DNA of 64,000 bases from an uncultured Chloroflexia bacterium (GTDB taxonomy: Bacteria; Chloroflexota; Chloroflexia; Thermomicrobiales; CFX8): positions 15,829 to 79,828 of the forward strand of contig CAVPYN010000011.1 in the NCBI GenBank assembly GCA_963709995.1, written 5' to 3'. This document shows positions 1 through 64,000 of this stretch, one piece after another. A program made the position numbers and the translations under genes. The notes below the pieces were generated by a model. The model was not told where the DNA came from and made no database searches. It saw only the letters and a list, made by a program, of their open reading frames with translations. The stretch's first letter is position 1, and every line of letters begins with the position of its first letter.

Positions 1-2003
1 AGTCACTTCTGTGGTGGATGAAACGAATCATCGACCTTCGCAAGCGGTACAAAGCTTTTGGACGTGGAACGCTAAGATTTCTAAACGTCGAAAACCGCAA
101 GATCCTGGCATTCCTGCGGGAGTTCGAGGACGAGAAGATTCTCGTCATTGCCAACCTCTCGCGCTTCGCCCAGGCGGCTGAACTGGATCTCTCGGAATTC
201 GAGACGATGGTTCCTATCGAGATGTTCGGACGCACCGAGTTCCCGCCGATTGGCGGCCTGCCCTATTTCCTGACCCTCAGCCCGCATGGCTTCTACTGGT
301 TCTCGCTGGAGCGACAGGAGATCCGTGGCGATTACGAGCCCGCGGTGCCCGGCGAGGATCGCGCAATCCCGACACTGACGACCCGCGAGCACTGGGAATC
401 GTTGCTCGCACCGAACCGCCAGCGGCGCCTCACAGGCGTCCTCGCCAGCTACGTTCGGGAGCGTCGCTGGTTCAGGAGCAAGACAAGAACGATTCGCCAG
501 ACAACGATCGGATCGAAAGTCCCGTTGGCTCTTGACGATCGCGCGGCCCAGATCATCCTGTTCGAGATCGACTACTCTGAGGGAGAACCGGAGACCTACC
601 TGATACCACTCGCCTTCGCGACGGCCGAACGCGCCACGCAGGTGCGTGACTGGACCCCTCACGCGGTCATCGCCAACGTAACAGCGGGCGGCGACGAGGG
701 CGTTCTTTACGACGCCCTCTGGGATCCCGACTTCTGTCAGGCGTTGCTTGCGTTGATCGGTCGCCAGCGCACTGCACGGGGCGATTCCGGCAGGCTGCGC
801 GGCGTGGCGGGACGGAACTTCCGTCAACTCCGGGGCGCTGAGGAGTTGCATGTGTCAATCTCCGGCGCAGAGCAGAGTAACAGCTCAATCAACTATGGCG
901 ACCGCTTGATGTTGAAGCTCTTCCGCAAGCTCGAAGAAAACGTCAATCCGGACTACGAGATTGGTCAATTCCTGACCGAGCGCACCCAATTCGACGCCCT
1001 TGCTCCGGTGGCTGGCGCGCTTAACTTCGAGCCATCCGACGGCCGAGCGCCGATGACAGCAGGAATTCTGCTGGGCTACGTCGAGAACGAAGACGACGCC
1101 TGGAGCTACACGCTCGACGTGTTCGGAAGTTTCATCGAGCGGCTGCTAACTGAGCCTGAAGTCGCGGATCGAGCGCCAGCCGCGGCGTCCCACCCGCTGG
1201 ATGTTGCCGCTGCGAAGATCCCAGATGAGGCGTACGAACTCGTGGGCGCCTATCTCGACGATGCGGCGCTGCTTGGAACACGGACCGCACAGATGCACCT
1301 GGCACTGTCATCCCGTCGTGATGATCCTGCCTTTGCGCCGGAAGATTTCTCGCTTCTTGGTCAGCGGGCGCTGTTTCAGTCGATGCGCTCCCAGGGCCGC
1401 CGCATTCTCCGCGATCTACATCGCTGGTCGAACGAGTTCCCGGCAGATCTCCAGGAAACTGCGGCCCAGCTCATCGATCGCGAGAGCGAGGTCCTGGCCC
1501 GCTTCCAGCAACTAACCAACCATCGCATCGACGCTCAGAACATTCGCACGCACGGCGACTACCATCTTGGACAAGTGCTCTATACCGGCCGGGACTTCGT
1601 CATCATCGACTTCGAAGGCGAGCCTGCCCGGGCCATCGGCGAGCGCCGGCTGAAACGTTCCCCCATGCGTGATGTCGCCGGCATGATCCGCTCGTTCGAC
1701 TATGCCGCGCACTCCGGGAATCTTGGCGCGGGCGCCTGGGTACGCGAGGAAGATGCCGATCTCGTGTCCGTCTGGTCACGTCTCTGGTACCGATGGGTGA
1801 GCGGCGCGTTCCTGCGCGGCTATCTCGACGCGGCTTGTGGGGCGGAGTTCCTTCCGTCCAACGAGGGAGATCTCCGGGTGCTGCTTGACGCCTACCTGAT
1901 CGAAAAGGCAATCTATGAGATTGGCTATGAGATGAACAACCGTCCTGCATGGACGGCGATTCCAATCCGTGGAATTCTCGATCTTCTGGAGCAACAGACA
2001 TGA
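1..2003 (+). CDS. treS: Trehalose synthase C-terminal region fused to maltokinase (TreS-Mak/Pep2 fusion); 5' end lies outside the window
   Basis: The frame of ORF 18..2003 stays open to the window edge. The first ~100 aa ([16 protein letters not shown]...ANLSRFAQ...[16 protein letters not shown]) look like the TreS C-terminal domain. The rest carries maltokinase/APH-fold motifs ([20 protein letters not shown]). Stop TGA 2001-2003 overlaps the next start (ATGA). Confidence 0.85.
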
Positions 2004-5000
2004 GCATGACCCGCGAACGAACGGACAATCTGCGAAGGCTGGCGGAACGTTACGGCATCGCCACAAGCTACACCGCCATGGACGGCAAACAGGTGCGACC
2101 GCCGGACGAGACGGTCCTCTCCGCGCTGCGCTCGCTGGGCGCGGACGTCGGTTCAGGCGACGACCTCAAGACAGTTTACGACCGCCGGTTAGCCGAGGAC
2201 TGGATGTCGATCTGCGATCCGTCCGCGGTTGCCTGGGATGGCTCCGCCGAGATTGAAGTCAGGCTGCCCTCGCGCCATGCGACCACCGATTTGAACCTGA
2301 CCCTGACGCTCGAAGGCGGCGACCGGCTGTCCGAATCCGTCTCGATTCGCGACTATAAGGTAATAGGATCGGCCCGTCCCGAACCGCGCGCGAGCTATCT
2401 TGCCAGGCGGGTAGCCCTCCCCTGGGTCGTTCCTGCCGGCTACCACCGGCTTGAACTGGAGTCCGGAGAGGTCACAGGCTCGATGTTCATCATCTCGTCT
2501 CCCAGACGGGCATTCCAGCATGATCGCGAGCGCAGCTGGGGGACGTTCCTTCCTCTCTATAGTCTGACAACCTCTGAGAGCTGGGGAGCGGGAAACTTCA
2601 CCGATCTCGGAAGGCTCGTAGGCTGGACAACCGATTTGGGCGGGAGCTACGCCGGCACCCTGCCGCTTCTGGCGGCGTTTCTCGACAAACCCTTTCAACC
2701 GGAGCCGTACGCTCCGGTTTCACGGCAATTCTGGAACGAGTTCTTCATCGACGTGACCGCCGTACCGGAAATGGCACACTCGGAGGCAGCGAGAGAACTC
2801 ATCGGCGCCAACGCATTTCAGAGCGAACTTGCGGCACTCCGCTCCGACGAATTCGTCGATTATCGTCGGGGCATGAAGGTACGCCGCCAGGTCCTCGAAC
2901 AACTTGCGCAGGCACTTTTTGCGGACCCAAGCGACCGGTTCGATGAGTTCCAGAGATGGCTCGAAGCGCGCCCGGTTCTGGGCGACTACGCTCGCTTCCG
3001 AGCGATCTGCGAGCGCCATAACGCTGGCCCCGGCGACTGGCCCAGGGCCCTTCGTCCGGACGAGATCACCAGCGCCGACTTCGACGAAGCGGTTTTCAGT
3101 TATCATGCGTACGTTCAGTGGATCGCCGACCAACAACTGGCGGCCATCAGCAACCGGTCAGACGATACTGGTCTGTATCTCGATCTGCCGATTGGTGTAA
3201 GTGGCGACGGCTTCGACCTCTGGAACGAGCCAGCAGCTTTCGCGACCGGCTTCAGCGTCGGCGCGCCGCCCGATCTCCTCGGTGAAAACGGACAGAACTG
3301 GGGGCTCCCGCCGTTGCATCCGCGCGGCCTTCAGGGACAAAGCTACCGCCACTTTATCGCCATTATCCAGCATCACATGCGTCATGCTTCTATGCTACGC
3401 GTCGATCACATCATGGGGCTTCACCGGCAATTCTGGATCCCAACTGGCGCGGATAGCGCCGACGGCACCTACGTTCATTATCCCGCCGATGACCTGTACG
3501 CGATACTGATTCTCGAGTCGCACCGCAATCGGACAGAATTGGTCGGGGAAGACCTCGGGACTGTCCCCACAAAGGTTCGTCCCAAACTTGAGGATCACGA
3601 GATCTGCCGGATGATCATTGTGCCGTTCGAAGTCAGACCAGATTCGACGAGTCTCGACGACGTGCCCAAGCTCGCTCTCGCCGCCCTCAACACCCACGAT
3701 CTGCCGCCCTTCGCGGGGATCTGTGAACAATGGTTCGACGACGAGCGTCAGCAAGTGCTGGTAGGGTTGTTAGAGGAGCAGGGTCGGCTCGACGATTCCG
3801 ACGAGCCCGACATGCAGGCCATAATCGCGGCGACCCTGGAACACCTCGGCGCAAGCGGTGCCCGATCCGTGCTCGTCAACCTTGAGGATCTCTGGCTCGA
3901 AACACGATCGCAGAATATCCCGGGCACCACCGGCAAAGATCACCCGAACTGGCGTCGTAAAGCCGTCAGTCCTTTGAAGAGTTTTCAGGATCACCGACGG
4001 TCCTCGGAACGCTGGCACGGCTCGATGCTTCGCGTCGCGAAAGCACCAGAGAGGATCAGAACACTTGATTGCAACCGTTTCCGACCAGGACATCTATCTC
4101 TTAACGAAGGCAGTCATCTCAGCCTGGCCGATCACCTCGGGGCGCACATTTCCGAACGAGAAGGACGACCGGGCACGGCATTTGGCGTCTGGGCGCCAAA
4201 CGCCGAATCGGTCTCGGTCGTTGGCGATTTCAATGGCTGGGATCAACAGGCTAACCCGCTCGCCGCCCAGGCATCTTCTGGTATCTGGTCTGGTTTCGTT
4301 CCCGATGTCGGCCAGGGCGCACGCTACAAGTACCACATTCGTTCCAGGCACAATGATTATCGAGTCAACAAAGCCGATCCGTTCGCATTCCATGCCGAAA
4401 CATCTCCGGCAACGGCATCGATCGTGTGGCCACTCGACTACGAGTGGGGTGACGACGAATGGATGGCAGCACGAGGCGAGCGGAATAGCTCGACAGCTCC
4501 GCAATCAATCTACGAAGTTCATCTCGGCTCCTGGATGCGCGTGCCGGACGAGAACGACCGCTCTCTGAGCTACCGCGAGATCGCGCCGAAGCTTGCGGAG
4601 TATGTTCTCGACATGGGCTTCACCCACGTTGAGCTCCTGCCAATCATGGAGCATCCGTTTTACGGCTCCTGGGGTTACCAGACCACCGGCTATTTCGCGC
4701 CGACCAGCCGCTACGGCACGCCGCAGGAGTTCATGTATCTCGTCGATCATCTGCACCAGCATGGCATCGGGGTGATCCTCGACTGGGTGCCGTCGCACTT
4801 CCCATCCGACGAGCATGGACTGGCGTATTTCGACGGCACCCATCTTTTCGAGCACTCCGACCCGAGGCAGGGATACCATCCGGACTGGAACAGCTACATA
4901 TTCAACTACGGCCGGAACGAAGTGCGCAGTTTTCTCCTCAGCAGCGCGCTCTTCTGGTTCGACAAATATCACATCGATGGACTGCGAGTAGACGCGGTCG

Positions 5001-5965
5001 CGTCGATGCTCTACCTCGACTATTCCCGCAAGGAAGGGGAATGGATCCCGAATCAGTACGGCGGTCGGGAAAATCTCGAAGCCATCGACTTCCTGCGCCG
5101 CTTCAACAGCGAGGTGTATGGACGGCACCCGGACACGCAGACAACCGCCGAGGAATCAACGGCTTGGCCGATGGTCTCGCGCCCAACCTATATTGGCGGT
5201 CTCGGCTTCGGTCAGAAGTGGGACATGGGCTGGATGCACGACACGCTGCAGTATTTCACTCGCGATCCGGTGCACCGCAACTATCACCATCACGAACTGA
5301 CCTTCCGGATGATCTATGCGTTCACCGAGAACTTCGTGTTGCCACTGTCCCACGACGAGGTCGTGCATGGCAAGGGCTCGATGCTCGACAAGATGCCCGG
5401 TGACGAATGGCAGAAGTTCGCCAACTTGCGGTTGCTCTACAGCTATATGATCGCCCAACCCGGCAAGAAGCTGCTGTTCATGGGCAGCGAATTCGGACAG
5501 GGCCGTGAGTGGAACCACGACGCCAGTCTGGACTGGCATCTGCTCGATATCCCGGCACACCAGGGGGTTCAAAAGACGGTCCGGGACCTCAACCGGATCT
5601 ATCGTGAATCTCCGGCACTGCACAGGACCGATTTCAACGACCAGGGTTTCGAGTGGATCGACGCCAACGACGCCGAACATAGCGTCCTCAGCTTCCTGCG
5701 GAAGGATCCCGACGACGGCCAGAAGATCATTGCCGTCTTTAATCTGACGCCAGTGCCACGGCACAACTACCGGGTAGGAACGCCGGAGTCAGGAACCTGG
5801 CACGAGATCTTCAATAGCGATGCTTCCGGTTACGGCGGCAGCGGGCAGGGCAATCTGGGGGGCGCCGCCTCCGCGCCGGTTCCCTGGAATGGCCGCCCCG
5901 CGTCAATCGTCGTCACCGTGCCGCCATTGAGTGCGCTCTTCTTTTCGAACGGGATCGCAAGCTGA
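2000..5965 (+). CDS. malQ/glgB: 4-alpha-glucanotransferase (MalQ, GH77) continuing in frame into 1,4-alpha-glucan branching enzyme (GlgB, GH13); apparent fusion created by a 1-nt frame difference near 4100
   Basis: ATG 2000 (MSMTRERT) overlaps the treS-mak stop. The MalQ body (LPLYSL...[14 protein letters not shown]) runs to ~4000. The GlgB body runs from [15 protein letters not shown] (4101) with the motifs [27 protein letters not shown] and [12 protein letters not shown]. It is a single 1321-codon ORF. Confidence 0.8.
4049..4103 (+). other. Relic independent glgB translation start: SD-like GAGAGGA, TTG 4065 and the conserved GlgB N-terminus, all encoded in a different frame from the GlgB body
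   Basis: ORF 4065..4568 begins [13 protein letters not shown], which matches the GlgB N-terminal D(I/V)YLF(N/H)EG motif, then turns to nonsense. The motif continues as NEGSH only in the malQ frame. GAGAGGA lies 9 nt upstream of the TTG. Confidence 0.6.
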
Positions 5966-7821
5966 CAGCTTCACACCCGCGGCTTGGCACGACGCTGCTA
6001 CCAGGCAACCGCTGCCAGTTTCTCGTCTGGGCGCCATTTTGCGATCAGGTTGACGTCCACCTGCTCGGGGAGGAGGATCGTTTTATTCGCCTCGATCGCG
6101 ACGACCGGGGCTACCACGCCGGTGTAATCGCGGACGTGTCGTCCGGAAGCAGGTACTTCTACCGGCTGGATGGCGGCAACGAATGCCCTGATCCCGCTTC
6201 ACGTTTCCAGCCCGAGGGAGTCCACGGCCCATCCGAAGTAACTGATCCCGAAGCATTCGCCTGGACCGATGATGGCTGGCGGGACATCCCGCGTTCAGAG
6301 CTTGTCTTCTACGAACTACACATCGGCACATTCTCCGATGAAGGCACCTTCGATGGCGCGATTCCGCATCTCGACAGGCTTCGCGATCTCGGCATCACCT
6401 GTATCGAGATCATGCCGGTCAACCAGTTCCCGGGCGCGCGCAACTGGGGCTACGACGGCGTCCAGCTCTTCGCGGCGCAGAATAGCTATGGTGGTCCGGA
6501 TGGGCTCCGCAGGCTGGTCGATGCCTGCCATGCGCGCGGGTTCGCTGTCATCCTCGATGTCGTCTACAACCACCTCGGCCCCGAAGGAAACTACCTGGGG
6601 CAGTTTGGTCCATATTTCACCGATCGACACCAGACACCGTGGGGGGCGGCGATCAATTTTGACGATCGCGACAGCGACGAAGTGCAACGTTTCTTCATGG
6701 AGAACGCGCTTCACTGGATCACCGATTATCACTTCGACGGCTTCCGGCTGGACGCGATCCACGCTATCCAGGACCATCGCCCACGGCCATTTCTCCGCAA
6801 GATGGCCCACGCGGTACATGCGTGGGGAGAGCGCGAACGGCGCTTTGTGCACGTCATCGCCGAGAGCAATATGAATGATCCAAGAGTGGTCAATCCGGCT
6901 CGCTTCGGCGGTTTCGGCTTGGACGCTGAATGGAACGACGATTTCCATCATGCGTTGCACACGCTGCTAACCGATGAGAACACCGGCTACTACCACGATT
7001 ATCAAGGTTTCAGCGATCTCGCGAGGGCGGTTCGGGAGGGCTTCGTCTACACCGGAGAGCACATGGCGTTTCGGGGGCGCGGCCACGGCGACGCCCCACA
7101 TCTCTATGAAGGCGACAACTTCGTGATCTTCGCCCAGAATCACGACCAGATCGGCAATCGCGCCATCGGCGACCGCCTCAGCACGATGATCTCGTTCGAG
7201 GCGCAGAAAGCAGTCGCCGGGCTGGTCACACTCTTGCCCTATCTGCCGTTACTGTTCATGGGTGAGGAATATGGCGAGACGAGTCCATTTCCTTATTTCG
7301 TCGATCATGGTGACCCGGCCTTGATCGATGCCGTGCGGCGAGGGCGGCGCCGCGAGTTCAAGAGCTTCGGTTGGCATGGGGAGCTACCCGATCCAGCGGC
7401 GAAAGAGACCTTCGAGCAGGCCAAACTCGACCGGGACAAGCTATCGCAGCCGGCACATGCGGCCCTGTATGACCTTTATCGGGAGTTGCTCGGGCTTCGC
7501 CGGCAACACCCGGCGCTCAGCGCGCTCAGCATACGCGACATGGATCTCACAACGTATCATGAGGAACGCATCCTCTTCACTCGTCGTCGCCACGCAACCG
7601 GAGACGCCTGCTGTGCGTTTTCATTTGGCGACGACGCAGCCTCCTGTCTCGTTCCGATACCGGGGGGCAACTGGAGGCTTGCCATCAGTTCCGCCGAAGA
7701 GCGTTGGGCTGGAACCGGCAGTAACCTGCCCCTACGAATCACGTCGCAGGGAGAACTAACCCTGACTATTCCGCCGAATAGTTGCTGCGTCTATATCCAG
7801 GAACATCAGAAAGCTAACTAA
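5962..7821 (+). CDS. treZ: Malto-oligosyltrehalose trehalohydrolase (TreZ, GH13); start codon unresolved
   Basis: ORF 6136..7821 has the motifs [30 protein letters not shown] and EWNDDFHH. The same frame is open from 5818 and encodes the conserved N-terminal E-set part ([17 protein letters not shown]...[10 protein letters not shown]) upstream of the first ATG/GTG/TTG. Only CTG codons at 5962 and 5995 are available. Confidence 0.8.
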
Positions 7822-7823
7822 TC

Positions 7824-10247
7824 TTGAACCGCTTCGTTTGCGTTCACGGACACTTCTACCAACCTCCCCGCGAGAACCCCTGGCTCGAGACGATCGAAGT
7901 CCAGGATTCCGCCTACCCGTACCACGACTGGAACGAACGCATATCGCAAGAGAGCTACGGTCCCAACGCCGCCGCTCGGATTCTCGACGAAGAGGGACGC
8001 ATCCTCGACATCGTCAACAATTATGCTCGTATCAGCTTCAACTTCGGGCCAACCCTGCTTGCCTGGATGGAGGAGAACGATCCCGAGACGTATGGGAACA
8101 TACTTGCGGCGGACAGGCTTAGCCGGCATCACTTTTCCGGTCACGGCTCCGCTATGGCCCAGGCGTACAATCATCTCATCATGCCACTGGCAAACAGCCG
8201 CGACAAAGAAGCGCAGATTATCTGGGGCATCGCCGATTTCAGACATCGCTTCGAGCGAGAGCCGGAAGGCATGTGGTTGGCGGAAACCGCCGTTGACATC
8301 GAGTCGCTCGACTTGATGGCCAAACACGGGATCAAGTTCACCGTTCTCGCGCCACATCAGGCGGCGAGAACTCGTCGGATAGGCGACAGCGAATGGACCG
8401 ATGTCAACGGCGGCCGGGTCGACCCCACCCGCCCCTATCGAGTCCAACTTCCTTCTGGCGAATCGATCACGATCTTCTTCTATGACGGGCCAGTCTCCCA
8501 GGCAGTTGCGTTTGAGGGACTCCTCGATCGAGGCGAGCTGTTGGCAAACCGGATCGCTGGGATCTTTTCCGATTCGCGTGACTGGCCGCAAATTGCCCAC
8601 ATCGCGACTGATGGCGAAACGTATGGTCATCACCATCGCAATGGAGAGATGGCGCTCGCCTACGCGCTTCGCTACATCGAAGATCAGGAAATCGCCCAGC
8701 TAACCAACTACGGTGAATACCTTGAACAATTCCCTCCAACCCACGAGGCTGAAATCGTCGAGGATAGTTCCTGGAGCTGCGTGCATGGCATTGAACGCTG
8801 GCGCTCCAACTGCGGCTGCAACAGCGGGGGCCGACCCGAGTGGAATCAGGAATGGCGCGCTCCGCTGCGCGAAGCGCTTGACTGGCTACGGGACAGCATG
8901 CTCCCCGAGTATGCCTCCGGCGCGAGCGCCCTGCTGAACGACCCCTGGGCAGCCCGGGATGAGTACATCTCCGTCGTGATCGATCGGTCCTCGAAATCGC
9001 TCGACCGTTTCTTCGCCAAGCACGCGGCAAGGAAACTCGAACCGAACGAACGAACGCAGGCGCTAAAGCTGCTCGAGATGCAGCGACACGCCATGCTGAT
9101 GTACACCAGCTGCGGATGGTTCTTCGACGAACTCTCGGGGATCGAGACGGTCCAGGTCATCGAGTACGCGTCACGGGCCGTCGAACTCGCCGACGAATTC
9201 TCCGGAAGTGGCCTCGAATCGGGATTTGTCGAGCGGCTCGCGGCGGCAAAGAGCAACCTGCCGCGCTTTGGCGATGGCGCAGCCATCTACGATAGGCTCG
9301 TTCGTCCAGCCACCGTCGATCTTGCGAAGGTCGCGGCGCACTACGCGATGAACGCACTCTTCACTGACGAGCCGCCTGTTGGCGTGTATGCATTCGAAGC
9401 CCGTCCGGAGGATGTGCATCGTTACAGCGCTGGCAGGTCACGGCTCGGCCTGGGCCGTGTTCATCTCAGATCGCGCATCACGAATGAAGCGGACACGTTC
9501 TCCTTCGGAGTCCTCCACCTCGGAGATCACAACCTCAGCGGCGGGGTGCGGATGTTCCAGGGACCCGAGCCGTTTGAGGTAATGAAGACAGAAGTCACCG
9601 CCGCCTTCGAGCGAGCGGACCTGCCGGAGACAATCAGGCGAATCGACCATCATTTCGGCGACCACTCCTATTCACTGGGCACACTGTTTCGGGACGAGCA
9701 GCGCAACATCACCGAGGATATCCTCAACGGGACGCTCGCAAGTGCGGAGTCCGTCTACCGGCATCTGTACGAAGACAATGCCGCGCTCATGCGCTATCTC
9801 AACAAAGTCTCAATTCCGCTCCCCCGGGCGCTCCGTACGGCAGCGGAATACGTAATGAACGTCGACATCACCAGGGCGCTTGGTGAAGACCCGATCGACC
9901 TCGACTACATTCGAGATTACTTCGATGACACCGAATCCTGGGGGCTTGAGCTCGACGTGCCGGGCATCAGCTTCGCGATGAACCACGCCCTGGAGCGCCA
10001 TACCGCCCGCCTCAACGAGGCCAACGCCGGTCCAGCGCTGTTCGACGAGATCACGAAACTCATCAACATGATCCTTGGACTACCATTCGGTTGCGACCTC
10101 TGGACGGCGCAAAACGACTACCACGAGGTCTTCACTCACCGTTATCCGGGCATTCAGGATCTCGCCGAGTATGGCGATCCTGAAGCAGCCGCCTGGGTGG
10201 ATTCGTTCGAGAGCCTCGGACGAGCGCTGGCGTTCAGGATCGAATGA
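7824..10247 (+). CDS. GH57-family alpha-glucan-active glycoside hydrolase with a long C-terminal DUF3536-like domain
   Basis: 807 aa. GH57 signature regions are HGHFYQPPRE, AYNHLIMPLAN, GMWLAETAV (nucleophile Glu), IATDGETYGHHH (acid/base Asp) and MYTSCGWFFDE. TTG start lies 2 nt after the treZ stop. The stop overlaps the treY start. Confidence 0.85.
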   Translation: MNRFVCVHGHFYQPPRENPWLETIEVQDSAYPYHDWNERISQESYGPNAAARILDEEGRILDIVNNYARISFNFGPTLLAWMEENDPETYGNILAADRLSRHHFSGHGSAMAQAYNHLIMPLANSRDKEAQIIWGIADFRHRFEREPEGMWLAETAVDIESLDLMAKHGIKFTVLAPHQAARTRRIGDSEWTDVNGGRVDPTRPYRVQLPSGESITIFFYDGPVSQAVAFEGLLDRGELLANRIAGIFSDSRDWPQIAHIATDGETYGHHHRNGEMALAYALRYIEDQEIAQLTNYGEYLEQFPPTHEAEIVEDSSWSCVHGIERWRSNCGCNSGGRPEWNQEWRAPLREALDWLRDSMLPEYASGASALLNDPWAARDEYISVVIDRSSKSLDRFFAKHAARKLEPNERTQALKLLEMQRHAMLMYTSCGWFFDELSGIETVQVIEYASRAVELADEFSGSGLESGFVERLAAAKSNLPRFGDGAAIYDRLVRPATVDLAKVAAHYAMNALFTDEPPVGVYAFEARPEDVHRYSAGRSRLGLGRVHLRSRITNEADTFSFGVLHLGDHNLSGGVRMFQGPEPFEVMKTEVTAAFERADLPETIRRIDHHFGDHSYSLGTLFRDEQRNITEDILNGTLASAESVYRHLYEDNAALMRYLNKVSIPLPRALRTAAEYVMNVDITRALGEDPIDLDYIRDYFDDTESWGLELDVPGISFAMNHALERHTARLNEANAGPALFDEITKLINMILGLPFGCDLWTAQNDYHEVFTHRYPGIQDLAEYGDPEAAAWVDSFESLGRALAFRIE

Positions 10248-12841
10248 GCCTCTTCAACCGCATCCCTGTCGCCACGTACCGGTTGCAGATGAACGCCGGG
10301 TTTACCTTCGAACAGGCTCGCGAACTGCTCGACTACCTTCAGCAGCTTGGGATGAGCGATCTCTACCTGTCGCCGATCATGCGTGCTCGCGAGGGCAGCG
10401 ATCACGGCTACGACACCGTCGATCCAACGACAATCAACCCGGTTCTTGGCGGCCAGGATGCCTTCGATCGCCTCGCCGCAAGCGCTGCAACGCGCGGCAT
10501 CGGCATCTTGCTGGACATCGTCCCGAACCATATGGCGGCGTCGAGCGAAAACCGCTGGTGGTGGAATGCGTTGTGTGATGGACCCGAGTGCACCAGCGGA
10601 GCAGTATTCGATATCTACTGGGATGCGGATGGCAAGGCTCTGCTCCCGGTTCTCGGCGATCACTACGCCAACGTTCTGGAGCGGGACGAGCTTGGGATCG
10701 CGGAAGATGCCGGCGCCTTCGTCCTGACGTATTTTGACAACCGATTCCCCCTGAACGTGGATCAACTGTCTCGATCTACGCTCGCTCGATATCGGAACAC
10801 GGACGATCCCGAGACCAGGCGCGAACTTCTGGATCAGATCATCGGCGGCCAGCATTACCGGCTCGGCTACTGGCGCACGGCCAGCCGGGAGATCAACTAC
10901 CGGCGATTCTTCGATATCAACGAACTCGTAGCACTCCGGATGGAAGATGGTGAGGCGTTCGGGCTGATCCACGACTCTCTTGCACAGCTTGCAGCAACCG
11001 GCAAAATCACTGGACTGCGTATTGACCACATCGATGGGCTCCGCGATCCGCTCGCCTATCTCCAGCGTTTGCAGGAACACGTTTACGGCAATGAGGCGTC
11101 GCCGCCAATCTATGTCGCCGTCGAGAAGATCCTGACCGGGGACGAGAATCTTCCAGACGACTGGCCGGTTGCAGGCACATCTGGCTACGACTTCCTGAAT
11201 ATGTCCAGCGCGGCGCTGACTAGCACCGTGGGACTCCAGCGACTCATCGAAATCACCAGCCGTTTCGCTGCGGACGAGGCGGAATTCGATCGTATCGTGC
11301 ATCAGGCCAAGTATCAGGTGATTGACGAACTGTTCGCGGCAGATCTCAGCAGGCTGGTGGTCTCGCTCGGGTCGATCGCGCGATCCGACCGCTACGGGCG
11401 GGACCTGATCGGTGACGAACTACGCTCAGCCATCCGTGAGATGACCGCCTGCATGCCGGTCTATCGCACCTATGTCGCAAGCACAGACGTCAGCCCCATC
11501 GATAAGCGGGTCATAGAGCAGGTCAGCCAGGAAGCACTAGATCAGCGTCCAGGGCTTCAGGTTGCGATCAGATTCCTGCGCCGGGTGTTGCTGCTCGAAG
11601 ACTGGAAGCGGCTCGAACGTGACGACCTGAACCGGCGCATCGACTTTGTCGCCCGCTGGCAGCAATTCACCGGACCGGTCATGGCCAAAGGTCTCGAGGA
11701 TACGACCCTGTACCGCGACCCCACGCTGCTTTCGGCCAACGCCGTCGGCGGGGAACGCGACGCCGCCGAAGCGAGCGTCGATGATTTCCATGCCTGGGCG
11801 CAGCGTCGCGCCGAGCGCTGGCCGCACACGATGAACGCAACCTCGACCCACGACTCCAAACGTAGTGAGGACATTCGCGCCCGGATTGCGGTACTGTCCG
11901 AACTTCCCGGCGAGTGGGAGGCCGCTTTCGAGTCATGGCGGGAGGCAACGGCCGCCGACGTGCGCTCGGTCGATGGCCTGCCGGTTCCGGACGGCCGGGG
12001 GACGCTCTTCCTCTTCCAGACGTTGCTCGGTTCCTGGCCGTTGCAGGAAGGCGATCTTTCGGACTATCCGGAGCGGCTTCAGTCCTACGCGGTGAAGGCC
12101 GAGCGAGAGGCAAAGCTACAAACGAGCTGGCTCGACGTCAATCAGACCTACGAAGCGGCGCTCCAGGCGTTCATTGATGACCTCTTCGACAACCAACAGT
12201 TCCTCAACCTGTCCCTGCCATTCCAGCAACACATTGCGTTTCACGGCATGCTCAATTCGCTCAGCTCGACCCTGCTTAAGATCACCTCACCGGGGCTGCC
12301 TGATTTCTATCAGGGCACCGAGCTCTGGGATTTCAGTCTGGTCGACCCGGACAATCGCCGGCCGGTGGATTTCGATCTGCGCGCCAGGATGTTGCAAGAT
12401 GTGATGTCCGCGCCATCACCCGCACAGCTTGTCAACGATTGGCGCAGTGGTCAGATCAAGCTCTACCTCATCTGGAAATCGCTCCAGATCAGGGCATCGA
12501 ACCGTGGATTGTTCGAACAGGGAAACTACATCCCGCTGGTAGCCGACGGCGAGCACGCACGCCACGTGATTGCATTCGCGCGCGCCAGCGAGAGAGCCTG
12601 GGCAATCACCATGGTGCCACGTCTCACCGCGATGCTGGCGATAGACGCGGGCCGCCCTCTCGGCCAGCTTCCCCTTGGGCTCGACGTCTGGAACGACACC
12701 TCGATCATCTTGCCGGATGACCTGCCTGCTGCCTGGTCAGACGTCTTCACTTCACGAGACGTTCGATCATCGAAGGGGCGCATCCGCGTCGGCGACATCT
12801 TGCGGGACTTTCCCGCCGGGCTCCTAGTCGCCGAGAGGTAG
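10244..12841 (+). CDS. treY: Malto-oligosyltrehalose synthase (TreY, GH13)
   Basis: 865 aa. N-terminus is ATYRLQMNAGFTF...LYLSPIMRAREGSDHGYD...DIVPNHMA, with GLRIDHIDGL further on. ATGA overlap with the GH57 stop. Confidence 0.9.
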   Translation: MSLFNRIPVATYRLQMNAGFTFEQARELLDYLQQLGMSDLYLSPIMRAREGSDHGYDTVDPTTINPVLGGQDAFDRLAASAATRGIGILLDIVPNHMAASSENRWWWNALCDGPECTSGAVFDIYWDADGKALLPVLGDHYANVLERDELGIAEDAGAFVLTYFDNRFPLNVDQLSRSTLARYRNTDDPETRRELLDQIIGGQHYRLGYWRTASREINYRRFFDINELVALRMEDGEAFGLIHDSLAQLAATGKITGLRIDHIDGLRDPLAYLQRLQEHVYGNEASPPIYVAVEKILTGDENLPDDWPVAGTSGYDFLNMSSAALTSTVGLQRLIEITSRFAADEAEFDRIVHQAKYQVIDELFAADLSRLVVSLGSIARSDRYGRDLIGDELRSAIREMTACMPVYRTYVASTDVSPIDKRVIEQVSQEALDQRPGLQVAIRFLRRVLLLEDWKRLERDDLNRRIDFVARWQQFTGPVMAKGLEDTTLYRDPTLLSANAVGGERDAAEASVDDFHAWAQRRAERWPHTMNATSTHDSKRSEDIRARIAVLSELPGEWEAAFESWREATAADVRSVDGLPVPDGRGTLFLFQTLLGSWPLQEGDLSDYPERLQSYAVKAEREAKLQTSWLDVNQTYEAALQAFIDDLFDNQQFLNLSLPFQQHIAFHGMLNSLSSTLLKITSPGLPDFYQGTELWDFSLVDPDNRRPVDFDLRARMLQDVMSAPSPAQLVNDWRSGQIKLYLIWKSLQIRASNRGLFEQGNYIPLVADGEHARHVIAFARASERAWAITMVPRLTAMLAIDAGRPLGQLPLGLDVWNDTSIILPDDLPAAWSDVFTSRDVRSSKGRIRVGDILRDFPAGLLVAER

Positions 12842-12860
12842 CGGGCACGAACACCATGCG

Positions 12861-12896
12861 GATGCCGCAGTTCCGTAGCGAAGCGTCCGCGGCATC
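12861..12896. terminator. Hairpin between the convergent treY and thioesterase-like genes
   Basis: GATGCCGC (12861-12868) pairs perfectly with GCGGCATC (12889-12896), leaving a 20-nt loop. It sits between two convergent stops (12841 and 12931). There is no clear U tract. Confidence 0.4.
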
Positions 12897-12930
12897 AGTT
12901 CCACCTGGTTCACCGGTAGCCCGCTTGCGA

Positions 12931-14250
12931 TCAGGCCCCGGCTCCAGCCAGTGTCTCGCGCAGGAAACGCAAAACTTCCGGCCAGGCTTCTCGCTGGGCT
13001 CTGGCGTGCGCGGCGGATTCGCCGCCACGGGCAACGAGAAAACCCCGGATCGGGTGGCGGCCGGAGTTGACCGTCGTCGGGAGATGCGGCGCGCGGATGC
13101 CGTGGCCAGCGCCCGCGTACTGGAGATGCCGGTATAGCTGCGGGTGGTTATGCTCGGCGAGCCGCTCGACGATCATCTCCGACATTAACGTCGAGGGCCA
13201 CATCGCATCGTCCTGACCGGAGATCAGGAGAAGCGGGCATTCGATGCGCTCTACCGGAATGGCCGCATGTCTTACCGCGTCGCGATCTTCAAGGTTGATC
13301 AGGTAGCGGCGGGTGAGCGCCACCGGCTCGTCGCCGAGGATCTGTCGATCCTGCTCCGCCGTTACCCTGTCCGGCATCATTGGCAGCGGCTTGCCCCGAT
13401 AGCTCCACGACGGCGACCCGATGGCCGAATTGCCGGGTCCGATGCCCGCCCAGAGGACGGAGCTTGGCACCCAGGCAACGATCGCGTCGATCAGTTCGGG
13501 AAACGTCGAGCCGAGCAGCAGCACGAGTTCGCCCCCGCGCGAAACGCCGGAGAGCGCAACCTTACCGCCGTCGACCGCTTCATGCCTCCGCAGCCAGGTG
13601 ATAGCCGTCTCGAAGTACTCCAGCGGGATTTCGATCAGATGGTCGGGCAATCCATCCATCCCGAAGTACGCCAGGGACATCGCGACGAAGCCGTGCGAGG
13701 CCAGCAACGCTGCTGTCTCGCTGGCCCCACGCATCGCGCCGCCTGAACCGCCCAGGGTGATGACCGCTGGCGCTGGTCCACCGCTGGGCGGCAGGAAGAG
13801 CGTTGCGACGAGCCCGTCTGCTCGCACATCCTCCACTGCCACATCAGGTGAGATGAAATTGCGCGTCAGCATCGCTGTGGTGCTCTTGCCACTCTCCGTT
13901 CGCCCATCGAAGCGCACCTCGCGCGGTTGGAGGCTCGCACTGGCAAACGACGTGGGATCGCTTGCCGGCGTCGCCTGGATCATTGACCAGTACAGACCGG
14001 CGGGATCGATGCCCCGGTAGGTTCCACCGCTTGAAGGCTGGATGGATGGATCAACTTCGCCATCCACGCCAGCGACAAGGATCGCTTCCGATCGCCATTC
14101 GACGCCGTTGTCATCATTGGTCGTTGCGGTCAGCGTCAGCTGCTCACCGGGCCAGGCCCCGCTGATTCGCAGCATCGGGATCTCATCGATCAGTACCTCG
14201 TCAGGCATTACGCGAATTTGAAGTTCCGGGTGATTTTCTGCACCGGACAT
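12931..14250 (-). CDS. BAAT/acyl-CoA thioester hydrolase family protein (N-terminal thioesterase-like domain plus alpha/beta-hydrolase domain)
   Basis: 439 aa. VITLGGSGG, GVSRGGEL (nucleophile elbow GxSxG) and the overall two-domain layout are typical of the BAAT/Acot family. Confidence 0.7.
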   Translation of the reverse strand: MSGAENHPELQIRVMPDEVLIDEIPMLRISGAWPGEQLTLTATTNDDNGVEWRSEAILVAGVDGEVDPSIQPSSGGTYRGIDPAGLYWSMIQATPASDPTSFASASLQPREVRFDGRTESGKSTTAMLTRNFISPDVAVEDVRADGLVATLFLPPSGGPAPAVITLGGSGGAMRGASETAALLASHGFVAMSLAYFGMDGLPDHLIEIPLEYFETAITWLRRHEAVDGGKVALSGVSRGGELVLLLGSTFPELIDAIVAWVPSSVLWAGIGPGNSAIGSPSWSYRGKPLPMMPDRVTAEQDRQILGDEPVALTRRYLINLEDRDAVRHAAIPVERIECPLLLISGQDDAMWPSTLMSEMIVERLAEHNHPQLYRHLQYAGAGHGIRAPHLPTTVNSGRHPIRGFLVARGGESAAHARAQREAWPEVLRFLRETLAGAGA

Positions 14251-14325
14251 ACCGGCAGTCCTTTCTCACGTTTCGATGTGAGATTCATAGCACGGTTCGG
14301 GGCTGCATCTCCATGCCCGTCTACC

Positions 14326-14361
14326 GGTAGAGACGCCCCAGCTGGGCTTCTCTACGTCCGG
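14326..14361. repeat. REP-like extragenic palindrome, copy a (family consensus GGTAGAGACGCGCC-N3-GGCGCGTCTCTACC)
   Basis: Sequence is GGTAGAGACGCCCCAGCTGGGCTTCTCTACGTCCGG. GTAGAGA pairs with TCTCTAC, plus 4 inner GC pairs. It lies in a divergent intergenic region, so it is not a terminator position. Confidence 0.6.
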
Positions 14362-14452
14362 TGATCGCCGAACCATCCACCATAGATCACACCGCTGCCT
14401 ATCCGGGGTAGCATGGCCGGCGACAGCCAGCAGAAAGGTCAACGCCGGATCG

Positions 14453-15682
14453 ATGAAGCAGAGCGCGGCGACAGAAACCCCACTATCCGAATCCGCGCCC
14501 GGGCGTCGTGGCCTGGACACCAGCGTGCTCGTGCCAGTCTGCCTGACACTTTTCATGGCTGGGCTCTGGGGGCAGGCATTCGCGCCGCTGATTCCGGAGA
14601 TCGCGGACGACCTTGGCGTGTCGGTCGCGCTCGTGGGTCAGGTCTCGACGGTCAGCCTGGCGATGATTGGCCTCGGCAGTATCGTTGCCGGTCCGCTGGC
14701 GGACCATTTCGGACACCGCCGCACGATTGCGGTCGGGCTGGCTGGTGGGTCGCTGGCTGCCGCGCTTTCCGGTATCGCCCCGGGCTATCTCGCGCTGCTG
14801 CTGGCCGGGTTCGTCGGGGGCCTGTCCTTTTCGCTGGTTCACGGCGTCTCCTTTGGAACCGTTGTCTCCAGCTTCGAAGGCAGCCAGCGGCGCAGGGCAC
14901 TCGGCATTACCCAGGCGGTCGTGACCTCAGCTGGAATCATCGGCGCGCCGATTGTGACGACCATCGCCTCGCAGGTTGGCTGGCGAGGCACCTTCGGTTT
15001 CATGGCCGTGGTGCTCTTCATCGCAGTGCTCGTTGTGTCCCGTCTGTTGCCGGCCGGAAGAACACGTCGCTCGGAACGTCTATCGCTACAGCACGTCCTC
15101 GCCGCCTACCCGCCGGTGCTCCGTGACGGTGAGGTGCGGCGGCTCTACATTGCCGCGGTGTTGCGGGCGATCGGCTTTGGCGGGCCGATGATCTTCATCT
15201 CGGCATTCCTGATCGACGAGTACGGCTTCACCCTCCAGGAGGTCGGCTTCGCGTTGATGGCGACCGGCGCCGGGATATTCCTCGGCAACCTGGCTGGTGG
15301 TGGGAGCTGGTTGAGCGGCTTCAACCTGCGCCACGCTTACGCGCTCTCCACGGCATCGCTCGGCTTCGGCTGGCTGGCAGTTCTGACCCTGGACATTCCC
15401 GCCATCGCAGTAGTTGCCGGAATTGTCCTTATCTTCTTCGTCGCCGGGATCAGCTACATCAGCCGCCTGGAGCTTCTGGCGGGCGCGTCGCGTGGCGGCT
15501 CGGCAACGACGATGGGACTCAACACGGCCGTCCTCGGACTCGGCAACGCCGCCGGAACCGCCATCGCTGGCCTGCTGCTCGCACTCGGCGGCTACACCCT
15601 GCTGGCCATCGCGTTGCCGTTCTTCTCGACCGCCTCCGCGCTGACCGTCTGGCAACCGCGTTTCCTCCAATCGCGCTCGTAG
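14453..15682 (+). CDS. MFS transporter
   Basis: 409 aa with about 12 hydrophobic segments. GPLADHFGHRRT resembles the MFS loop 2-3 motif. Confidence 0.8.
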   Translation: MKQSAATETPLSESAPGRRGLDTSVLVPVCLTLFMAGLWGQAFAPLIPEIADDLGVSVALVGQVSTVSLAMIGLGSIVAGPLADHFGHRRTIAVGLAGGSLAAALSGIAPGYLALLLAGFVGGLSFSLVHGVSFGTVVSSFEGSQRRRALGITQAVVTSAGIIGAPIVTTIASQVGWRGTFGFMAVVLFIAVLVVSRLLPAGRTRRSERLSLQHVLAAYPPVLRDGEVRRLYIAAVLRAIGFGGPMIFISAFLIDEYGFTLQEVGFALMATGAGIFLGNLAGGGSWLSGFNLRHAYALSTASLGFGWLAVLTLDIPAIAVVAGIVLIFFVAGISYISRLELLAGASRGGSATTMGLNTAVLGLGNAAGTAIAGLLLALGGYTLLAIALPFFSTASALTVWQPRFLQSRS

Positions 15683-15774
15683 GGATGGGGCTCGCCCCCT
15701 TCCGTCTTCTCCCCCTCCACGATTGACCATTCGGAAGGAAATCAAAACCCGGATGGGGACGAGCCCCATCCCTA
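15680..15774. repeat. Inverted pair of a ~26-nt palindromic unit (TAGGGATGGGGCTCG[C/T]CCCC...) separated by ~50 nt
   Basis: The left arm 15680-15705 matches the reverse complement of 15749-15774 at about 24 of 26 positions. The right copy itself folds (GGATGGGG acgag CCCCATCC). It starts at the MFS stop codon. Confidence 0.55.
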
Positions 15775-15916
15775 CGATATCGGGGAGATTCGACCACCTC
15801 AACAAGCGTGATTTTGTCCACTCAGGGCGGCCTGGCGGTGGTCTATAGTAATTGCTGGACCGACAACAACGTCGCAACCGGCCAATCCAGCCGTCCCACA
15901 TGCAAGGAGCCTTCCG

Positions 15917-17299
15917 ATGACCCAGGTCGATCTCGTGATCCGCAATGGCCGTGTCGTGACTGAATCGATGGATGCCCGGGTCGATGTGGGCATCATGGAT
16001 GGCAAGGTGGTCCAGGTCGGCGGGCAGATGGATGCTGCCCGGGAGATCGACGCCAGCTGGAAGATGGTCATTCCCGGAGGGATCGACGCCCACGTCCATG
16101 TCACCAGCCGCCCGGGCGCGCCTGAAGGGCCGCGCTGGGTCGATGATTTCACCAGCGGATCGGCTGCAGCACTTGCCGGCGGGATCACGACGATCGGCAA
16201 CATGACCCAGCTCGGCCACGACGAGACGCCACTCCAGGCGTTGAAGCGTGAAGCAGAACAGGCGGAACGCGAAGCGATTGCCGACGTCCTCCTGCATCCG
16301 ATCTTCAGCGACGCCAGCGACAGCGCGCTCGCCGACGTGCCCCATCTGCTCGAGAACGGTCACAACAGCGTCAAGTTTTTTATGTCGACGCCAACATTCG
16401 ATGGACAATCCGAGGGATACCTCGAACTCGTCCGCCAGGCGGGCGCGGAGAATCTGATCACCCTGATCCACTGCGAGGATTACCCGCTGATCCAGGACGC
16501 GACCCGCCAGCTCGTCCAGGCGGGCAAATCCTCCCTGCGCTACTACGCTGACAGCAGGCCGGTGATCAGCGAAGTCGTCGCCACCCAGCGGGCCATTGCG
16601 TTCTGCGAGGCCACCGGTTCACCGGTCTACATCGTTCATCTCTCTTGCGAACGGGCGCTCGAAGTCTGTGCCCGGGCCCAGTTGCGCGGGCTGCCCGTCT
16701 ACGTCGAGACTCGCCCTCTCTATCTCCACCTGACCCGCGAGCGTTTCCTCGAAACCGACGGCGCGAAATACGTCGGTCAACCGCCGCTTCGCGAGCAATC
16801 GGATGTCGACGCGATCTGGGCGGGGATCAAGAACGGCACGGTCACGACCGTCTGCACCGACCATGCGCCCTGGTCGCTTGAAGCAAAACTCGATCCAGAA
16901 CTGTCGATCGAGAAACTACGGCCCGGCACCGAGAACCTTCAAGTGATGCTGCCGATGCTCTACTCCGAGGGAGCGCGCACCGGAAAGATCTCCCTCCAGA
17001 GGATGATCCAGGTGCTCTCAACCAACGCGGCACGCCTGTTTGGCCTCTACCCGCAGAAAGGCACGATCGCGCCCGGCAGCGACGCCGACATCGTGATCTT
17101 CGATCCTGATTTGACCCGCAACATCACCGGATCGATGCTCAAATCGAACGCCGACTATTCAGTCTTCGAAGGCTGGAGTGTTACCGGCTGGCCAATCATG
17201 ACCATCCGCCGCGGCGAGATTGTCTACGAGCATGGTGAAGTCACCGGCGAACCCGGCTCCGGCATCCTGCCCCACAGAGGACCAACCCAGGCGTTGTAA
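15917..17299 (+). CDS. Dihydropyrimidinase/D-hydantoinase-type cyclic amidohydrolase
   Basis: 460 aa. Motifs are GGIDAHVHV (metal His pair), SVKFFMS (carboxylated-Lys context) and CTDHAPW. Confidence 0.8.
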   Translation: MTQVDLVIRNGRVVTESMDARVDVGIMDGKVVQVGGQMDAAREIDASWKMVIPGGIDAHVHVTSRPGAPEGPRWVDDFTSGSAAALAGGITTIGNMTQLGHDETPLQALKREAEQAEREAIADVLLHPIFSDASDSALADVPHLLENGHNSVKFFMSTPTFDGQSEGYLELVRQAGAENLITLIHCEDYPLIQDATRQLVQAGKSSLRYYADSRPVISEVVATQRAIAFCEATGSPVYIVHLSCERALEVCARAQLRGLPVYVETRPLYLHLTRERFLETDGAKYVGQPPLREQSDVDAIWAGIKNGTVTTVCTDHAPWSLEAKLDPELSIEKLRPGTENLQVMLPMLYSEGARTGKISLQRMIQVLSTNAARLFGLYPQKGTIAPGSDADIVIFDPDLTRNITGSMLKSNADYSVFEGWSVTGWPIMTIRRGEIVYEHGEVTGEPGSGILPHRGPTQAL

Positions 17300-17383
17300 T
17301 AGTTGACCATTATGTAGAAACACCCCGGCGGGGCGTCTCCGGCTTGACATCCCCATCTATTCCCTGGAACCAAATGAGGAACG

Positions 17384-17416
17384 GTACCGGGACGCGCCGC
17401 GGCGCGTCTCTACCGG
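17384..17416. repeat. REP-like palindrome, copy b; probable bidirectional terminator between convergent genes
   Basis: Perfect 18-nt palindrome GACGCGCCGCGGCGCGTC (17391-17408) followed by TCTACCGG. It sits between stops at 17299 (+) and 17439 (-). A degenerate half-copy (GGGGCGTCTCCGG) lies at 17331-17343. Confidence 0.6.
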
Positions 17417-17438
17417 TGGAACAGGATCGTGTTCGTCG

Positions 17439-18746
17439 TCAAAGCACGTTCTTCGGCGCCGCGAGGTCTCCTTCGGCGAAGCGGTTGAATCGGAAAGCGT
17501 GGAGGTCGAGCGACGGCCGGCCATCGAGGATCAGTTCGCTGACCAGCCTCCCGGCAATCGGGCCGAAAGCGAAACCGTGGCCACTGAAGCCGGTCGCAAA
17601 GATGAAGCCGGGCAATTCGTCTGCCTCGCCGATCACCGGAACGGCATCAGGCGTCGCGTCGATCATCCCCGCCCACATCCTGCGAATCTTGACCTTGCCG
17701 TACAGTTCGGGGAACAGATTGACGAATCCCTTGATGCTCTCGACCGCCGTTGCCCGGTCCGGTTCTGGTTCGACATCGACGGTATGGGCGAAGGGATGCT
17801 CGCGCGCCGGGCTCCAGGGGAGCGTGCGTTGGGCGTCTCGCAGCAACTCGCCACCAACATTGAGCTGGAAGATGCTCCGGTTCTTGATGTAATTCGGCAT
17901 GAACATCCGCGCTTGCCGGAACGATTCCAGGGTAATGTCGTGGATCGAGCTCGCGCCACCGGCGATATTGAACGTACCGTCGCGCTTCTGTCGAAACGCC
18001 ACACCGGGCGCCCATGTGCCAATCGGCGTGATTGGCTGGACCGGCGTTGTCTGGGCGACGGTTGCTCGCACAACCCGCTGTGGCAGAGACAGGCCCACCA
18101 TCCGCGCCAGCTTCGCGGAGTGAGCGCCAGCGGCGTTGATCACCACCGACGTGAGAATATAGCCGTTCTCGGTCTCGACCCCGGATACCTGACCATTGAC
18201 AACCTCGATGCTCTCGGCGGCGCAGTAGGTGCGGATGTCCGCACCAAGTTCCCGAGCCGCGTTTGCGAACGCCTCGGTGGCTTTGGCCGGCTCGGCGTGA
18301 CCGTCGGCAGCCGTGTACATCCCGGCGGTAAATGGTCCCTTGATGCCAGGAATCAGCGCTTCAATCTGGGCGCCGGTGAGCAGCTGCGTCTGAACGCCAA
18401 AGTCACGGGCGACCGGTATCCAGTCACGGAAGCGCTGAGCGCGTTGCTCATCTTTCGCGATAGCCAGATTTCCGCCCTGTACCCACTCGATGTCCGCTTC
18501 AAGCTCGGATTCCAGGTTCTGCCAGATCCGGTTGCTCTCGACAATCAAGGGCACTTCATCAGGGTCGCGTCCCTGTATCCTGACGAATCCCCAGTTGCGG
18601 CTGGACTGCTCGCCCCCGATGCGTCCCTTCTCAAGCAAAATGACCTTCGCGTTACGCTTGGCCAGGTAGTAAGCTGCCGCGCAGCCGACGATTCCGCCTC
18701 CGATGACGACGACATCCGCCTGATCGAGATCTATCATCCCGGCCAT
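17439..18746 (-). CDS. FAD-dependent oxidoreductase (DAO family; sarcosine oxidase beta / D-amino-acid oxidase-like)
   Basis: Dinucleotide fold DVVVIGGGIVGCAAAYYLAKRNAKVILLEK. The start was moved to the internal Met (MAGMIDL) to avoid overlapping the upstream gene; the longest ORF starts at 18806. Confidence 0.8.
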   Translation of the reverse strand: MAGMIDLDQADVVVIGGGIVGCAAAYYLAKRNAKVILLEKGRIGGEQSSRNWGFVRIQGRDPDEVPLIVESNRIWQNLESELEADIEWVQGGNLAIAKDEQRAQRFRDWIPVARDFGVQTQLLTGAQIEALIPGIKGPFTAGMYTAADGHAEPAKATEAFANAARELGADIRTYCAAESIEVVNGQVSGVETENGYILTSVVINAAGAHSAKLARMVGLSLPQRVVRATVAQTTPVQPITPIGTWAPGVAFRQKRDGTFNIAGGASSIHDITLESFRQARMFMPNYIKNRSIFQLNVGGELLRDAQRTLPWSPAREHPFAHTVDVEPEPDRATAVESIKGFVNLFPELYGKVKIRRMWAGMIDATPDAVPVIGEADELPGFIFATGFSGHGFAFGPIAGRLVSELILDGRPSLDLHAFRFNRFAEGDLAAPKNVL

Positions 18747-18768
18747 CTCCTGATCCTGTGTTTCATTT

Positions 18769-19728
18769 CTATCGACCAATCTGCCCCGCGTGGGCCATCG
18801 CGCCAATCATGTTGAGGGTAAGCCGCGCCGCCAGGTGGCTGGTCATATCGTTCACGTCAAGCGACGGCACAACCTCGACAAAATCGAAGCCGGCGACCGG
18901 CCCTTTCTCCGCGATTCCTCGCAACAGATCTGTAGCCTGGTAGTAGGTGACCCCGCCAAAACCCGGTGTCCCGACGCCCGGCGCGATCGCCGGGTCGAGC
19001 GCATCGGCGTCGAAGGTGATGTAGTAACGGCCGCCATCGGGAATTCGATCGAGAATCGCGTCGACGCCATCCCGGTGCAACTCCCGCGCGGTGACGAGCA
19101 GGCTGCCATACGCCCTGGCATCGTCCACTTCTGCCTGCCGGGCGCTGCCGACCGCCCGGAGGCCGATCTGCGCCATGCCCTCTACCCACGGCATCTCCGA
19201 AGCCCGCCGCATCGGGCTGCTCAAGCCTTGCCGCACGCCCCCGACCTCGTCGCGCCAATCCAGGTGTTCATCGAGCTGGACGATGTAGATCGGACCATGC
19301 TCCTCGTACGCGCGCGTCACCGGAATAGGGATCGAGTGGTCGCCGCCAAGCACGATCGGGACAGCCCCACGTTCCAGGATCTCTCTGATGACCTCAGTCG
19401 TGGCCTGGAAGTTGGCTTCGTACGCGCCGGGTTCCATCGCGACATCGCCGCAATCGACGATCCTCACATCACGACCGGCGAAGATCTCCCCTTCGAAATC
19501 GACATCGTAATGCGTCAGGAAACGAGCAAAGCGGGTAGACTGCTCGCGCACCGTCCGGGTCGCGTCGGCCGATCGTTGTCTCGCGCCAACCACGCCATAC
19601 GGCACACCGTAGGGAACGCCGATGATTGCCACATCAGCGTCAAGCTCGTCGAGGCTCTCGATGCGCGCCGCGTCGATGAATGACGGCGAGCCTATCGGAA
19701 TCGGAGCAGTCAACCCTGCCATCTGCAT
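18769..19728 (-). CDS. Ureohydrolase (arginase/agmatinase/guanidino-acid hydrolase family)
   Basis: 319 aa. Mn-binding motifs are LGGDHSI, FDADALDP and GFDFVEV. Confidence 0.85.
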   Translation of the reverse strand: MQMAGLTAPIPIGSPSFIDAARIESLDELDADVAIIGVPYGVPYGVVGARQRSADATRTVREQSTRFARFLTHYDVDFEGEIFAGRDVRIVDCGDVAMEPGAYEANFQATTEVIREILERGAVPIVLGGDHSIPIPVTRAYEEHGPIYIVQLDEHLDWRDEVGGVRQGLSSPMRRASEMPWVEGMAQIGLRAVGSARQAEVDDARAYGSLLVTARELHRDGVDAILDRIPDGGRYYITFDADALDPAIAPGVGTPGFGGVTYYQATDLLRGIAEKGPVAGFDFVEVVPSLDVNDMTSHLAARLTLNMIGAMAHAGQIGR

Positions 19729-19852
19729 TGCCTTCCAGTCCTCGCGAACCGTTGTAGGGGCACTCTACACTACAGCGGAGCGGCCCGGAACATGGCAATA
19801 TGATCTCCGGGTCGCTTCGAGCAAAAACCATGAAGAAAGATCGGGACAAGAA

Positions 19853-20629
19853 ATGTCACAACGACCAAGCGAACCGGAAGTCCGGCTCGAATTCATGAGC
19901 GGCGCGCTCATCGATAGCAATCAATATGACAAAGCGTTCCTGCCGGTTGGGGCGACCGAGTATCACGGCCCGCACCTCCCGTTCGGAACCGACACGATCG
20001 CTGCTGAGACGATCGCCGAGGCGTTCGCTCGCGAGCTCGGCGACGCAATCGTCCTGCCGCCGATCGCCGTCGGGGTCAGCCATCATCACCTGCCGTGGAA
20101 ATGGACGCTGTCGCTGCGGCCGGACACGCTGGTGCTGGTTATCAGGGACATCGCGGAGTCGTTGCTGCGTCACGGCATCACCAAACTGGTCATCGTTACC
20201 GCGCACGACGGCAACCCGGGGCCTGCCGAATCGGCCGCCCGGATCCTCTCTCAGGAACATGACATGAAGGTGGCGATCTTTCGGGGCTGGCAGGGAACGG
20301 CGGCCCGCCTGCTCGCGCCAGAATGGCACATCGATGGCGACCACGCCGGCCGGTCGGAGCTATCGATGGTCATGTATGCCTCGCCGGAAACGGCCTGGCC
20401 CGATCTGGCGACTGCCCAGCCGGAACAGTTCACCGATCTGCCGCTCGACCTGGTCGACACCTTCGACGGCACCGTTCCCCTGGGTTACTCCGGCGACGCG
20501 ACGAAGGCATCGGTCGAAGAGGGCGCTGCGGTCGTTCAGGCGCTCGTCCTCGAGGTTGTGCCCTATATCCGCGAGCTCGACGCGCGCGGCTGGAAGCGCG
20601 GCACCTGGATGAGCCGGATCGAGAGCTAA
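19853..20629 (+). CDS. Creatininase-family amidohydrolase
   Basis: The sequence MSQRPSEP...LPVGATEYHGPHLPFGTD...VTAHDGN is typical of the creatinine amidohydrolase / MftE / ArfB fold. ATG 19853 chosen; the longest ORF starts at 19622, inside the divergent upstream gene. Confidence 0.75.
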   Translation: MSQRPSEPEVRLEFMSGALIDSNQYDKAFLPVGATEYHGPHLPFGTDTIAAETIAEAFARELGDAIVLPPIAVGVSHHHLPWKWTLSLRPDTLVLVIRDIAESLLRHGITKLVIVTAHDGNPGPAESAARILSQEHDMKVAIFRGWQGTAARLLAPEWHIDGDHAGRSELSMVMYASPETAWPDLATAQPEQFTDLPLDLVDTFDGTVPLGYSGDATKASVEEGAAVVQALVLEVVPYIRELDARGWKRGTWMSRIES

Positions 20630-20742
20630 CCCGCGTTTGTACTACCGGAAGAGGCAACCTCATCGCGAAACGCGGTTGTTAGCGGCAGCACGCGAGATCA
20701 CCCAGGTAGAGCGCGGGGTGTCCCAACCGCCCAGCCCATAAA

Positions 20743-21418
20743 CCGAAACGGGACATCAGCGCCGGACGCGATCGTCGCTCATTGGAGGTGGAGAAGCTCT
20801 GCGGCGTGCGCGTTAGCCTGGGGGTTGCGGCTCTCGCGATCATTGTCGCGGTAACCGCCGGCTCACTTGTCGGTTTGGTGGCTGGCTACTACGGCGGCTG
20901 GGCGGACGGCGTGTTGATGCGCATCGTCGACATCATGCTCTCGATTCCCGTGCTGTTCTTGCTCCTATTCATTACGACGCTGTGGCGGGTCGGCCGGGTG
21001 CTGCTTGCTGGCGTCATCGCCGCGGTATCGTGGGTGACGCTCTCCCGGCTGGTGCGTGGCGAGGTGCTGGCGGTTAAGAATCGGGAGTACGTCGAAGCCG
21101 CCCGCGTCATCGGGGTTGGCGACTTTCGCGTCATCTGGAGACATATCCTGCCTGAACGTTGCTCCAGTCATGATCGTCTGGGCATCGTTGACGATTCCAG
21201 CCCTGATTCTGGTCGAAGCCTCGTTGAGCTTTCTCGGGCTGGGCGTCCAGCCTCCGACTCCATCCTGGGGCAACATGCTGTCCGGGGCTCGTTCGTTCTG
21301 GGCCCATTCCGTTCCCCTGGTCATCCTGCCCGGTCTGGCGATCTACATCACCGTCTTCGCGATCAATCTGATGGGCAACGGCCTTCGCGACGCGCTCGAT
21401 CCACGAGTGACAGACTAG
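20743..21418 (+). pseudogene. Oligopeptide/dipeptide ABC permease (OppC/DppC type) remnant: 5'-truncated and frameshifted, with no partner genes
   Basis: The ...GRD..S......G.R.SL..AALAIIVAVTAGSLVGLVAGYYGGWADG part is in one frame. From ~21155 (RHILP|NVAPVM) the conserved EAA-loop part (LVEASLSFLGLGVQPPTPSWG) is in another frame (ORF 21056..21418). About 90 N-terminal codons are missing. No oppA/B/D/F genes lie nearby. Confidence 0.7.
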
Positions 21419-21432
21419 AAGATCTCAGATCG

Positions 21433-21855
21433 ATGACGGGATCGATGCCTTCATTTCGACGGTCCAGGTTTCCATCGGCGCGAGGTCAGCCGATCCGGCG
21501 CGATGGGGTCGCCCTGGTAATGATAGTCGGAATGATCGCAGTGCTCGTCGTCGCCTGGGTGGACGCGGCTGATTACTTACGCCACGAGCGGCCCTTCGGC
21601 GACGAAATCCCCGGGGCGTTCGACGATGGGCAACGAGAATTCGGGAACGAAGGATGGTGGCCAAGCGTCCGAGCATTCTACTCAAAAGTCCACGCACTAC
21701 AAATCGAAACGACGCTCGATGGAGACGCCTTCGCCACCTGCAACGCGATCTACGAGCGAATCTGGTCCAATTCCGGTCAATTCTCCCGCTGGATGATAGG
21801 CAAGCTCTTTGTTTACGACCAAAACGATCAGATTCTCTGCGGCGGCGCTGCGTGA
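21433..21855 (+). CDS. Hypothetical protein with one N-terminal transmembrane segment
   Basis: ATG 21433 (MTGSMPSF...) lies in the tail of ORF 20782..21855. It has one hydrophobic helix (GVALVMIVGMIAVLVVAWV). No recognisable family. Confidence 0.35.
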   Translation: MTGSMPSFRRSRFPSARGQPIRRDGVALVMIVGMIAVLVVAWVDAADYLRHERPFGDEIPGAFDDGQREFGNEGWWPSVRAFYSKVHALQIETTLDGDAFATCNAIYERIWSNSGQFSRWMIGKLFVYDQNDQILCGGAA

Positions 21856-21928
21856 CGACTTCTTGCTCTCTATGCCGGGACACCCTCAGCAGTTGACGAG
21901 AGATCCTGGCCCCATGGTTGCTTCGTCC

Positions 21929-22336
21929 CTAAGCCCCGGCTCCTTCAAGCTCCGAAGTGCAGTTCGGGCAGCGACTCGCCTCTAGTGGGATATCGGTTTT
22001 GCAGAATGGACAGAGTTTGATGGTGACGACGCCCTCGTCTCGCCGTTTCATCTGGTTGTAGAACTGAACGACCATGAACAGGATCAAGGCAATCAGCAGG
22101 AAATTGATCATCACGGCAATGAAGTTGCCGTAGCGAATCTCCGCGCCGCCGACCTCAAGCACAAGCGCCGTGAACGTCTGGTCGCTGACGATCGCGCCGA
22201 TGATTGGCATGAAGATATCGTCGACAAGCGATGTAATGACGGCCGCGAACGTCACGCCCAGCACGAACGCAACAGCGATTTGGACAAGATTCCCGCCAAT
22301 CGCGAATTCCTTGAACTCCTTCCAGAGCCCTTCCAT
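21929..22336 (-). CDS. mscL: Large-conductance mechanosensitive channel MscL with a C-terminal CxxC...CxxC zinc-ribbon tail
   Basis: 135 aa. EFKEFAIGGNLVQIAVAFVLG...DDIFMPIIG is the MscL signature. The tail is KLCPFCKTDIPLEASRCPNCTSEL. Confidence 0.9.
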   Translation of the reverse strand: MEGLWKEFKEFAIGGNLVQIAVAFVLGVTFAAVITSLVDDIFMPIIGAIVSDQTFTALVLEVGGAEIRYGNFIAVMINFLLIALILFMVVQFYNQMKRRDEGVVTIKLCPFCKTDIPLEASRCPNCTSELEGAGA

Positions 22337-22363
22337 CTTCCCCGTCTCCTTCCGTTGCGCCAG

Positions 22364-22807
22364 CTAATCTCGCACGCCAAGGCATTCCGCCGCCAGAACA
22401 CCTCCAATGACGTTGATCGTATTGGACTTTCCGAGGCTGTCAATCAGTCCTTCGACGGTGTAGTTCGTCCAGTTACTCTGCTCCGGCGCCGATCAGGCGC
22501 CGAGAACCAACTCCGAGATCCCGGAGAGCAAGATCGCGCCACAACACATCGGGCAGGGCTCGAACGTGGTGTAGAGCGTGCAACCCGTGAAATCGGCCGT
22601 TTCAAGCGCGGCCCCGCCTTCCCGTAGCGCCACCGTCTCGGCATGCGCAGTGACATCATGGGTCGTGTTGACCAGGTTTCGTCCCCGAGCAATCACCTCG
22701 CCATCCTTCACGATGATCGACCCGACAGCGCTATTCCCCTCATCCCGGGCAACAGCGGCTTCTTCGAGCGCAATCTGCATGAACGCTTCGTGGGTTTCCA
22801 TGCTCAT
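22364..22807 (-). pseudogene. CMP/dCMP-type zinc deaminase (TadA / guanine deaminase-like) interrupted by an in-frame TGA
   Basis: Catalytic motifs are HAE...PCPMCCGAI. ORF 22493..22807 stops at TGA (22493-22495). The same frame then continues without a shift for 42 more family-like codons (SAPEQSNWTNYTVEGLIDSLGKSNTINVIGGVLAAECLGVRD) to TAG 22364-22366. Confidence 0.75.
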
Positions 22808-23006
22808 GATCTGTTTCTCCTATCCACGTTCGAATCGATTCCCTCACCGCTCCCGTCTCCAGCCGGGCGACTGAGTGCGAACGACACATCGCGTCGCCGC
22901 TTCCGACAAGAGAATGGAGTGCTTCACCCGGCTGCCGCATCAATTCCCTTCCAATGATTTTAGCCCGGATAACTCGCGGCGCGGACGGAAGTACATGCGT
23001 GATGCA

Positions 23007-23034
23007 GGTAGAGAAGCGCCGTTGGCGCGTCTCC
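23007..23034. repeat. REP-like palindrome, copy c
   Basis: Sequence is GGTAGAGAAGCGCC GTT GGCGCGTCTCC, in the 420-nt non-coding gap between pyc and the deaminase gene. Confidence 0.6.
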
Positions 23035-23078
23035 GATCCCTTATCCTCGATCCGCCAGAACCGGAAGCTATAACCACC

Positions 23079-23104
23079 GAGACGCGCCAGCGGCGCCTCT
23101 CTAC
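23079..23104. repeat. REP-like palindrome, copy d
   Basis: Sequence is GAGACGCGCC AGC GGCGCCTCTCTAC, about 45 nt downstream of copy c. Confidence 0.6.
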
Positions 23105-23229
23105 AACAAACCATCTCGATGCCTATTCCGGTCTATCCATACAGAAGACGATGCGCAAGCGCAGCGCAAGAAGAAAGATCGACCGACAAGCATGCATTCG
23201 CCCAGCGAAATCAGATGGCCCGGACTATC

Positions 23230-26200
23230 TTATCCGGCGACATCTTCGAGCCTGATGAGCAGATCACCAGGCTGGACGCTTTCTCCGGAGCGGGTGAAGG
23301 CTTGGGCAATCACTGCGTCTCGCGGCGCGGTGATGACCGTCTCCATCTTCATGGCTTCAATCACCAGCAACTGCCCGCCGCGGGGAATGCGCTCCCCAGG
23401 CGCTGGCACAACCTGGACCACCGTGCCTGGCATCGGCGCGGCAATCTCCCGCCAGTCCGACGGATCGGCCTTGGGGCGTTCCGCGACCGCCGCAGCCGCG
23501 CTGCGATCGCGGGTCACGATCTCCCGCGGGCTGCCGTTCAGGTCAAAGTAGACGACTCGTGAACCATCATCCTGTAGCGGACCGAGCGCGGTGATCGAGA
23601 TAATCAATATCTTGCCCTGCTCGATCTCGGCGTAAGCCGTCTCCCCGGGATTCAGGCCGTGGAAGAAGGTCGCCGAATCCAGGCACGACGTGTCGCTAAA
23701 ATCCTCGACATGCTGGAGGTAGTCCAAAAAGACGTCCGGATAGATCAGAGATGAAAGCACTTCGCGCTTCCTGAGATCGCGTCCGACCAGCTCCTTCAAC
23801 TCGGTTGATCGAGCGGCGAGGTCCACATCGTCCAGAAGCGAACCGGGCCGCTCCATGATCGCGTTACGGTCCTTGAGCACGGCTCGCTGGAGATTCTCTG
23901 GAAACGGGTATGGTGGCTGACCCAGACCTCCAGCGAGCATCTCGATTACCGACTGTGGGGCGTCGAGATCTTGGAGTCGCTCGATGAGCATCGATGGCTC
24001 GATATCGTTCTGTACCATGAACAGCGCAAAGTCACCGACCGCTTTGGACGAAGGAGTGACCTTGATGACCTCGCCGAGCGCCTGGTCCGCTTCGCGATAG
24101 GCGTCAACCACGTCGGCCCAACGCCTCCCGAGCCCGACCGCTTCGGCCTGTGCCTTGAGGTTCGTGTATTGGCCGCCCGGAATATGGTGCCGGTAGACCG
24201 ACGCGTCGGGCGCGTTGATCCCTGTTTCAAACTCGCGATACCGTTCTCGTACGTCACCCCAGTACGAGGATAGTCTCTCGAGATGCTCCGAACGCAGGCT
24301 GCTCTGGCGATCCGTCCCGCGCAGAGCCTGGACGATCGCGTTCAGGCTAGGCTGTGACGTGCCTCCGGCCATACTGCTCAACGCTCCATCGGCAATATCG
24401 AGACCCGCGTCCGACGCTCTGAGCACCGTCGCCACACCGGAACCGGCGGAGTCATGGGTGTGAAGATGCAGGGGAATACCAATCTCTTGCTTCAGTGCCG
24501 AGACGAGCGTGTAAGCCGCCGGGGGCGTCAGGATGCCGGCCATGTCCTTGATCGCCAGGATATGCGCGCCCGCAGCCTCGATCTCCCGGGCAAGGTCGAC
24601 GTAGTAGCGCAACGAATACTTGTCGCGCGATTCGTCAACGATATCGCCGGTGTAACAGATCGCCACCTCGGCGACCTTGCCAACTTTCCGCGCCTCGTCG
24701 ATCGCGACGATCATGTTCGGGAGGTAGTTGAGACTGTCGAATATCCGGAAGACATCGATCCCGGCATCGGCGGACTCGCGGACAAACTCCCGCACAAGGT
24801 TGTCTGGATACGCGCGATAGCCGACCAGGCTCTGACCCCGTAACAGCATCTGGAACAGAGTCTGCGGCATCTGTTCCCGCAATTCGGACAGGCGCTGCCA
24901 GGGGTCTTCCTTGAGAAACCGATAGGCGACGTCGAAGGTCGCGCCACCCCAGCACTCCAGGCTGAAGAGATCCCGAGCCATCGCCGCTGTCGCTGGCGCA
25001 ATCCGGAGCAGATCGTAGCTGCGCATGCGCGTCGCCAGGAGCGACTGGTGGGCGTCGCGCATCGTTGTGTCCGTCAGCAGCAACTCGGGCCGTTCCGCGA
25101 TCCAATCATTGAGGGCTTCAGGACCGCTTCGATCCAGAATCATCTTGGCTGTTGGACGCGCTTCCGCCTCATTCTCAAACGCCGGCAATGGTATTGCCGT
25201 CCGCGAGGGTTGGATTCGAAACTGATCGCGAACCGGGTCGTTGACCGCGCTCTGGGCGATGAAGCGCAGTAGCTTCGTCCCCCGGTCGCGCCGCGGCGGG
25301 AACCTGAACAGCTCGGGATGCGTGTCGAGGAAGGTTGTCGTGGCCGAGCCGCTCAAGAAGATCGGATGCTGGATCAGATTTTCGAGGAACGGGATGTTGG
25401 TTGAAACGCCGCGCACCCGGATTTCGCGAATTGCCCGGTACATCCGCCGGGCGGCGCTTTGCAGATCGGAGTCCCAGGTGCTGACTTTGACAAGGAGAGA
25501 ATCGTAGTGCGGCTGAATCTCCGCGCCGGTCAAACCGCTGCCGACATCGAGCCGCACTCCGTAACCACTGGCGCTTCGAAAGGCGAGAATTCGTCCATTG
25601 TCCGGCAGGAAGCCGTTTAGCGGGTCCTCGGTCGTTACCCGGCACTGCATCGCCGCGCCGCGTGTTTCTGGCGGCTCCGCGACGCCCAGATCGGCAAGTG
25701 TAGCTCCCTCCGCGATCCGGATCTGCGATTGAACGAGATCGACTGCGGTCACAAGCTCGGTGATCGTATGCTCAACCTGGATGCGCGGGTTGACCTCGAT
25801 GAAGTAGGCGTTGCCATCCGCGCCCACCAAAAACTCGACCGTGCCGGCACTCCGATAGCCGACGGCTTCCATCATGCGCCGCGCCGAATCACAGATCTCG
25901 CGCCGCTGCACATCGGTAAGCGACAGCGCCGGAGTCACTTCAATCATCTTCTGATGCCGGCGCTGGACGGAACAGTCGCGCTCCCACAGGTGGACGACGT
26001 TCCCCTGCCCATCTCCCAGGACTTGGACCTCGATGTGCCGCGCGTCGGGAATGAACTGCTCGAGATACACCGCCGGGTCTCCAAACGCGGCTCTAGCCTC
26101 CCGGCGAGCAGCGTCGATGGCCGAAGCAAGCTCACGGTCGCTATGCACGATCCGCATCCCCCGGCCCCCGCCGCCATGGACGGCTTTGACCATGAGCGGA

Positions 26201-26674
26201 TAGCTATGGAGGCGGGCAAATTCGAGCCCTTCGGCGGCGTCCGCAACCGGTTCATCCGTTCCGGCGGCGACCAGCAGACCTGCGTCAATAGCGACTTTCC
26301 GCGCCGCGAGTTTTTCGCCGAAGAGGTCAAGGTGCCCGGGATCGGGTCCGATGAAGATGACGCCCGCCGCCTGGCACCGGCGTGCGAATTCCGCGTTCTC
26401 AGCCAGAAATCCGTACCCGGGGTGGATCGCGTCTATCTGGTGTTGCTTCACCAGTTGGAGAATGCCATCCATATCGAGATATGCGCCTACTGGCGTCTTG
26501 CCACGGCCGACAACATAGGCTTCATCAGCCCGGTAGCGATGTGGCGAGAGCATGTCCTCCTCGCTGTAGATCGCGATGGTTTCCTTGATCAAGCTCGGTT
26601 GCAGCCTGGAAGATCCGAATGGCGATCTCGCCTCGATTCGCCGCGAGAATCCGCCGGATCGTGCCTGTTGTCAT
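23230..26674 (-). CDS. pyc: Pyruvate carboxylase (biotin carboxylase + carboxyltransferase + BCCP domains) with a frame break at about codon 27
   Basis: ORF 23230..26592 holds everything from IKETIAIYSEEDMLSPHRYRADEAY to the biotinyl motif EAMKME. The true N-terminus MTTGTIRRILAANRGEIAIRIFQAATEL (ATG 26674, SD AGGAAG) lies in another frame immediately upstream. Confidence 0.9.
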
Positions 26675-26689
26675 TGGTTCTTCCTATCT

Positions 26690-27088
26690 TCAGTTCACCC
26701 GAATCAGCGGTTGGCGCAGGGGACTGACCCAGGAGCCGCCTCTTGGACGGCACTCGATCGTTTCATTGAAGGTCTTGAACGCCTCGCCACTTGGGATGCG
26801 CTCGGGAAAAGCGGTGTGGTCGAGGGCCATCTGGAATGCGCCGAACTCATTCGCGGTTGTCTGCCCGACGATCGGTTTGTCGCCGGTTGTGAGGCGGCAT
26901 TCGACGTTCTTGCCTGACGTCGCCGCGCCGCGATCCCCGACCATCTCAGCCTTGATCGCTCCCTCGGAAGTGTAGGTGACCGAGAGTTGCAGCACCCGAT
27001 CGTCCAGCTTCTCGCCGCCTCCACACGCGACCAGAAGCAACAAGAGCCCGGACACCCACGCTAGATTTCGGAGAAGTCGCGTCATCAT
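26690..27088 (-). CDS. Hypothetical lipoprotein
   Basis: Signal peptide plus lipobox (LLLLLVACGG). 132 aa, no recognisable family. Confidence 0.55.
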   Translation of the reverse strand: MMTRLLRNLAWVSGLLLLLVACGGGEKLDDRVLQLSVTYTSEGAIKAEMVGDRGAATSGKNVECRLTTGDKPIVGQTTANEFGAFQMALDHTAFPERIPSGEAFKTFNETIECRPRGGSWVSPLRQPLIRVN

Positions 27089-27182
27089 CTGGACAGAATC
27101 AATCAGGGCCCCGTTCCATAGCAGGCGGGTACAATCCGTCGGCTTGACGAATCCGCCGATCGCATCACTGTCAGGATCTTAC

Positions 27183-28163
27183 GTGGACCCGGACAAGAGA
27201 TTCCAGAAGCTCGGGACGAATCTGGCGCTGCTGGCCATCGCGGTCATCTGGGGCATGAACTTTGTCGGCATGAAATACCTCATTGGCAAGGTCGGCGCGC
27301 TGGACGTCGTCCTGCTTCGCGTCATGTTCGCCGCCCTGATGTTTGTCGTCATCCTCGCGGTCCGCAGGCACAGAATTCCGCGATTCAGCAGGGAGGAATG
27401 GCGACTGCTCCTCCTCGTCGGCTTCTTCGGCGTGATTACCAACCAGATATTCGTCAGCTACGGCACCAGCTACCTGAGCGCGGCGGTAGCGAGCATGATC
27501 GCGACCAGCACGCCCGTGTTCATGGCCATCCTCAGCCGGTTCGTGCTCAAGGAACGTCTGACGCCAAGGAAGCTCGCCGGCATCTCGATGGCGTTCTCTG
27601 GATTCCTGATCGTTCTCCTCTTTGGATCAAACAACGCCGAATTCTCGGTGACCAACGCGCTCGGCGTCTTCATCACCGCCCTCGCGCCTTTAAGCTGGAC
27701 AATCTCGACGCTGCTGTCAACCAGACTCATGCTCCGTCACGATCCAACAGTCATCACTGGCCTCACGACGGTCATTGCCGGCGCCGCCCTGCTCCCGGTT
27801 CTCGTCACCCGAGCTTCCCTGCTAACTGACATGCGCGGCTTTTCACTCGTTGAGTGGGCCGCGGTGTTCGTGACCAGCATACTCTCGATAGTGGTCGCAT
27901 ACACCGTCTGGTACCGGGCATTGCGTAAGCTTGAACCGACACAAATTGCAGTTTATGTGTATCTTGTGCCCTTTTTTGGGATAATCTTCGCATGGCTGCT
28001 CCTGGATGAAACGATAACGCGATATGTTGTTCTGGGAGGAGTCACAATTCTGGGTGGCGTGATCATCACGAACTCCAGCCGCCGGCCAACGGCGGTTCCG
28101 GTGAAGGATGACAACCTCACTGTTGCGACGCGCCAGGCGTCCGAACGAGCACAGCGGACATAG
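27183..28163 (+). CDS. EamA/DMT-family transporter
   Basis: Ten hydrophobic segments and two EamA-like halves (AIAVIWGMNFVGMKY...). GTG 27183 chosen so that the first TM helix is included; the longest ORF starts at 26976. Confidence 0.8.
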   Translation: MDPDKRFQKLGTNLALLAIAVIWGMNFVGMKYLIGKVGALDVVLLRVMFAALMFVVILAVRRHRIPRFSREEWRLLLLVGFFGVITNQIFVSYGTSYLSAAVASMIATSTPVFMAILSRFVLKERLTPRKLAGISMAFSGFLIVLLFGSNNAEFSVTNALGVFITALAPLSWTISTLLSTRLMLRHDPTVITGLTTVIAGAALLPVLVTRASLLTDMRGFSLVEWAAVFVTSILSIVVAYTVWYRALRKLEPTQIAVYVYLVPFFGIIFAWLLLDETITRYVVLGGVTILGGVIITNSSRRPTAVPVKDDNLTVATRQASERAQRT

Positions 28164-28180
28164 ACAGGAAGACTGAAACG

Positions 28181-29986
28181 ATGAGCAACGCGGCTCCACC
28201 AATACCTCGCGACCAGGTGCCGAAAGAAGAACGCTGGGCAATCGAAAGCGTCTTCGATTCGATCGATGCCTGGAACAGTGAATTCATCCGGTTGAGCTCC
28301 AGCCTTGCTCAGTTCGGCGCGGATCAGGGAACACTGGGAGATTCAGGCGCTGCAATGCTCGAGACGTTGCGGCGGCGAGACGAAATCATGCGTAAAGTCG
28401 ATAAGCTCGCCACCTATGCGTTTCTACGGCAATCGGAGGACGCGACGAACCAGCAAATCAGTGAACTGGCGGACCGCGCGTCGTCGATCTGGGCGAGAGC
28501 GCAGGCGGCAGCAGCATTCATCGAACCGGAGATTCTCCAGATCCCGCCACAGACGATCAACCAGTTCATGCGCGATGAACCGCAGCTGGAGACGTACCGC
28601 CACTATTTCTCGGTCATCGACCTTCGCCGGGAGCATACCCGGTCAGCCGAGGTCGAGGAGTTGCTGGCACGCGCGACCGAGATCACCTGGTCCTTCGCGA
28701 GCATTCACAATGCGCTGGAGAATGCCGATCTCGATCTCGGGATCATCACCGATGATGAAGGAAGGGAACAACAGCTCAGCCAGGGCAATCTCGGCGTCTT
28801 CCTGAGCAGTCAGGACCGGGAGGTTCGCGAAGCCGCGTGGACCACGAGCGCCAGAGCTTACCTCTCTGCCCGCAACTCGATGGCCCAATCACTTGCGGGC
28901 TCGATCAAGAGCGATGTCTTCTATGCTCGCGCCCGCCACTACGACTCTGCTTTGCAAGCAGCGTTGGAACCGTTCAATATCCCCGATCAGGTCTTCTATA
29001 ACTTGCTCGAGACGGTGAAGGACAATCTTCCAACCTGGCATCGGTATTTTCGCATTCGCCGGCGTATCCTGGGCGTGGATCAACTTCAGGAATGGGACAT
29101 CACCGCGCCACTGGTCACCAACACCACGAAGATTCCGTGGGACCGGGGCATCGAGATGATCCTCAGTTCTTTGGAACCGCTGGGAGATGAGTACGTCTCG
29201 ATCGTTCGCGATGGCGCCCGGAATCGCTGGGTCGACCGCGCGGCTAACCGGGGAAAACATGGCGGGGCGTTTAGTGGCGGGTCGCCGGGAACGCCGCCGT
29301 TCATCAGCATGACCTACGATGACGACTTCAATAGCGTCAGCACGCTCACCCATGAACTCGGACACTCGCTGCACTCGTACTACACCTGGCAAGCACAACC
29401 GCACGTCTATTCTGACTACGGGATGATGGTGGCCGAAACAGCATCCAACATGCACCAGGCGCTGATGGGCAAGAAGCTGCTGAGCGAAGTCGACGATCCA
29501 GCTTTTCTGATCGAGATTATTGAAGAACGGATGAGCAACCACTTGCGCTACTTCTTCACGATGCCGATCCTCGCGCGCTTCGAGCTTGAGTGCCACACTC
29601 GAGTCGAAGAGGGCGGCGCGCTTACCGCGGAAAACATGTCCGAACTACTCGCTGACATTTATGAGGAATCGTATGGTGGCGAAGTTGTCGTGGATCGCGA
29701 ACTGATGGGCATCACCTGGGCGCGCTTCCCGCATCTCTTCCAGGCGTACTACGTGTTCAATTACGCGATTGGAATCGCGGCGGCCGCGGAACTCTCGAAT
29801 CAGGTGCTCGACGAGGGGGAGACGGCAGTCCAGCGATACCTGAACTTCCTGCGCACCGGCGCGTCGAGCTTTGAAATCGACGCCCTGCGGGACGCCGGAG
29901 TCGACATGACCGGGCCCGGACCCGTCCAGGCAGCCTTCGATCTCCTGGCCGTTTACGTCGACCGTCTTGATGAATTGACGCGGTAG
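28181..29986 (+). CDS. pepF: Oligoendopeptidase F (M3B metallopeptidase)
   Basis: 601 aa. Zinc motif THELGHSLHSY with typical PepF length and layout. Confidence 0.9.
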   Translation: MSNAAPPIPRDQVPKEERWAIESVFDSIDAWNSEFIRLSSSLAQFGADQGTLGDSGAAMLETLRRRDEIMRKVDKLATYAFLRQSEDATNQQISELADRASSIWARAQAAAAFIEPEILQIPPQTINQFMRDEPQLETYRHYFSVIDLRREHTRSAEVEELLARATEITWSFASIHNALENADLDLGIITDDEGREQQLSQGNLGVFLSSQDREVREAAWTTSARAYLSARNSMAQSLAGSIKSDVFYARARHYDSALQAALEPFNIPDQVFYNLLETVKDNLPTWHRYFRIRRRILGVDQLQEWDITAPLVTNTTKIPWDRGIEMILSSLEPLGDEYVSIVRDGARNRWVDRAANRGKHGGAFSGGSPGTPPFISMTYDDDFNSVSTLTHELGHSLHSYYTWQAQPHVYSDYGMMVAETASNMHQALMGKKLLSEVDDPAFLIEIIEERMSNHLRYFFTMPILARFELECHTRVEEGGALTAENMSELLADIYEESYGGEVVVDRELMGITWARFPHLFQAYYVFNYAIGIAAAAELSNQVLDEGETAVQRYLNFLRTGASSFEIDALRDAGVDMTGPGPVQAAFDLLAVYVDRLDELTR

Positions 29987-30053
29987 TCAACATCGCGCGA
30001 TCGGCGTCCGGGCCAAGCGAGTCGTTCGATATGCACTTCATGCAAGGTGATAT

Positions 30054-30983
30054 TCAGTCAGCCAGAATCGAAACCTTGTCGGTGATTTCATAGTCGCGAA
30101 TATTGTTGAGGTGATGCCTGGTTGCTGGCTCAACGTGCACCGTGACATCTGCTGGCTGGCCAAGCTGATCTTCGACTGCCAGCGCCACTTCGCTGGCGAT
30201 TTCATGTCCCCGAACGACCGACAGTGATGGCTTGACTTGAATATGGAGGTCGACCCAGGCACGCCCGCCGCCGCCACGGCTCCGGACAGCATGGGCGCCA
30301 CGAACCCCAGGAACGGAAAGCGCGGCTTGACGAATGATCTCCGCGTCCTCGACCGCTGAATCGGAGAGGCTCAACGCCGCGTCGCGGACAATCTGCCAGG
30401 CGCCGTAGGCAATGAACCCGGCAATCACCAGCGTCACCAGCACGTCCGCCATCCCGAAACCCAGCCGGACCAGAGCAAACGACGCCAGCACCGAGATGGA
30501 CACCAGAACGTCGCTCTGCGTATGGCGGGAGTCAGCCAGAAGCACGGCGCTATCCAGTGCGCGAGCCTCGCGGCGTTCCCAGAGCGTCACGCCAATGTTG
30601 ATCAGAATCGTCACGCTCATCACGGCGATGGCCAACAATCCGATATCCGGGGCGCTGTCGCCGAGCAAACGAGACCAGACGCTGCTGACGATCTCCGCAA
30701 GCGCAATCATCATGAAGGCGGCGATGCCAAGCGTCGTGAGCATTTCGAAACGGTGATGCCCATAGGGATGGTCGGGGTCGGCGGGGCGCGCGGCAACCGA
30801 GACGCCAATCAGCGCGACGACATTCGAGGCTCCGTCTAACAACGAGTGCAGCCCATCGGCAACCATCGCGAGCGAACCTGCGAGCGTTCCAACCGCGAGC
30901 TTTGCCACGGCAACCAGCAGATTGAGCACCAGAACGGCGACGAGGACTAGCCGAACGCGGGCTGTCACCTCGGAACGGTCCAT
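30054..30983 (-). CDS. Cation diffusion facilitator (CDF) metal efflux transporter
   Basis: AMVADGLHSLLDGASN...DPDHPYGHHRFE are CDF signatures, followed by a C-terminal cytoplasmic domain. Start placed at the internal Met (MDRSEV); the longest ORF starts at 31082. Confidence 0.85.
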   Translation of the reverse strand: MDRSEVTARVRLVLVAVLVLNLLVAVAKLAVGTLAGSLAMVADGLHSLLDGASNVVALIGVSVAARPADPDHPYGHHRFEMLTTLGIAAFMMIALAEIVSSVWSRLLGDSAPDIGLLAIAVMSVTILINIGVTLWERREARALDSAVLLADSRHTQSDVLVSISVLASFALVRLGFGMADVLVTLVIAGFIAYGAWQIVRDAALSLSDSAVEDAEIIRQAALSVPGVRGAHAVRSRGGGGRAWVDLHIQVKPSLSVVRGHEIASEVALAVEDQLGQPADVTVHVEPATRHHLNNIRDYEITDKVSILAD

Positions 30984-31216
30984 TGCGCCTTCGCGTGTCA
31001 GGGAATCGGTCACAGTTCGTCTCTCCGAATTACATGCAAACATAATCCATACGAGTGTATGCAGCTCGGGCTGGGAAGTCACGGGGCAATTTCTTATTTT
31101 GGCCTGCTGGATACGAATTCGATGTCGCTCGCAATTTGAATTTTTGCGTTGCCTAAGTCATGCAAACGAAGCCTAACCCCGTTCATCTGATAGATTGATA
31201 GTGAAAAAGAATCGCC

Positions 31217-34135
31217 ATGCGGGAACATCGTTGGACGATGAGAGGATTTTCGAACGTCGTGCAACAAGTATCCAGGCTATTTGGACGGGACCGCGAGCGA
31301 CTGAAGCTAACGGCGATTCTAGATGCAGCGTGTGGAGGAACGGGTGGTCTCGCGCTCCTTAGTGGGGAGGCCGGCCTCGGCAAGACGTCGCTTGTCCTGG
31401 AAACAGGCCAGCGCGCTCAAGAGCTTGAGATGCGCGTTGCAACGGGTAGTGGTTACGATCTCTCGACGACTCCGCCGTACGGGCCATGGATCGAGATTTT
31501 GCAAGAAGCTCTCGATCTTGATCAGCAGATTCCTATAGACATCTCGAATCGATCTGAACCCTGGACTAGCGCCAGTCAAGAAGAACTCTTCCAGCGGACA
31601 CGCGAAGTTCTACACAAAGCAGCAACTGTTGATCCACTGCTGATCATCCTTGACGACGCCCACTGGGCGGACCAAGCAAGCCTGGACCTTCTGCGCTTTC
31701 TCGCACGCACGTTGCATCAAGCTCCGGTTGCTCTCGTCGTCTCGTACCGTTCCGACGAAATATCTCGTCATCATCCGCTCTACGCCTTGATCCCGACGCT
31801 TTGTCGGGAAGCACAAGTAACCCGGCTAGACTTGAGGCCACTCGGTGAATCTTCGATACGTGAGTGGATCGGGGAAGTCTACGCGTTGTCCAAGCCGGAA
31901 GAAGATCGGCTGGCGAGGTATCTCACAGACAACGCCGAAGGGAATCCTTTTTTCGCCAGCGAAATTCTGCGGACGCTAGAAGAAGATCGTGTCCTCACGC
32001 CCGGCGAAGATGGTTGGTCACTAAGACGACTGCCGCAGTTAACTGTTCCGTCGCTCCTGCAACAGGTCATTGACGTCCGCGTGAGCCGATTGAGTTCGAC
32101 CGGTCAGAACTTACTGACAACGGCATCCGTCATTGGTCACGAAGTTTCTCTCGAACTCTGGCAACAGGTTACTAACGAGGGGGAAGAAGTACTTATAGAG
32201 GTCGTGGAAGAGGCAACGGAAATTCGCCTTGTCACTCCCAACGCAGATGGTCGGAAATTCACGTTCCGCCATTCGATGTTCCGAGAGATTCTCTACCAGA
32301 GTATTTCACCACCTCGCCGGCGACTCATTCACCAGCAGGTGGCCACACTTTTGGCGACCGATCCATTAGCGGACCCAGATATCATAGCGCACCATTTTCA
32401 CTCGGCAGACGATGAGCGTGCCGTCGCCTGGCTAGTCCAAGCCGCCGAGCGTGCCTGGCGATCCTGGGCCTGGACCGAGGCGGCCGACCGCTTACAGCGA
32501 GCCGTTGATATGCTTTCGTCACAGCCCCTCCGCGACGTGGAGCGTGCCTGGCTCCTGATTCGCCTGGCGGAGGCGCGGCGTTACAATGCGCCACGCCGAG
32601 CGCGCGAACATGTCGATGAAGCAGAACAGATCGCGGCCAAGGCCGGGGACGTTGTCTTGTCTACCGCGGTGCGCTGGGTACGTGGCCGGATCAAAGTCGC
32701 AACTGACGAGAACGGTCTTCCGGATCTCGAAGCCGCCGTTGCAGCCATGAAGACGTTCGATGTCGACGGCAAGAAACGGTTTCTGGAGCACACCGGGTTT
32801 CGGGTCGACTCCGCGCCAGCGATCTTCGCAGTTTGGCTGGCGATCTTGGGACGGTACACCGAAGCAATTGAAGCCAGTGACGACTATTTCGAAACCGTCG
32901 CCGACGACCAACGTTTGCCGCTAATCGACGCCGAGGCACACCTCGCGCAGGGCATAGCCAACGCTGCGCTCGGCCAACCTGAGCGTTCAAGCGCTGCATT
33001 CCAGGCGGCGCTGAGCATCTATTTACGACACGGTGACAATCTGTCGGTCGGTCACACCTCATACCTTTTCCTGATCGAGACGATTCTCCCCTACGCGCCC
33101 GACGATCTACCCCTGCGTGCGCAAGTAGCGGAGATCGGTGATAGAGCGTGGAATCAAGCGAATGAGATCAATATCACCCGGGCTCCGATCGTCTCGCCCC
33201 CACTCTTATTTCTGGAGGGCCGCTGGGATGAGTTGCGCGCAGTCGTGGGTCGGACGGTCGGGCTCCGCAACTACGTCCGCATCTGGACGGCATCGTACGG
33301 CGCAGCGGTGGCACGGGAACGGGGTGATCCCGAGATGGCGCATGCTTACGTCCAAGCGGGGCTGCCACCCGATCCCAGTTTCAGAGAAGGTAGCGTGTGG
33401 ATAAGCTGCTCGATCCAGAGCATACGCCTGGCGGCGGATCTGGCTTTGGACGCAGACGATGCCGACGACGCCGAGCGCTGGATCACGATCCACAAAGACC
33501 TACTGACCGCCACGGGGCGAGTTACCGGGCGTGCCGAAGGTGCGCTGCTGAGATCACGGCTCTCGCTGGCCAGGGGGCTTCCGTCAGCAGCGTTGGAACA
33601 TGCTCGCCAGGCACTCGAATTCGCTACGAACCCGCGTCAGCCGCTGGCGCAGATCCGTGCTCAAAGGATGCTGGGAGACATCTCACTCGTGCTCGGAGAC
33701 CCGGAAACAGCCGCTTGTCACCTCGCCGCAGCACTGGATCTCAGCCGCTCCTGTACGGCCGTGTATGAGGAAGCCATGACGAAAGCTATTGCAGGACGAC
33801 ATGCACTGATCATAGGCAAGACAGCACGTGCGATGAATCTATTGGATGAAGCAGCCGAAGTTGCCTCCAGATTGAATGCCCAACCATTGCTCGATCAAAT
33901 CGAATACGAGAGAGAAAGCTCGCGCGTAGTGGATGAGTATCCCGATAACCTGACCATGCGTGAGGTCGAAGTCCTCAGGTTCGTCACTGAAGGCAATACC
34001 GATACTCAAATCGCCGAGTCGTTGTCAATCAGCCCACGAACCGTCATGACTCACGTCTCAAACATCCTCGGCAAGACAGGCGCCCCGTCGCGTGCTGCTG
34101 CCGCTGCATATGCCGTCCGCCGGGGCCTGGCCTGA
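31217..34135 (+). CDS. Large LuxR-family regulator: N-terminal P-loop (STAND/AAA) ATPase, helical/TPR-like middle, C-terminal LuxR HTH
   Basis: 972 aa. Walker A is GEAGLGKTS, Walker B is LLIILDDAHWAD, and the C-terminus is LTMREVEVLRFVTEGNTDTQIAESLSISPRTVMTHVSNIL. GC content is visibly lower than in neighbouring genes. Confidence 0.85.
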   Translation: MREHRWTMRGFSNVVQQVSRLFGRDRERLKLTAILDAACGGTGGLALLSGEAGLGKTSLVLETGQRAQELEMRVATGSGYDLSTTPPYGPWIEILQEALDLDQQIPIDISNRSEPWTSASQEELFQRTREVLHKAATVDPLLIILDDAHWADQASLDLLRFLARTLHQAPVALVVSYRSDEISRHHPLYALIPTLCREAQVTRLDLRPLGESSIREWIGEVYALSKPEEDRLARYLTDNAEGNPFFASEILRTLEEDRVLTPGEDGWSLRRLPQLTVPSLLQQVIDVRVSRLSSTGQNLLTTASVIGHEVSLELWQQVTNEGEEVLIEVVEEATEIRLVTPNADGRKFTFRHSMFREILYQSISPPRRRLIHQQVATLLATDPLADPDIIAHHFHSADDERAVAWLVQAAERAWRSWAWTEAADRLQRAVDMLSSQPLRDVERAWLLIRLAEARRYNAPRRAREHVDEAEQIAAKAGDVVLSTAVRWVRGRIKVATDENGLPDLEAAVAAMKTFDVDGKKRFLEHTGFRVDSAPAIFAVWLAILGRYTEAIEASDDYFETVADDQRLPLIDAEAHLAQGIANAALGQPERSSAAFQAALSIYLRHGDNLSVGHTSYLFLIETILPYAPDDLPLRAQVAEIGDRAWNQANEINITRAPIVSPPLLFLEGRWDELRAVVGRTVGLRNYVRIWTASYGAAVARERGDPEMAHAYVQAGLPPDPSFREGSVWISCSIQSIRLAADLALDADDADDAERWITIHKDLLTATGRVTGRAEGALLRSRLSLARGLPSAALEHARQALEFATNPRQPLAQIRAQRMLGDISLVLGDPETAACHLAAALDLSRSCTAVYEEAMTKAIAGRHALIIGKTARAMNLLDEAAEVASRLNAQPLLDQIEYERESSRVVDEYPDNLTMREVEVLRFVTEGNTDTQIAESLSISPRTVMTHVSNILGKTGAPSRAAAAAYAVRRGLA

Positions 34136-34397
34136 GTCCCGTTGCGAAAATCACGTAGTCTCCAAGAACCTCCTGTCGCCGAGAAACCCGCAATATCCAC
34201 GATGACACGCGCCCTCAATTCTGTCATCGTACATAGGGGATGAGTTTTGAGAAGGGAGAATCGGAAGAAACTCAAGTCTGCGATACGGACATCACTTCAA
34301 CGCGACAGTTGGCGATGCGTTACATCGTCATCGCAAGAGGTGCAATTGCACTACGATGCGTGTACACGTTGGATATTCGTCAGGAGGGCGATACACG

Positions 34398-34667
34398 ATG
34401 CCGAAATACATCATCGAACGCAGGACTCCTGAGCCGATGAGCGAATCAGAACTCCGGGCCACCGCACAACGCTCTGCCGAGGCTATCCAGGAGCTCGGCG
34501 CGGGCATTCAGTGGCTCGAAAGCTTCGTGACTGACGACGCCATCTACTGCGTCTACATTGCCGAGAATGAAGCAATCATCCGTGAGCACGCGTTTCGCGG
34601 CGATCTTCCAGCGGACCGCGTTGTCCAGGTCAGACAGGTCATCGACCCCACGTATGCCGAAAGCTGA
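34398..34667 (+). CDS. DUF4242-family small protein
   Basis: MPKYIIERRTPEP...IQWLESFVTDDAIYCVYIAENEAIIREHA matches the DUF4242 pattern as I recall it. AGGAGG lies 8 nt upstream of ATG 34398. Confidence 0.6.
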   Translation: MPKYIIERRTPEPMSESELRATAQRSAEAIQELGAGIQWLESFVTDDAIYCVYIAENEAIIREHAFRGDLPADRVVQVRQVIDPTYAES

Positions 34668-34871
34668 CTACCGGCACAGAATCTAGGTCGTGGGCATCAC
34701 GACCATCAAGACCAACGCATAGAGATGTACTAGGCGTCTCCACGGCCGGCGCCGTTGAAGTTTGATGCCCCGTGACTCTCTGCGCATCGATCGATGAAGA
34801 TTCACAGTCCGCGCGCAACCAGACCCGATCCAGGGCATGAGCGACACAAGAAGTATCGAGAGGAAAACAGT

Positions 34872-36275
34872 ATGGCGATTGAAACTAGACCAGGGGCGAT
34901 TGAACGGTCGAAGGTCGAGGCGCTGTCAGCACAGATCCGGGGTGGGATCATGCTACCTGACAGCCCAGACTACGATGAGGCGAGAACCCTCTACAACGCG
35001 ATGATCGACAAACACCCGGCGATGATCGTGCGCTGCCGTGACGCGGCCGATGTAATCAGTGCACTGCGGTTCGGCCGGGAACATGACTTGCAGATCGCCA
35101 TTCGGGGCGGTGGCCACAATGTCGCTGGGAAAGGCAGTTGTGATGACGGCCTCGTCATCGACCTTTCGATGATGAACGGCGTCCGGGTTGATCCTGTAGC
35201 ACGTACGGTGCGTGTTGAAGGAGGCGCCCTCTGGGGCGACGTCGACCACGCCACCCAGGCGTTCGGTTTGGCGACGCCTACTGGAATCATCTCGACGACC
35301 GGCGTCGCCGGCCTCACCCTCGGCGGGGGATTCGGCTACCTTTCTCGTCGATACGGACTGTCGCTCGATAATCTGCTCGAAGCCGACGTGGTGACCGCCG
35401 ATGGACGCTTTGTGACCGCCAGCGAGCATGAGCACCCCGACCTCTTCTGGGCGCTCCGGGGCGGTGGTGGCAACTTCGGCATCGTCACTTCGTTCAAATT
35501 CAAGCTCCATGACGTGTCGACGATTTACGGCGGGCCGATCTTCTACCCGATCGATCAGGTCACAAACTTGCTTGAGTTCTATCGCGACTGGATCGTCAAC
35601 GCGCCGCGTGAAATCAGCGCTTTCTTCGCAGTGCATCAAGGCCCTCCGGCGCCATTCGTTCCAGAAGCACTGCACTTCGTCCCTGCGGCCGCTTTTGTCG
35701 TCTGTTATACGGGCGATATGAATAATGCGGAGCAAGCAGTCAAATCATTTCGCGAAGCTGCTCCGGTTGCTCTCGATCTGATGTCGGCCATGCCCTACCC
35801 GATGATCCAATCGCTCTTCGACGATCTCTTCTCGCCGGGTCTCCAGCACTACTGGAAGTCGGATATCATCGACGCGCTGCCTGATGAAGCGATCGAGATC
35901 CACGCTCGCTATGCTCCAGGAGTACCGGATCCGTGGTCGGGCGTGCACATCTATCCCCTTAACGGCGCCATCCACGACACGCCGAGCAATGCAACGGCAT
36001 TTCCGTTCCGCGACGCCATGGCAACCCACAACATCCTGGGCGTCAATCCCGATCCGGCAGTCGCGGCAGATAGAACTGCCCTGGTCCGTCGCTACCACGA
36101 AGAACTGCGACCGTATTCCGACCCAGGCGGGTACGTCAACTTCATGGCTGAAGAAGGCGACGAGCGAGTGCGCGCCGCCTACCGCGACAACTTCCCACGT
36201 CTGACACAAATCAAACGCACCTGGGACCCGGACAATGTGTTCCGTATCAACCAGAACATCACTCCGGCGCACTGA
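34872..36275 (+). CDS. FAD-linked oxidase (PCMH-type FAD-binding domain plus C-terminal BBE-like domain)
   Basis: IAIRGGGHNVAGKG, then GGGNFGIV, then a C-terminal ...WDPDNVFRINQNI (BBE signature). Start at MAIETRP, preceded by GAGAGGAAAA. Confidence 0.85.
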   Translation: MAIETRPGAIERSKVEALSAQIRGGIMLPDSPDYDEARTLYNAMIDKHPAMIVRCRDAADVISALRFGREHDLQIAIRGGGHNVAGKGSCDDGLVIDLSMMNGVRVDPVARTVRVEGGALWGDVDHATQAFGLATPTGIISTTGVAGLTLGGGFGYLSRRYGLSLDNLLEADVVTADGRFVTASEHEHPDLFWALRGGGGNFGIVTSFKFKLHDVSTIYGGPIFYPIDQVTNLLEFYRDWIVNAPREISAFFAVHQGPPAPFVPEALHFVPAAAFVVCYTGDMNNAEQAVKSFREAAPVALDLMSAMPYPMIQSLFDDLFSPGLQHYWKSDIIDALPDEAIEIHARYAPGVPDPWSGVHIYPLNGAIHDTPSNATAFPFRDAMATHNILGVNPDPAVAADRTALVRRYHEELRPYSDPGGYVNFMAEEGDERVRAAYRDNFPRLTQIKRTWDPDNVFRINQNITPAH

Positions 36276-36357
36276 GAAGTGCCGCGGGCCTGAGTATTCC
36301 GACGGCCGTGCCTCTGACTCGCACTCCTGGATTGCGGATCAGAGGCACATCTCCCTG

Positions 36358-37884
36358 TTAGGAACTAAGCTCCGGGCTTTCGAACGGTTGATATGGAACC
36401 AGGAACGGTTCAGCAATCCAGCCCACTTGCCCGCTCGGAATCACGACCTCGATCCACACAAATCCGTCCGCCTCTGCGCTTCGCCCGGTTAGCTGGACGA
36501 CAACGCCTTCCCGCAATGCGGTGATACGTGGGGAATCCAGTCGAGGATCACGCCGCACGTTGACTCCCTCGCCGTTCGTCGCGGCAACTGAGGCATACAT
36601 GACCGGGGTTGGTGTTGGCGGCGGCGTAGCGGACGGCGTGGCGGTGGGAGCTCGGGTGGCCGTCGGGGAGACTGTAGGCGTTGGGCTCGAAGTCGCGGTC
36701 GCGGTTGCGGGTATCGTCGCGGTTGTCGTCGCTTGAGTGGTCGCGGTTGGCGTGGGGATTGGGGGCGGTGTTTCCGTTCCGGCAGCGGGCGGCGGAGTTT
36801 CAGTTGGAGGGGAAAGTGGTTCGAGCTTCGTGATCGGAATAATCAGCAATTCGAGGGCGACGGTCCTATCCAGATTTGCCGCCAGATCACGCTGAAGGTC
36901 CAGGCTCTCGGAGAAGGACAAATCCTGCGGCGAGCGCACCGTAGCAACGATATGCAACGCATCCCCATCAGTCTGCCGGTCGAAGCTTACGAGACTGGCG
37001 CCTGGGCTCATTTCTTCGAGTCCTTCTACCAGCGTGGCGCGAATGGTCTGGTTCTCGCGCGCATCGCTGGCGATGCCAACCATGAAGCTCACCAATGGCA
37101 CGGCCACCAGGATAAGCATCAAGGTGGCCAGCAGGAACGTGCGCGACATGACCTCCCGTCGACGCTTGACGTTCAGCGGGCCGAAACCGACCAGTGCAAA
37201 GACGACAGCGCTCGAAAAGACGATCGCGACGAAGTTGGCGAGAAAGAGGAGTAGCGCGCCGTCTCGGACGTCGGCGCGTCCCTGGGCGATCCCGATGCCG
37301 ACAACGCACAGTGGAGGCATCAGCGCCGTCGAGATCGCCACACCCGGAAGGGTTGGCGAGAGGCGCGGCTGGGCAAGAGCGTAGGAAGCGGCCAGCCCGC
37401 CAGCGAACGCGATCGTAAGATCAAAGAGCGTCGGAGCGGTGCGGCTCGTCACCTCGGCGGGCAACTCAGCCAGAAAATTCAACTCGCTCGTCGAAACGGC
37501 GCGCCCGAGCAGCATGCTCATCCCGATCGCGACCGCGACGCCAGCGGCAAGGGTGATCAGCGCCCCGACGATCCTGAGCGGATCACCGCGAATCAGAGCC
37601 AGCGCGATTGCCAGTATCGGCATCATCAGCGGCGCGATCAGCATTGCCCCGATGATCACCGCGCCGCTGTCGAGGATGAGCCCGAAGGTGGCGATAACGC
37701 AGCTCAGCACGGTCAGCATCAGGTAGTCCTGGGAAATGACTGCGGCTGCGTCGAGCTCGCCCACAACCTCTCGCTGGCGAGTTCGTGGTATCTGCCGCGT
37801 CATCCTGCTGCGCAGGTCAAAGATCTGGCGTACGAAGCCAGACAACCGCTCCCAAACGGATGGACGATCGCTCCCCGAGGTCAT
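36358..37884 (-). CDS. DUF389-family integral membrane protein fused through a Pro/Thr-rich linker to a C-terminal SH3b-like domain
   Basis: 508 aa. The DUF389-like TM core is GAMLIAPLMMPI...ALMPPLCVVGIG. A ~70-aa PT linker (PTETPPPAAGTETPPPIPTPTATT...) follows. The C-terminus GEGVNVRRDPRLDSPRITALREGVVVQL...WIEVV...GWI is SH3b-like. Confidence 0.75.
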   Translation of the reverse strand: MTSGSDRPSVWERLSGFVRQIFDLRSRMTRQIPRTRQREVVGELDAAAVISQDYLMLTVLSCVIATFGLILDSGAVIIGAMLIAPLMMPILAIALALIRGDPLRIVGALITLAAGVAVAIGMSMLLGRAVSTSELNFLAELPAEVTSRTAPTLFDLTIAFAGGLAASYALAQPRLSPTLPGVAISTALMPPLCVVGIGIAQGRADVRDGALLLFLANFVAIVFSSAVVFALVGFGPLNVKRRREVMSRTFLLATLMLILVAVPLVSFMVGIASDARENQTIRATLVEGLEEMSPGASLVSFDRQTDGDALHIVATVRSPQDLSFSESLDLQRDLAANLDRTVALELLIIPITKLEPLSPPTETPPPAAGTETPPPIPTPTATTQATTTATIPATATATSSPTPTVSPTATRAPTATPSATPPPTPTPVMYASVAATNGEGVNVRRDPRLDSPRITALREGVVVQLTGRSAEADGFVWIEVVIPSGQVGWIAEPFLVPYQPFESPELSS

Positions 37885-37981
37885 GTTAAGATCCCGCCAG
37901 TGTTCGGACCGCGGACGGCGGGATCCGGCGTCAAGCAGCCGGCAGCCGTCGGAGCGATCGTACTACGAAGCGGGGCTCACC

Positions 37982-39166
37982 ATGACGAACGTTGAAGTGG
38001 TCGTAGTTGGTGGCGGGGTGAATGGAGCCAGCGCGGCTTTCTACCTGGCCAGGGCCGGTGTCAAGAAGGTCGTCCTCCTGGAGCGGCGCCAGCTCGGCGC
38101 GGGCGCCAGTGGCAAAAGCGGCTCGCTGATCCGCACCCACTACACCAACCCGATCGAAGCGAAGATGGCCTTTGAGAGCCTCAAAGTCTTCCGCAACTGG
38201 TCGGAGATCGTCGGCGGTGACTGCGGTTTCGAATCGCCCGGCTTCCTCCAGATCGTCGCGCCCGAATACGAAGGACAACTCCGCGCGAACGTCGCCGACC
38301 ACCAGGCGCTCGGGATCAACACGAGGGTTCTAACCACCGATGAAATTCTGGAGATCGAACCGGCGACACGGGTCGACGACATCACTTGCGCCGCATACGA
38401 ACCCGACTCCGGCTTCGCCGACCCCAACGCGACACTCTACGGCTTCGTCAACGCCGCCCGCGATCTCGGCGTCGATGTCCGCACCGGCGTCGAAGCGACC
38501 CGATTGCTGGCTGAAGGCGACAAGATCACCGGCGTCGAGACGACCGGCGGCACCTTTCACGCCGACAACGTCGTCCTGATTCCCGGTCCCTGGGCCCAGC
38601 GGCTACTTTCACCGCTCGGCCTTGAGTTCGATCTGGAACCGCGCCGGGTCCAGGTCGCCGTCTTCCGTTGGCCCTACGGCTTCGACCACCGCCACCCGAT
38701 CTTCATCGACGATTCGCAGGAGGCATGGTTCCGTCCCGAGGGTGCCAATGGCACGCTGGTCGGGTTGGAGTCAGGAGTTGATGGAGCAGATCCGGACGAC
38801 ATCGCTGAAGGCGTCGACCGCGATTATGTCGAGCAGTGCCGCGCCGCCCTCTCCCACCGCCTGCCCGCCTTCGAGCATTCGACGATGCGTGGCGGCTGGG
38901 CCGGGGTCATCACGATGAGCGCCGATGGCCGACCCACCATCGACCAGATCCCCGCGTTCGCCGGCCTTTTCTGCATGTTGGGTGATAGTGGAACGTCCTT
39001 CAAGACGGCCCCCGCCATTGGCATGGGCCTGGCCGAATGGATCACCAGAGGCGAGCCCCAATCCTTCGACCTCCACCCCTTCCGCTCATCCCGCTTCGCC
39101 CAAGGCGACCTCTGGCTCGACGAAAACGCCTACGGACCGCATCGGGAGCGGACGATTTCACGATAG
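37982..39166 (+). CDS. FAD-dependent oxidoreductase (DAO family, sarcosine oxidase beta-like)
   Basis: MTNVEVVVVGGGVNGASAAFYLARAGVKKVVLLER. ATG 37982 lies within the longer ORF 37736..39166. Confidence 0.85.
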   Translation: MTNVEVVVVGGGVNGASAAFYLARAGVKKVVLLERRQLGAGASGKSGSLIRTHYTNPIEAKMAFESLKVFRNWSEIVGGDCGFESPGFLQIVAPEYEGQLRANVADHQALGINTRVLTTDEILEIEPATRVDDITCAAYEPDSGFADPNATLYGFVNAARDLGVDVRTGVEATRLLAEGDKITGVETTGGTFHADNVVLIPGPWAQRLLSPLGLEFDLEPRRVQVAVFRWPYGFDHRHPIFIDDSQEAWFRPEGANGTLVGLESGVDGADPDDIAEGVDRDYVEQCRAALSHRLPAFEHSTMRGGWAGVITMSADGRPTIDQIPAFAGLFCMLGDSGTSFKTAPAIGMGLAEWITRGEPQSFDLHPFRSSRFAQGDLWLDENAYGPHRERTISR

Positions 39167-39309
39167 TTGACCATCAGCACTCGCTCATTTCTTGCGTTAT
39201 TCGGCAATTGCGCTGAGAATAGGTATCCACCTCTCCGGATGGAGAGAGTGAACTCAGTTTGTTGCCCGTCTGGATAGACGGAGCGATAGTGTTGGAAAGG
39301 CGGCAGTCA

Positions 39310-40528
39310 ATGTCGACCCTCATAGTTCCGTTGGAAGTTGAATTCGCACGCCGGCGTCCGGTTCCGAACTTCCCTACTGTTATGCAGCACAACTTCACAG
39401 TTGCGGTTGCGAAAATCCCAACTGGGATCCCTCTCGACCCAAACCCAAGACAACAGAACACTAATCGCCGCGTTTATCAAGAGGTCGCCGAGAGTCTCCT
39501 CGAAGACGGTGGCCTCTTTTTTTTGCAGCATGGTGGCATGTTGATGCTTGTTGAACATGTCGAGAAAGTTGATGATCATCACTATCTGCTGCACCTTGAA
39601 GAAGGACGCGACGGTATTGCCGACGGAGGGCATAGTTACAGGCTCTTTCGAGACATCATCGAAGGTGAAGAGACGGACGTTCCTTCAAACCAATTCATTG
39701 ACATCACCGTGTTCTCCGGAACCGAAAACATCCCTGACTTTAAATCACTCCGACATTGCTGGACCACGTAACCAGGGGATGCAGGTTCAGCCAATGTCAA
39801 TCGCCAATCAAGACCAGCGATTTGAGTGGATTCAGAATCGGCTCAAACGAGAGCGGTACTACAGCGATATTGCATGGCGCGAAAACGAAAATAAACTCTT
39901 CGATGCTCGCGACATTCTCGCATTCATGGCGGCAGTGTCACCATTCTGGACCCCGATAGATAGTGATCACTATCCAATGGGGGCGTATTCGCGCAAGTGG
40001 GCCGTATTGGAGCGATTCCTAGACCATGAGGAGGATTTTCGGCCATTGGAGGGCATCCTTCCTGAAATCCTTGAACTTTACGACCGCATCCGGTTCGAAG
40101 CCCGAGATCACTGGAATACGGGAACTGGGGATAGACGGTTTGGTCGACTTCGCATTGCGCAAAGCCGAAAGCGGGGCAAGTTTGTATTCCCGTTTATCGG
40201 AGCAACGTCACCAGACTATCAAATGAGGCATTCAGCAGCACTTCCGATGCTCGGTGCGTTCCGCAGAATGGTAGTGCTTGGGGCCGGATCAGACCTCGCC
40301 GAGTGGGATGGGGGATTCGAGAATGTACTTGACGTTTGGAGAACTTCAGCTGCTGAGATGATCGCTATTGCACGAGACACATCCTCAACGATAACGAACA
40401 TGACTGCGTTGGGACGGACGAGATCATACTGGGCCCAGCTTGACGCGGTTGTGCAGAAATCGAATCTTGCGGCCGAAAATCGCCGTCTCCAAAAACAGAT
40501 CGAAGAACTCACCCGTACCAGGCAGTAG
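39310..40528 (+). pseudogene. AIPR-like (abortive infection phage resistance) family gene split by one frame break near 39730-39765, on a low-GC islet
   Basis: ORF 39259..39771 (DPNPRQQNTNRRVYQEVAESLLEDGGLFFLQHGGM...GIADGGHSYRLF) and ORF 39548..40528 (HSDIAGPRNQGMQVQPMSIANQDQRF...) together follow the AIPR domain pattern as I recall it. GC content is about 45%, against 60-65% in the flanks. Confidence 0.5.
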
Positions 40529-40547
40529 ATTGAATCGACGATAGAAA

Positions 40548-40581
40548 CACAGGACCGTGCCGCGTAAGGCACGGTCCTGTG
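40548..40581 (+). terminator. Strong hairpin terminator downstream of the AIPR-like gene
   Basis: CACAGGACCGTGCC gcgtaa GGCACGGTCCTGTG forms a perfect 14-bp stem 20 nt after the stop. Confidence 0.7.
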
Positions 40582-40664
40582 CCATTATTCGCTCACGCAA
40601 ATCTCTCAATCAGATTTTCGGGGACTAACCGCTCTCGCGAATCAGTTGACGAGGAAACTTCGAT

Positions 40665-40865
40665 GAGTTCACGTAGCAACTGCAACGCACAATCGAATTC
40701 ATGAGCATCGAAGGTCTCAAATGGCGAGTAGGCGTAGAGGTATTAGAGGCCTACGATGGCCGTGGGACTGCCCAGCTGGATCAGGGCGTCGTCATCGCTG
40801 CCGAGGTACTCCTAGAGGCCATGCCGGATCACTATGCCCGATCAGCTAGCGACATCGGAACCGCT
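40665..40865 (-). pseudogene. Orphan degenerate copy of the 3' end of an M42 peptidase gene (relic 3)
   Basis: The nucleotide sequence aligns by eye with 45650-45850 of the intact gene (e.g. ctggatcagggcgtcg.catcgctgccga). The minus-strand translation ...YSPFETFDAHEFDCALQLL is interrupted by stop codons. Confidence 0.55.
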
Positions 40866-40870
40866 GCCGT

Positions 40871-41758
40871 TCAGGCACCTGCCGTCGTGGGCCCATAGGT
40901 CGCAACCAACATGCCGTAGTACATCGGGACCTCATACGAGAGCAGGTCGACGGACATCGGGACGACTTCGAGCGCGCCGCCGAGGACGAGGGCCTGCCAG
41001 AGACCGTCGATGACGGCGTCGGCGATCAGATCTTCTTCCAGGTCGATTAGCCTCAATGGATCGTTGTCGCGGATGGCGGAGACGACCACGGCATCGACCT
41101 GCTCCGCAGCCGGGTGATAGCCGTAGGGCGAGCCTTCAACGTGTTTGTGCGACCAGTCGCAGGAGGCGATCAGCGCCACCCGCCTCTCGCTCGCTTCGGC
41201 GACCTCGGCAATCGCCCGGCCAAAGGTGACGTTCATCTCGCGCGGCAGGTGCCGGGAAGGCGTCGCTATCACCACCGGCGGGCCAGTTGGCGCGGGATCG
41301 CCGTGGTCGTAGTTGGCTGTCACGTGGCCGTAGCCTGGGAGATCGGTGTCGTGACCGGCGAACCAGAGCGGCGTCATCAGACCCCAATCCATCGGCAGAA
41401 TCGCGGCTCTGGGATCGGTTCCGCCATAACCGACTTCAGCTATCGGTAGCTCCATCGCTCTGGCCCGCTCGATGATTTCTCCGGTCAAGTCCATGTCGAC
41501 CGGCAGGTTCATCTCCACCGTCCGGTCCTTCCAGTGCAGGATACCGGTTGCCCGGCGGACATCCGCAATCGCTATCGCGTCCTTGACCCGCACACCATGC
41601 GGCGCAACGATGACGATCGCATCGAGGTCGAGCGCCTTGAACCGGCGTGTCAGTTCGTGCAAGGCCGCGCGAGTCTGCGACGCCCCTTCGGCATCGTCGC
41701 TCATCGCCGGGATCAATGGAAACCCGTGCGGCGAGATCGCCGCGCCAACCAACGGCAT
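40871..41758 (-). CDS. Class III extradiol dioxygenase subunit B (LigB-family) protein
   Basis: MPLVGAAISPHGFPLIP...IVIVAPHG...IASCDWSHKH is typical of LigB/AmmeMemoRadiSam-B-like folds. Start at the internal Met with a GAGGA SD; the longest ORF starts at 41818. Confidence 0.75.
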   Translation of the reverse strand: MPLVGAAISPHGFPLIPAMSDDAEGASQTRAALHELTRRFKALDLDAIVIVAPHGVRVKDAIAIADVRRATGILHWKDRTVEMNLPVDMDLTGEIIERARAMELPIAEVGYGGTDPRAAILPMDWGLMTPLWFAGHDTDLPGYGHVTANYDHGDPAPTGPPVVIATPSRHLPREMNVTFGRAIAEVAEASERRVALIASCDWSHKHVEGSPYGYHPAAEQVDAVVVSAIRDNDPLRLIDLEEDLIADAVIDGLWQALVLGGALEVVPMSVDLLSYEVPMYYGMLVATYGPTTAGA

Positions 41759-41901
41759 CGCTATCCTCGATCTTTTCGTGTATCTGCAACTGGTATATCG
41801 GTCACCAGCCGACCGCATCGTACAACGTCGAGACTGCTAGAGTGTTATCGATCCAACGAATGTCACAGGGACCGATAATCAGGACCAATGAAGGACTCCC
41901 G

Positions 41902-42972
41902 ATGATGACAACCGATTGGCCCGTCGTCGCTCAACGCATTGTCGACGCCCTGTCACTTGAACCTGGCATGCTGGTGCAGCTAGGCGAACGGAGTGGCCGC
42001 CCGGAAGTGCTGGCGGAGATCCTGCTGGCTCTCGAACGGCGTGGCGCAACGCCGCTGATCGAGTACCTCCCACCGGACTACCTGGGCCGCCTGCTCGCAT
42101 CGACCGATCCGGGTATGCTGGCGAACTGGGACCGGCATCGATTAGGGTGGCTGGAGCGGGCCGACCGGCTACTGGTATTGGGCGGCGACTATCCCGACTT
42201 CGACGCCACGCCGCCTGAGGCGCTCAATTCCTGGCGGCAGGCGACGGAGCGGCTCACACGGACCGAAGAGGAGCGGCGGCTTCCGATGGTACTCGTCGCG
42301 ATCCCGACGGCGAGCAGAGCCGAACGGCTCGGCGTGACGTTCGACGAGCTGGAATCGATCGTCCTGCCCGCCATCGCAGCCACGCCGGAAGCCCTACAAC
42401 GTGAGATCGACCGCGTGCTGCCACATCTCCTCAACGCTGGCCGGATCACGATCGGCAACCCGGACGGCTCGACACTGGAGCTCGAACTGAAAGGCCGCCC
42501 TGGCACACCGACACCGGAGTCATCCCGGCGACATCGGAGATCCAGCCGGTCATCAACCTGCCGGCCGGGTCGGTCTACACGACCGTCGTCGAGGATAGCG
42601 CCACAGGTCGCCTCCACCTCCCGCGTGCCGGCGACGCCCGCGATGTCGTGCTCACCTTCGAGGCAGGGCCGGATCGTCTCGATCCAGGCCAGTGAGGGCT
42701 CCGACGAGTTGGCGACGATGTTCGACCAACACAGCGGCGAACCGCGCCGGATCAGCCACATCGGCATCGGCCTCAACCCGGAACTGCACCGAGAGGTCGA
42801 CTGGGTTCTCGTCGACGAGCACCGCCTCGGTAGCCTCTTTATCGCCTTCGGTGAAAATCGCTACCTCGGTGGCCAGAACGTCTCGTCGCTCAACGTCGAC
42901 TTCGTGACAGCCAGCGCGAGCCTCTACGCTGGCGACCGCCTCATCGTCGGTACTGGTCGCGTCGTCGTCTAA
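41902..42972 (+). CDS. M29-family (aminopeptidase T/PepS-like) aminopeptidase with two compensating frame breaks
   Basis: The N- and C-terminal parts are family-like (HIGIGLNP...SSLNVDFV). Codons encoded by 42498-42669 read as an Arg/Ser/Pro-rich string in the ORF frame. The alternative frame gives WHTDTGVIPATSEIQPVINLPAGSVYTTVVEDSATGRLHLP. Confidence 0.7.
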   Translation: MMTTDWPVVAQRIVDALSLEPGMLVQLGERSGRPEVLAEILLALERRGATPLIEYLPPDYLGRLLASTDPGMLANWDRHRLGWLERADRLLVLGGDYPDFDATPPEALNSWRQATERLTRTEEERRLPMVLVAIPTASRAERLGVTFDELESIVLPAIAATPEALQREIDRVLPHLLNAGRITIGNPDGSTLELELKGRPGTPTPESSRRHRRSSRSSTCRPGRSTRPSSRIAPQVASTSRVPATPAMSCSPSRQGRIVSIQASEGSDELATMFDQHSGEPRRISHIGIGLNPELHREVDWVLVDEHRLGSLFIAFGENRYLGGQNVSSLNVDFVTASASLYAGDRLIVGTGRVVV

Positions 42973-43123
42973 GCTGCCCGCTCCAACCTATCCGTTCCCT
43001 TCTCCTGCCACCGTCCGACTAGACTAACGCCGCGGCGAGATTGTGGCGGGTCTGGATGGATCAGTGCGGCGGATGCGATTACCATTCCAAGCGACCGGCG
43101 CGGGTAGCGGTGAACCACCCAGA

Positions 43124-44363
43124 ATGTCGTCGCGCGTTCTGGCCTCGCCGGTCTATCGCCGCCTCTGGTTCTCTGGGAGTGCTCTACTACAGCGCCTACT
43201 GGGTTGAGATCATCACGACCGGTTGGATCGTCCTGCGAAGTCACCGGTTCTCCCTTCCAGCTCGGGTTGAGCGCGTTCTTTCGCACGCTGCCAATGCTCC
43301 TCTTTGGCTCGGCTTTCGGCGTATTGGCCGACCGCGTGCGACGCATCAACATTCTGATCGGAATCCACGCGGTCGACCTCTTCGTCGCTCTGACGCTCGC
43401 GATCCTGTTCATGCTCGGCATGGAGTCGATCTGGATTATTTACCCAATGGTCGCACTTATCGGTTGTGGCTGGGCCGCCGATTTCTCGGCGCGGCGTTCA
43501 CTGATCGACGAGATACAGGAACGGTCGTTGCTGGCAAACTCAATGTCGCTCGAAGCGCTCTCAATGAGCGGGTCGAAGATCGTTGCGACGACGACTGCCG
43601 GACTGCTCCTGACCATCGGTGAAGTCGGCGCTGGGCTACTGGTTTCTGGCAGGTCTCTACGCGCTTCGGCTTCCTCTGGTTGCTCGATCTCCGGTCGGCG
43701 GCTGCCATTCAGCGAGCGCACCGCCAGCCGAGACAATCCGGTTGATCACGTCGATGCGAAGCGGCTGGACAGTGATGTTGCGCACGCCGGTCGTGCGCGG
43801 GGTCTTCATCGTCACGGTCATCATCAATGTGTTGGTGTTCCCTTACCAACAGCTTATCGCAATCATCGCCAGCGACATCTTGTCGGTCGGCCCTTTCTGG
43901 ATGGGTTTGCTGGCCAGCGCTGATGGCGTTGGTGCGATCGCAACCGGAGTCTGGCTGGCATTTGGCGCTGGACCGACCCGGCAGGGAGCCATCTTCGCCA
44001 GCGCGTCTGACCGCTACAGCGGCCTTGCTCGTCGCTCTCGCACTGTCGCCCATCTTTGCCTTGTCGTTGGCGATCCAGCTCGCGGTCGGCGTCTGCATCG
44101 GTTTCTTCGGCGCTTATCAGGCGGCGCTGGTCCTCAGCGCAACGCCAGTCGAATCTAGAGCCCGCGCGCTCGGTCTCATCGCAACCGCCATCGGTCTGAC
44201 CCCATTCGGCATGCTCCTGATCGGCGGTCTGTCCTCAACCGCTGGCGCCCAGGTCGCGATCGTCACAACTGGCACACTCGGCCTGATCGGGTTGCTCTCG
44301 GTCTTGTCATTCAACCGTTCGCTTCGGGAAGCGCAAATCGCGATCGATACCGCCTCTTCATGA
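43124..44363 (+). pseudogene. MFS transporter (EntS/MFS_3-like) broken by at least four frame shifts
   Basis: The conserved protein can be followed through five frames. These are MSSRVLASPVYRRLWFSGS (43124), LYYSAYWVEIITTGWIVL, TGSPFQLGLSAFFRTLPMLLFGSAFGVLADR..., YWFLAGLYALRL...LLASADGVGAIATG and LTATAALLVALALSPIF...LGLIATAIGLTPFG (to 44363). Confidence 0.7.
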
Positions 44364-44451
44364 ATCCGGGGATGTCAAGCGTCGATACAGGTGAGCGAAC
44401 TGCATGAACAGACTGGGAATCAATCGCAACAACGTTGGTGCCCACGGAAGC

Positions 44452-44991
44452 CTACGCGTCAAAACACAGCGCGTAGATTGTTTCGCGAGCCAGATCAGGT
44501 TCAGTGCTTCCCAGGGGCACAAACCCATTCTTCTCGAGCACGCGCACCGAAGCGGGGTTGTCACTGGCAACGCCTCCCGCGATCGAGCGGATATGCCCCT
44601 GCCTTCGACACCAACCAACAAAGCCTTCGACGAGTTCACTGGCCAGCCCGCTACCCCAGGTCGACTCGGCCATCAGGTAGCCGAGGCGAACGTCAACGCC
44701 TTCAATAGCTGCCGACTCGAAGAGAATGATCAATCCAACTGGTTCGCCGCTGTTGCGGTTCGCGACCAGCAGCGTCTGTCCCTGCGCGTCGCGCTCGGCA
44801 ATCCATGCCGCAGCCCGATCCAGGTCATAGGCGCCTTGCCAACCGGGCGGGAGCGCACGAGTTACGGGTTCGGTCATGAGCGACACAATGATTTGCGAAA
44901 GATTCCAACGATCTCCACTGTTGTCTACCCACCGATGCCATTCATCAACGGTCAATCGCGCAGTTTCGTATGAGCACGCTTCACAGACCAT
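44452..44991 (-). CDS. GNAT-family N-acetyltransferase
   Basis: 179 aa. The acetyl-CoA binding region is GYLMAESTWGSGLASELVEGFVGW...NPASVRVLEKNGF. Confidence 0.85.
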   Translation of the reverse strand: MVCEACSYETARLTVDEWHRWVDNSGDRWNLSQIIVSLMTEPVTRALPPGWQGAYDLDRAAAWIAERDAQGQTLLVANRNSGEPVGLIILFESAAIEGVDVRLGYLMAESTWGSGLASELVEGFVGWCRRQGHIRSIAGGVASDNPASVRVLEKNGFVPLGSTEPDLARETIYALCFDA

Positions 44992-45062
44992 GCGTGTCGC
45001 CTTCCGAATCTATTTGATAGTCGATCCCACAGCTCATATGCCTTACGACGTAGGCGAAGGAA

Positions 45063-45350
45063 TCACAACGAACGTTGAACCTGCCTTAGCGCTTCATCAA
45101 AATCATCCAGCTCGAATGTTTCGAACGGCGAGTCCGCATTGCAGGTCTGGGGGCCGGTGTTGGCGGGCGGGAACCTTGCTGAACCAGCGCCTAGCCATCG
45201 CTGCCAGAATGTTCCCAAACTCCGTGCTGGGCCGGAAAGTCGGCTGCCACGTTGGCGAACCACCAGGTCAAGTCCTTCGTATAGTGAACGCGGGCATCTG
45301 TGTGCACGACCGCCAACTTTCGCCGAAGCGGATCGGGAGAGTGCGGCGGC
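45063..45350 (-). pseudogene. Orphan degenerate copy of the last ~95 codons of an M42 peptidase gene (relic 2), immediately downstream of hicB
   Basis: The minus-strand translation in shifting frames gives ...VHTDARVHYTKDL...AQHGVWEHSGSDG*ALVQQG...SPFETFELDDFDEALRQV. The intact gene has VHKDARTHYTKDL...VQHAVWEFFGSDGDALIQQG...APFETFDLDDFEWALQLV. Confidence 0.55.
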
Positions 45351-45356
45351 CATCAG

Positions 45357-45578
45357 CTAACGGTCGACGTCTACGACCCCGGCATCGACGGTCGGTGGAG
45401 GGTCTGGCAACGGTTCGCAGTCTTCAAGGAGAGATCCGAGATACAGGTCGATCGCCTCTCTGAGGAGATCGGCCACCTGGTCTAGTGTATCGCCTGTTGC
45501 GATGCAGACAGGCAAATCAGGTACGTATCCGGAGAAATTGTCGCCAGCAGCTTCGATGACAATAGCGTAGCGTCTCAT
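45357..45578 (-). CDS. hicB: HicB-like antitoxin (UPF0150 fold), with no adjacent hicA
   Basis: MRRYAIVIEAAGDNFSGYVPDLPVCIATGDTLDQVADLLREAIDLYL is the classic HicB N-terminal domain. SD GGAGGGAAGGA precedes the internal Met at 45578. Confidence 0.7.
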   Translation of the reverse strand: MRRYAIVIEAAGDNFSGYVPDLPVCIATGDTLDQVADLLREAIDLYLGSLLEDCEPLPDPPPTVDAGVVDVDR

Positions 45579-45625
45579 CCTGGCGGTCCTTCCCTCCATC
45601 CAGCTTGCTTCTGGATATTGTTCCG

Positions 45626-46685
45626 CTACGACACTGGAGGCGCCGTGGTGACGAATGCTTGCACCAGCTGCAACGCCCACTCGAAATCATCCAGATCGAA
45701 TGTCTCGAAGGGTGCGTGGGTGTAGCGGGTCTGGAGTCCGATAAGCGCGGTCGGGATGCCTTGCTGGATCAGGGCGTCGCCATCGCTGCCGAAGAACTCC
45801 CAGACCGCGTGCTGGACCGGGATGCCGGCTGAGTCCGCAACGTCGGAGAGTCGCCAGATCAGGTCCTTGGTGTAGTGGGTGCGGGCGTCCTTGTGGACGA
45901 GCGTCGGGCCACCACCGAGCCGGGTTGGCAGCGAGCGGCGGTCGACGGTTGGAATGTCGCCGACCGGGCCATTGTCGAGCGCAATCGCTAGATCGATGTC
46001 CAGATCATGGCGGATCGAGCTAGCCCCGACCAGCCCGATCTCCTCCTGGATCGTTGCGCAGAAGTAGAGATCATAGGCCAGCTCATCGCGGTCGGGATCT
46101 TCGAGCAGCAGGGTCATGATCGCCAGCGCGAAGCGGTCGTCGACGGCCTTGCCGGTGACCCGATTCCGCACACGCCGCGTCGGTGGATTCCAGATCACCC
46201 CTGCGCCGGAATGCACGCCCAGCTCCAGCGCTTCCTCGCGCGACGAGACGCCGATATCGACGAAGAAGTTGTAGTAATCGAGCTTCTGGTTGCGCTGCTG
46301 CTCGGTCAGGATGTGACCACTCGTCGTAGCGAAGTGGCCTTCAATGTGCGCGTCCCGGCCGATGATCAGCGCAGGCTGGCCGACCGGATAGCGCTGGGCG
46401 ACGTCGCTGCGCGGGTTCTGCGCGCCCGGCCAGCCAGACGAAGCCGTCCTGATCGATGCTGCGCACGACGAATCCGATCTCGTCGGCGTGGCCCGTGATC
46501 AGCAACTTCGGCCCCGAGCCGCCGACGTGGGCGAAGAGGTTGCCGCCACGTGCCGTCCAGATCTCTTCGACCTGTCCTTGCCAGCGAGCCCGGAGCCAGT
46601 CCATCACCGGACTCTCCTGGCCTGTCGGTCCCGGCAGTTCCATCAGTTCCTTCATGATCTCGTAGCTACTGTCGTGGTCGGTCAT
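45626..46685 (-). CDS. M42-family peptidase (glutamyl aminopeptidase / FrvX-like) with one frame break near 46430-46440
   Basis: The N-terminus MTDHDSSYEIMKELMELPGPTGQE...LITGHADEIGFVV is in ORF 46341..46724. The rest (WPGAQNPRSDV...GKAVDDRFALA...FCATIQEEIGLVGA...RYTHAPFETF) is in the frame of ORF 45626..46216, which I traced open up to ~46440. Confidence 0.8.
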
Positions 46686-46788
46686 ATCCGTGCCCCTTGC
46701 CCTGTCCATCGCCTTGTTGGGCAAGATAGCACGGGAACGTCAGATACCTCTCCACCCACATGGCAACCAGCCAGATTGACGGGATTTG

Positions 46789-47512
46789 CTAGCCCTCGCC
46801 GACCGTTCTGGACGTTGCAAGAAGGATCTTCTTCTGCGAAATCCGGAGTTCCAAGTTCCCAATTTCCAACCGAATGCGCTGATACTCCGCTTCCCAATGG
46901 GGTGGCCAGGGTAAACCTGCAGACCTTCGTTGCGAACGAAGATACTCGGCTGCGTCCTTGCGTTCTGTGAAACGCCGGAGCTGAACGATGAGATACCTCA
47001 TCTCTGCTCGAATCTCATCAAACAGTTTCAGCGTTGCCATCCAGTCATGCAGCCGATCTATCGTGGCAAGAATCTGCTTGTATTCGATTTCGAGGTCTTC
47101 TGGCCGGAAGGGTCGATCCTGAGGGTGGACGCAATCGCATCCGATCAGCCCGGCGTCTCCGGCGGTTCAACGTGGAAAGTTCTTGACGGGCTTGTTGGAG
47201 CTCGAAGAATAGCTCCCGTGAGGAGCTTCGAACCTCATCGCTGAGCGAAACACCCACTGGCCGGACCGCAACTGCTTCTTCATCCTGACGACTCAGGTAC
47301 TCCAGGTATATCTCGGGGGCAAGGCTACGCAACGTCGACCGGAGCTGTAGGCGCTCCCTCTTTTCGCTGGAGTCAAGACCCTCGCGCCGCTTGGATGCCT
47401 CAAGTTCCAACAACCGTCGCAGCTTTGCTCTAGCGACCCGCTGATCATTCTCCTGAAAGCTATTGACGTAGTCCGATATACGACGTGGCTGCTCGTGAAG
47501 TGCCTGTGCCAT
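46789..47512 (-). CDS. Hypothetical coiled-coil-rich protein, low GC, one frame break near 47150
   Basis: ORF 47045..47602 (from MAQALHEQPRR) turns Arg-rich after ...ELSTLNRR. The frame of ORF 46789..47040 is open upstream and reads ...RPEDLEIEYKQILATIDRLHDWMATLKLFDE. No family recognised. Confidence 0.4.
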
Positions 47513-47842
47513 CTCACACCGCCTGCCTTTGCCAATCTGGGAGGTGTCCGATAGGGAACAGAATACACGATTAGAACAAATGTGCGCAATAGTCTCGGAC
47601 ATCGTGCAGATCAGCTCATCACTCTCGAGGCAAGTGAGGACACCCGCGAGCTTGCCACTTCATGTCACGGTAGCGCCATCGCCTCGCTTATTGATCCGGC
47701 TGAGGTGTTCGCTCAACTCTCTCCATAAGCCTGTTGCGGTCGTCGTCTCATTGCTCATCCCGTGGCTATCAACGCGAGATACACTCTTTGCAACCTGACC
47801 GCGTTGTGTTTTGGCACAGCCGGACGCCTCCGGTCGAGAAAC

Positions 47843-47876
47843 GAGAGAGCCGCGGCACCGGTGCCCCGGCTCTCTC
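47843..47876 (-). terminator. Long GC hairpin downstream of the ABC-2 transporter operon
   Basis: GAGAGAGCCG pairs with CGGCTCTCTC around the inner palindrome GGCACCGGTGCC. On the minus strand it is followed by GUUUCU. It lies 19 nt after the permease stop. Confidence 0.6.
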
Positions 47877-47894
47877 GCTGCCCTGGCTCGCCAC

Positions 47895-48753
47895 TTAGCC
47901 CGACCGCTTGAGGCGGCCGGTGCGCTTGGCGTAGCGCTCGAAGTAACCGAAGATAGCCATCCCTAGCGGAATCGAGACGATCGCGATCAGGCCGAGTGCG
48001 GCAAGGTCTCCGGTCAGGTCAGAAACCGGCGCACCGTCGAGGATTGCCGACCGCATCGCCTCCAGCACATAGGTAGCTGGCGAGATGGTCGAGAGCGTCT
48101 GCATCCAGCCCGGCAAGACTGAAATCGGGTAATAGACACCCGAAACGAGCAGCAGGATTGACGAGATGATGAAGGTCATCTGCTCGCCCTTCTCCGGGAA
48201 GAGCAGTGGCAGCACCGCGCCAACAATCCCGAATCCGATGAATGAGAAGCTCCCAACGGCAATCACCAACGCCGCCGCGGGCAGATTCGCTTCCGCAAGA
48301 CTGATCTCGGGAAAGAAGGCGGCCAGTACAAGAAACAGCACCGTCGACCGGATCAGCCCGTAGAGAATCGCAAAGAGCGACATCCCGAACAGGTGGGTCG
48401 TCCTTGAGACGGGCGCCATCATCGTGTACTCGATCGTGCCTTCCCAGCGCTCCCAGGCAACCGTCTCGGCCACGTTCATGAAGACCGAGTTGAGATAACC
48501 CCAGACCAGCGTCCCGATCGCCAGGAAGAGGATCAGCTGGTTGGTGTCGCCTTCCTGTGACGCGCCGATGAACATGATCGAGAGCGACGACGCCGCGGTG
48601 TAAACGAGGAAGGCAATGCTCCCAGCCCCAGTACCGCTTCGTCAGGTAGAAGTTGCGCTCGACAAAGGCCAGAGCCGCCTTGCTCTCGCGCGCCACAACC
48701 CTGTGGGGCGCACGCGATTCCGTCCCCGGAGTCGCGGTTGGTATGTATGACAT
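47895..48753 (-). CDS. ABC-2 type transporter permease with one frame break near 48615
   Basis: The N-terminus MSYIPTATPGTESRAPHRVVARESKAALAFVERNFYLTKRYWGWE is in ORF 48019..48783. The remaining ~226 aa (six TM helices, ...WERWEGTIEYTMMAPVSR...) are in ORF 47895..48575. Confidence 0.75.
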
Positions 48754-48871
48754 CTTGGTTCCTTCACTTTCTTTGCGGCACACCGTTGGGCCGCTTCTGA
48801 TTCATCGATGCGCGCCAGCGAAGCACGTTCCGACTTCGGACCGTTGAAGCGGTCCATTCCATGGCATTGCT

Positions 48872-49828
48872 CTACGCCACGCCCGCCATCTCTTTCTCCT
48901 CAACCAGTTCATGGCCGGTGAGGGCCATGTAGACATCCTCGAGGGTCGGATTGAACAGGCCATCACGACCCCGCACCTGCGCCTTCAACTCGTCGACCGT
49001 TCCAGTTGCAACGATCCGACCGTGGTCCATAATCGCGATCCGGTCGCAAAGTTGTTCGGCTTCATCCATATCGTGCGAGCAGATCAACACCGTGGCATCG
49101 TGTTGATCGCGCAGATCGAGCACAAAGCGCTGAACGTCCTTCTTCGAGCGCGGGTCGAGCCCGGTCGTCGGCTCATCGAGCAAAAGCAGAACCGGCGATG
49201 TCAAGAACGCCCGGGCAATCGCCACTTTCTGCTGCATACCTCTCGACATCGTCTCCAGCGGCACCGTAATGCGATCTTCTGGGATGCCGAGGTCGACGAG
49301 TATTCGCTTGATGTCTCGACGCAGTTCCGATCCGCCTCGTCCGTAGAGGCGCGACGAGTACAGCAGGTTCTCCATCGGCGAGAGTTTCTTGAAGAAGGAC
49401 GCTTCGACTGATACTCGATTGATCAGCCGCTTGACCTCTGCTTCGTCGTCTCGGACATCGTTTCCGAAGACAGTGATCCGTCCCTCGTCAGCTATCAGCA
49501 GGGTTGAGATCAACCGCACGAGCGTCGACTTGCCGCTACCATTTGCGCCGAGAATCCCAAAGATCTCATTCTCGTGGACTTCAAACGAGACATCATCGAG
49601 CGCCCGGACGATTTTGGCGGCCGGTTGCTCGCGTCGCCGTATAGTCCAGCGACTGCCCGACCGTTTACCGCCGAACGACTTCGAGACTTGCTCGAAGCTA
49701 ACCGCTACGTCTCTTTTCTGTTGTGACACCATCATTGACATCTCTTCTTCCGATTCGCGCGCGTCCCTGTGATTCATCGCATTCGGTCTCGTTACTTCGA
49801 CATTTCCGCCTCTGTTCATCAGTTGCAT
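48872..49828 (-). CDS. ABC transporter ATP-binding protein (ABC-2/DrrA-like exporter subunit)
   Basis: Walker A GANGSGKST, signature MSRGMQQK and Walker B LLLLDEPTTGLD. ATG 49828 has GGAAGGAG 9 nt upstream; alternative starts lie at 49855 and 49741. Confidence 0.85.
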   Translation of the reverse strand: MQLMNRGGNVEVTRPNAMNHRDARESEEEMSMMVSQQKRDVAVSFEQVSKSFGGKRSGSRWTIRRREQPAAKIVRALDDVSFEVHENEIFGILGANGSGKSTLVRLISTLLIADEGRITVFGNDVRDDEAEVKRLINRVSVEASFFKKLSPMENLLYSSRLYGRGGSELRRDIKRILVDLGIPEDRITVPLETMSRGMQQKVAIARAFLTSPVLLLLDEPTTGLDPRSKKDVQRFVLDLRDQHDATVLICSHDMDEAEQLCDRIAIMDHGRIVATGTVDELKAQVRGRDGLFNPTLEDVYMALTGHELVEEKEMAGVA

Positions 49829-49874
49829 TGACGTCCGCTCCTTCCCGAGATCCATCCGGATCGGTCATAGGCAA

Positions 49875-50159
49875 CAAAAAACCGCGGGGCCGTTTCTGGT
49901 CCGCCCGCGGTTGGAAGGTCTCGCTATGTGAAGAAATTCTCAGCAGCGTCTCCTCCAATGTCGCACGGGCGTCGGGCGCACTCCGCCCCCGAACGGGCGC
50001 AGCTTGCCGTCGACGATCACGCCAACGGCCGGCCGGGCCAGCATCGTGTTAGCGGTGATGGTGCTGTTCACTCTCTGGCCGTTCCATCCGTGCGTACAGA
50101 CGTAACCGAAATACTTCTAGTCCATGGGGCAGTGTATGCCTGAAACTCGGACAAGTCAA
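49875..50159 (-). promoter_or_regulatory. Promoter-like element, ~250-nt GC-rich structured leader and intrinsic terminator directly upstream of the ABC-2 operon (candidate riboswitch/attenuator or sRNA)
   Basis: On the minus strand, TTGACT (50159-50154), a 17-nt spacer and TACACT (50136-50131). The hairpin ACCGCGGG/CCCGCGGT (49911-49881) is followed by U6 (49880-49875). The ABC ATPase SD begins ~35 nt further on. Confidence 0.5.
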
Positions 50160-50217
50160 GCCATCGGAGGCGGAACTTCGATGAATTCGTTGCAGAGATG
50201 CGGCTCTGCGAGGAGAT

Positions 50218-50713
50218 CTAAGGCGCCTCCTCGTCCCGCCAGACTAACACTTCGCCGCCCTGACCAAGCAGCACCGTTCCCGGGAACATACGCAAGCGCC
50301 ACCGCTCCAGGCGTAGCACAGCGAACTGATCGGTCAGCGGCCCTTCGGACCACATCGGGACGATCGACGGATCATAGCCAACGGGTTCAGGAGCCGATTC
50401 CAACAACTCCCAGGTCCGCTCGCCCGTCTCATTGTCCGTATAGAGACTCGCCCGGCGCTCGGCTGTGCAGGTATCGTGATTCGGCGACCAGTAGTTGCAT
50501 GAGGCAAACGGACTATGCCGCAGATGCGCCCGCTTGAGGGCTGTTGGAACGCGTGCCGATCCACCCGACGAGCGCGTCGCCTTCCCACTCCCAGATTGGA
50601 TGGAGTATCCGACTACGCGGCCGATCAAAGGGATCGATGGATGCTACGGTGCACCAGACAATGCGATGCGCCATCTCGACAGATGCCGGGCCAACCTGCG
50701 CGAGTTCCTGCAT
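50218..50713 (-). CDS. Pyridoxamine 5'-phosphate oxidase (PPOX/FMN-binding split-barrel) family protein with one frame break near 50535
   Basis: The N-terminal part is in ORF 50513..50713 (HRIVWCTVASIDPFDRPRSRILHPIWEWEGDALVGWIGTRSNSP). The C-terminal part is in ORF 50218..50628 (KRAHLRHSPFASCNYW...DQFAVLRLERWRLRMFPG). Confidence 0.6.
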
Positions 50714-50743
50714 CCTCTACCTCCCTAAAATTCCACCTCTTGA

Positions 50744-50773
50744 TTGACAATCACCATATTCATCGATTATTCT
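50744..50773 (+). promoter_or_regulatory. Sigma-70-like promoter of the metG leader
   Basis: TTGACA (50744-50749), then a 17-18 nt spacer, then TTATTCT (50767-50773). Confidence 0.5.
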
Positions 50774-50814
50774 ACGAACTCGACACCGCTCATCTGCGGT
50801 GGGCACCAGACATC

Positions 50815-51101
50815 AATAGCGTTGACGAGGAACACCATTCGGGCCCGACGACCCAGAGAGTCACTGTTGCTGGATAGTGGCGCGTTCGTCGATCGGTGAT
50901 GACCTCCGAGCTGCCCGGGCGAACGCCTCCAGCAGTAGTCCGGGCCGGTCCGTGGGATACCGTTACCAATCCCTGGCTGGCAACGATCCAGTCGCGGAGG
51001 CCGGAGGTCGCAAGGCACCGGTGAAGCCGGGTGGTACCGCGAGCGCTTCATCCCGAGGCCCCTCGCCCCAGGCGGGTGCAGGGCCTTGGGAATTGTTGTT
51101 T
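50815..51101 (+). promoter_or_regulatory. T-box riboswitch leader with an AUG (Met) specifier
   Basis: Stem I elements are UGACGAGGAA (K-turn side), CCAGAGAG (50853-50860) and the distal loop GUUGCUGGAU. The specifier context is GGUG-AUG-A-CCUCCGAGC (AUG at 50899-50901). The T-box sequence GGGUGGUACCGCG is at 51029-51041. The terminator helix CCCGAGGCCC/GGGCCUUGGG (51052-51090) is followed by AAUUGUUGUUU. Confidence 0.85.
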
Positions 51102-51266
51102 AAGGGATCAGGGAACAGTAGCAAGGTTGTAGATATGGATAAGGACGTAGTTTGTAGTTTCTGATCCAGGAGGCTTACATGACGGCACCTGGTCTTCCTA
51201 CAAACTACCATCTACTCACTACAAACTTGCCCCGCCACTCATCCCTCGCTCGAAAGGAGCGTTACC

Positions 51267-52835
<1,569 letters not shown>

Positions 52836-52843
52836 CCAACAAT

Positions 52844-52877
52844 GCCAGTTCCGGGGGAGCATCCTCCCGGAACTGGC
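52844..52877 (+). terminator. Hairpin terminator after metG
   Basis: GCCAGTTCCGGGGG agcatc CCTCCCGGAACTGGC forms a 14-bp stem (one G-U pair) 9 nt after the stop. Confidence 0.65.
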
Positions 52878-52995
52878 TAACTGGCATCACATATTCCTAG
52901 CGCTAGACTTGACCATCTCACCGGGATCGATCCAGCGGCAATTTGGCCCACCACCAGTTCAAGCGCTGGCATCAACGAATGCTCGGATCAAGGCG

Positions 52996-54480
52996 ATGAA
53001 CGACGAATCAGTACCCTACGATCAACAACAAGGTGCGCGCGAAATCCAGGAGCAACCCCACATCCTGCTGCGATTGGCGGAGAACTCCCTGACCGTCGCT
53101 GACAGCCTCAGAAACAACTACTTTCGCAACACCGCCACCTTCGTCTCCCACTTGCGCCGGGCGATCGAAGCCGCCGGGGCCGGTCAGCGGCCCGAATCGC
53201 CGCTGGGCACCTTTCCCGCCGATCGTCTGGGCTGGGACGACGTTCGCGATGAGGTTGTCACTTTCATCGACGGCGGCGTCGGTCAGGTGCAACTCTCAGG
53301 TCTGGTTCCGATCCTCCTGAGAGTCGGCTCCTACGCCGTGCGCACCGGAGAGCGCGACCTGGCGAAGCGCGAACAATTCGGCTACTACCCGATGATTCTC
53401 GGCGACATCGAGGGCGGCAGCCGGGAGCGACGCGACTTTGTCGACATCGTGCGGATCACCGCCGAATTGCTGGCCGCACTGTCGGCCCTGGACCGCACCC
53501 CGGACCTCCGGGTGCTGATGTTGCATGGCCCGCTCGTCTACCAGGTCGGGCTCTACGCCGGTCATGCGCCCTTCACCGAACGCGACATCGATTTGTTCCT
53601 TCATCACTACGCGAGTCAGCCGGATCTTGGCCCAAGGCTGAAAGAGGACTTCTACCGGGAGGCGGCGGTTGAGATCTATCCCAGGCTACTGGAGTATCCG
53701 GATGCCTGGAGCCAGAACCGCCTGGCTGAACCGCTCTCCTGGATCGCCTTTCTCTATCGCAGGCTGATCGCGAAGGCGCTGGAACGCGACCCTGTCCCGA
53801 TCATCGTTGGCGTCGTCGAGCGCGGGCGTTCGCGAGAGTTCATCGAGCAGATCATGCTGGAGCGGGTGTTTCGGGGGCTACGCGCAAACCGGAATACCGG
53901 CTACTTTAACGAGATGTTTGGCCGGACCGATCTCACGACGCCGAAGAAGCTGGTCGATCGCCTGGGCTACAGCGATGAACTCCTGCTCGGGATGCTGATG
54001 GATCCTGGCAGCTACTCGGAACCGTGGACGAGTGATAAGTATTCAGGGCTCCGCATAAGGAGCGTGCCGTCGCCGGATGAAGCGCGCAGCGATCAGGTCA
54101 ATTTCAAGCTGCTCGATCCCGCGATGCCGTTTGGCTTCCCGGAGGTTCGAGCGTCATACCTGCATGTCTCCCGGACAACCGAGCCGCTCAGGATCGAAGT
54201 CTTTCCGGCACTTGGCGCAGATCAGATCCACGATGCCGCGCAGCGCGTCCATCTTTACGCGCGCCTGCTCCCCGGCTATGGCTTCCCGGTCGGGCTCGAA
54301 ATCGCCGACAGATATGCGCGCGTGCCCGCCTGGCTCACCGACGCCTACGGCAAATTGATCCGCAAGCATATGAGCGCCAGCCTGATGAGCGGGGAAATTA
54401 GCGACGCCCAATTGCGCCAGATGCTCGTCCAGGCGATCTACATGACGCATCGCGACTGGCTTTTCCGACCAGACATTTAG
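52996..54480 (+). CDS. nurA: NurA-domain nuclease-like protein
   Basis: About 494 aa from MNDESVPY (the longest ORF starts at 52804, inside the metG terminator). NurA-like motifs appear in order: VTFIDGGVGQV, ITAELLAAL, VLMLHGPLVY, IIVGVVERGRSREF and GFPVGLEIADRYARV. It is coupled to the herA-like gene (9-nt gap). Confidence 0.65.
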   Translation: MNDESVPYDQQQGAREIQEQPHILLRLAENSLTVADSLRNNYFRNTATFVSHLRRAIEAAGAGQRPESPLGTFPADRLGWDDVRDEVVTFIDGGVGQVQLSGLVPILLRVGSYAVRTGERDLAKREQFGYYPMILGDIEGGSRERRDFVDIVRITAELLAALSALDRTPDLRVLMLHGPLVYQVGLYAGHAPFTERDIDLFLHHYASQPDLGPRLKEDFYREAAVEIYPRLLEYPDAWSQNRLAEPLSWIAFLYRRLIAKALERDPVPIIVGVVERGRSREFIEQIMLERVFRGLRANRNTGYFNEMFGRTDLTTPKKLVDRLGYSDELLLGMLMDPGSYSEPWTSDKYSGLRIRSVPSPDEARSDQVNFKLLDPAMPFGFPEVRASYLHVSRTTEPLRIEVFPALGADQIHDAAQRVHLYARLLPGYGFPVGLEIADRYARVPAWLTDAYGKLIRKHMSASLMSGEISDAQLRQMLVQAIYMTHRDWLFRPDI

Positions 54481-54489
54481 GAGAGACTT

Positions 54490-56250
54490 GTGCGGGACAG
54501 CAGAACAAGCAGCGACAACGGCGCCATCCAGTACGTCGGCGCCATCATCGGCGAAAGCACAAGCCGCGAATTCCGGCTCGCGATCGCCCACGAGGCCGTT
54601 CGAGAGCAGGACATCATCGCGGTCGACGTCGCCTTCCAATCGACCGAACAACGTCCCGACCCGGAGACGCTAAGAGTTTGGGCAAAGGTCCAGTGCATCG
54701 AGCGCCTGAATCCACTCTTCCCAACCGAAGCCGGGCATGAACTGGCCGGCAGCATGACCAATCCATTCGATACCGTCGTCTCGCTCAGCCGCGAGATGGT
54801 CACGACTGTCTGCCAGGTGCTTGGCTCGGAATCACTCACCGGCGGTCGGGCCCAGCGGCTCAGCAGCCTGCGCTACCCGCCCCAACCGGTGTCTCAGGCC
54901 TATCGCCCGCCAACCGCCGATATCAAGCGGGTTTTGATCGGCGAGCTGGCTGAGAATCAGGGACGCTCCCTTGACATCGCGACGCTCTCAACGCGGAATG
55001 ACATCGACGTTGCGGTTGATGGACACGCCATCGTCACCCGCCACCTGGCAATCCTGGCGATGACCGGCGCTGGCAAGAGCTGGGCGGCGCGTCGGATCAT
55101 CGAGGAACTCGCCGCCAAGAACTACCCGATCGTCATTTTCGACCCGCATGGCGACTATACGGGGCTAGCAGAAGTGCCAGGACTCCAGGGACGCGTACAG
55201 CTCATTCGTGCCCAATTGCCCATATTCGATGAGTCCGCGGAGAACGCACGCCTGATAGTTGAAGGCCTTGCAGCTGAGTCAATGTCGTCACCGCAGATAG
55301 ACGGATTCAATACGCTATTTGCTGCATCGTCCAAGATGCTCAACGAAAGATCCCGTCGGTCCACCACGCTTCAGGAACTTCTATTCGAAATCACTGGTAA
55401 CGACAATATCAGGAAATTCGGACTTAACCGAGACCTCTTTGCTCTCAGTTACATTGCAGAAGCGACAAACGCGGCAAGGCGAACCGGCGCGAATGCCTCG
55501 TGGACTACCCGTCTCGCTGAACTCGGATTCAATCGGATCTCGAGCATTCGGCCCCAACAAGCAGATAGCTTTCGAGTACTCTCCAGGCAACTCCGAGCGG
55601 CTGCATTCGAACTTCGTGGAATCGAACAGATCAATGAACACAGTTCACCGAAAGGAAGCAGGCCGTTACCGGCCAACCGGCTGGACCTTGTTCAGCACGG
55701 ACAGATCACGGTGATCGGCATGGCCGGGTACCCCGACTCCTTGAAGGCGACCCAATTCGCACTATTGGCAAATCAGATCTTTCGGGCACGCATCGACGGC
55801 AAAGTTCGGTACCCCTTCATGTTCGTGTTGGAGGAGGCACACAACTTCGTGCCCGCTCAGTCGGACGACATCGGTGTTCAGCGCTCAATCGCGGTCACCA
55901 AGCAGATCGCGCAAGAAGGTCGCAAGTTCAACATCGGACTTCTCCTCATCAGCCAGCGACCGTCCAGGCTCGACGAAACGACCCTGGCGATGTGCAACTC
56001 GTTCATCATCATGCGCATGATCAACCCAACCGACCAGCAGTTCGTCCGCAGGGTCATCGAGAGCCTGGGTGAGGACGAAGCTCGCCTGCTGCCGGATCTC
56101 GACGTTGGCGAAGCGATTCTCTCGGGCCAGATGGTCAACTTCCCGGTGCTTGTCAAGATGAAGGAACCTGCCTCCCGAGGAGAGCGCGAGGAGGAAGACG
56201 CGTTCGAGGTCCTGAGAAAGGCCCATACGCCTAGCATGCCGCCTCGTTAG
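54490..56250 (+). CDS. herA: HerA-like hexameric ATPase/translocase (DUF87/FtsK-HerA superfamily)
   Basis: 586 aa. AGGAGAG lies 4 nt before GTG 54490. There is an N-terminal HAS-barrel-like region, Walker A LAMTGAGKSW, IVIFDPHGDY, Walker B FMFVLEEAHNF and LLLISQRPS. Confidence 0.85.
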   Translation: MRDSRTSSDNGAIQYVGAIIGESTSREFRLAIAHEAVREQDIIAVDVAFQSTEQRPDPETLRVWAKVQCIERLNPLFPTEAGHELAGSMTNPFDTVVSLSREMVTTVCQVLGSESLTGGRAQRLSSLRYPPQPVSQAYRPPTADIKRVLIGELAENQGRSLDIATLSTRNDIDVAVDGHAIVTRHLAILAMTGAGKSWAARRIIEELAAKNYPIVIFDPHGDYTGLAEVPGLQGRVQLIRAQLPIFDESAENARLIVEGLAAESMSSPQIDGFNTLFAASSKMLNERSRRSTTLQELLFEITGNDNIRKFGLNRDLFALSYIAEATNAARRTGANASWTTRLAELGFNRISSIRPQQADSFRVLSRQLRAAAFELRGIEQINEHSSPKGSRPLPANRLDLVQHGQITVIGMAGYPDSLKATQFALLANQIFRARIDGKVRYPFMFVLEEAHNFVPAQSDDIGVQRSIAVTKQIAQEGRKFNIGLLLISQRPSRLDETTLAMCNSFIIMRMINPTDQQFVRRVIESLGEDEARLLPDLDVGEAILSGQMVNFPVLVKMKEPASRGEREEEDAFEVLRKAHTPSMPPR

Positions 56251-56743
56251 CAGGGAAGACGTTCAGGCAACTCTACGGCAAAATGTTCGCATACGCGCCA
56301 CACATCCATCCGGTCAATCTCATCCGGTTCACAACCGAGATGGGTCTGGATCTGGAGCTCGGGAGTCAGGCAACGAACCGGTCAACCGGCAATGCGCCCA
56401 CAGCCGTTGAGGGCCTTGACCTCACAGACAAAAAAGGGCCGCTCGGCAATTGCTGGTGGGCAAAACCGGAACCGTCGAAGCGCATCGGATGGAAATCGAT
56501 CCGGCGATCGCCCGGAACAAGCAAGACGAATCGGGTTGGCGTTTCATCCACATGAAGCCGGTAGCTCAGCGCTGTCAACGCGCTTCTCACCGCCTCCATC
56601 TGATCGAAGTCGATCTCCAGGTCAAGATCATCGTGCGGGCGCGTCTGCTCCTCGAGCAGCGCATCAACACCCCAACCGCCATCGACCGACACAAAGCATT
56701 GAGCGTCCTGCAGACACGCGAGAACGTCGGCGGCTTTCATCAC
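56247..56743 (-). pseudogene. ANT(2'')/Lnu-type nucleotidyltransferase, decayed (one frameshift in a T6 run plus one in-frame TGA)
   Basis: The N-terminus VSVDGGWGVDALLEEQTRPHDDLDLEID resembles ANT(2'')-Ia (WIGGGWAIDARLGRVTRKHDDIDL). After the homopolymer at 56430-56435 the family-like sequence continues in another frame: ...GCGRIAG*PVRCLTPELQ... The TGA at 56382-56384 falls where ANT(2'')-Ia has Arg (IAGRPVRC). Confidence 0.65.
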
Positions 56744-56766
56744 AATGACCAGGACATCTGAAGTGA

Positions 56767-58275
56767 CTAATCCGCCGCGACGACCTCGTAGCCTCTCAAC
56801 TTCTCAATCGCACGATCCAGGCGGGCAAGCGATCGTTCGGTGTTGACAACGCGGAGCGTCTCGAACAACCCGGGCGACGCGGTCCTGCCGGTAACCGCGA
56901 CCCGAATCGGCATGAAGAGCTGGCCCGCCTTGAGCTCAAGTTCGCCGGCAACACCGCGCAAACGCTCTTCGAGCATCGCCTCAACTTCCGTCCCGACCTC
57001 AGCGATCGCCGCCCGGGCTGCTTCCAGAGCACGCAGGGCATCGGCAGGCTCGGTCTTGCGCGGGACAAGCAATGCGGCGTCGTAATCCGGTGGTTCGACA
57101 ATGAAGTAGCTAATAAGGTCGGGCCCCTCGGTCAGGAGTTTCATCTTGTCCTTCACCAGTGCCACCGCTTCGACGATCAGTTCTCGCGTTCCCGGATCAC
57201 CGACTGCGTCATCGGTCAGACCCGCATCTGCAACCAGGGGCATAACCCGTTCGGCCAGATCCTCAACATCGAGAATATGGTTAATGTAATACTGGTTCAT
57301 CCAGTCGAGTTTCTCGAAGTTGAAGCGTGCCGGGCTCGGGCTGACCCGCTCCAGGCTGAATTTCTCGATCAATTCATCGTGGGAGAAGATCTCCTGGTGG
57401 TCATCATACGCCCAGCCGACGAGCGCAAGATAGTTGACGACAGCCTCCGGAAGGTAGCCCGCCTCGCGCAGCGCGAGCACACTAGCCGCTCCATCCCGCT
57501 TCGAAAGCTTGCCTTTCCCGTCAGGCTTGAGGATCACCGGCATGTGAACGAAAACCGGCCGCTCCCAGCCAAATGCGTCCCAGGTGATCAGATGCAGCGG
57601 CATCGACGGGATCCACTCCTCGCCACGTGTGACATGGCTGATTCCCATGTCATGGTCATCGACAACGACCGCAAGGTGGTACGTCGGGAATCCGTCCGAC
57701 TTGAGCAGCACCGCATCTTCCAGCTTGCTGTTCTCAAAGGTGATTGGTCCCCGCAACAAGTCATAGCCAGTCGTCGCCCCATCGAGCGGGACCTTTAGCC
57801 GAACTACGGGGATAGTGCCCTGGTCACAAAGAGTCTGCCGCTCCTCGTCAGTCAGATTCCGGCAGTGGCGGTCGTACCCGGGCGGGCGTCCAGCTTTGCG
57901 CTGCTCGTCCCGCAGTCCGGCGAGTCGTTCAGCCGAGCAGAAACATTCATAGGCGTAGCCGTCGGCGAGCAGCCTATCGACATGCTGCCGGTAGAGTTCC
58001 AGCCGCTGGCTCTGGAAATATGGACCGTGTGGACCATTGATGTCCGGTCCCTCGTCCCAATCAAGTCCAAGCCATCGAAGCGCATCGGTAATCGAGGTGA
58101 TACTCGATTCGTCATACCGCTTCTGGTCGGTGTCCTCCACCCGCAGGATGAACGCCCCGTCGTGCTGGCGCGCGAACAAGTACGTGAAAAGCGCGGTTCG
58201 AACGCCGCCCACATGGAGGTCTCCCGTTGGGCTGGGCGCGAATCGAACCCGCACTGGGGTCTCTGATGTTGTCAT
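56767..58275 (-). CDS. gltX: Glutamyl-tRNA synthetase
   Basis: 502 aa. Motifs are RFAPSPTGDLHVGGVRTALF (HIGH) and GKLSKRDG (KMSKS). Confidence 0.95.
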   Translation of the reverse strand: MTTSETPVRVRFAPSPTGDLHVGGVRTALFTYLFARQHDGAFILRVEDTDQKRYDESSITSITDALRWLGLDWDEGPDINGPHGPYFQSQRLELYRQHVDRLLADGYAYECFCSAERLAGLRDEQRKAGRPPGYDRHCRNLTDEERQTLCDQGTIPVVRLKVPLDGATTGYDLLRGPITFENSKLEDAVLLKSDGFPTYHLAVVVDDHDMGISHVTRGEEWIPSMPLHLITWDAFGWERPVFVHMPVILKPDGKGKLSKRDGAASVLALREAGYLPEAVVNYLALVGWAYDDHQEIFSHDELIEKFSLERVSPSPARFNFEKLDWMNQYYINHILDVEDLAERVMPLVADAGLTDDAVGDPGTRELIVEAVALVKDKMKLLTEGPDLISYFIVEPPDYDAALLVPRKTEPADALRALEAARAAIAEVGTEVEAMLEERLRGVAGELELKAGQLFMPIRVAVTGRTASPGLFETLRVVNTERSLARLDRAIEKLRGYEVVAAD

Positions 58276-58380
58276 GTTCCACTCCCATCTTCATGTATAA
58301 AGGTAACAGGGTGGAACACGGAATGCTCCAGTCTGGTAAGACGGACGGCCGGCGGCTATGTTCGATATCTCAAGAAGGAG

Positions 58381-59310
58381 ATGTTTGTGCTACTCGCGCT
58401 GAACAAGGACGATCGCTCGGCCATGTTTGTTGACGATGTGTCGGGCGAGATTGTCAAGACACTCAGTGTTGGCTTGAACCCGCATGAGGCGATTGTCACG
58501 CCGGATGGACGCGCCGCCTATGTCTCGAACGCCGGTGACAACACGATCTCGGTAATCGACCTCAATGCGCGAGAAGTCCTCACCGTGCTCAAGGACGATC
58601 ATTGGCGATTTCCTCACGGATTGGAGATCACCCAGGAAGGCAAGTATCTCTGGGTCGCCGCGACCCGCTCACACGGCGTCTGGATCTTCGAACGAGAACC
58701 GGACAATCTCACCTGGCATGAACTGGTCAAAGTCGTGCCAACGCAGCAGCGAATGAGTCACATGGTGCATCTCAGCCCAGACGGGCAACGTGCCTACGTC
58801 CCGAACATCGCTACCGGAGTGCTGACCGTGCTCGATACCGACAGGAAAGAAGTCATCAATCAGATCAGGGTTGGACCCGGCCCAGAGGGGGTCGCGATCC
58901 ATCCACTGGATGGCACGATCTATGTCGCGAATCAAGGCGATGACACACTATATGTCATCGATGACCGGGACTTCACCCGCCTCCACGAGATGAAAGTCGG
59001 CAGTACGCCCGTCCGCGCCAGTTTCACGCACGACGGCGAGCACCTCCTGGTTTCGAACCGGCTGTCCCACGATGTCTCGGTAATCGCCCACCGCTGGGAG
59101 CGAGCGACTGAGAGGCCGCAACCCTGGGAAATCAAACGGATTCCGGTTGGACGCTGGCCCGGGCAGATCGTCATGGCGCCGGACGGGAATCGAGCCTGGG
59201 TAACGAACAACAAGACGAACGACATCTCGGAGATCGACCTTGGCTCGCTTGAAGAGGTCCGCCGCATCACCGCTGGCGTTCATCCCGACGGGATGGTTTG
59301 GGTTCCCTGA
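58381..59310 (+). CDS. YVTN-type beta-propeller repeat protein
   Basis: Repeated ...PHEAIVTPDGRAAYVSNAGDNTISVID... units occur about six times. The start may be GTG 58387 (GGAG 6 nt upstream) rather than ATG 58381. Confidence 0.8.
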   Translation: MFVLLALNKDDRSAMFVDDVSGEIVKTLSVGLNPHEAIVTPDGRAAYVSNAGDNTISVIDLNAREVLTVLKDDHWRFPHGLEITQEGKYLWVAATRSHGVWIFEREPDNLTWHELVKVVPTQQRMSHMVHLSPDGQRAYVPNIATGVLTVLDTDRKEVINQIRVGPGPEGVAIHPLDGTIYVANQGDDTLYVIDDRDFTRLHEMKVGSTPVRASFTHDGEHLLVSNRLSHDVSVIAHRWERATERPQPWEIKRIPVGRWPGQIVMAPDGNRAWVTNNKTNDISEIDLGSLEEVRRITAGVHPDGMVWVP

Positions 59311-59502
59311 TCAGGATTTCGAGGTTCGTTCCAATCGTCACGATCGTGCAAGGCATCACCCCCTGATTGACCAAATGACAACACGTAGATGCTGCAATCT
59401 GGGGCCGGGTTGAACGGTTTCATCGAAATCGGCCACAATACGACAATACACGGCTGCCGGAGAACCAGTCAGTCAAGCCTGCCGTCAACCTGAGGGGGAA
59501 CC

Positions 59503-61941
59503 ATGGTTCAGCCACTAACGGTCGAAGATATTCGCGCGCCCGAAGCCGCGCAGCGCCCGAAACCGCCGCTCTCGCCAGATGAAATGGCGGTGCTTGACGA
59601 GGTCCAGCGCCGCGTTCTCTGGTTGAGCACCCTGATCGTCCACCACGCCAACAACGTCCGAGAGAAGCGGGATGGGTTGAAAGTCGGCGGGCATCAGGCA
59701 TCGAGCGCCTCGGTCGCCACGATCATGACCGCGCTCTATTTTCATGCCCTGCGTTCCGGTGATCGGGTTTCAGTCAAGCCCCACGCCTCGCCCGTCTTTC
59801 ACGCCGTCCAGTACCTGCTTGGGAATCTGCCGAAGGAGTTTCTGACCGAATTGCGGGCCTACGGAGGTCTGCAATCGTATCCGAGCCGAACGAAAGACCC
59901 GGATCCGGTTGACTTTTCCACCGGTTCGGTTGGCCTCGGCGCGGTCGCGCCCAACTTCGCCGCGCTCGGGCATCTCTATGCCGAGAAGCATTTTGGAGAA
60001 GTCACCTCCCGCCGCTTCATCTCGCTCGTCGGAGACGCGGAGCTGGACGAAGGCAACGTCTGGGAAGCGATGATCGAGGATGCGTTGACGCCGGTTTCCA
60101 ACGTGCTCTGGATCGTCGACCTCAATCGCCAGAGCCTGGACAGGGTCATTCCCGGAATCCGCGCCGCCGAACTGAAGCAGCTCTTCGCCAACAGCGGTTG
60201 GCGGGTGCTCGAAGCCAAGTACGGCCGCGACTTGCGAGCCACGTTCCAGCGACCCGGCGGGGACGCGCTGCGGCGGGTCATCGACGATATGGAAAACGAG
60301 GAGTATCAGGGGCTGATCCGGATGGAGGGGGCCGATCTCCGGGAACAGATAACCCACCGCGGCGGCTCACTCAATCAGGATGTCGCCCGTGTGCTGGCCG
60401 ACGTTCCTGACGAGATCCTGCCCAGCCTCATCTCCAACCTCGGCGGCCATGACCTCCAGGATCTGATCGACATGATCGATGAAGGCTTGCGCCCATCCGA
60501 CAAGCCTGCGATTCTCTTTGCCTATACGATCAAAGGTTGGCAAATGCCCTTCTACGGCGACGCGCTCAACCACTCGGCGCTCCTGAATAGCGCACAGGTC
60601 GAGCAGGTCCGCCAGGCTCTGGGCATCCCCGCGGGCAGCGATTGGGAGCGGTTTCCAGCCGAGTCGCCAGCCGGAAAGCTCTGTGAAACGGCACATGAAC
60701 GAATCTATGGCGATGAGACGAAGATCGAGCCCCAGGTGCGACCGGATCAAATCCCTGACCACCTTGGACACAACCGGTTGCCCTCGACGTCGACCCAGGA
60801 ATCGTTCGGACGGCTGCTCACTCAGCTCGCGGATGTCGAGCATGTTGGTGACCGGATCATAACCACATCGCCGGATGTCTCGATCTCAACCAATCTGGGC
60901 GGTTGGATCAACAAAGTCGGCGTGTTCCGCCCCGATCCTGCGACGATCTACTTCAACGCACCCCGCCAGCTCTTGCGCTGGGAGCCAGCGCCCGAGGGGC
61001 AGCACATCGAGCTCGGCATATCCGAGATGAACCTCTTCATGTTCCTCGGCTCGCTCGGGCTAAGCCAGGAACTTTCAGGGCAGTTGCTCTTCCCGATTGG
61101 CACCGTCTATGACCCGTTCATCTGTCGTGGGCTCGACGCTCTGATCTACGGATGCTACTCCGGTTCAAAGTTCATCTTCGCCGGCACACCTGCCGGCATT
61201 TCCCTGGCGCCCGAGGGAGGCGCGCACCAGTCCACGATTACGCCATCGATCGGGCACGAGCTTCCGAATCTGAGGTCGCATGAGCCCGCATTTGCTCAGG
61301 AACTCGAATGGCTGCTGCTCGACGCGCTGCGCCAGTGCGCCGACCGGAAGAACGGTGAGTCCAGCTATCTGCGCCTCTCGACCAAGCCGATCGACCAGCG
61401 ACTAATGCAACCAGCTCTCGACCGCCTGGATCAAGACGAACTGCGTCGCCAGGTTTTGAGCGGCGGCTACCGGCTGGTTGACGCGAGACACGACGCCGAA
61501 TCGCCAGTCGACCCGCGTGATACTGTCCAGATCGTCGCAAGCGGCGTCATGATCCCGGAGGCAGTCGAGGCAGCGCGCATGCTTCACGAAGAAGGCATCG
61601 CCGCAAACGTCATTAACCTGACCTCTCCCCAACTTGTCTACGACCAGTGGCGTGACTGGCAGCGTGCCAGAATGAGAGGTCAGAAGGCACTGGGAACTAG
61701 CAACAGAATCGAGGATTTGATTCCGGCGGGCGAACGATCGGCGCCAATCGTGACCGTGCAGGACGGCGCGTCACACTCTCTCGCCTGGTTGGGGAGCGTC
61801 TTCGGGACACGGCTGTTCTCGCTCGGGGTTGACGAGTTCGGCCAGTCCGGAGACATCCCATCGCTCTACCGGCACTTCGAGATGGACGCAGAGCACATCG
61901 CCTCGTCCGCCTTCGCGGCGCTTGACCTGCGGAATGCGTAG
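59503..61941 (+). CDS. AceE-like homodimeric 2-oxoacid dehydrogenase E1 / transketolase-like ThDP enzyme
   Basis: 812 aa. Motifs are GGHQASSAS, FSTGSVGLG, the ThDP motif GDAELDEGNVWEA...NVLWIVDLNRQSLD, and a C-terminal transketolase-like domain. Confidence 0.8.
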   Translation: MVQPLTVEDIRAPEAAQRPKPPLSPDEMAVLDEVQRRVLWLSTLIVHHANNVREKRDGLKVGGHQASSASVATIMTALYFHALRSGDRVSVKPHASPVFHAVQYLLGNLPKEFLTELRAYGGLQSYPSRTKDPDPVDFSTGSVGLGAVAPNFAALGHLYAEKHFGEVTSRRFISLVGDAELDEGNVWEAMIEDALTPVSNVLWIVDLNRQSLDRVIPGIRAAELKQLFANSGWRVLEAKYGRDLRATFQRPGGDALRRVIDDMENEEYQGLIRMEGADLREQITHRGGSLNQDVARVLADVPDEILPSLISNLGGHDLQDLIDMIDEGLRPSDKPAILFAYTIKGWQMPFYGDALNHSALLNSAQVEQVRQALGIPAGSDWERFPAESPAGKLCETAHERIYGDETKIEPQVRPDQIPDHLGHNRLPSTSTQESFGRLLTQLADVEHVGDRIITTSPDVSISTNLGGWINKVGVFRPDPATIYFNAPRQLLRWEPAPEGQHIELGISEMNLFMFLGSLGLSQELSGQLLFPIGTVYDPFICRGLDALIYGCYSGSKFIFAGTPAGISLAPEGGAHQSTITPSIGHELPNLRSHEPAFAQELEWLLLDALRQCADRKNGESSYLRLSTKPIDQRLMQPALDRLDQDELRRQVLSGGYRLVDARHDAESPVDPRDTVQIVASGVMIPEAVEAARMLHEEGIAANVINLTSPQLVYDQWRDWQRARMRGQKALGTSNRIEDLIPAGERSAPIVTVQDGASHSLAWLGSVFGTRLFSLGVDEFGQSGDIPSLYRHFEMDAEHIASSAFAALDLRNA

Positions 61942-63736
61942 GAGGTCCTCAACCACCCCGTCCCGAATACTGACAAGAGCCGCGGGGGGCGATGCCCGAT
62001 CGTTCTTGCGGCCACCTACTGGCATTGCTCTTGCGCTAGTGGTTCTCCTGCTATCACTGGTTCCGTTGTCCACCTCGGCCGACCAGCAGGGGGTCATTCC
62101 GATCCCGCACGATACGCGCCAAGCCAGCCCGGCCGGCAACATCCTCGTGCGTGGCATCGCATCGCACGCATGGTGGCTCGATCCAGAGGTCTACGGAGAT
62201 CAGCTGTTGCCAGCTCTCGATGAGTTGCAGGTCACGACGGTGCGCCTGAGCATCGACTGGCGGCGCTTCGAACCAGAGCCAGGGGGCTGGGACTGGGCGA
62301 TGTACGACCGGGTGCTTGGCGAGCTCGCAAAGCGCAACATCATCGTTGTGGCCGATTTCAGCACCATTCCTGGCTGGGCATCGACAAGTCCCTCGACCTG
62401 TGACGAACCAGTGCTCGAAGTACCAACCTGTCAGTTGCGCGACGATATGTACGATGAATTCGAGACCGCCATGCGCGCCGCGGTCGAGCGCTACAGCTGG
62501 ATCGAGCACTGGGAATTCTGGAATGAACCCGAGATGTGGGAGCTCCTCGGCAAAGACGGTCATCTCTACCTGCGCCATCTCAAGATGTTTTACGACGTTG
62601 CGCACGAGGTGAACCCGAGCATCGTTGTCGCGGCCCAGACACTTGTCGGACCGGAATACATGGACTGGCTCTACAACATTAGCGCGGCGGAATACGGCCC
62701 TGGAAACGAACCCTGGGATGCTGTCTCGGTCCACCCCTATAACTTCTGGTATGTCCCAACCCCCGGCGAGCCGCCGTTAGAGATCAATTACGATCGCGTG
62801 CTCCAGCTTCGCCAGATGATGATTGAACGCGGCGATGCGGGCAAGCCTATCTGGATCACCGAGTTCGGCTGGACGAACGATCAGGAATGGCAGGCGCGCA
62901 ACCTCGAGGTCACGCTGGACTGGCTCCAGTCTCAGCCCTACATCGAGTTCGCCCATCTGCACATGCTTCATGACTGGAATGAAGAACCACAGGACCAGTT
63001 TGGATTGATGAGCATTGTCGAGCGCGGAGGATATCGCTACCTTGATGAGGAAACCATCTTCGAACCGAAAGAGATCTATTACAACGCGTTCAAGGACTAC
63101 CCGATGGATCGCCGGGGCCGCATTCCCGGCGCGGAGGAAGCGCGGAGCTTTCCTGAAACCAGCCAAACGATCGCCGAGCCATTCCTGACTGGTTGGGAAG
63201 CTCGCGGCGGTCTGGCTGGGCCGGGGTTGCCGCTCACACGGCCCTACACACGCCAAAATGCTAACGGATCGTGGCTGCTCGTGCAGGATTTCGAGCGGGC
63301 AAGACTGGAGCACCATCCCGGAAATGCTGGAGAAGCTGGCGAGATTCTTGGCGCGGCCATCGGGCGCGACATAGCCGCCAGTCACCCCGAGCAACCCGCA
63401 TTCGTCCCGCTCGACGGATGCGTATCAAGTGAGTCCCGGCTCTGTATCGACGAGACGGGCTTCGCAATTGAGGGCGGATTCAGGAACTACTGGCTCGAGA
63501 ACGACGGGCTGACACGTTTCGGCTACCCGATATCGCGTGAGTTAATCGAGCATGACGTCACCGTTCAGTACTTCGAACGGGGCAGGCTCGAATGGCACCC
63601 CGACCTCCCACCCGGCGAACAGATCATCGTCGCCGCCCTCGTCCGCGAGCAGCTGATCGCCGACGGTTGGCTGCTCCCCGATGGTTCGGCTCCCGACGAT
63701 GACCTCCGGCTGCCGACTCGCCGGGCATTCTCCTAG
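61934..63736 (+). CDS. Secreted clan GH-A (TIM-barrel) glycoside hydrolase with a C-terminal pair of ~55-aa repeats
   Basis: The signal-like segment is IALALVVLLLSLVPLSTSA. The acid/base motif is WEFWNEPE and the putative nucleophile region is IWITEFGW. Start is ATG 61934 (overlapping the E1 stop) or TTG at about 62006. Confidence 0.7.
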   Translation: MRRRSSTTPSRILTRAAGGDARSFLRPPTGIALALVVLLLSLVPLSTSADQQGVIPIPHDTRQASPAGNILVRGIASHAWWLDPEVYGDQLLPALDELQVTTVRLSIDWRRFEPEPGGWDWAMYDRVLGELAKRNIIVVADFSTIPGWASTSPSTCDEPVLEVPTCQLRDDMYDEFETAMRAAVERYSWIEHWEFWNEPEMWELLGKDGHLYLRHLKMFYDVAHEVNPSIVVAAQTLVGPEYMDWLYNISAAEYGPGNEPWDAVSVHPYNFWYVPTPGEPPLEINYDRVLQLRQMMIERGDAGKPIWITEFGWTNDQEWQARNLEVTLDWLQSQPYIEFAHLHMLHDWNEEPQDQFGLMSIVERGGYRYLDEETIFEPKEIYYNAFKDYPMDRRGRIPGAEEARSFPETSQTIAEPFLTGWEARGGLAGPGLPLTRPYTRQNANGSWLLVQDFERARLEHHPGNAGEAGEILGAAIGRDIAASHPEQPAFVPLDGCVSSESRLCIDETGFAIEGGFRNYWLENDGLTRFGYPISRELIEHDVTVQYFERGRLEWHPDLPPGEQIIVAALVREQLIADGWLLPDGSAPDDDLRLPTRRAFS

Positions 63737-63810
63737 CGCAGGTTCTTATGCCTTAACGCACCCTGGAATTGAACTTGGTCACGTGTGGTCGTCCGGGAAT
63801 CACGCTTATG

Positions 63811-64000
63811 TCAATTCATCCCATCCAAGCCAGTAGGACGGGATGCTTCCCGGGCGCCAACGTTGACGACGGGCGTCGTCGGCTGGTCGCTCGCGATCAC
63901 GGTCATTAGATTCGAGACGAAGATTGCCTTGCGCTCAGCATCGAGCGCGATCGGATCTGCTCCGGCTACGTCTCCCGCTTCAAGTTCAGCCACGGCCCCG
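63811..64000 (-). CDS. Hypothetical protein, C-terminal fragment only (the gene continues beyond the window)
   Basis: The frame of ORF 63811..63993 is open to the window edge. No motif recognised. Confidence 0.3.
   Translation of the reverse strand, partial: GAVAELEAGDVAGADPIALDAERKAIFVSNLMTVIASDQPTTPVVNVGAREASRPTGLDGMN

What the first reader, a model, noticed from the sequence alone, without database searches (positions are those of the whole stretch)
52879..56250. Coupled nurA-herA nuclease/ATPase pair on a small accessory insert between two aminoacyl-tRNA synthetase genes
A ~494-aa NurA-domain protein and a 586-aa HerA-type ATPase are translationally coupled (9-nt gap, good SD). They sit between metG and gltX, next to a decayed ANT(2'')-like resistance-type gene, which is the context of an inserted module rather than a core repair locus. 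No mre11/rad50 (sbcCD) genes accompany them. Established knowledge: NurA-HerA performs DNA end resection in archaea and has been studied in Deinococcus. HerA paired with other effectors (Sir2-HerA, DUF4297-HerA) is a proven anti-phage defence architecture. Inference: this pair could be a HerA-scaffolded nuclease defence module rather than a repair system. Also seen: the position where I expect the second catalytic Asp of NurA (motif lDGxL) reads LMLHGPL (His codon 53524-53526). The first motif is FIDGG rather than IDGS.
Basis: partly seen in the sequence, partly recalled or inferred. Interest (0 to 1): 0.7.

Follow-up and report, generated by a model that had tools for sequence, protein, structure and literature searches.

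The report
Orphan NurA–HerA nuclease–motor gene pair
This is a real, intact nuclease-plus-DNA-motor gene pair whose relatives in other bacteria almost always sit in an operon with enzymes that swap guanine for 7-deazaguanine, so it looks like the DNA-cutting half of an undescribed DNA-marking defence system, kept here on its own inside a stable housekeeping region.

Summary
A 494-aa NurA-like gene (52996-54480) and a 586-aa HerA gene (54490-56250) are separated by 9 nt, with an AGGAG Shine-Dalgarno sequence. They lie between metG and gltX, next to a decayed ANT(2'')-like gene.

The His at the third catalytic position (H177) is not a lesion. It is present in 51 of 52 members of the superfamily, alongside invariant D92, E157 and D438.

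The pair belongs to a rare, very conserved family: 54 loci in 185,579 species genomes, 57-75% identical to the window protein (57-66% outside its own clade) across MAGs labelled as more than 10 phyla. In 33 of 36 loci with enough flank, the pair is joined to a DpdA/ArcTGT-like transglycosylase. It usually also has a DpdC/YaaA-like DUF6884 gene, and often a preQ0 transporter (YhhQ) or QueC. I found no paper in the searchable library describing this link.

The window, L001 and L004 form the only clade lacking these partners. There the pair sits in a conserved syntenic block. It is under purifying selection (dN/dS 0.07-0.10) and is not a recent insert. The slot where the TGT gene normally sits holds variable genes.

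Best reading: a HerA6-NurA2-type end-dependent DNA degradation or resection machine, here an orphan nuclease arm of a 7-deazaguanine modification-restriction-like system. I cannot separate defence from repair at this locus.

The parts
52996..54480 (+). NurA-like RNase-H-fold nuclease gene, 494 aa
   Evidence: ORF. Pfam NurA 38.3 bits. AF2 model with pLDDT 89.6, whose best PDB matches are Sso NurA 2ygk, T. kodakarensis NurA 9x1m_G and Pfu NurA 3taz. There are 744 or more homologues at 60-74% identity.
53269..53271 (+). Codon of D92 (TFIDGG), the first catalytic Asp
   Evidence: Invariant in 52 of 52. Aligns to Sso NurA D58.
53464..53466 (+). Codon of E157 (ITAELL), the putative catalytic Glu
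   Evidence: Invariant in 52 of 52. It lies 20 residues before H177, matching the Pfu E105-D126 spacing of 21. HMMER pairs it with Sso E113, three residues before the catalytic E116, so the equivalence is approximate.
53524..53526 (+). Codon CAT of H177 (LMLHGPL); His at the position of the third catalytic Asp
   Evidence: Aligns to Sso NurA D133. His in 51 of 52 superfamily members and Gln in one.
54277..54309 (+). C-terminal motif Y428-G-F-P-V-G-L-E435-I-A-D438; probable counterpart of the canonical Tyr...His motif, supplying the fourth metal ligand
   Evidence: Y428, F430, P431, L434 and D438 are invariant, and position 435 is Asp in 47 of 52. The Y/F spacing matches Sso Y298/F300. The equivalence of D438 to Pfu H411 is inferred, not shown.
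54479..54483 (+). Shine-Dalgarno AGGAG for herA, overlapping the nurA stop codon
   Evidence: Sequence read directly.
54490..56250 (+). HerA-type hexameric DNA translocase gene, 586 aa; Walker A at 55066-55080 and Walker B at 55828-55842
   Evidence: Pfam DUF87 E 1.7e-25. The best solved relative is T. kodakarensis HerA 9x1l (E 3.9e-36), followed by anti-phage HerAs and Sso HerA 4d2i. Motifs located.
52845..52876 (+). GC-rich hairpin just after the metG stop codon (probable metG terminator); the pair probably has its own promoter in the 160-bp spacer
   Evidence: Read. Hairpins occur at the same place in L001, but the spacer is otherwise not conserved. No sigma-70 consensus match was found.
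56251..56766 (-). Variable slot between herA and gltX, here holding a decayed ANT(2'')-like gene (ORF 56366-56743). This is the position occupied by the TGT-like gene in canonical operons
   Evidence: Pfam PF10706 partial match. Frameshift plus in-frame stop. The same slot holds a luciferase-like gene in L001 and a DDE_3 transposase in L004. TGT follows HerA in 31 loci.
51267..52835 (+). metG, the conserved upstream neighbour of the pair in this clade (broken into several frames in this assembly)
   Evidence: tblastn of the intact L001 MetRS. Synteny in L001, L004 and L050.
56767..58275 (-). gltX, the conserved downstream anchor of the syntenic block
   Evidence: Pfam tRNA-synt_1c E 2e-98. 80% identical to the L001 gltX.

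Best explanation
The two genes encode an intact HerA hexameric dsDNA translocase and a NurA-type RNase-H-fold nuclease with a variant metal-binding set (D92, E157, H177, D438).

By analogy with solved archaeal and Deinococcus complexes, I infer that they assemble as HerA6:NurA2. HerA would load on a DNA end and pump the duplex, using ATP, into the NurA dimer. The two NurA active sites would then cut the separated strands.

Shown here: the pair is a member of a narrow, highly conserved, horizontally spread bacterial family. In that family the pair is almost always the centre of this operon: [YhhQ preQ0 transporter or QueC] - DUF6884 (YaaA/DpdC-like) - NurA - HerA - TGT-like transglycosylase (ArcTGT/DpdA-like, catalytic Asp residues and Zn site intact).

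Inferred: in that operon the TGT and DUF6884 proteins put a 7-deazaguanine mark into DNA, and HerA-NurA is the only nuclease present. It would therefore be the restriction or degradation arm, comparable in logic to TdpAB in the phosphorothioate Tdp system.

The window's lineage keeps only this nuclease-motor arm. It has a fixed chromosomal place downstream of metG, it is under purifying selection, and unrelated variable genes sit where the TGT gene normally lies. So here it most likely acts as a stand-alone, end-dependent degrader or resector of linear DNA, without modification-based discrimination encoded in cis.
For: Identity of the proteins:
- Pfam NurA and DUF87 matches.
- AF2 model with pLDDT 89.6, whose top Foldseek hits are all NurA, followed by TdpB.
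- HerA's best solved relative is the T. kodakarensis HerA of a HerA-NurA complex.
- Walker A and B motifs are intact. The genes are translationally coupled.

Active site:
- D92, E157, E275, D327, E401 and D438 are invariant, and H177 is present in 51 of 52 across relatives down to about 22% identity.
- H177 aligns to Sso D133.
- The canonical NurA set is D, E, D, H (PMC3300031). The same residue types are therefore present, in a different arrangement.

Family context:
- 54 loci in 185,579 species genomes, in MAGs labelled as more than 10 phyla. Identity to the window protein is 57-66%, two weaker hits at 50-52%, and 75% for L004 of the window's own clade.
- Neighbour clustering finds a TGT-like gene in 35 loci, DUF6884 in 32 and YhhQ in 10.
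- A TGT-type gene is adjacent in 33 of 36 loci with enough flank.
- The TGT profile hits ArcTGT 1iq8 (7e-12) and DpdA 7ui4 (1.8e-5), with the catalytic Asp residues and the CxCxxC...H site conserved.
- DUF6884 matches YaaA. In L010, and by clustering L023, the gene at that position matches the PADLOC DpdC models.
- QueC lies directly next to the operon in 4 loci.
- The same operon occurs at 47% identity (P0241), and a TGT gene is adjacent at 32% identity (P0250, next to a type III R-M system).
- Some family HerAs carry a fused HNH nuclease.

Window clade:
- It is monophyletic and lacks the TGT, DUF6884 and YhhQ genes.
- No homologue of these three families, or of QueC, occurs anywhere in the 64-kb window.
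- Synteny is shared with L001 and L004.
- dN/dS against L001 is 0.066 for NurA, 0.10 for HerA and 0.094 for gltX.
Against: - No experiment exists for any member of this family.
- The complex stoichiometry and nuclease activity are inferred from distant homologues with 10-16% identity in structural alignments.
- His in place of a metal-binding Asp could change or abolish catalysis. I could not inspect the model coordinates to confirm that D92, E157, H177 and D438 cluster.
- The TGT-like enzyme could act on tRNA or on a protein. Cap10 and QatC-type TGT/QueC homologues conjugate nucleobases to proteins (PMC13376578). In that case HerA-NurA would not be a 'restriction arm'.
- HerA-NurA might instead be the ATPase helper of the transglycosylase, as DpdB is for DpdA.
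- Defence genes are only mildly represented near family loci (about 8 of 132 flanking ORFs) and are absent from this window.
- Conservation of about 60% identity across phyla is atypical of fast-evolving defence genes.
- dS is saturated (>3), so the dN/dS ratios are approximate.
- TGT and DUF6884 genes could lie elsewhere in this genome.
Confidence: 0.55

Rival explanations
1. Ordinary DNA double-strand-break end-resection machinery, as in archaea and Deinococcus radiodurans. HerA-NurA would resect broken chromosomal ends for RecA-mediated repair. The link to TGT in other bacteria would be irrelevant to this locus.
For: - NurA fold and HerA's closest solved relative is a repair-type archaeal HerA.
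- The best NCBIfam hit is 'DSB repair helicase HerA'.
- NCBI names family members 'DNA double-strand break repair nuclease NurA'.
- The pair has a stable syntenic position among housekeeping genes, under purifying selection as strong as on gltX.
- The window holds no defence genes.
- A bacterial NurA-HerA resection complex is documented (PMC9960219).
Against: - No Mre11/Rad50/SbcCD linkage.
- The family occurs in only about 54 of 185,579 species genomes, and its NurA tree does not follow taxonomy.
- Sequence searches do not connect it to Deinococcus or archaeal NurA: phmmer against PDB gave 0 hits.
- The NCBIfam score of 147 is far below the cut-off of 970.
- Every other clade couples the pair to 7-deazaguanine genes.
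- No LexA-type box or conserved regulatory motif lies upstream.
Confidence: 0.25
2. A complete defence system working in trans. The DpdA-like TGT and DpdC-like DUF6884 genes would be encoded elsewhere in this genome, and the pair would still be the restriction arm of a 7-deazaguanine modification-restriction system.
For: - The proteins of the solo clade are hardly changed. Only 8 (NurA) and 11 (HerA) conservative clade-specific substitutions occur at columns that are at least 95% conserved.
- Modification genes of other systems (dndA, sspA) are sometimes unlinked (PMC12914056).
- Purifying selection is retained.
Against: - No TGT-like, DUF6884, YhhQ or QueC homologue occurs in the 64-kb window, nor in the 21-kb loci of L001 and L004.
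- In all other clades the genes are tightly collinear, which suggests that co-expression matters.
Confidence: 0.12
3. A HerA-scaffolded abortive-infection system of the Sir2-HerA or DUF4297-HerA type. Phage infection would trigger assembly of a supramolecular HerA-effector complex whose nuclease destroys cellular and phage DNA.
For: - HerA matches generic PADLOC HerA models (best E 4e-55) and NCBIfam HerA_antiphage_2 (141 bits).
- Solved Sir2-HerA and DUF4297-HerA HerAs are among the PDB hits.
- The architecture is a two-gene HerA plus effector pair.
Against: - The effector is neither Sir2 nor DUF4297 but HerA's canonical partner NurA. NurA has no PADLOC match.
- The scores are far below the family cut-offs of 850 and 800.
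- The closest HerA is the archaeal repair type.
- The window is not a defence island.
- The family's conserved partners are base-exchange enzymes, which points to self/non-self marking and not to abortive infection.
Confidence: 0.05
4. A functionless remnant of the four-gene operon, in the course of decay.
For: The partner genes are missing. The neighbouring ANT-like gene is decayed, and several upstream genes are frameshifted in this assembly.
Against: - Both ORFs are intact over 3.2 kb, and all family-invariant residues are kept.
- dN/dS is 0.07-0.10 against a relative at saturated dS.
- The same solo pair is also complete in L001. In L004 NurA is complete but HerA is called as two ORFs (209 and 436 aa), in a long-read-type assembly.
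Confidence: 0.03

Closest known systems
Archaeal and Deinococcus HerA-NurA DNA end-resection complexes (Sso NurA 2YGK, Pfu NurA 3TAI/3TAZ, T. kodakarensis HerA-NurA 9X1L-9X1P, D. radiodurans NurA-HerA)
   Same: - Adjacent, co-oriented herA and nurA genes.
- NurA RNase-H/PIWI-like fold (Foldseek E 1.5e-9 to 2ygk).
- HerA with DUF87, Walker A and Walker B. The T. kodakarensis HerA is the best solved relative (E 3.9e-36).
- The first Asp and the Glu of the catalytic set are conserved.
   Different: - The third catalytic Asp is His throughout the family, and an invariant Asp (D438) lies where the canonical His motif is expected.
- The protein is about 150 residues longer than Sso NurA, and TM-scores are modest (0.42/0.61).
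- No sequence-level hit to any solved NurA.
- No Mre11/Rad50 linkage.
- The family is rare, horizontally spread, and normally embedded in an operon with 7-deazaguanine genes.
TdpABC phosphorothioate-based defence of thermophiles (TdpA HerA-like ATPase, TdpB NurA-like nuclease, TdpC modification enzyme; PDB 8WET, 8WFD)
   Same: A HerA-like ATPase plus a NurA-like nuclease is encoded with a DNA-modification enzyme. This is the logic I infer for the canonical operon of this family. TdpB and TdpA are detectable structural or sequence relatives (8wfd_G E 9.5e-5; 8wet_A E 4.9e-6). The role of TdpAB as the restriction arm comes from my own recollection; the library only confirms that tdpABC exists and that TdpC makes the modification.
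   Different: The similarity is much weaker than to archaeal HerA and NurA. The associated chemistry here is base exchange (TGT, DUF6884, preQ0 supply), not phosphorothioation. The window locus has no modification gene at all.
Dpd 7-deazaguanine DNA modification-restriction system (DpdA TGT-like, DpdB ParB-like ATPase, DpdC DUF328/YaaA, DpdD-K)
   Same: In the family, though not in the window:
- A TGT-superfamily enzyme with intact catalytic Asp residues and Zn site, which hits DpdA 7UI4.
- A YaaA-superfamily partner, some copies matching the PADLOC DpdC models.
- preQ0 supply genes (QueC or YhhQ) in the cluster.
- A sporadic, HGT-like distribution.
   Different: - No DpdB and no DpdD-K were found. 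HerA-NurA takes the place of the ATPase and nuclease components.
- The TGT-like protein is closer to archaeosine TGT (E 7e-12) than to DpdA (E 1.8e-5).
- Scores are far below the NCBIfam DpdA cut-off (15.5 against 200).
- DNA modification has not been shown.
Sir2-HerA and DUF4297-HerA anti-phage systems
   Same: Two-gene HerA plus effector architecture. The HerA proteins are homologous (8xau E 3.6e-30, 8j4u E 8e-23).
   Different: The effector family differs (NurA). The models score below their cut-offs. The family's conserved partners point to DNA marking, not NAD+ depletion or abortive infection.
BREX-related capture (BRC) systems with HerA/FtsK, GNAT and TGT (PMC12839542)
   Same: A published case in which a HerA/FtsK translocase and a TGT homologue co-occur in a predicted defence system.
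   Different: BRC systems are defined by PglZ, BrxC-like DUF6079, STAND NTPase and DUF4007. They have no NurA and no DpdC-like protein, and their HerA is DndH-like. None of those components is in this family's operon.

Membership tests
NurA nuclease (Pfam PF09376; archaeal/Deinococcus NurA) | Match to the NurA profile above the curated cut-off | tested here: met
   38.3 bits against a cut-off of 21, E 1.3e-9, covering profile positions 2-254 of 254.
NurA nuclease (Pfam PF09376; archaeal/Deinococcus NurA) | RNase-H/PIWI-like NurA fold | tested here: met
   AF2 model with pLDDT 89.6 and pTM 0.88. The top ten Foldseek PDB hits are all NurA chains (2ygk, 9x1l/m/n, 3tai/tal/taz), E 1.5e-9 to 3e-5.
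NurA nuclease (Pfam PF09376; archaeal/Deinococcus NurA) | Catalytic Asp-Glu-Asp set (Sso D58/E116/D133; Pfu D51/E105/D126) plus a C-terminal His (Pfu H411) | tested here: not met
   D92 and E157 are conserved. The third position is His (H177) in 51 of 52 relatives. The C-terminal motif carries an invariant Asp (D438) instead of His. The residue types are retained, but their positions differ.
NurA nuclease (Pfam PF09376; archaeal/Deinococcus NurA) | Adjacent, co-transcribed herA | tested here: met
   9-nt gap with a Shine-Dalgarno sequence. The two genes are adjacent in 47 of the related loci examined; other loci are truncated or lack a detectable call for one of them.
NurA nuclease (Pfam PF09376; archaeal/Deinococcus NurA) | Operon or neighbourhood link with mre11-rad50 (archaeal repair loci) | tested here: not met
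   None among the families listed for the rest of the window (top 25 of 48 shown), among the genes Pfam-annotated on the syntenic contigs, or among the recurrent neighbour clusters of 57 loci.
NurA nuclease (Pfam PF09376; archaeal/Deinococcus NurA) | Toroidal dimer forming a 6:2 complex with HerA; Mn2+-dependent nuclease activity | not testable with these tools
   No multimer prediction or biochemistry is available here.
HerA (FtsK-HerA superfamily translocase) | DUF87/HerA central ATPase domain with Walker A and Walker B | tested here: met
   PF01935 E 1.7e-25. GAGKS at residue 193 and LEEAH at residue 447. Ten solved HerA-type chains are hit.
HerA (FtsK-HerA superfamily translocase) | Equivalog-level membership of a named HerA subfamily (DSB-repair HerA NF040819; anti-phage HerA NF042944 and NF042943) | tested here: not met
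   147, 141 and 109 bits against cut-offs of 970, 850 and 800. It is a separate HerA clade.
HerA-effector anti-phage systems (Sir2-HerA, DUF4297-HerA) | The effector next to HerA is Sir2 or DUF4297 | tested here: not met
   The effector is NurA-like. It has no PADLOC match.
HerA-effector anti-phage systems (Sir2-HerA, DUF4297-HerA) | Location in defence islands | tested here: inconclusive
   Window: no PADLOC defence hit among the 39 other ORFs. Family: about 8 of 132 flanking ORFs hit defence models (pAgo, MADS, SIR2-Aga, CapP). One distant relative lies next to a type III R-M system.
HerA-effector anti-phage systems (Sir2-HerA, DUF4297-HerA) | Protection against phage | not testable with these tools
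   Needs an experiment.
Dpd-type 7-deazaguanine DNA modification system | DpdA (TGT-like DNA-guanine transglycosylase) in the cluster | tested here: not met
   Window: no TGT-like gene. In the family, a TGT-type gene is adjacent in 33 of 36 loci, but it scores below the DpdA model cut-off and is closer to ArcTGT.
Dpd-type 7-deazaguanine DNA modification system | DpdC (DUF328/YaaA family) in the cluster | tested here: not met
   Window: absent. Family: a DUF6884/YaaA-like gene lies upstream of NurA in 32 of 42 loci. The L010 protein at that position matches the PADLOC DpdC models (E 4e-12), and L023 carries a clustered homologue.
Dpd-type 7-deazaguanine DNA modification system | DpdB ParB-like ATPase and the DpdD-K restriction genes | tested here: inconclusive
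   No recurrent neighbour cluster other than the TGT, DUF6884, YhhQ and QueC genes. No ParB-like family appears among the 25 most frequent flanking Pfam families. I did not search for them specifically.
Dpd-type 7-deazaguanine DNA modification system | dPreQ0 or dADG present in genomic DNA | not testable with these tools
   Needs LC-MS/MS of DNA.
TdpABC | TdpA and TdpB orthology, and a TdpC modification gene | tested here: not met
   Only remote similarity (8wet_A E 4.9e-6; 8wfd_G E 9.5e-5). The recurrent neighbours found are TGT-like, DUF6884, YhhQ and QueC genes. TdpC itself was not searched for.

The most novel reading that the evidence does not exclude
The His-variant NurA-HerA family is the nuclease and translocase arm of a previously undescribed, compact 7-deazaguanine DNA modification-restriction system: preQ0 supply by YhhQ or QueC, a DpdA/ArcTGT-like base exchanger, a DpdC/YaaA-like protein, and HerA-NurA in place of DpdB and DpdD-K. 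The window's Chloroflexota lineage would then show that this restriction arm can be kept for a long time as a stand-alone chromosomal gene pair, that is, a restriction nuclease domesticated for end-dependent DNA degradation or repair.
Probability: 0.35. Interest if true: 0.8.

Novelty: new variant of a known kind. Interest (0 to 1): 0.6.

Why it matters
HerA-NurA is textbook archaeal repair machinery, and HerA is now known as a scaffold for anti-phage effectors. This locus belongs to a third, distinct bacterial family that ties the classical HerA-NurA pair to 7-deazaguanine (queuosine-precursor) chemistry.

If the operon marks DNA with preQ0-type bases and HerA-NurA destroys unmarked DNA, it would be a much simpler relative of the 11-gene Dpd system. 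It would also be a second example, after Tdp, of a HerA/NurA-type machine reading a DNA modification.

The family offers a natural Asp-to-His change in an RNase-H-fold active site, which can be tested directly. Its conservation of about 60% identity across phyla is unusually strong for a mobile system.

The window's solo version is a natural 'module deletion'. It shows that the motor-nuclease has a selectable function of its own. One cultured carrier of the full operon, Chloracidobacterium thermophilum, makes the question experimentally accessible.

Tried and rejected
- phmmer of NurA against all PDB sequences gave no hit even at E 10. The profile A2 gave only a sub-threshold hit to 2ygk, which I used for residue correspondence only.
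- I first considered H177 an inactivating lesion of this copy. I rejected that because it is present in 51 of 52 relatives.
- I looked for partner genes elsewhere in the window: TGT-like, DUF6884 and YhhQ and QueC. Only noise-level hits came back. The best, E 7e-4 at 1929-2093, lies in no ORF.
- I looked for a preQ1 riboswitch or any other Rfam RNA in eight canonical loci and in the window. Nothing was found except tRNAs.
- I looked for vehicles of horizontal transfer. There are no relatives in IMG/VR viral contigs, GenBank phages or PLSDB plasmids.
- I looked for a promoter, a LexA-type box or a conserved motif in the metG-nurA spacer. There is no sigma-70 match, and the spacer is not conserved among the three syntenic genomes apart from a hairpin after metG.
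- I tested whether the N-terminal extensions of 600-650-aa distant relatives are fused DUF6884 domains. No Pfam domain was detected.
- Clade-specific substitutions in the solo clade are few and conservative, so they are uninformative.
- Literature searches for NurA together with DpdA, preQ0, deazaguanine or transglycosylase, and for DUF6884, found no description of this operon. The library is incomplete, and one cited paper on HerA/FtsK 'capture systems' is not held.
- The first neighbour scan failed on a residue limit and was repeated with fewer sequences.

Full report
**1. The observation**

The window holds two co-oriented ORFs.
- The NurA-like gene runs from ATG 52996 to 54480 (494 aa).
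- HerA runs from GTG 54490 to 56250 (586 aa).
- The 494-aa start is supported by the aligned N-termini of homologues. It is also supported by an independent gene call on a short-read contig that carries identical proteins.
- The two genes are 9 nt apart. An AGGAG Shine-Dalgarno sequence overlaps the nurA stop codon, 6 nt before the herA GTG.
- Pfam assigns NurA (38.3 bits, cut-off 21) and the HerA central domain DUF87 (E 1.7e-25). HerA has intact Walker A (GAGKS) and Walker B (LEEAH) motifs.

Flanking genes:
- Upstream is metG. Downstream, on the other strand, is gltX.
- Between herA and gltX lies an ANT(2'')-like gene that covers only two thirds of its Pfam profile. Its remainder continues in another frame with an in-frame stop, so it is decayed.
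- No Mre11/Rad50/SbcCD gene turned up. The Pfam scan of the rest of the window listed the top 25 of 48 families, and these are glycogen/trehalose and central-metabolism genes. That same set of 39 ORFs has no PADLOC defence hit.

**2. The protein is a NurA, with a family-wide His at the third catalytic position**

- Sequence search against all PDB chains finds nothing.
- An AlphaFold2 model built on 52 relatives is confident (pLDDT 89.6, pTM 0.88).
- Its ten best Foldseek matches in the PDB are all NurA: S. solfataricus 2YGK (E 1.5e-9), the T. kodakarensis HerA-NurA complex, and P. furiosus 3TAI/3TAL/3TAZ. TdpB of the TdpAB complex follows.
- A profile alignment to 2YGK puts D92 (TFIDGG) on the AIDGGS Asp, and H177 (LMLHGPL) on the Asp of ILMDGSL. 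These are the catalytic D58 and D133 of Sso NurA (PMC3326311).
FIDGG, however, is the normal form of the first motif.

In an alignment reaching relatives of only about 22% identity:
- D92, E157, E275, D327, E401, D438 and R486 are invariant.
- Position 177 is His in 51 of 52 and Gln in one.
- Canonical NurA uses Asp, Glu, Asp and a C-terminal His (Pfu D51, E105, D126, H411). In T. maritima NurA that His is replaced by Glu (PMC3300031).
- This family has His at the third position and an invariant Asp (D438) in the conserved C-terminal motif Y-G-F-P-x-G-L-[DE]-I-x-D. The Tyr/Phe spacing of that motif matches Sso Y298/F300.
- I therefore read the site as a rearranged but complete metal-binding set. 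The D438 equivalence is an inference, because the model coordinates could not be inspected.

**3. A rare, very conserved, horizontally spread family**

- The word-indexed search returned 744 NurA and 2,181 HerA homologues. The listed top NurA hits are mostly 60-66% identical, with a few at 69-74%. The few that carry source names are from Chloroflexota, Acidobacteriota and Thermomicrobiales (NurA), and Thermomicrobiales, Chloroflexota, Nitrospiria and a cyanobacterium (HerA).
- In the exhaustive search of 1.84 billion representatives, the whole tight family collapses into one 50% cluster. Only 223 proteins reach E 0.001.
- A scan of one genome per species (185,579 species) found 54 loci. They come from MAGs labelled Chloroflexota, Acidobacteriota, Actinobacteria, Clostridia/Heliomicrobium, Phycisphaeraceae, Proteobacteria, Armatimonadota, Trueperaceae, Adhaeribacter, Rubrobacter, Obscuribacterales and Nitrospiria.
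- Their identity to the window protein is 57-66%, apart from two weaker hits at 50-52% and L004 at 75%. This is a lower bound, because the scan used exact peptide motifs.
- A neighbour-joining tree of NurA does not follow taxonomy.
- No relative occurs in viral contigs, phage genomes or plasmids.

**4. The family's normal context is a 7-deazaguanine operon**

I called ORFs in all fetched loci and clustered them. Besides NurA and HerA, three clusters recur.

A TGT-like protein of about 345 aa lies directly after HerA (35 loci).
- It matches Pfam TGT and NCBIfam archaeosine TGT and DpdA, all below cut-off.
- Its profile hits archaeosine tRNA-guanine transglycosylase 1IQ8 (E 7e-12) and the DNA-guanine transglycosylase DpdA 7UI4 (E 1.8e-5).
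- Both catalytic Asp motifs and the CxCxxC...H zinc site are conserved.

A protein of about 245 aa lies directly before NurA (32 loci).
- It is DUF6884, distantly related to YaaA/DUF328, and carries the CxxxK and LSA motifs that Pfam describes.
- DpdC of the Dpd system is a DUF328/YaaA protein (PMC5699537, PMC12839542).
- In L010 the gene at this position matches the PADLOC DpdC models (E 4e-12). L023 carries a clustered homologue.

A Vut_1/YhhQ protein lies upstream (10 loci).
- It is an NCBIfam equivalog of the queuosine-precursor transporter (E 1e-42).

Among 132 further flanking ORFs, the most frequent family is QueC. QueC lies immediately next to the operon in L039, L043, L045 and L046.

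Counting only loci with enough flank:
- 31 of 36 have the collinear TGT gene.
- L005 has an ArcTGT-like gene (TGT plus DUF5591) upstream, and L020 has one convergent downstream.
- That makes 33 of 36.

The association is old.
- A 47%-identical relative has the same four-gene operon.
- A 32%-identical relative has a convergent TGT gene and sits next to a type III R-M system.
- A 35%-identical relative is solo.

Other points:
- A few family HerAs carry a fused HNH nuclease (the long HerAs in L018 and L045).
- Defence genes near family loci are present but not abundant (pAgo, MADS, SIR2-Aga, CapP).
- No paper in the library links NurA with DpdA, preQ0 or TGT. The nearest published case is the BREX-related capture system, which combines a DndH-like HerA with TGT and GNAT but has no NurA or DpdC-like protein.

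**5. The window's clade is the exception**

- The window, L001 (74% identical NurA) and L004 (75%) form one clade in the tree.
- They are the only three loci with complete flanks that lack the TGT, DUF6884 and YhhQ genes.
- No homologue of those families or of QueC exists anywhere in the 64-kb window.
- The three genomes share this gene order: M42 peptidase - ABC transporter - metG - NurA - HerA - [variable] - gltX - YNCE propeller - AceE. L050 also has metG-NurA.
- Against L001, dN/dS is 0.066 for NurA, 0.10 for HerA and 0.094 for gltX. dS is saturated, so the ratios are approximate.
- Clade-specific changes at otherwise conserved positions are few and conservative.

So the pair is not a recent insert. 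It is an old, selected resident of a housekeeping block. What varies is the slot between herA and gltX: the decayed ANT-like gene here, a luciferase-like gene in L001, and a DDE_3 transposase in L004. That slot is exactly where the TGT gene lies in canonical operons.

**6. Mechanism**

Shown:
- Both proteins are intact and have the folds and motifs of a HerA translocase and a NurA nuclease.
- They are translationally coupled.
- The family is tied to genes for supply (YhhQ, QueC), insertion (TGT-like) and possibly further processing or recognition (DpdC/YaaA-like) of 7-deazaguanine.

Inferred:
- HerA6-NurA2 assembly and ATP-driven feeding of DNA ends into two NurA active sites, as in the solved archaeal and Deinococcus complexes (PMC12977600, PMC9960219).
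- In the canonical operon, the TGT and DUF6884 proteins mark DNA, and HerA-NurA, the only nuclease present, degrades unmarked DNA. The TdpABC system is a precedent for a HerA/NurA-like pair combined with a DNA-modification gene. Its restriction role is my recollection; its existence and structures are confirmed.
- That YhhQ occurs at some loci and QueC at others argues that the substrate is the free preQ0-type base, as for DpdA.

In the window lineage the marking module is absent in cis. The selected function must therefore be that of the motor-nuclease alone: end-dependent degradation of linear foreign DNA, end resection in repair, or both. These tools cannot separate the two.

**7. Rivals**

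- Plain DSB repair remains possible for this locus (0.25). For it: stable housekeeping synteny, strong constraint, and a closest solved HerA of the repair type. Against it: the rarity and horizontal spread of the family, the missing Mre11/Rad50, and the operon partners elsewhere.
- A complete system working in trans cannot be excluded without the whole genome (0.12).
- A Sir2-HerA-like abortive system is unlikely (0.05). The effector differs, and the models score below their cut-offs.
- A decaying remnant is contradicted by intact ORFs and low dN/dS (0.03).
- For the family module there is one further reading. TGT- and QueC-like proteins in type IV CBASS and Qat systems conjugate nucleobases to proteins instead of modifying DNA (PMC13376578).

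**8. Verdict**

- The finding is real and correctly identified as NurA-HerA.
- The 'insert' reading is wrong.
- The locus is a new variant of a known kind: a His-variant NurA-HerA pair from a family that appears to form an undescribed 7-deazaguanine-linked system, present here as an orphan nuclease arm.
- Interest is 0.6. The family-level association is the notable result. The window itself carries only the reduced form.

Noticed in passing
window 45075-52835: Several genes upstream of the pair are broken by frameshifts relative to intact orthologues in L001. metG is split over at least 4 frame changes (51267-52835). The M42 peptidase (45632-46712) and an ABC-2 permease (47898-48753) have one each, and a further ORF near 50194-50695 has one. 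Every gene from 52996 to 64000 is intact. A short-read contig from the same population has an unbroken 218-aa MetRS C-terminus. These are therefore probably assembly indels and not pseudogenes. The breakpoints are not at long homopolymers.
   Followed up: partly
window 56251-56766 (minus strand): The ANT(2'')-like nucleotidyltransferase gene is truly decayed. The N-terminal 100 residues match PF10706, and the C-terminal part continues in another frame and contains an in-frame stop. The independent short-read assembly also failed to yield a full-length call.
   Followed up: yes
L001:13282-14932, L004:13293-16056, window 56251-56766: The interval between herA and gltX is a variable slot in three otherwise syntenic genomes. 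It holds a luciferase-like monooxygenase in L001, a DDE_3 (IS630-type) transposase plus two small ORFs in L004, and the ANT-like pseudogene in the window. It coincides with the position of the TGT gene in canonical operons.
   Followed up: partly
L018:11450-13735 and L045:11479-13734; proteins P0144, P0150, P0220, P0228: Some HerA proteins of this family are 750-765 aa long. P0144 and P0228 carry HNH endonuclease domains in their precomputed Pfam annotation (PF01844; P0228 also PF13391), giving a second nuclease fused to the motor.
   Followed up: no
L006:7542-14623, L017:14786 onward, L039:2-9033: A block of six or seven genes recurs next to the operon in three unrelated loci. It includes a sigma-70 region-4 protein, an IrrE/ImmA-type M78 peptidase and several proteins of 350-640 aa without Pfam domains. 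It may be another unnamed system, or an extension of this one.
   Followed up: no
L063:930-5480: A distant relative of the pair (32% identity), with a convergent TGT gene, lies directly beside a type III restriction-modification system (Mod plus Res). This is a defence-island-like context.
   Followed up: no
window 52845-52876: An almost perfect 32-nt GC-rich hairpin (11-bp perfect stem; CCAGTTCCGGGGGAGCATCCTCCCGGAACTGG) lies 10 nt after the metG stop codon. A comparable hairpin lies at the same place in L001. It has no T-tract, so the terminator scan did not call it.
   Followed up: partly
family-wide: NurA is 57-66% and HerA 54-62% identical between MAGs labelled as different phyla. That is higher than I would expect for typical housekeeping proteins at that distance, and unusual for a horizontally moving system. 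No plasmid, phage or integrase association was found that would explain the spread.
   Followed up: partly
proteins P0276, P0280, P0288, P0291, P0303, P0305 and others: A set of distant NurA-like relatives is 600-660 aa long, with an N-terminal extension of 160-230 residues that matches no Pfam family.
   Followed up: partly
window 1-45000: The rest of the window is a metabolic region: maltokinase/trehalose synthase-like, GlgB-like alpha-amylases, 4-alpha-glucanotransferase, DUF3536, pyruvate carboxylase domains, arginase, creatininase, M3 peptidase, MscL and cation efflux. No Rfam RNA was detected in the whole window.
   Followed up: partly
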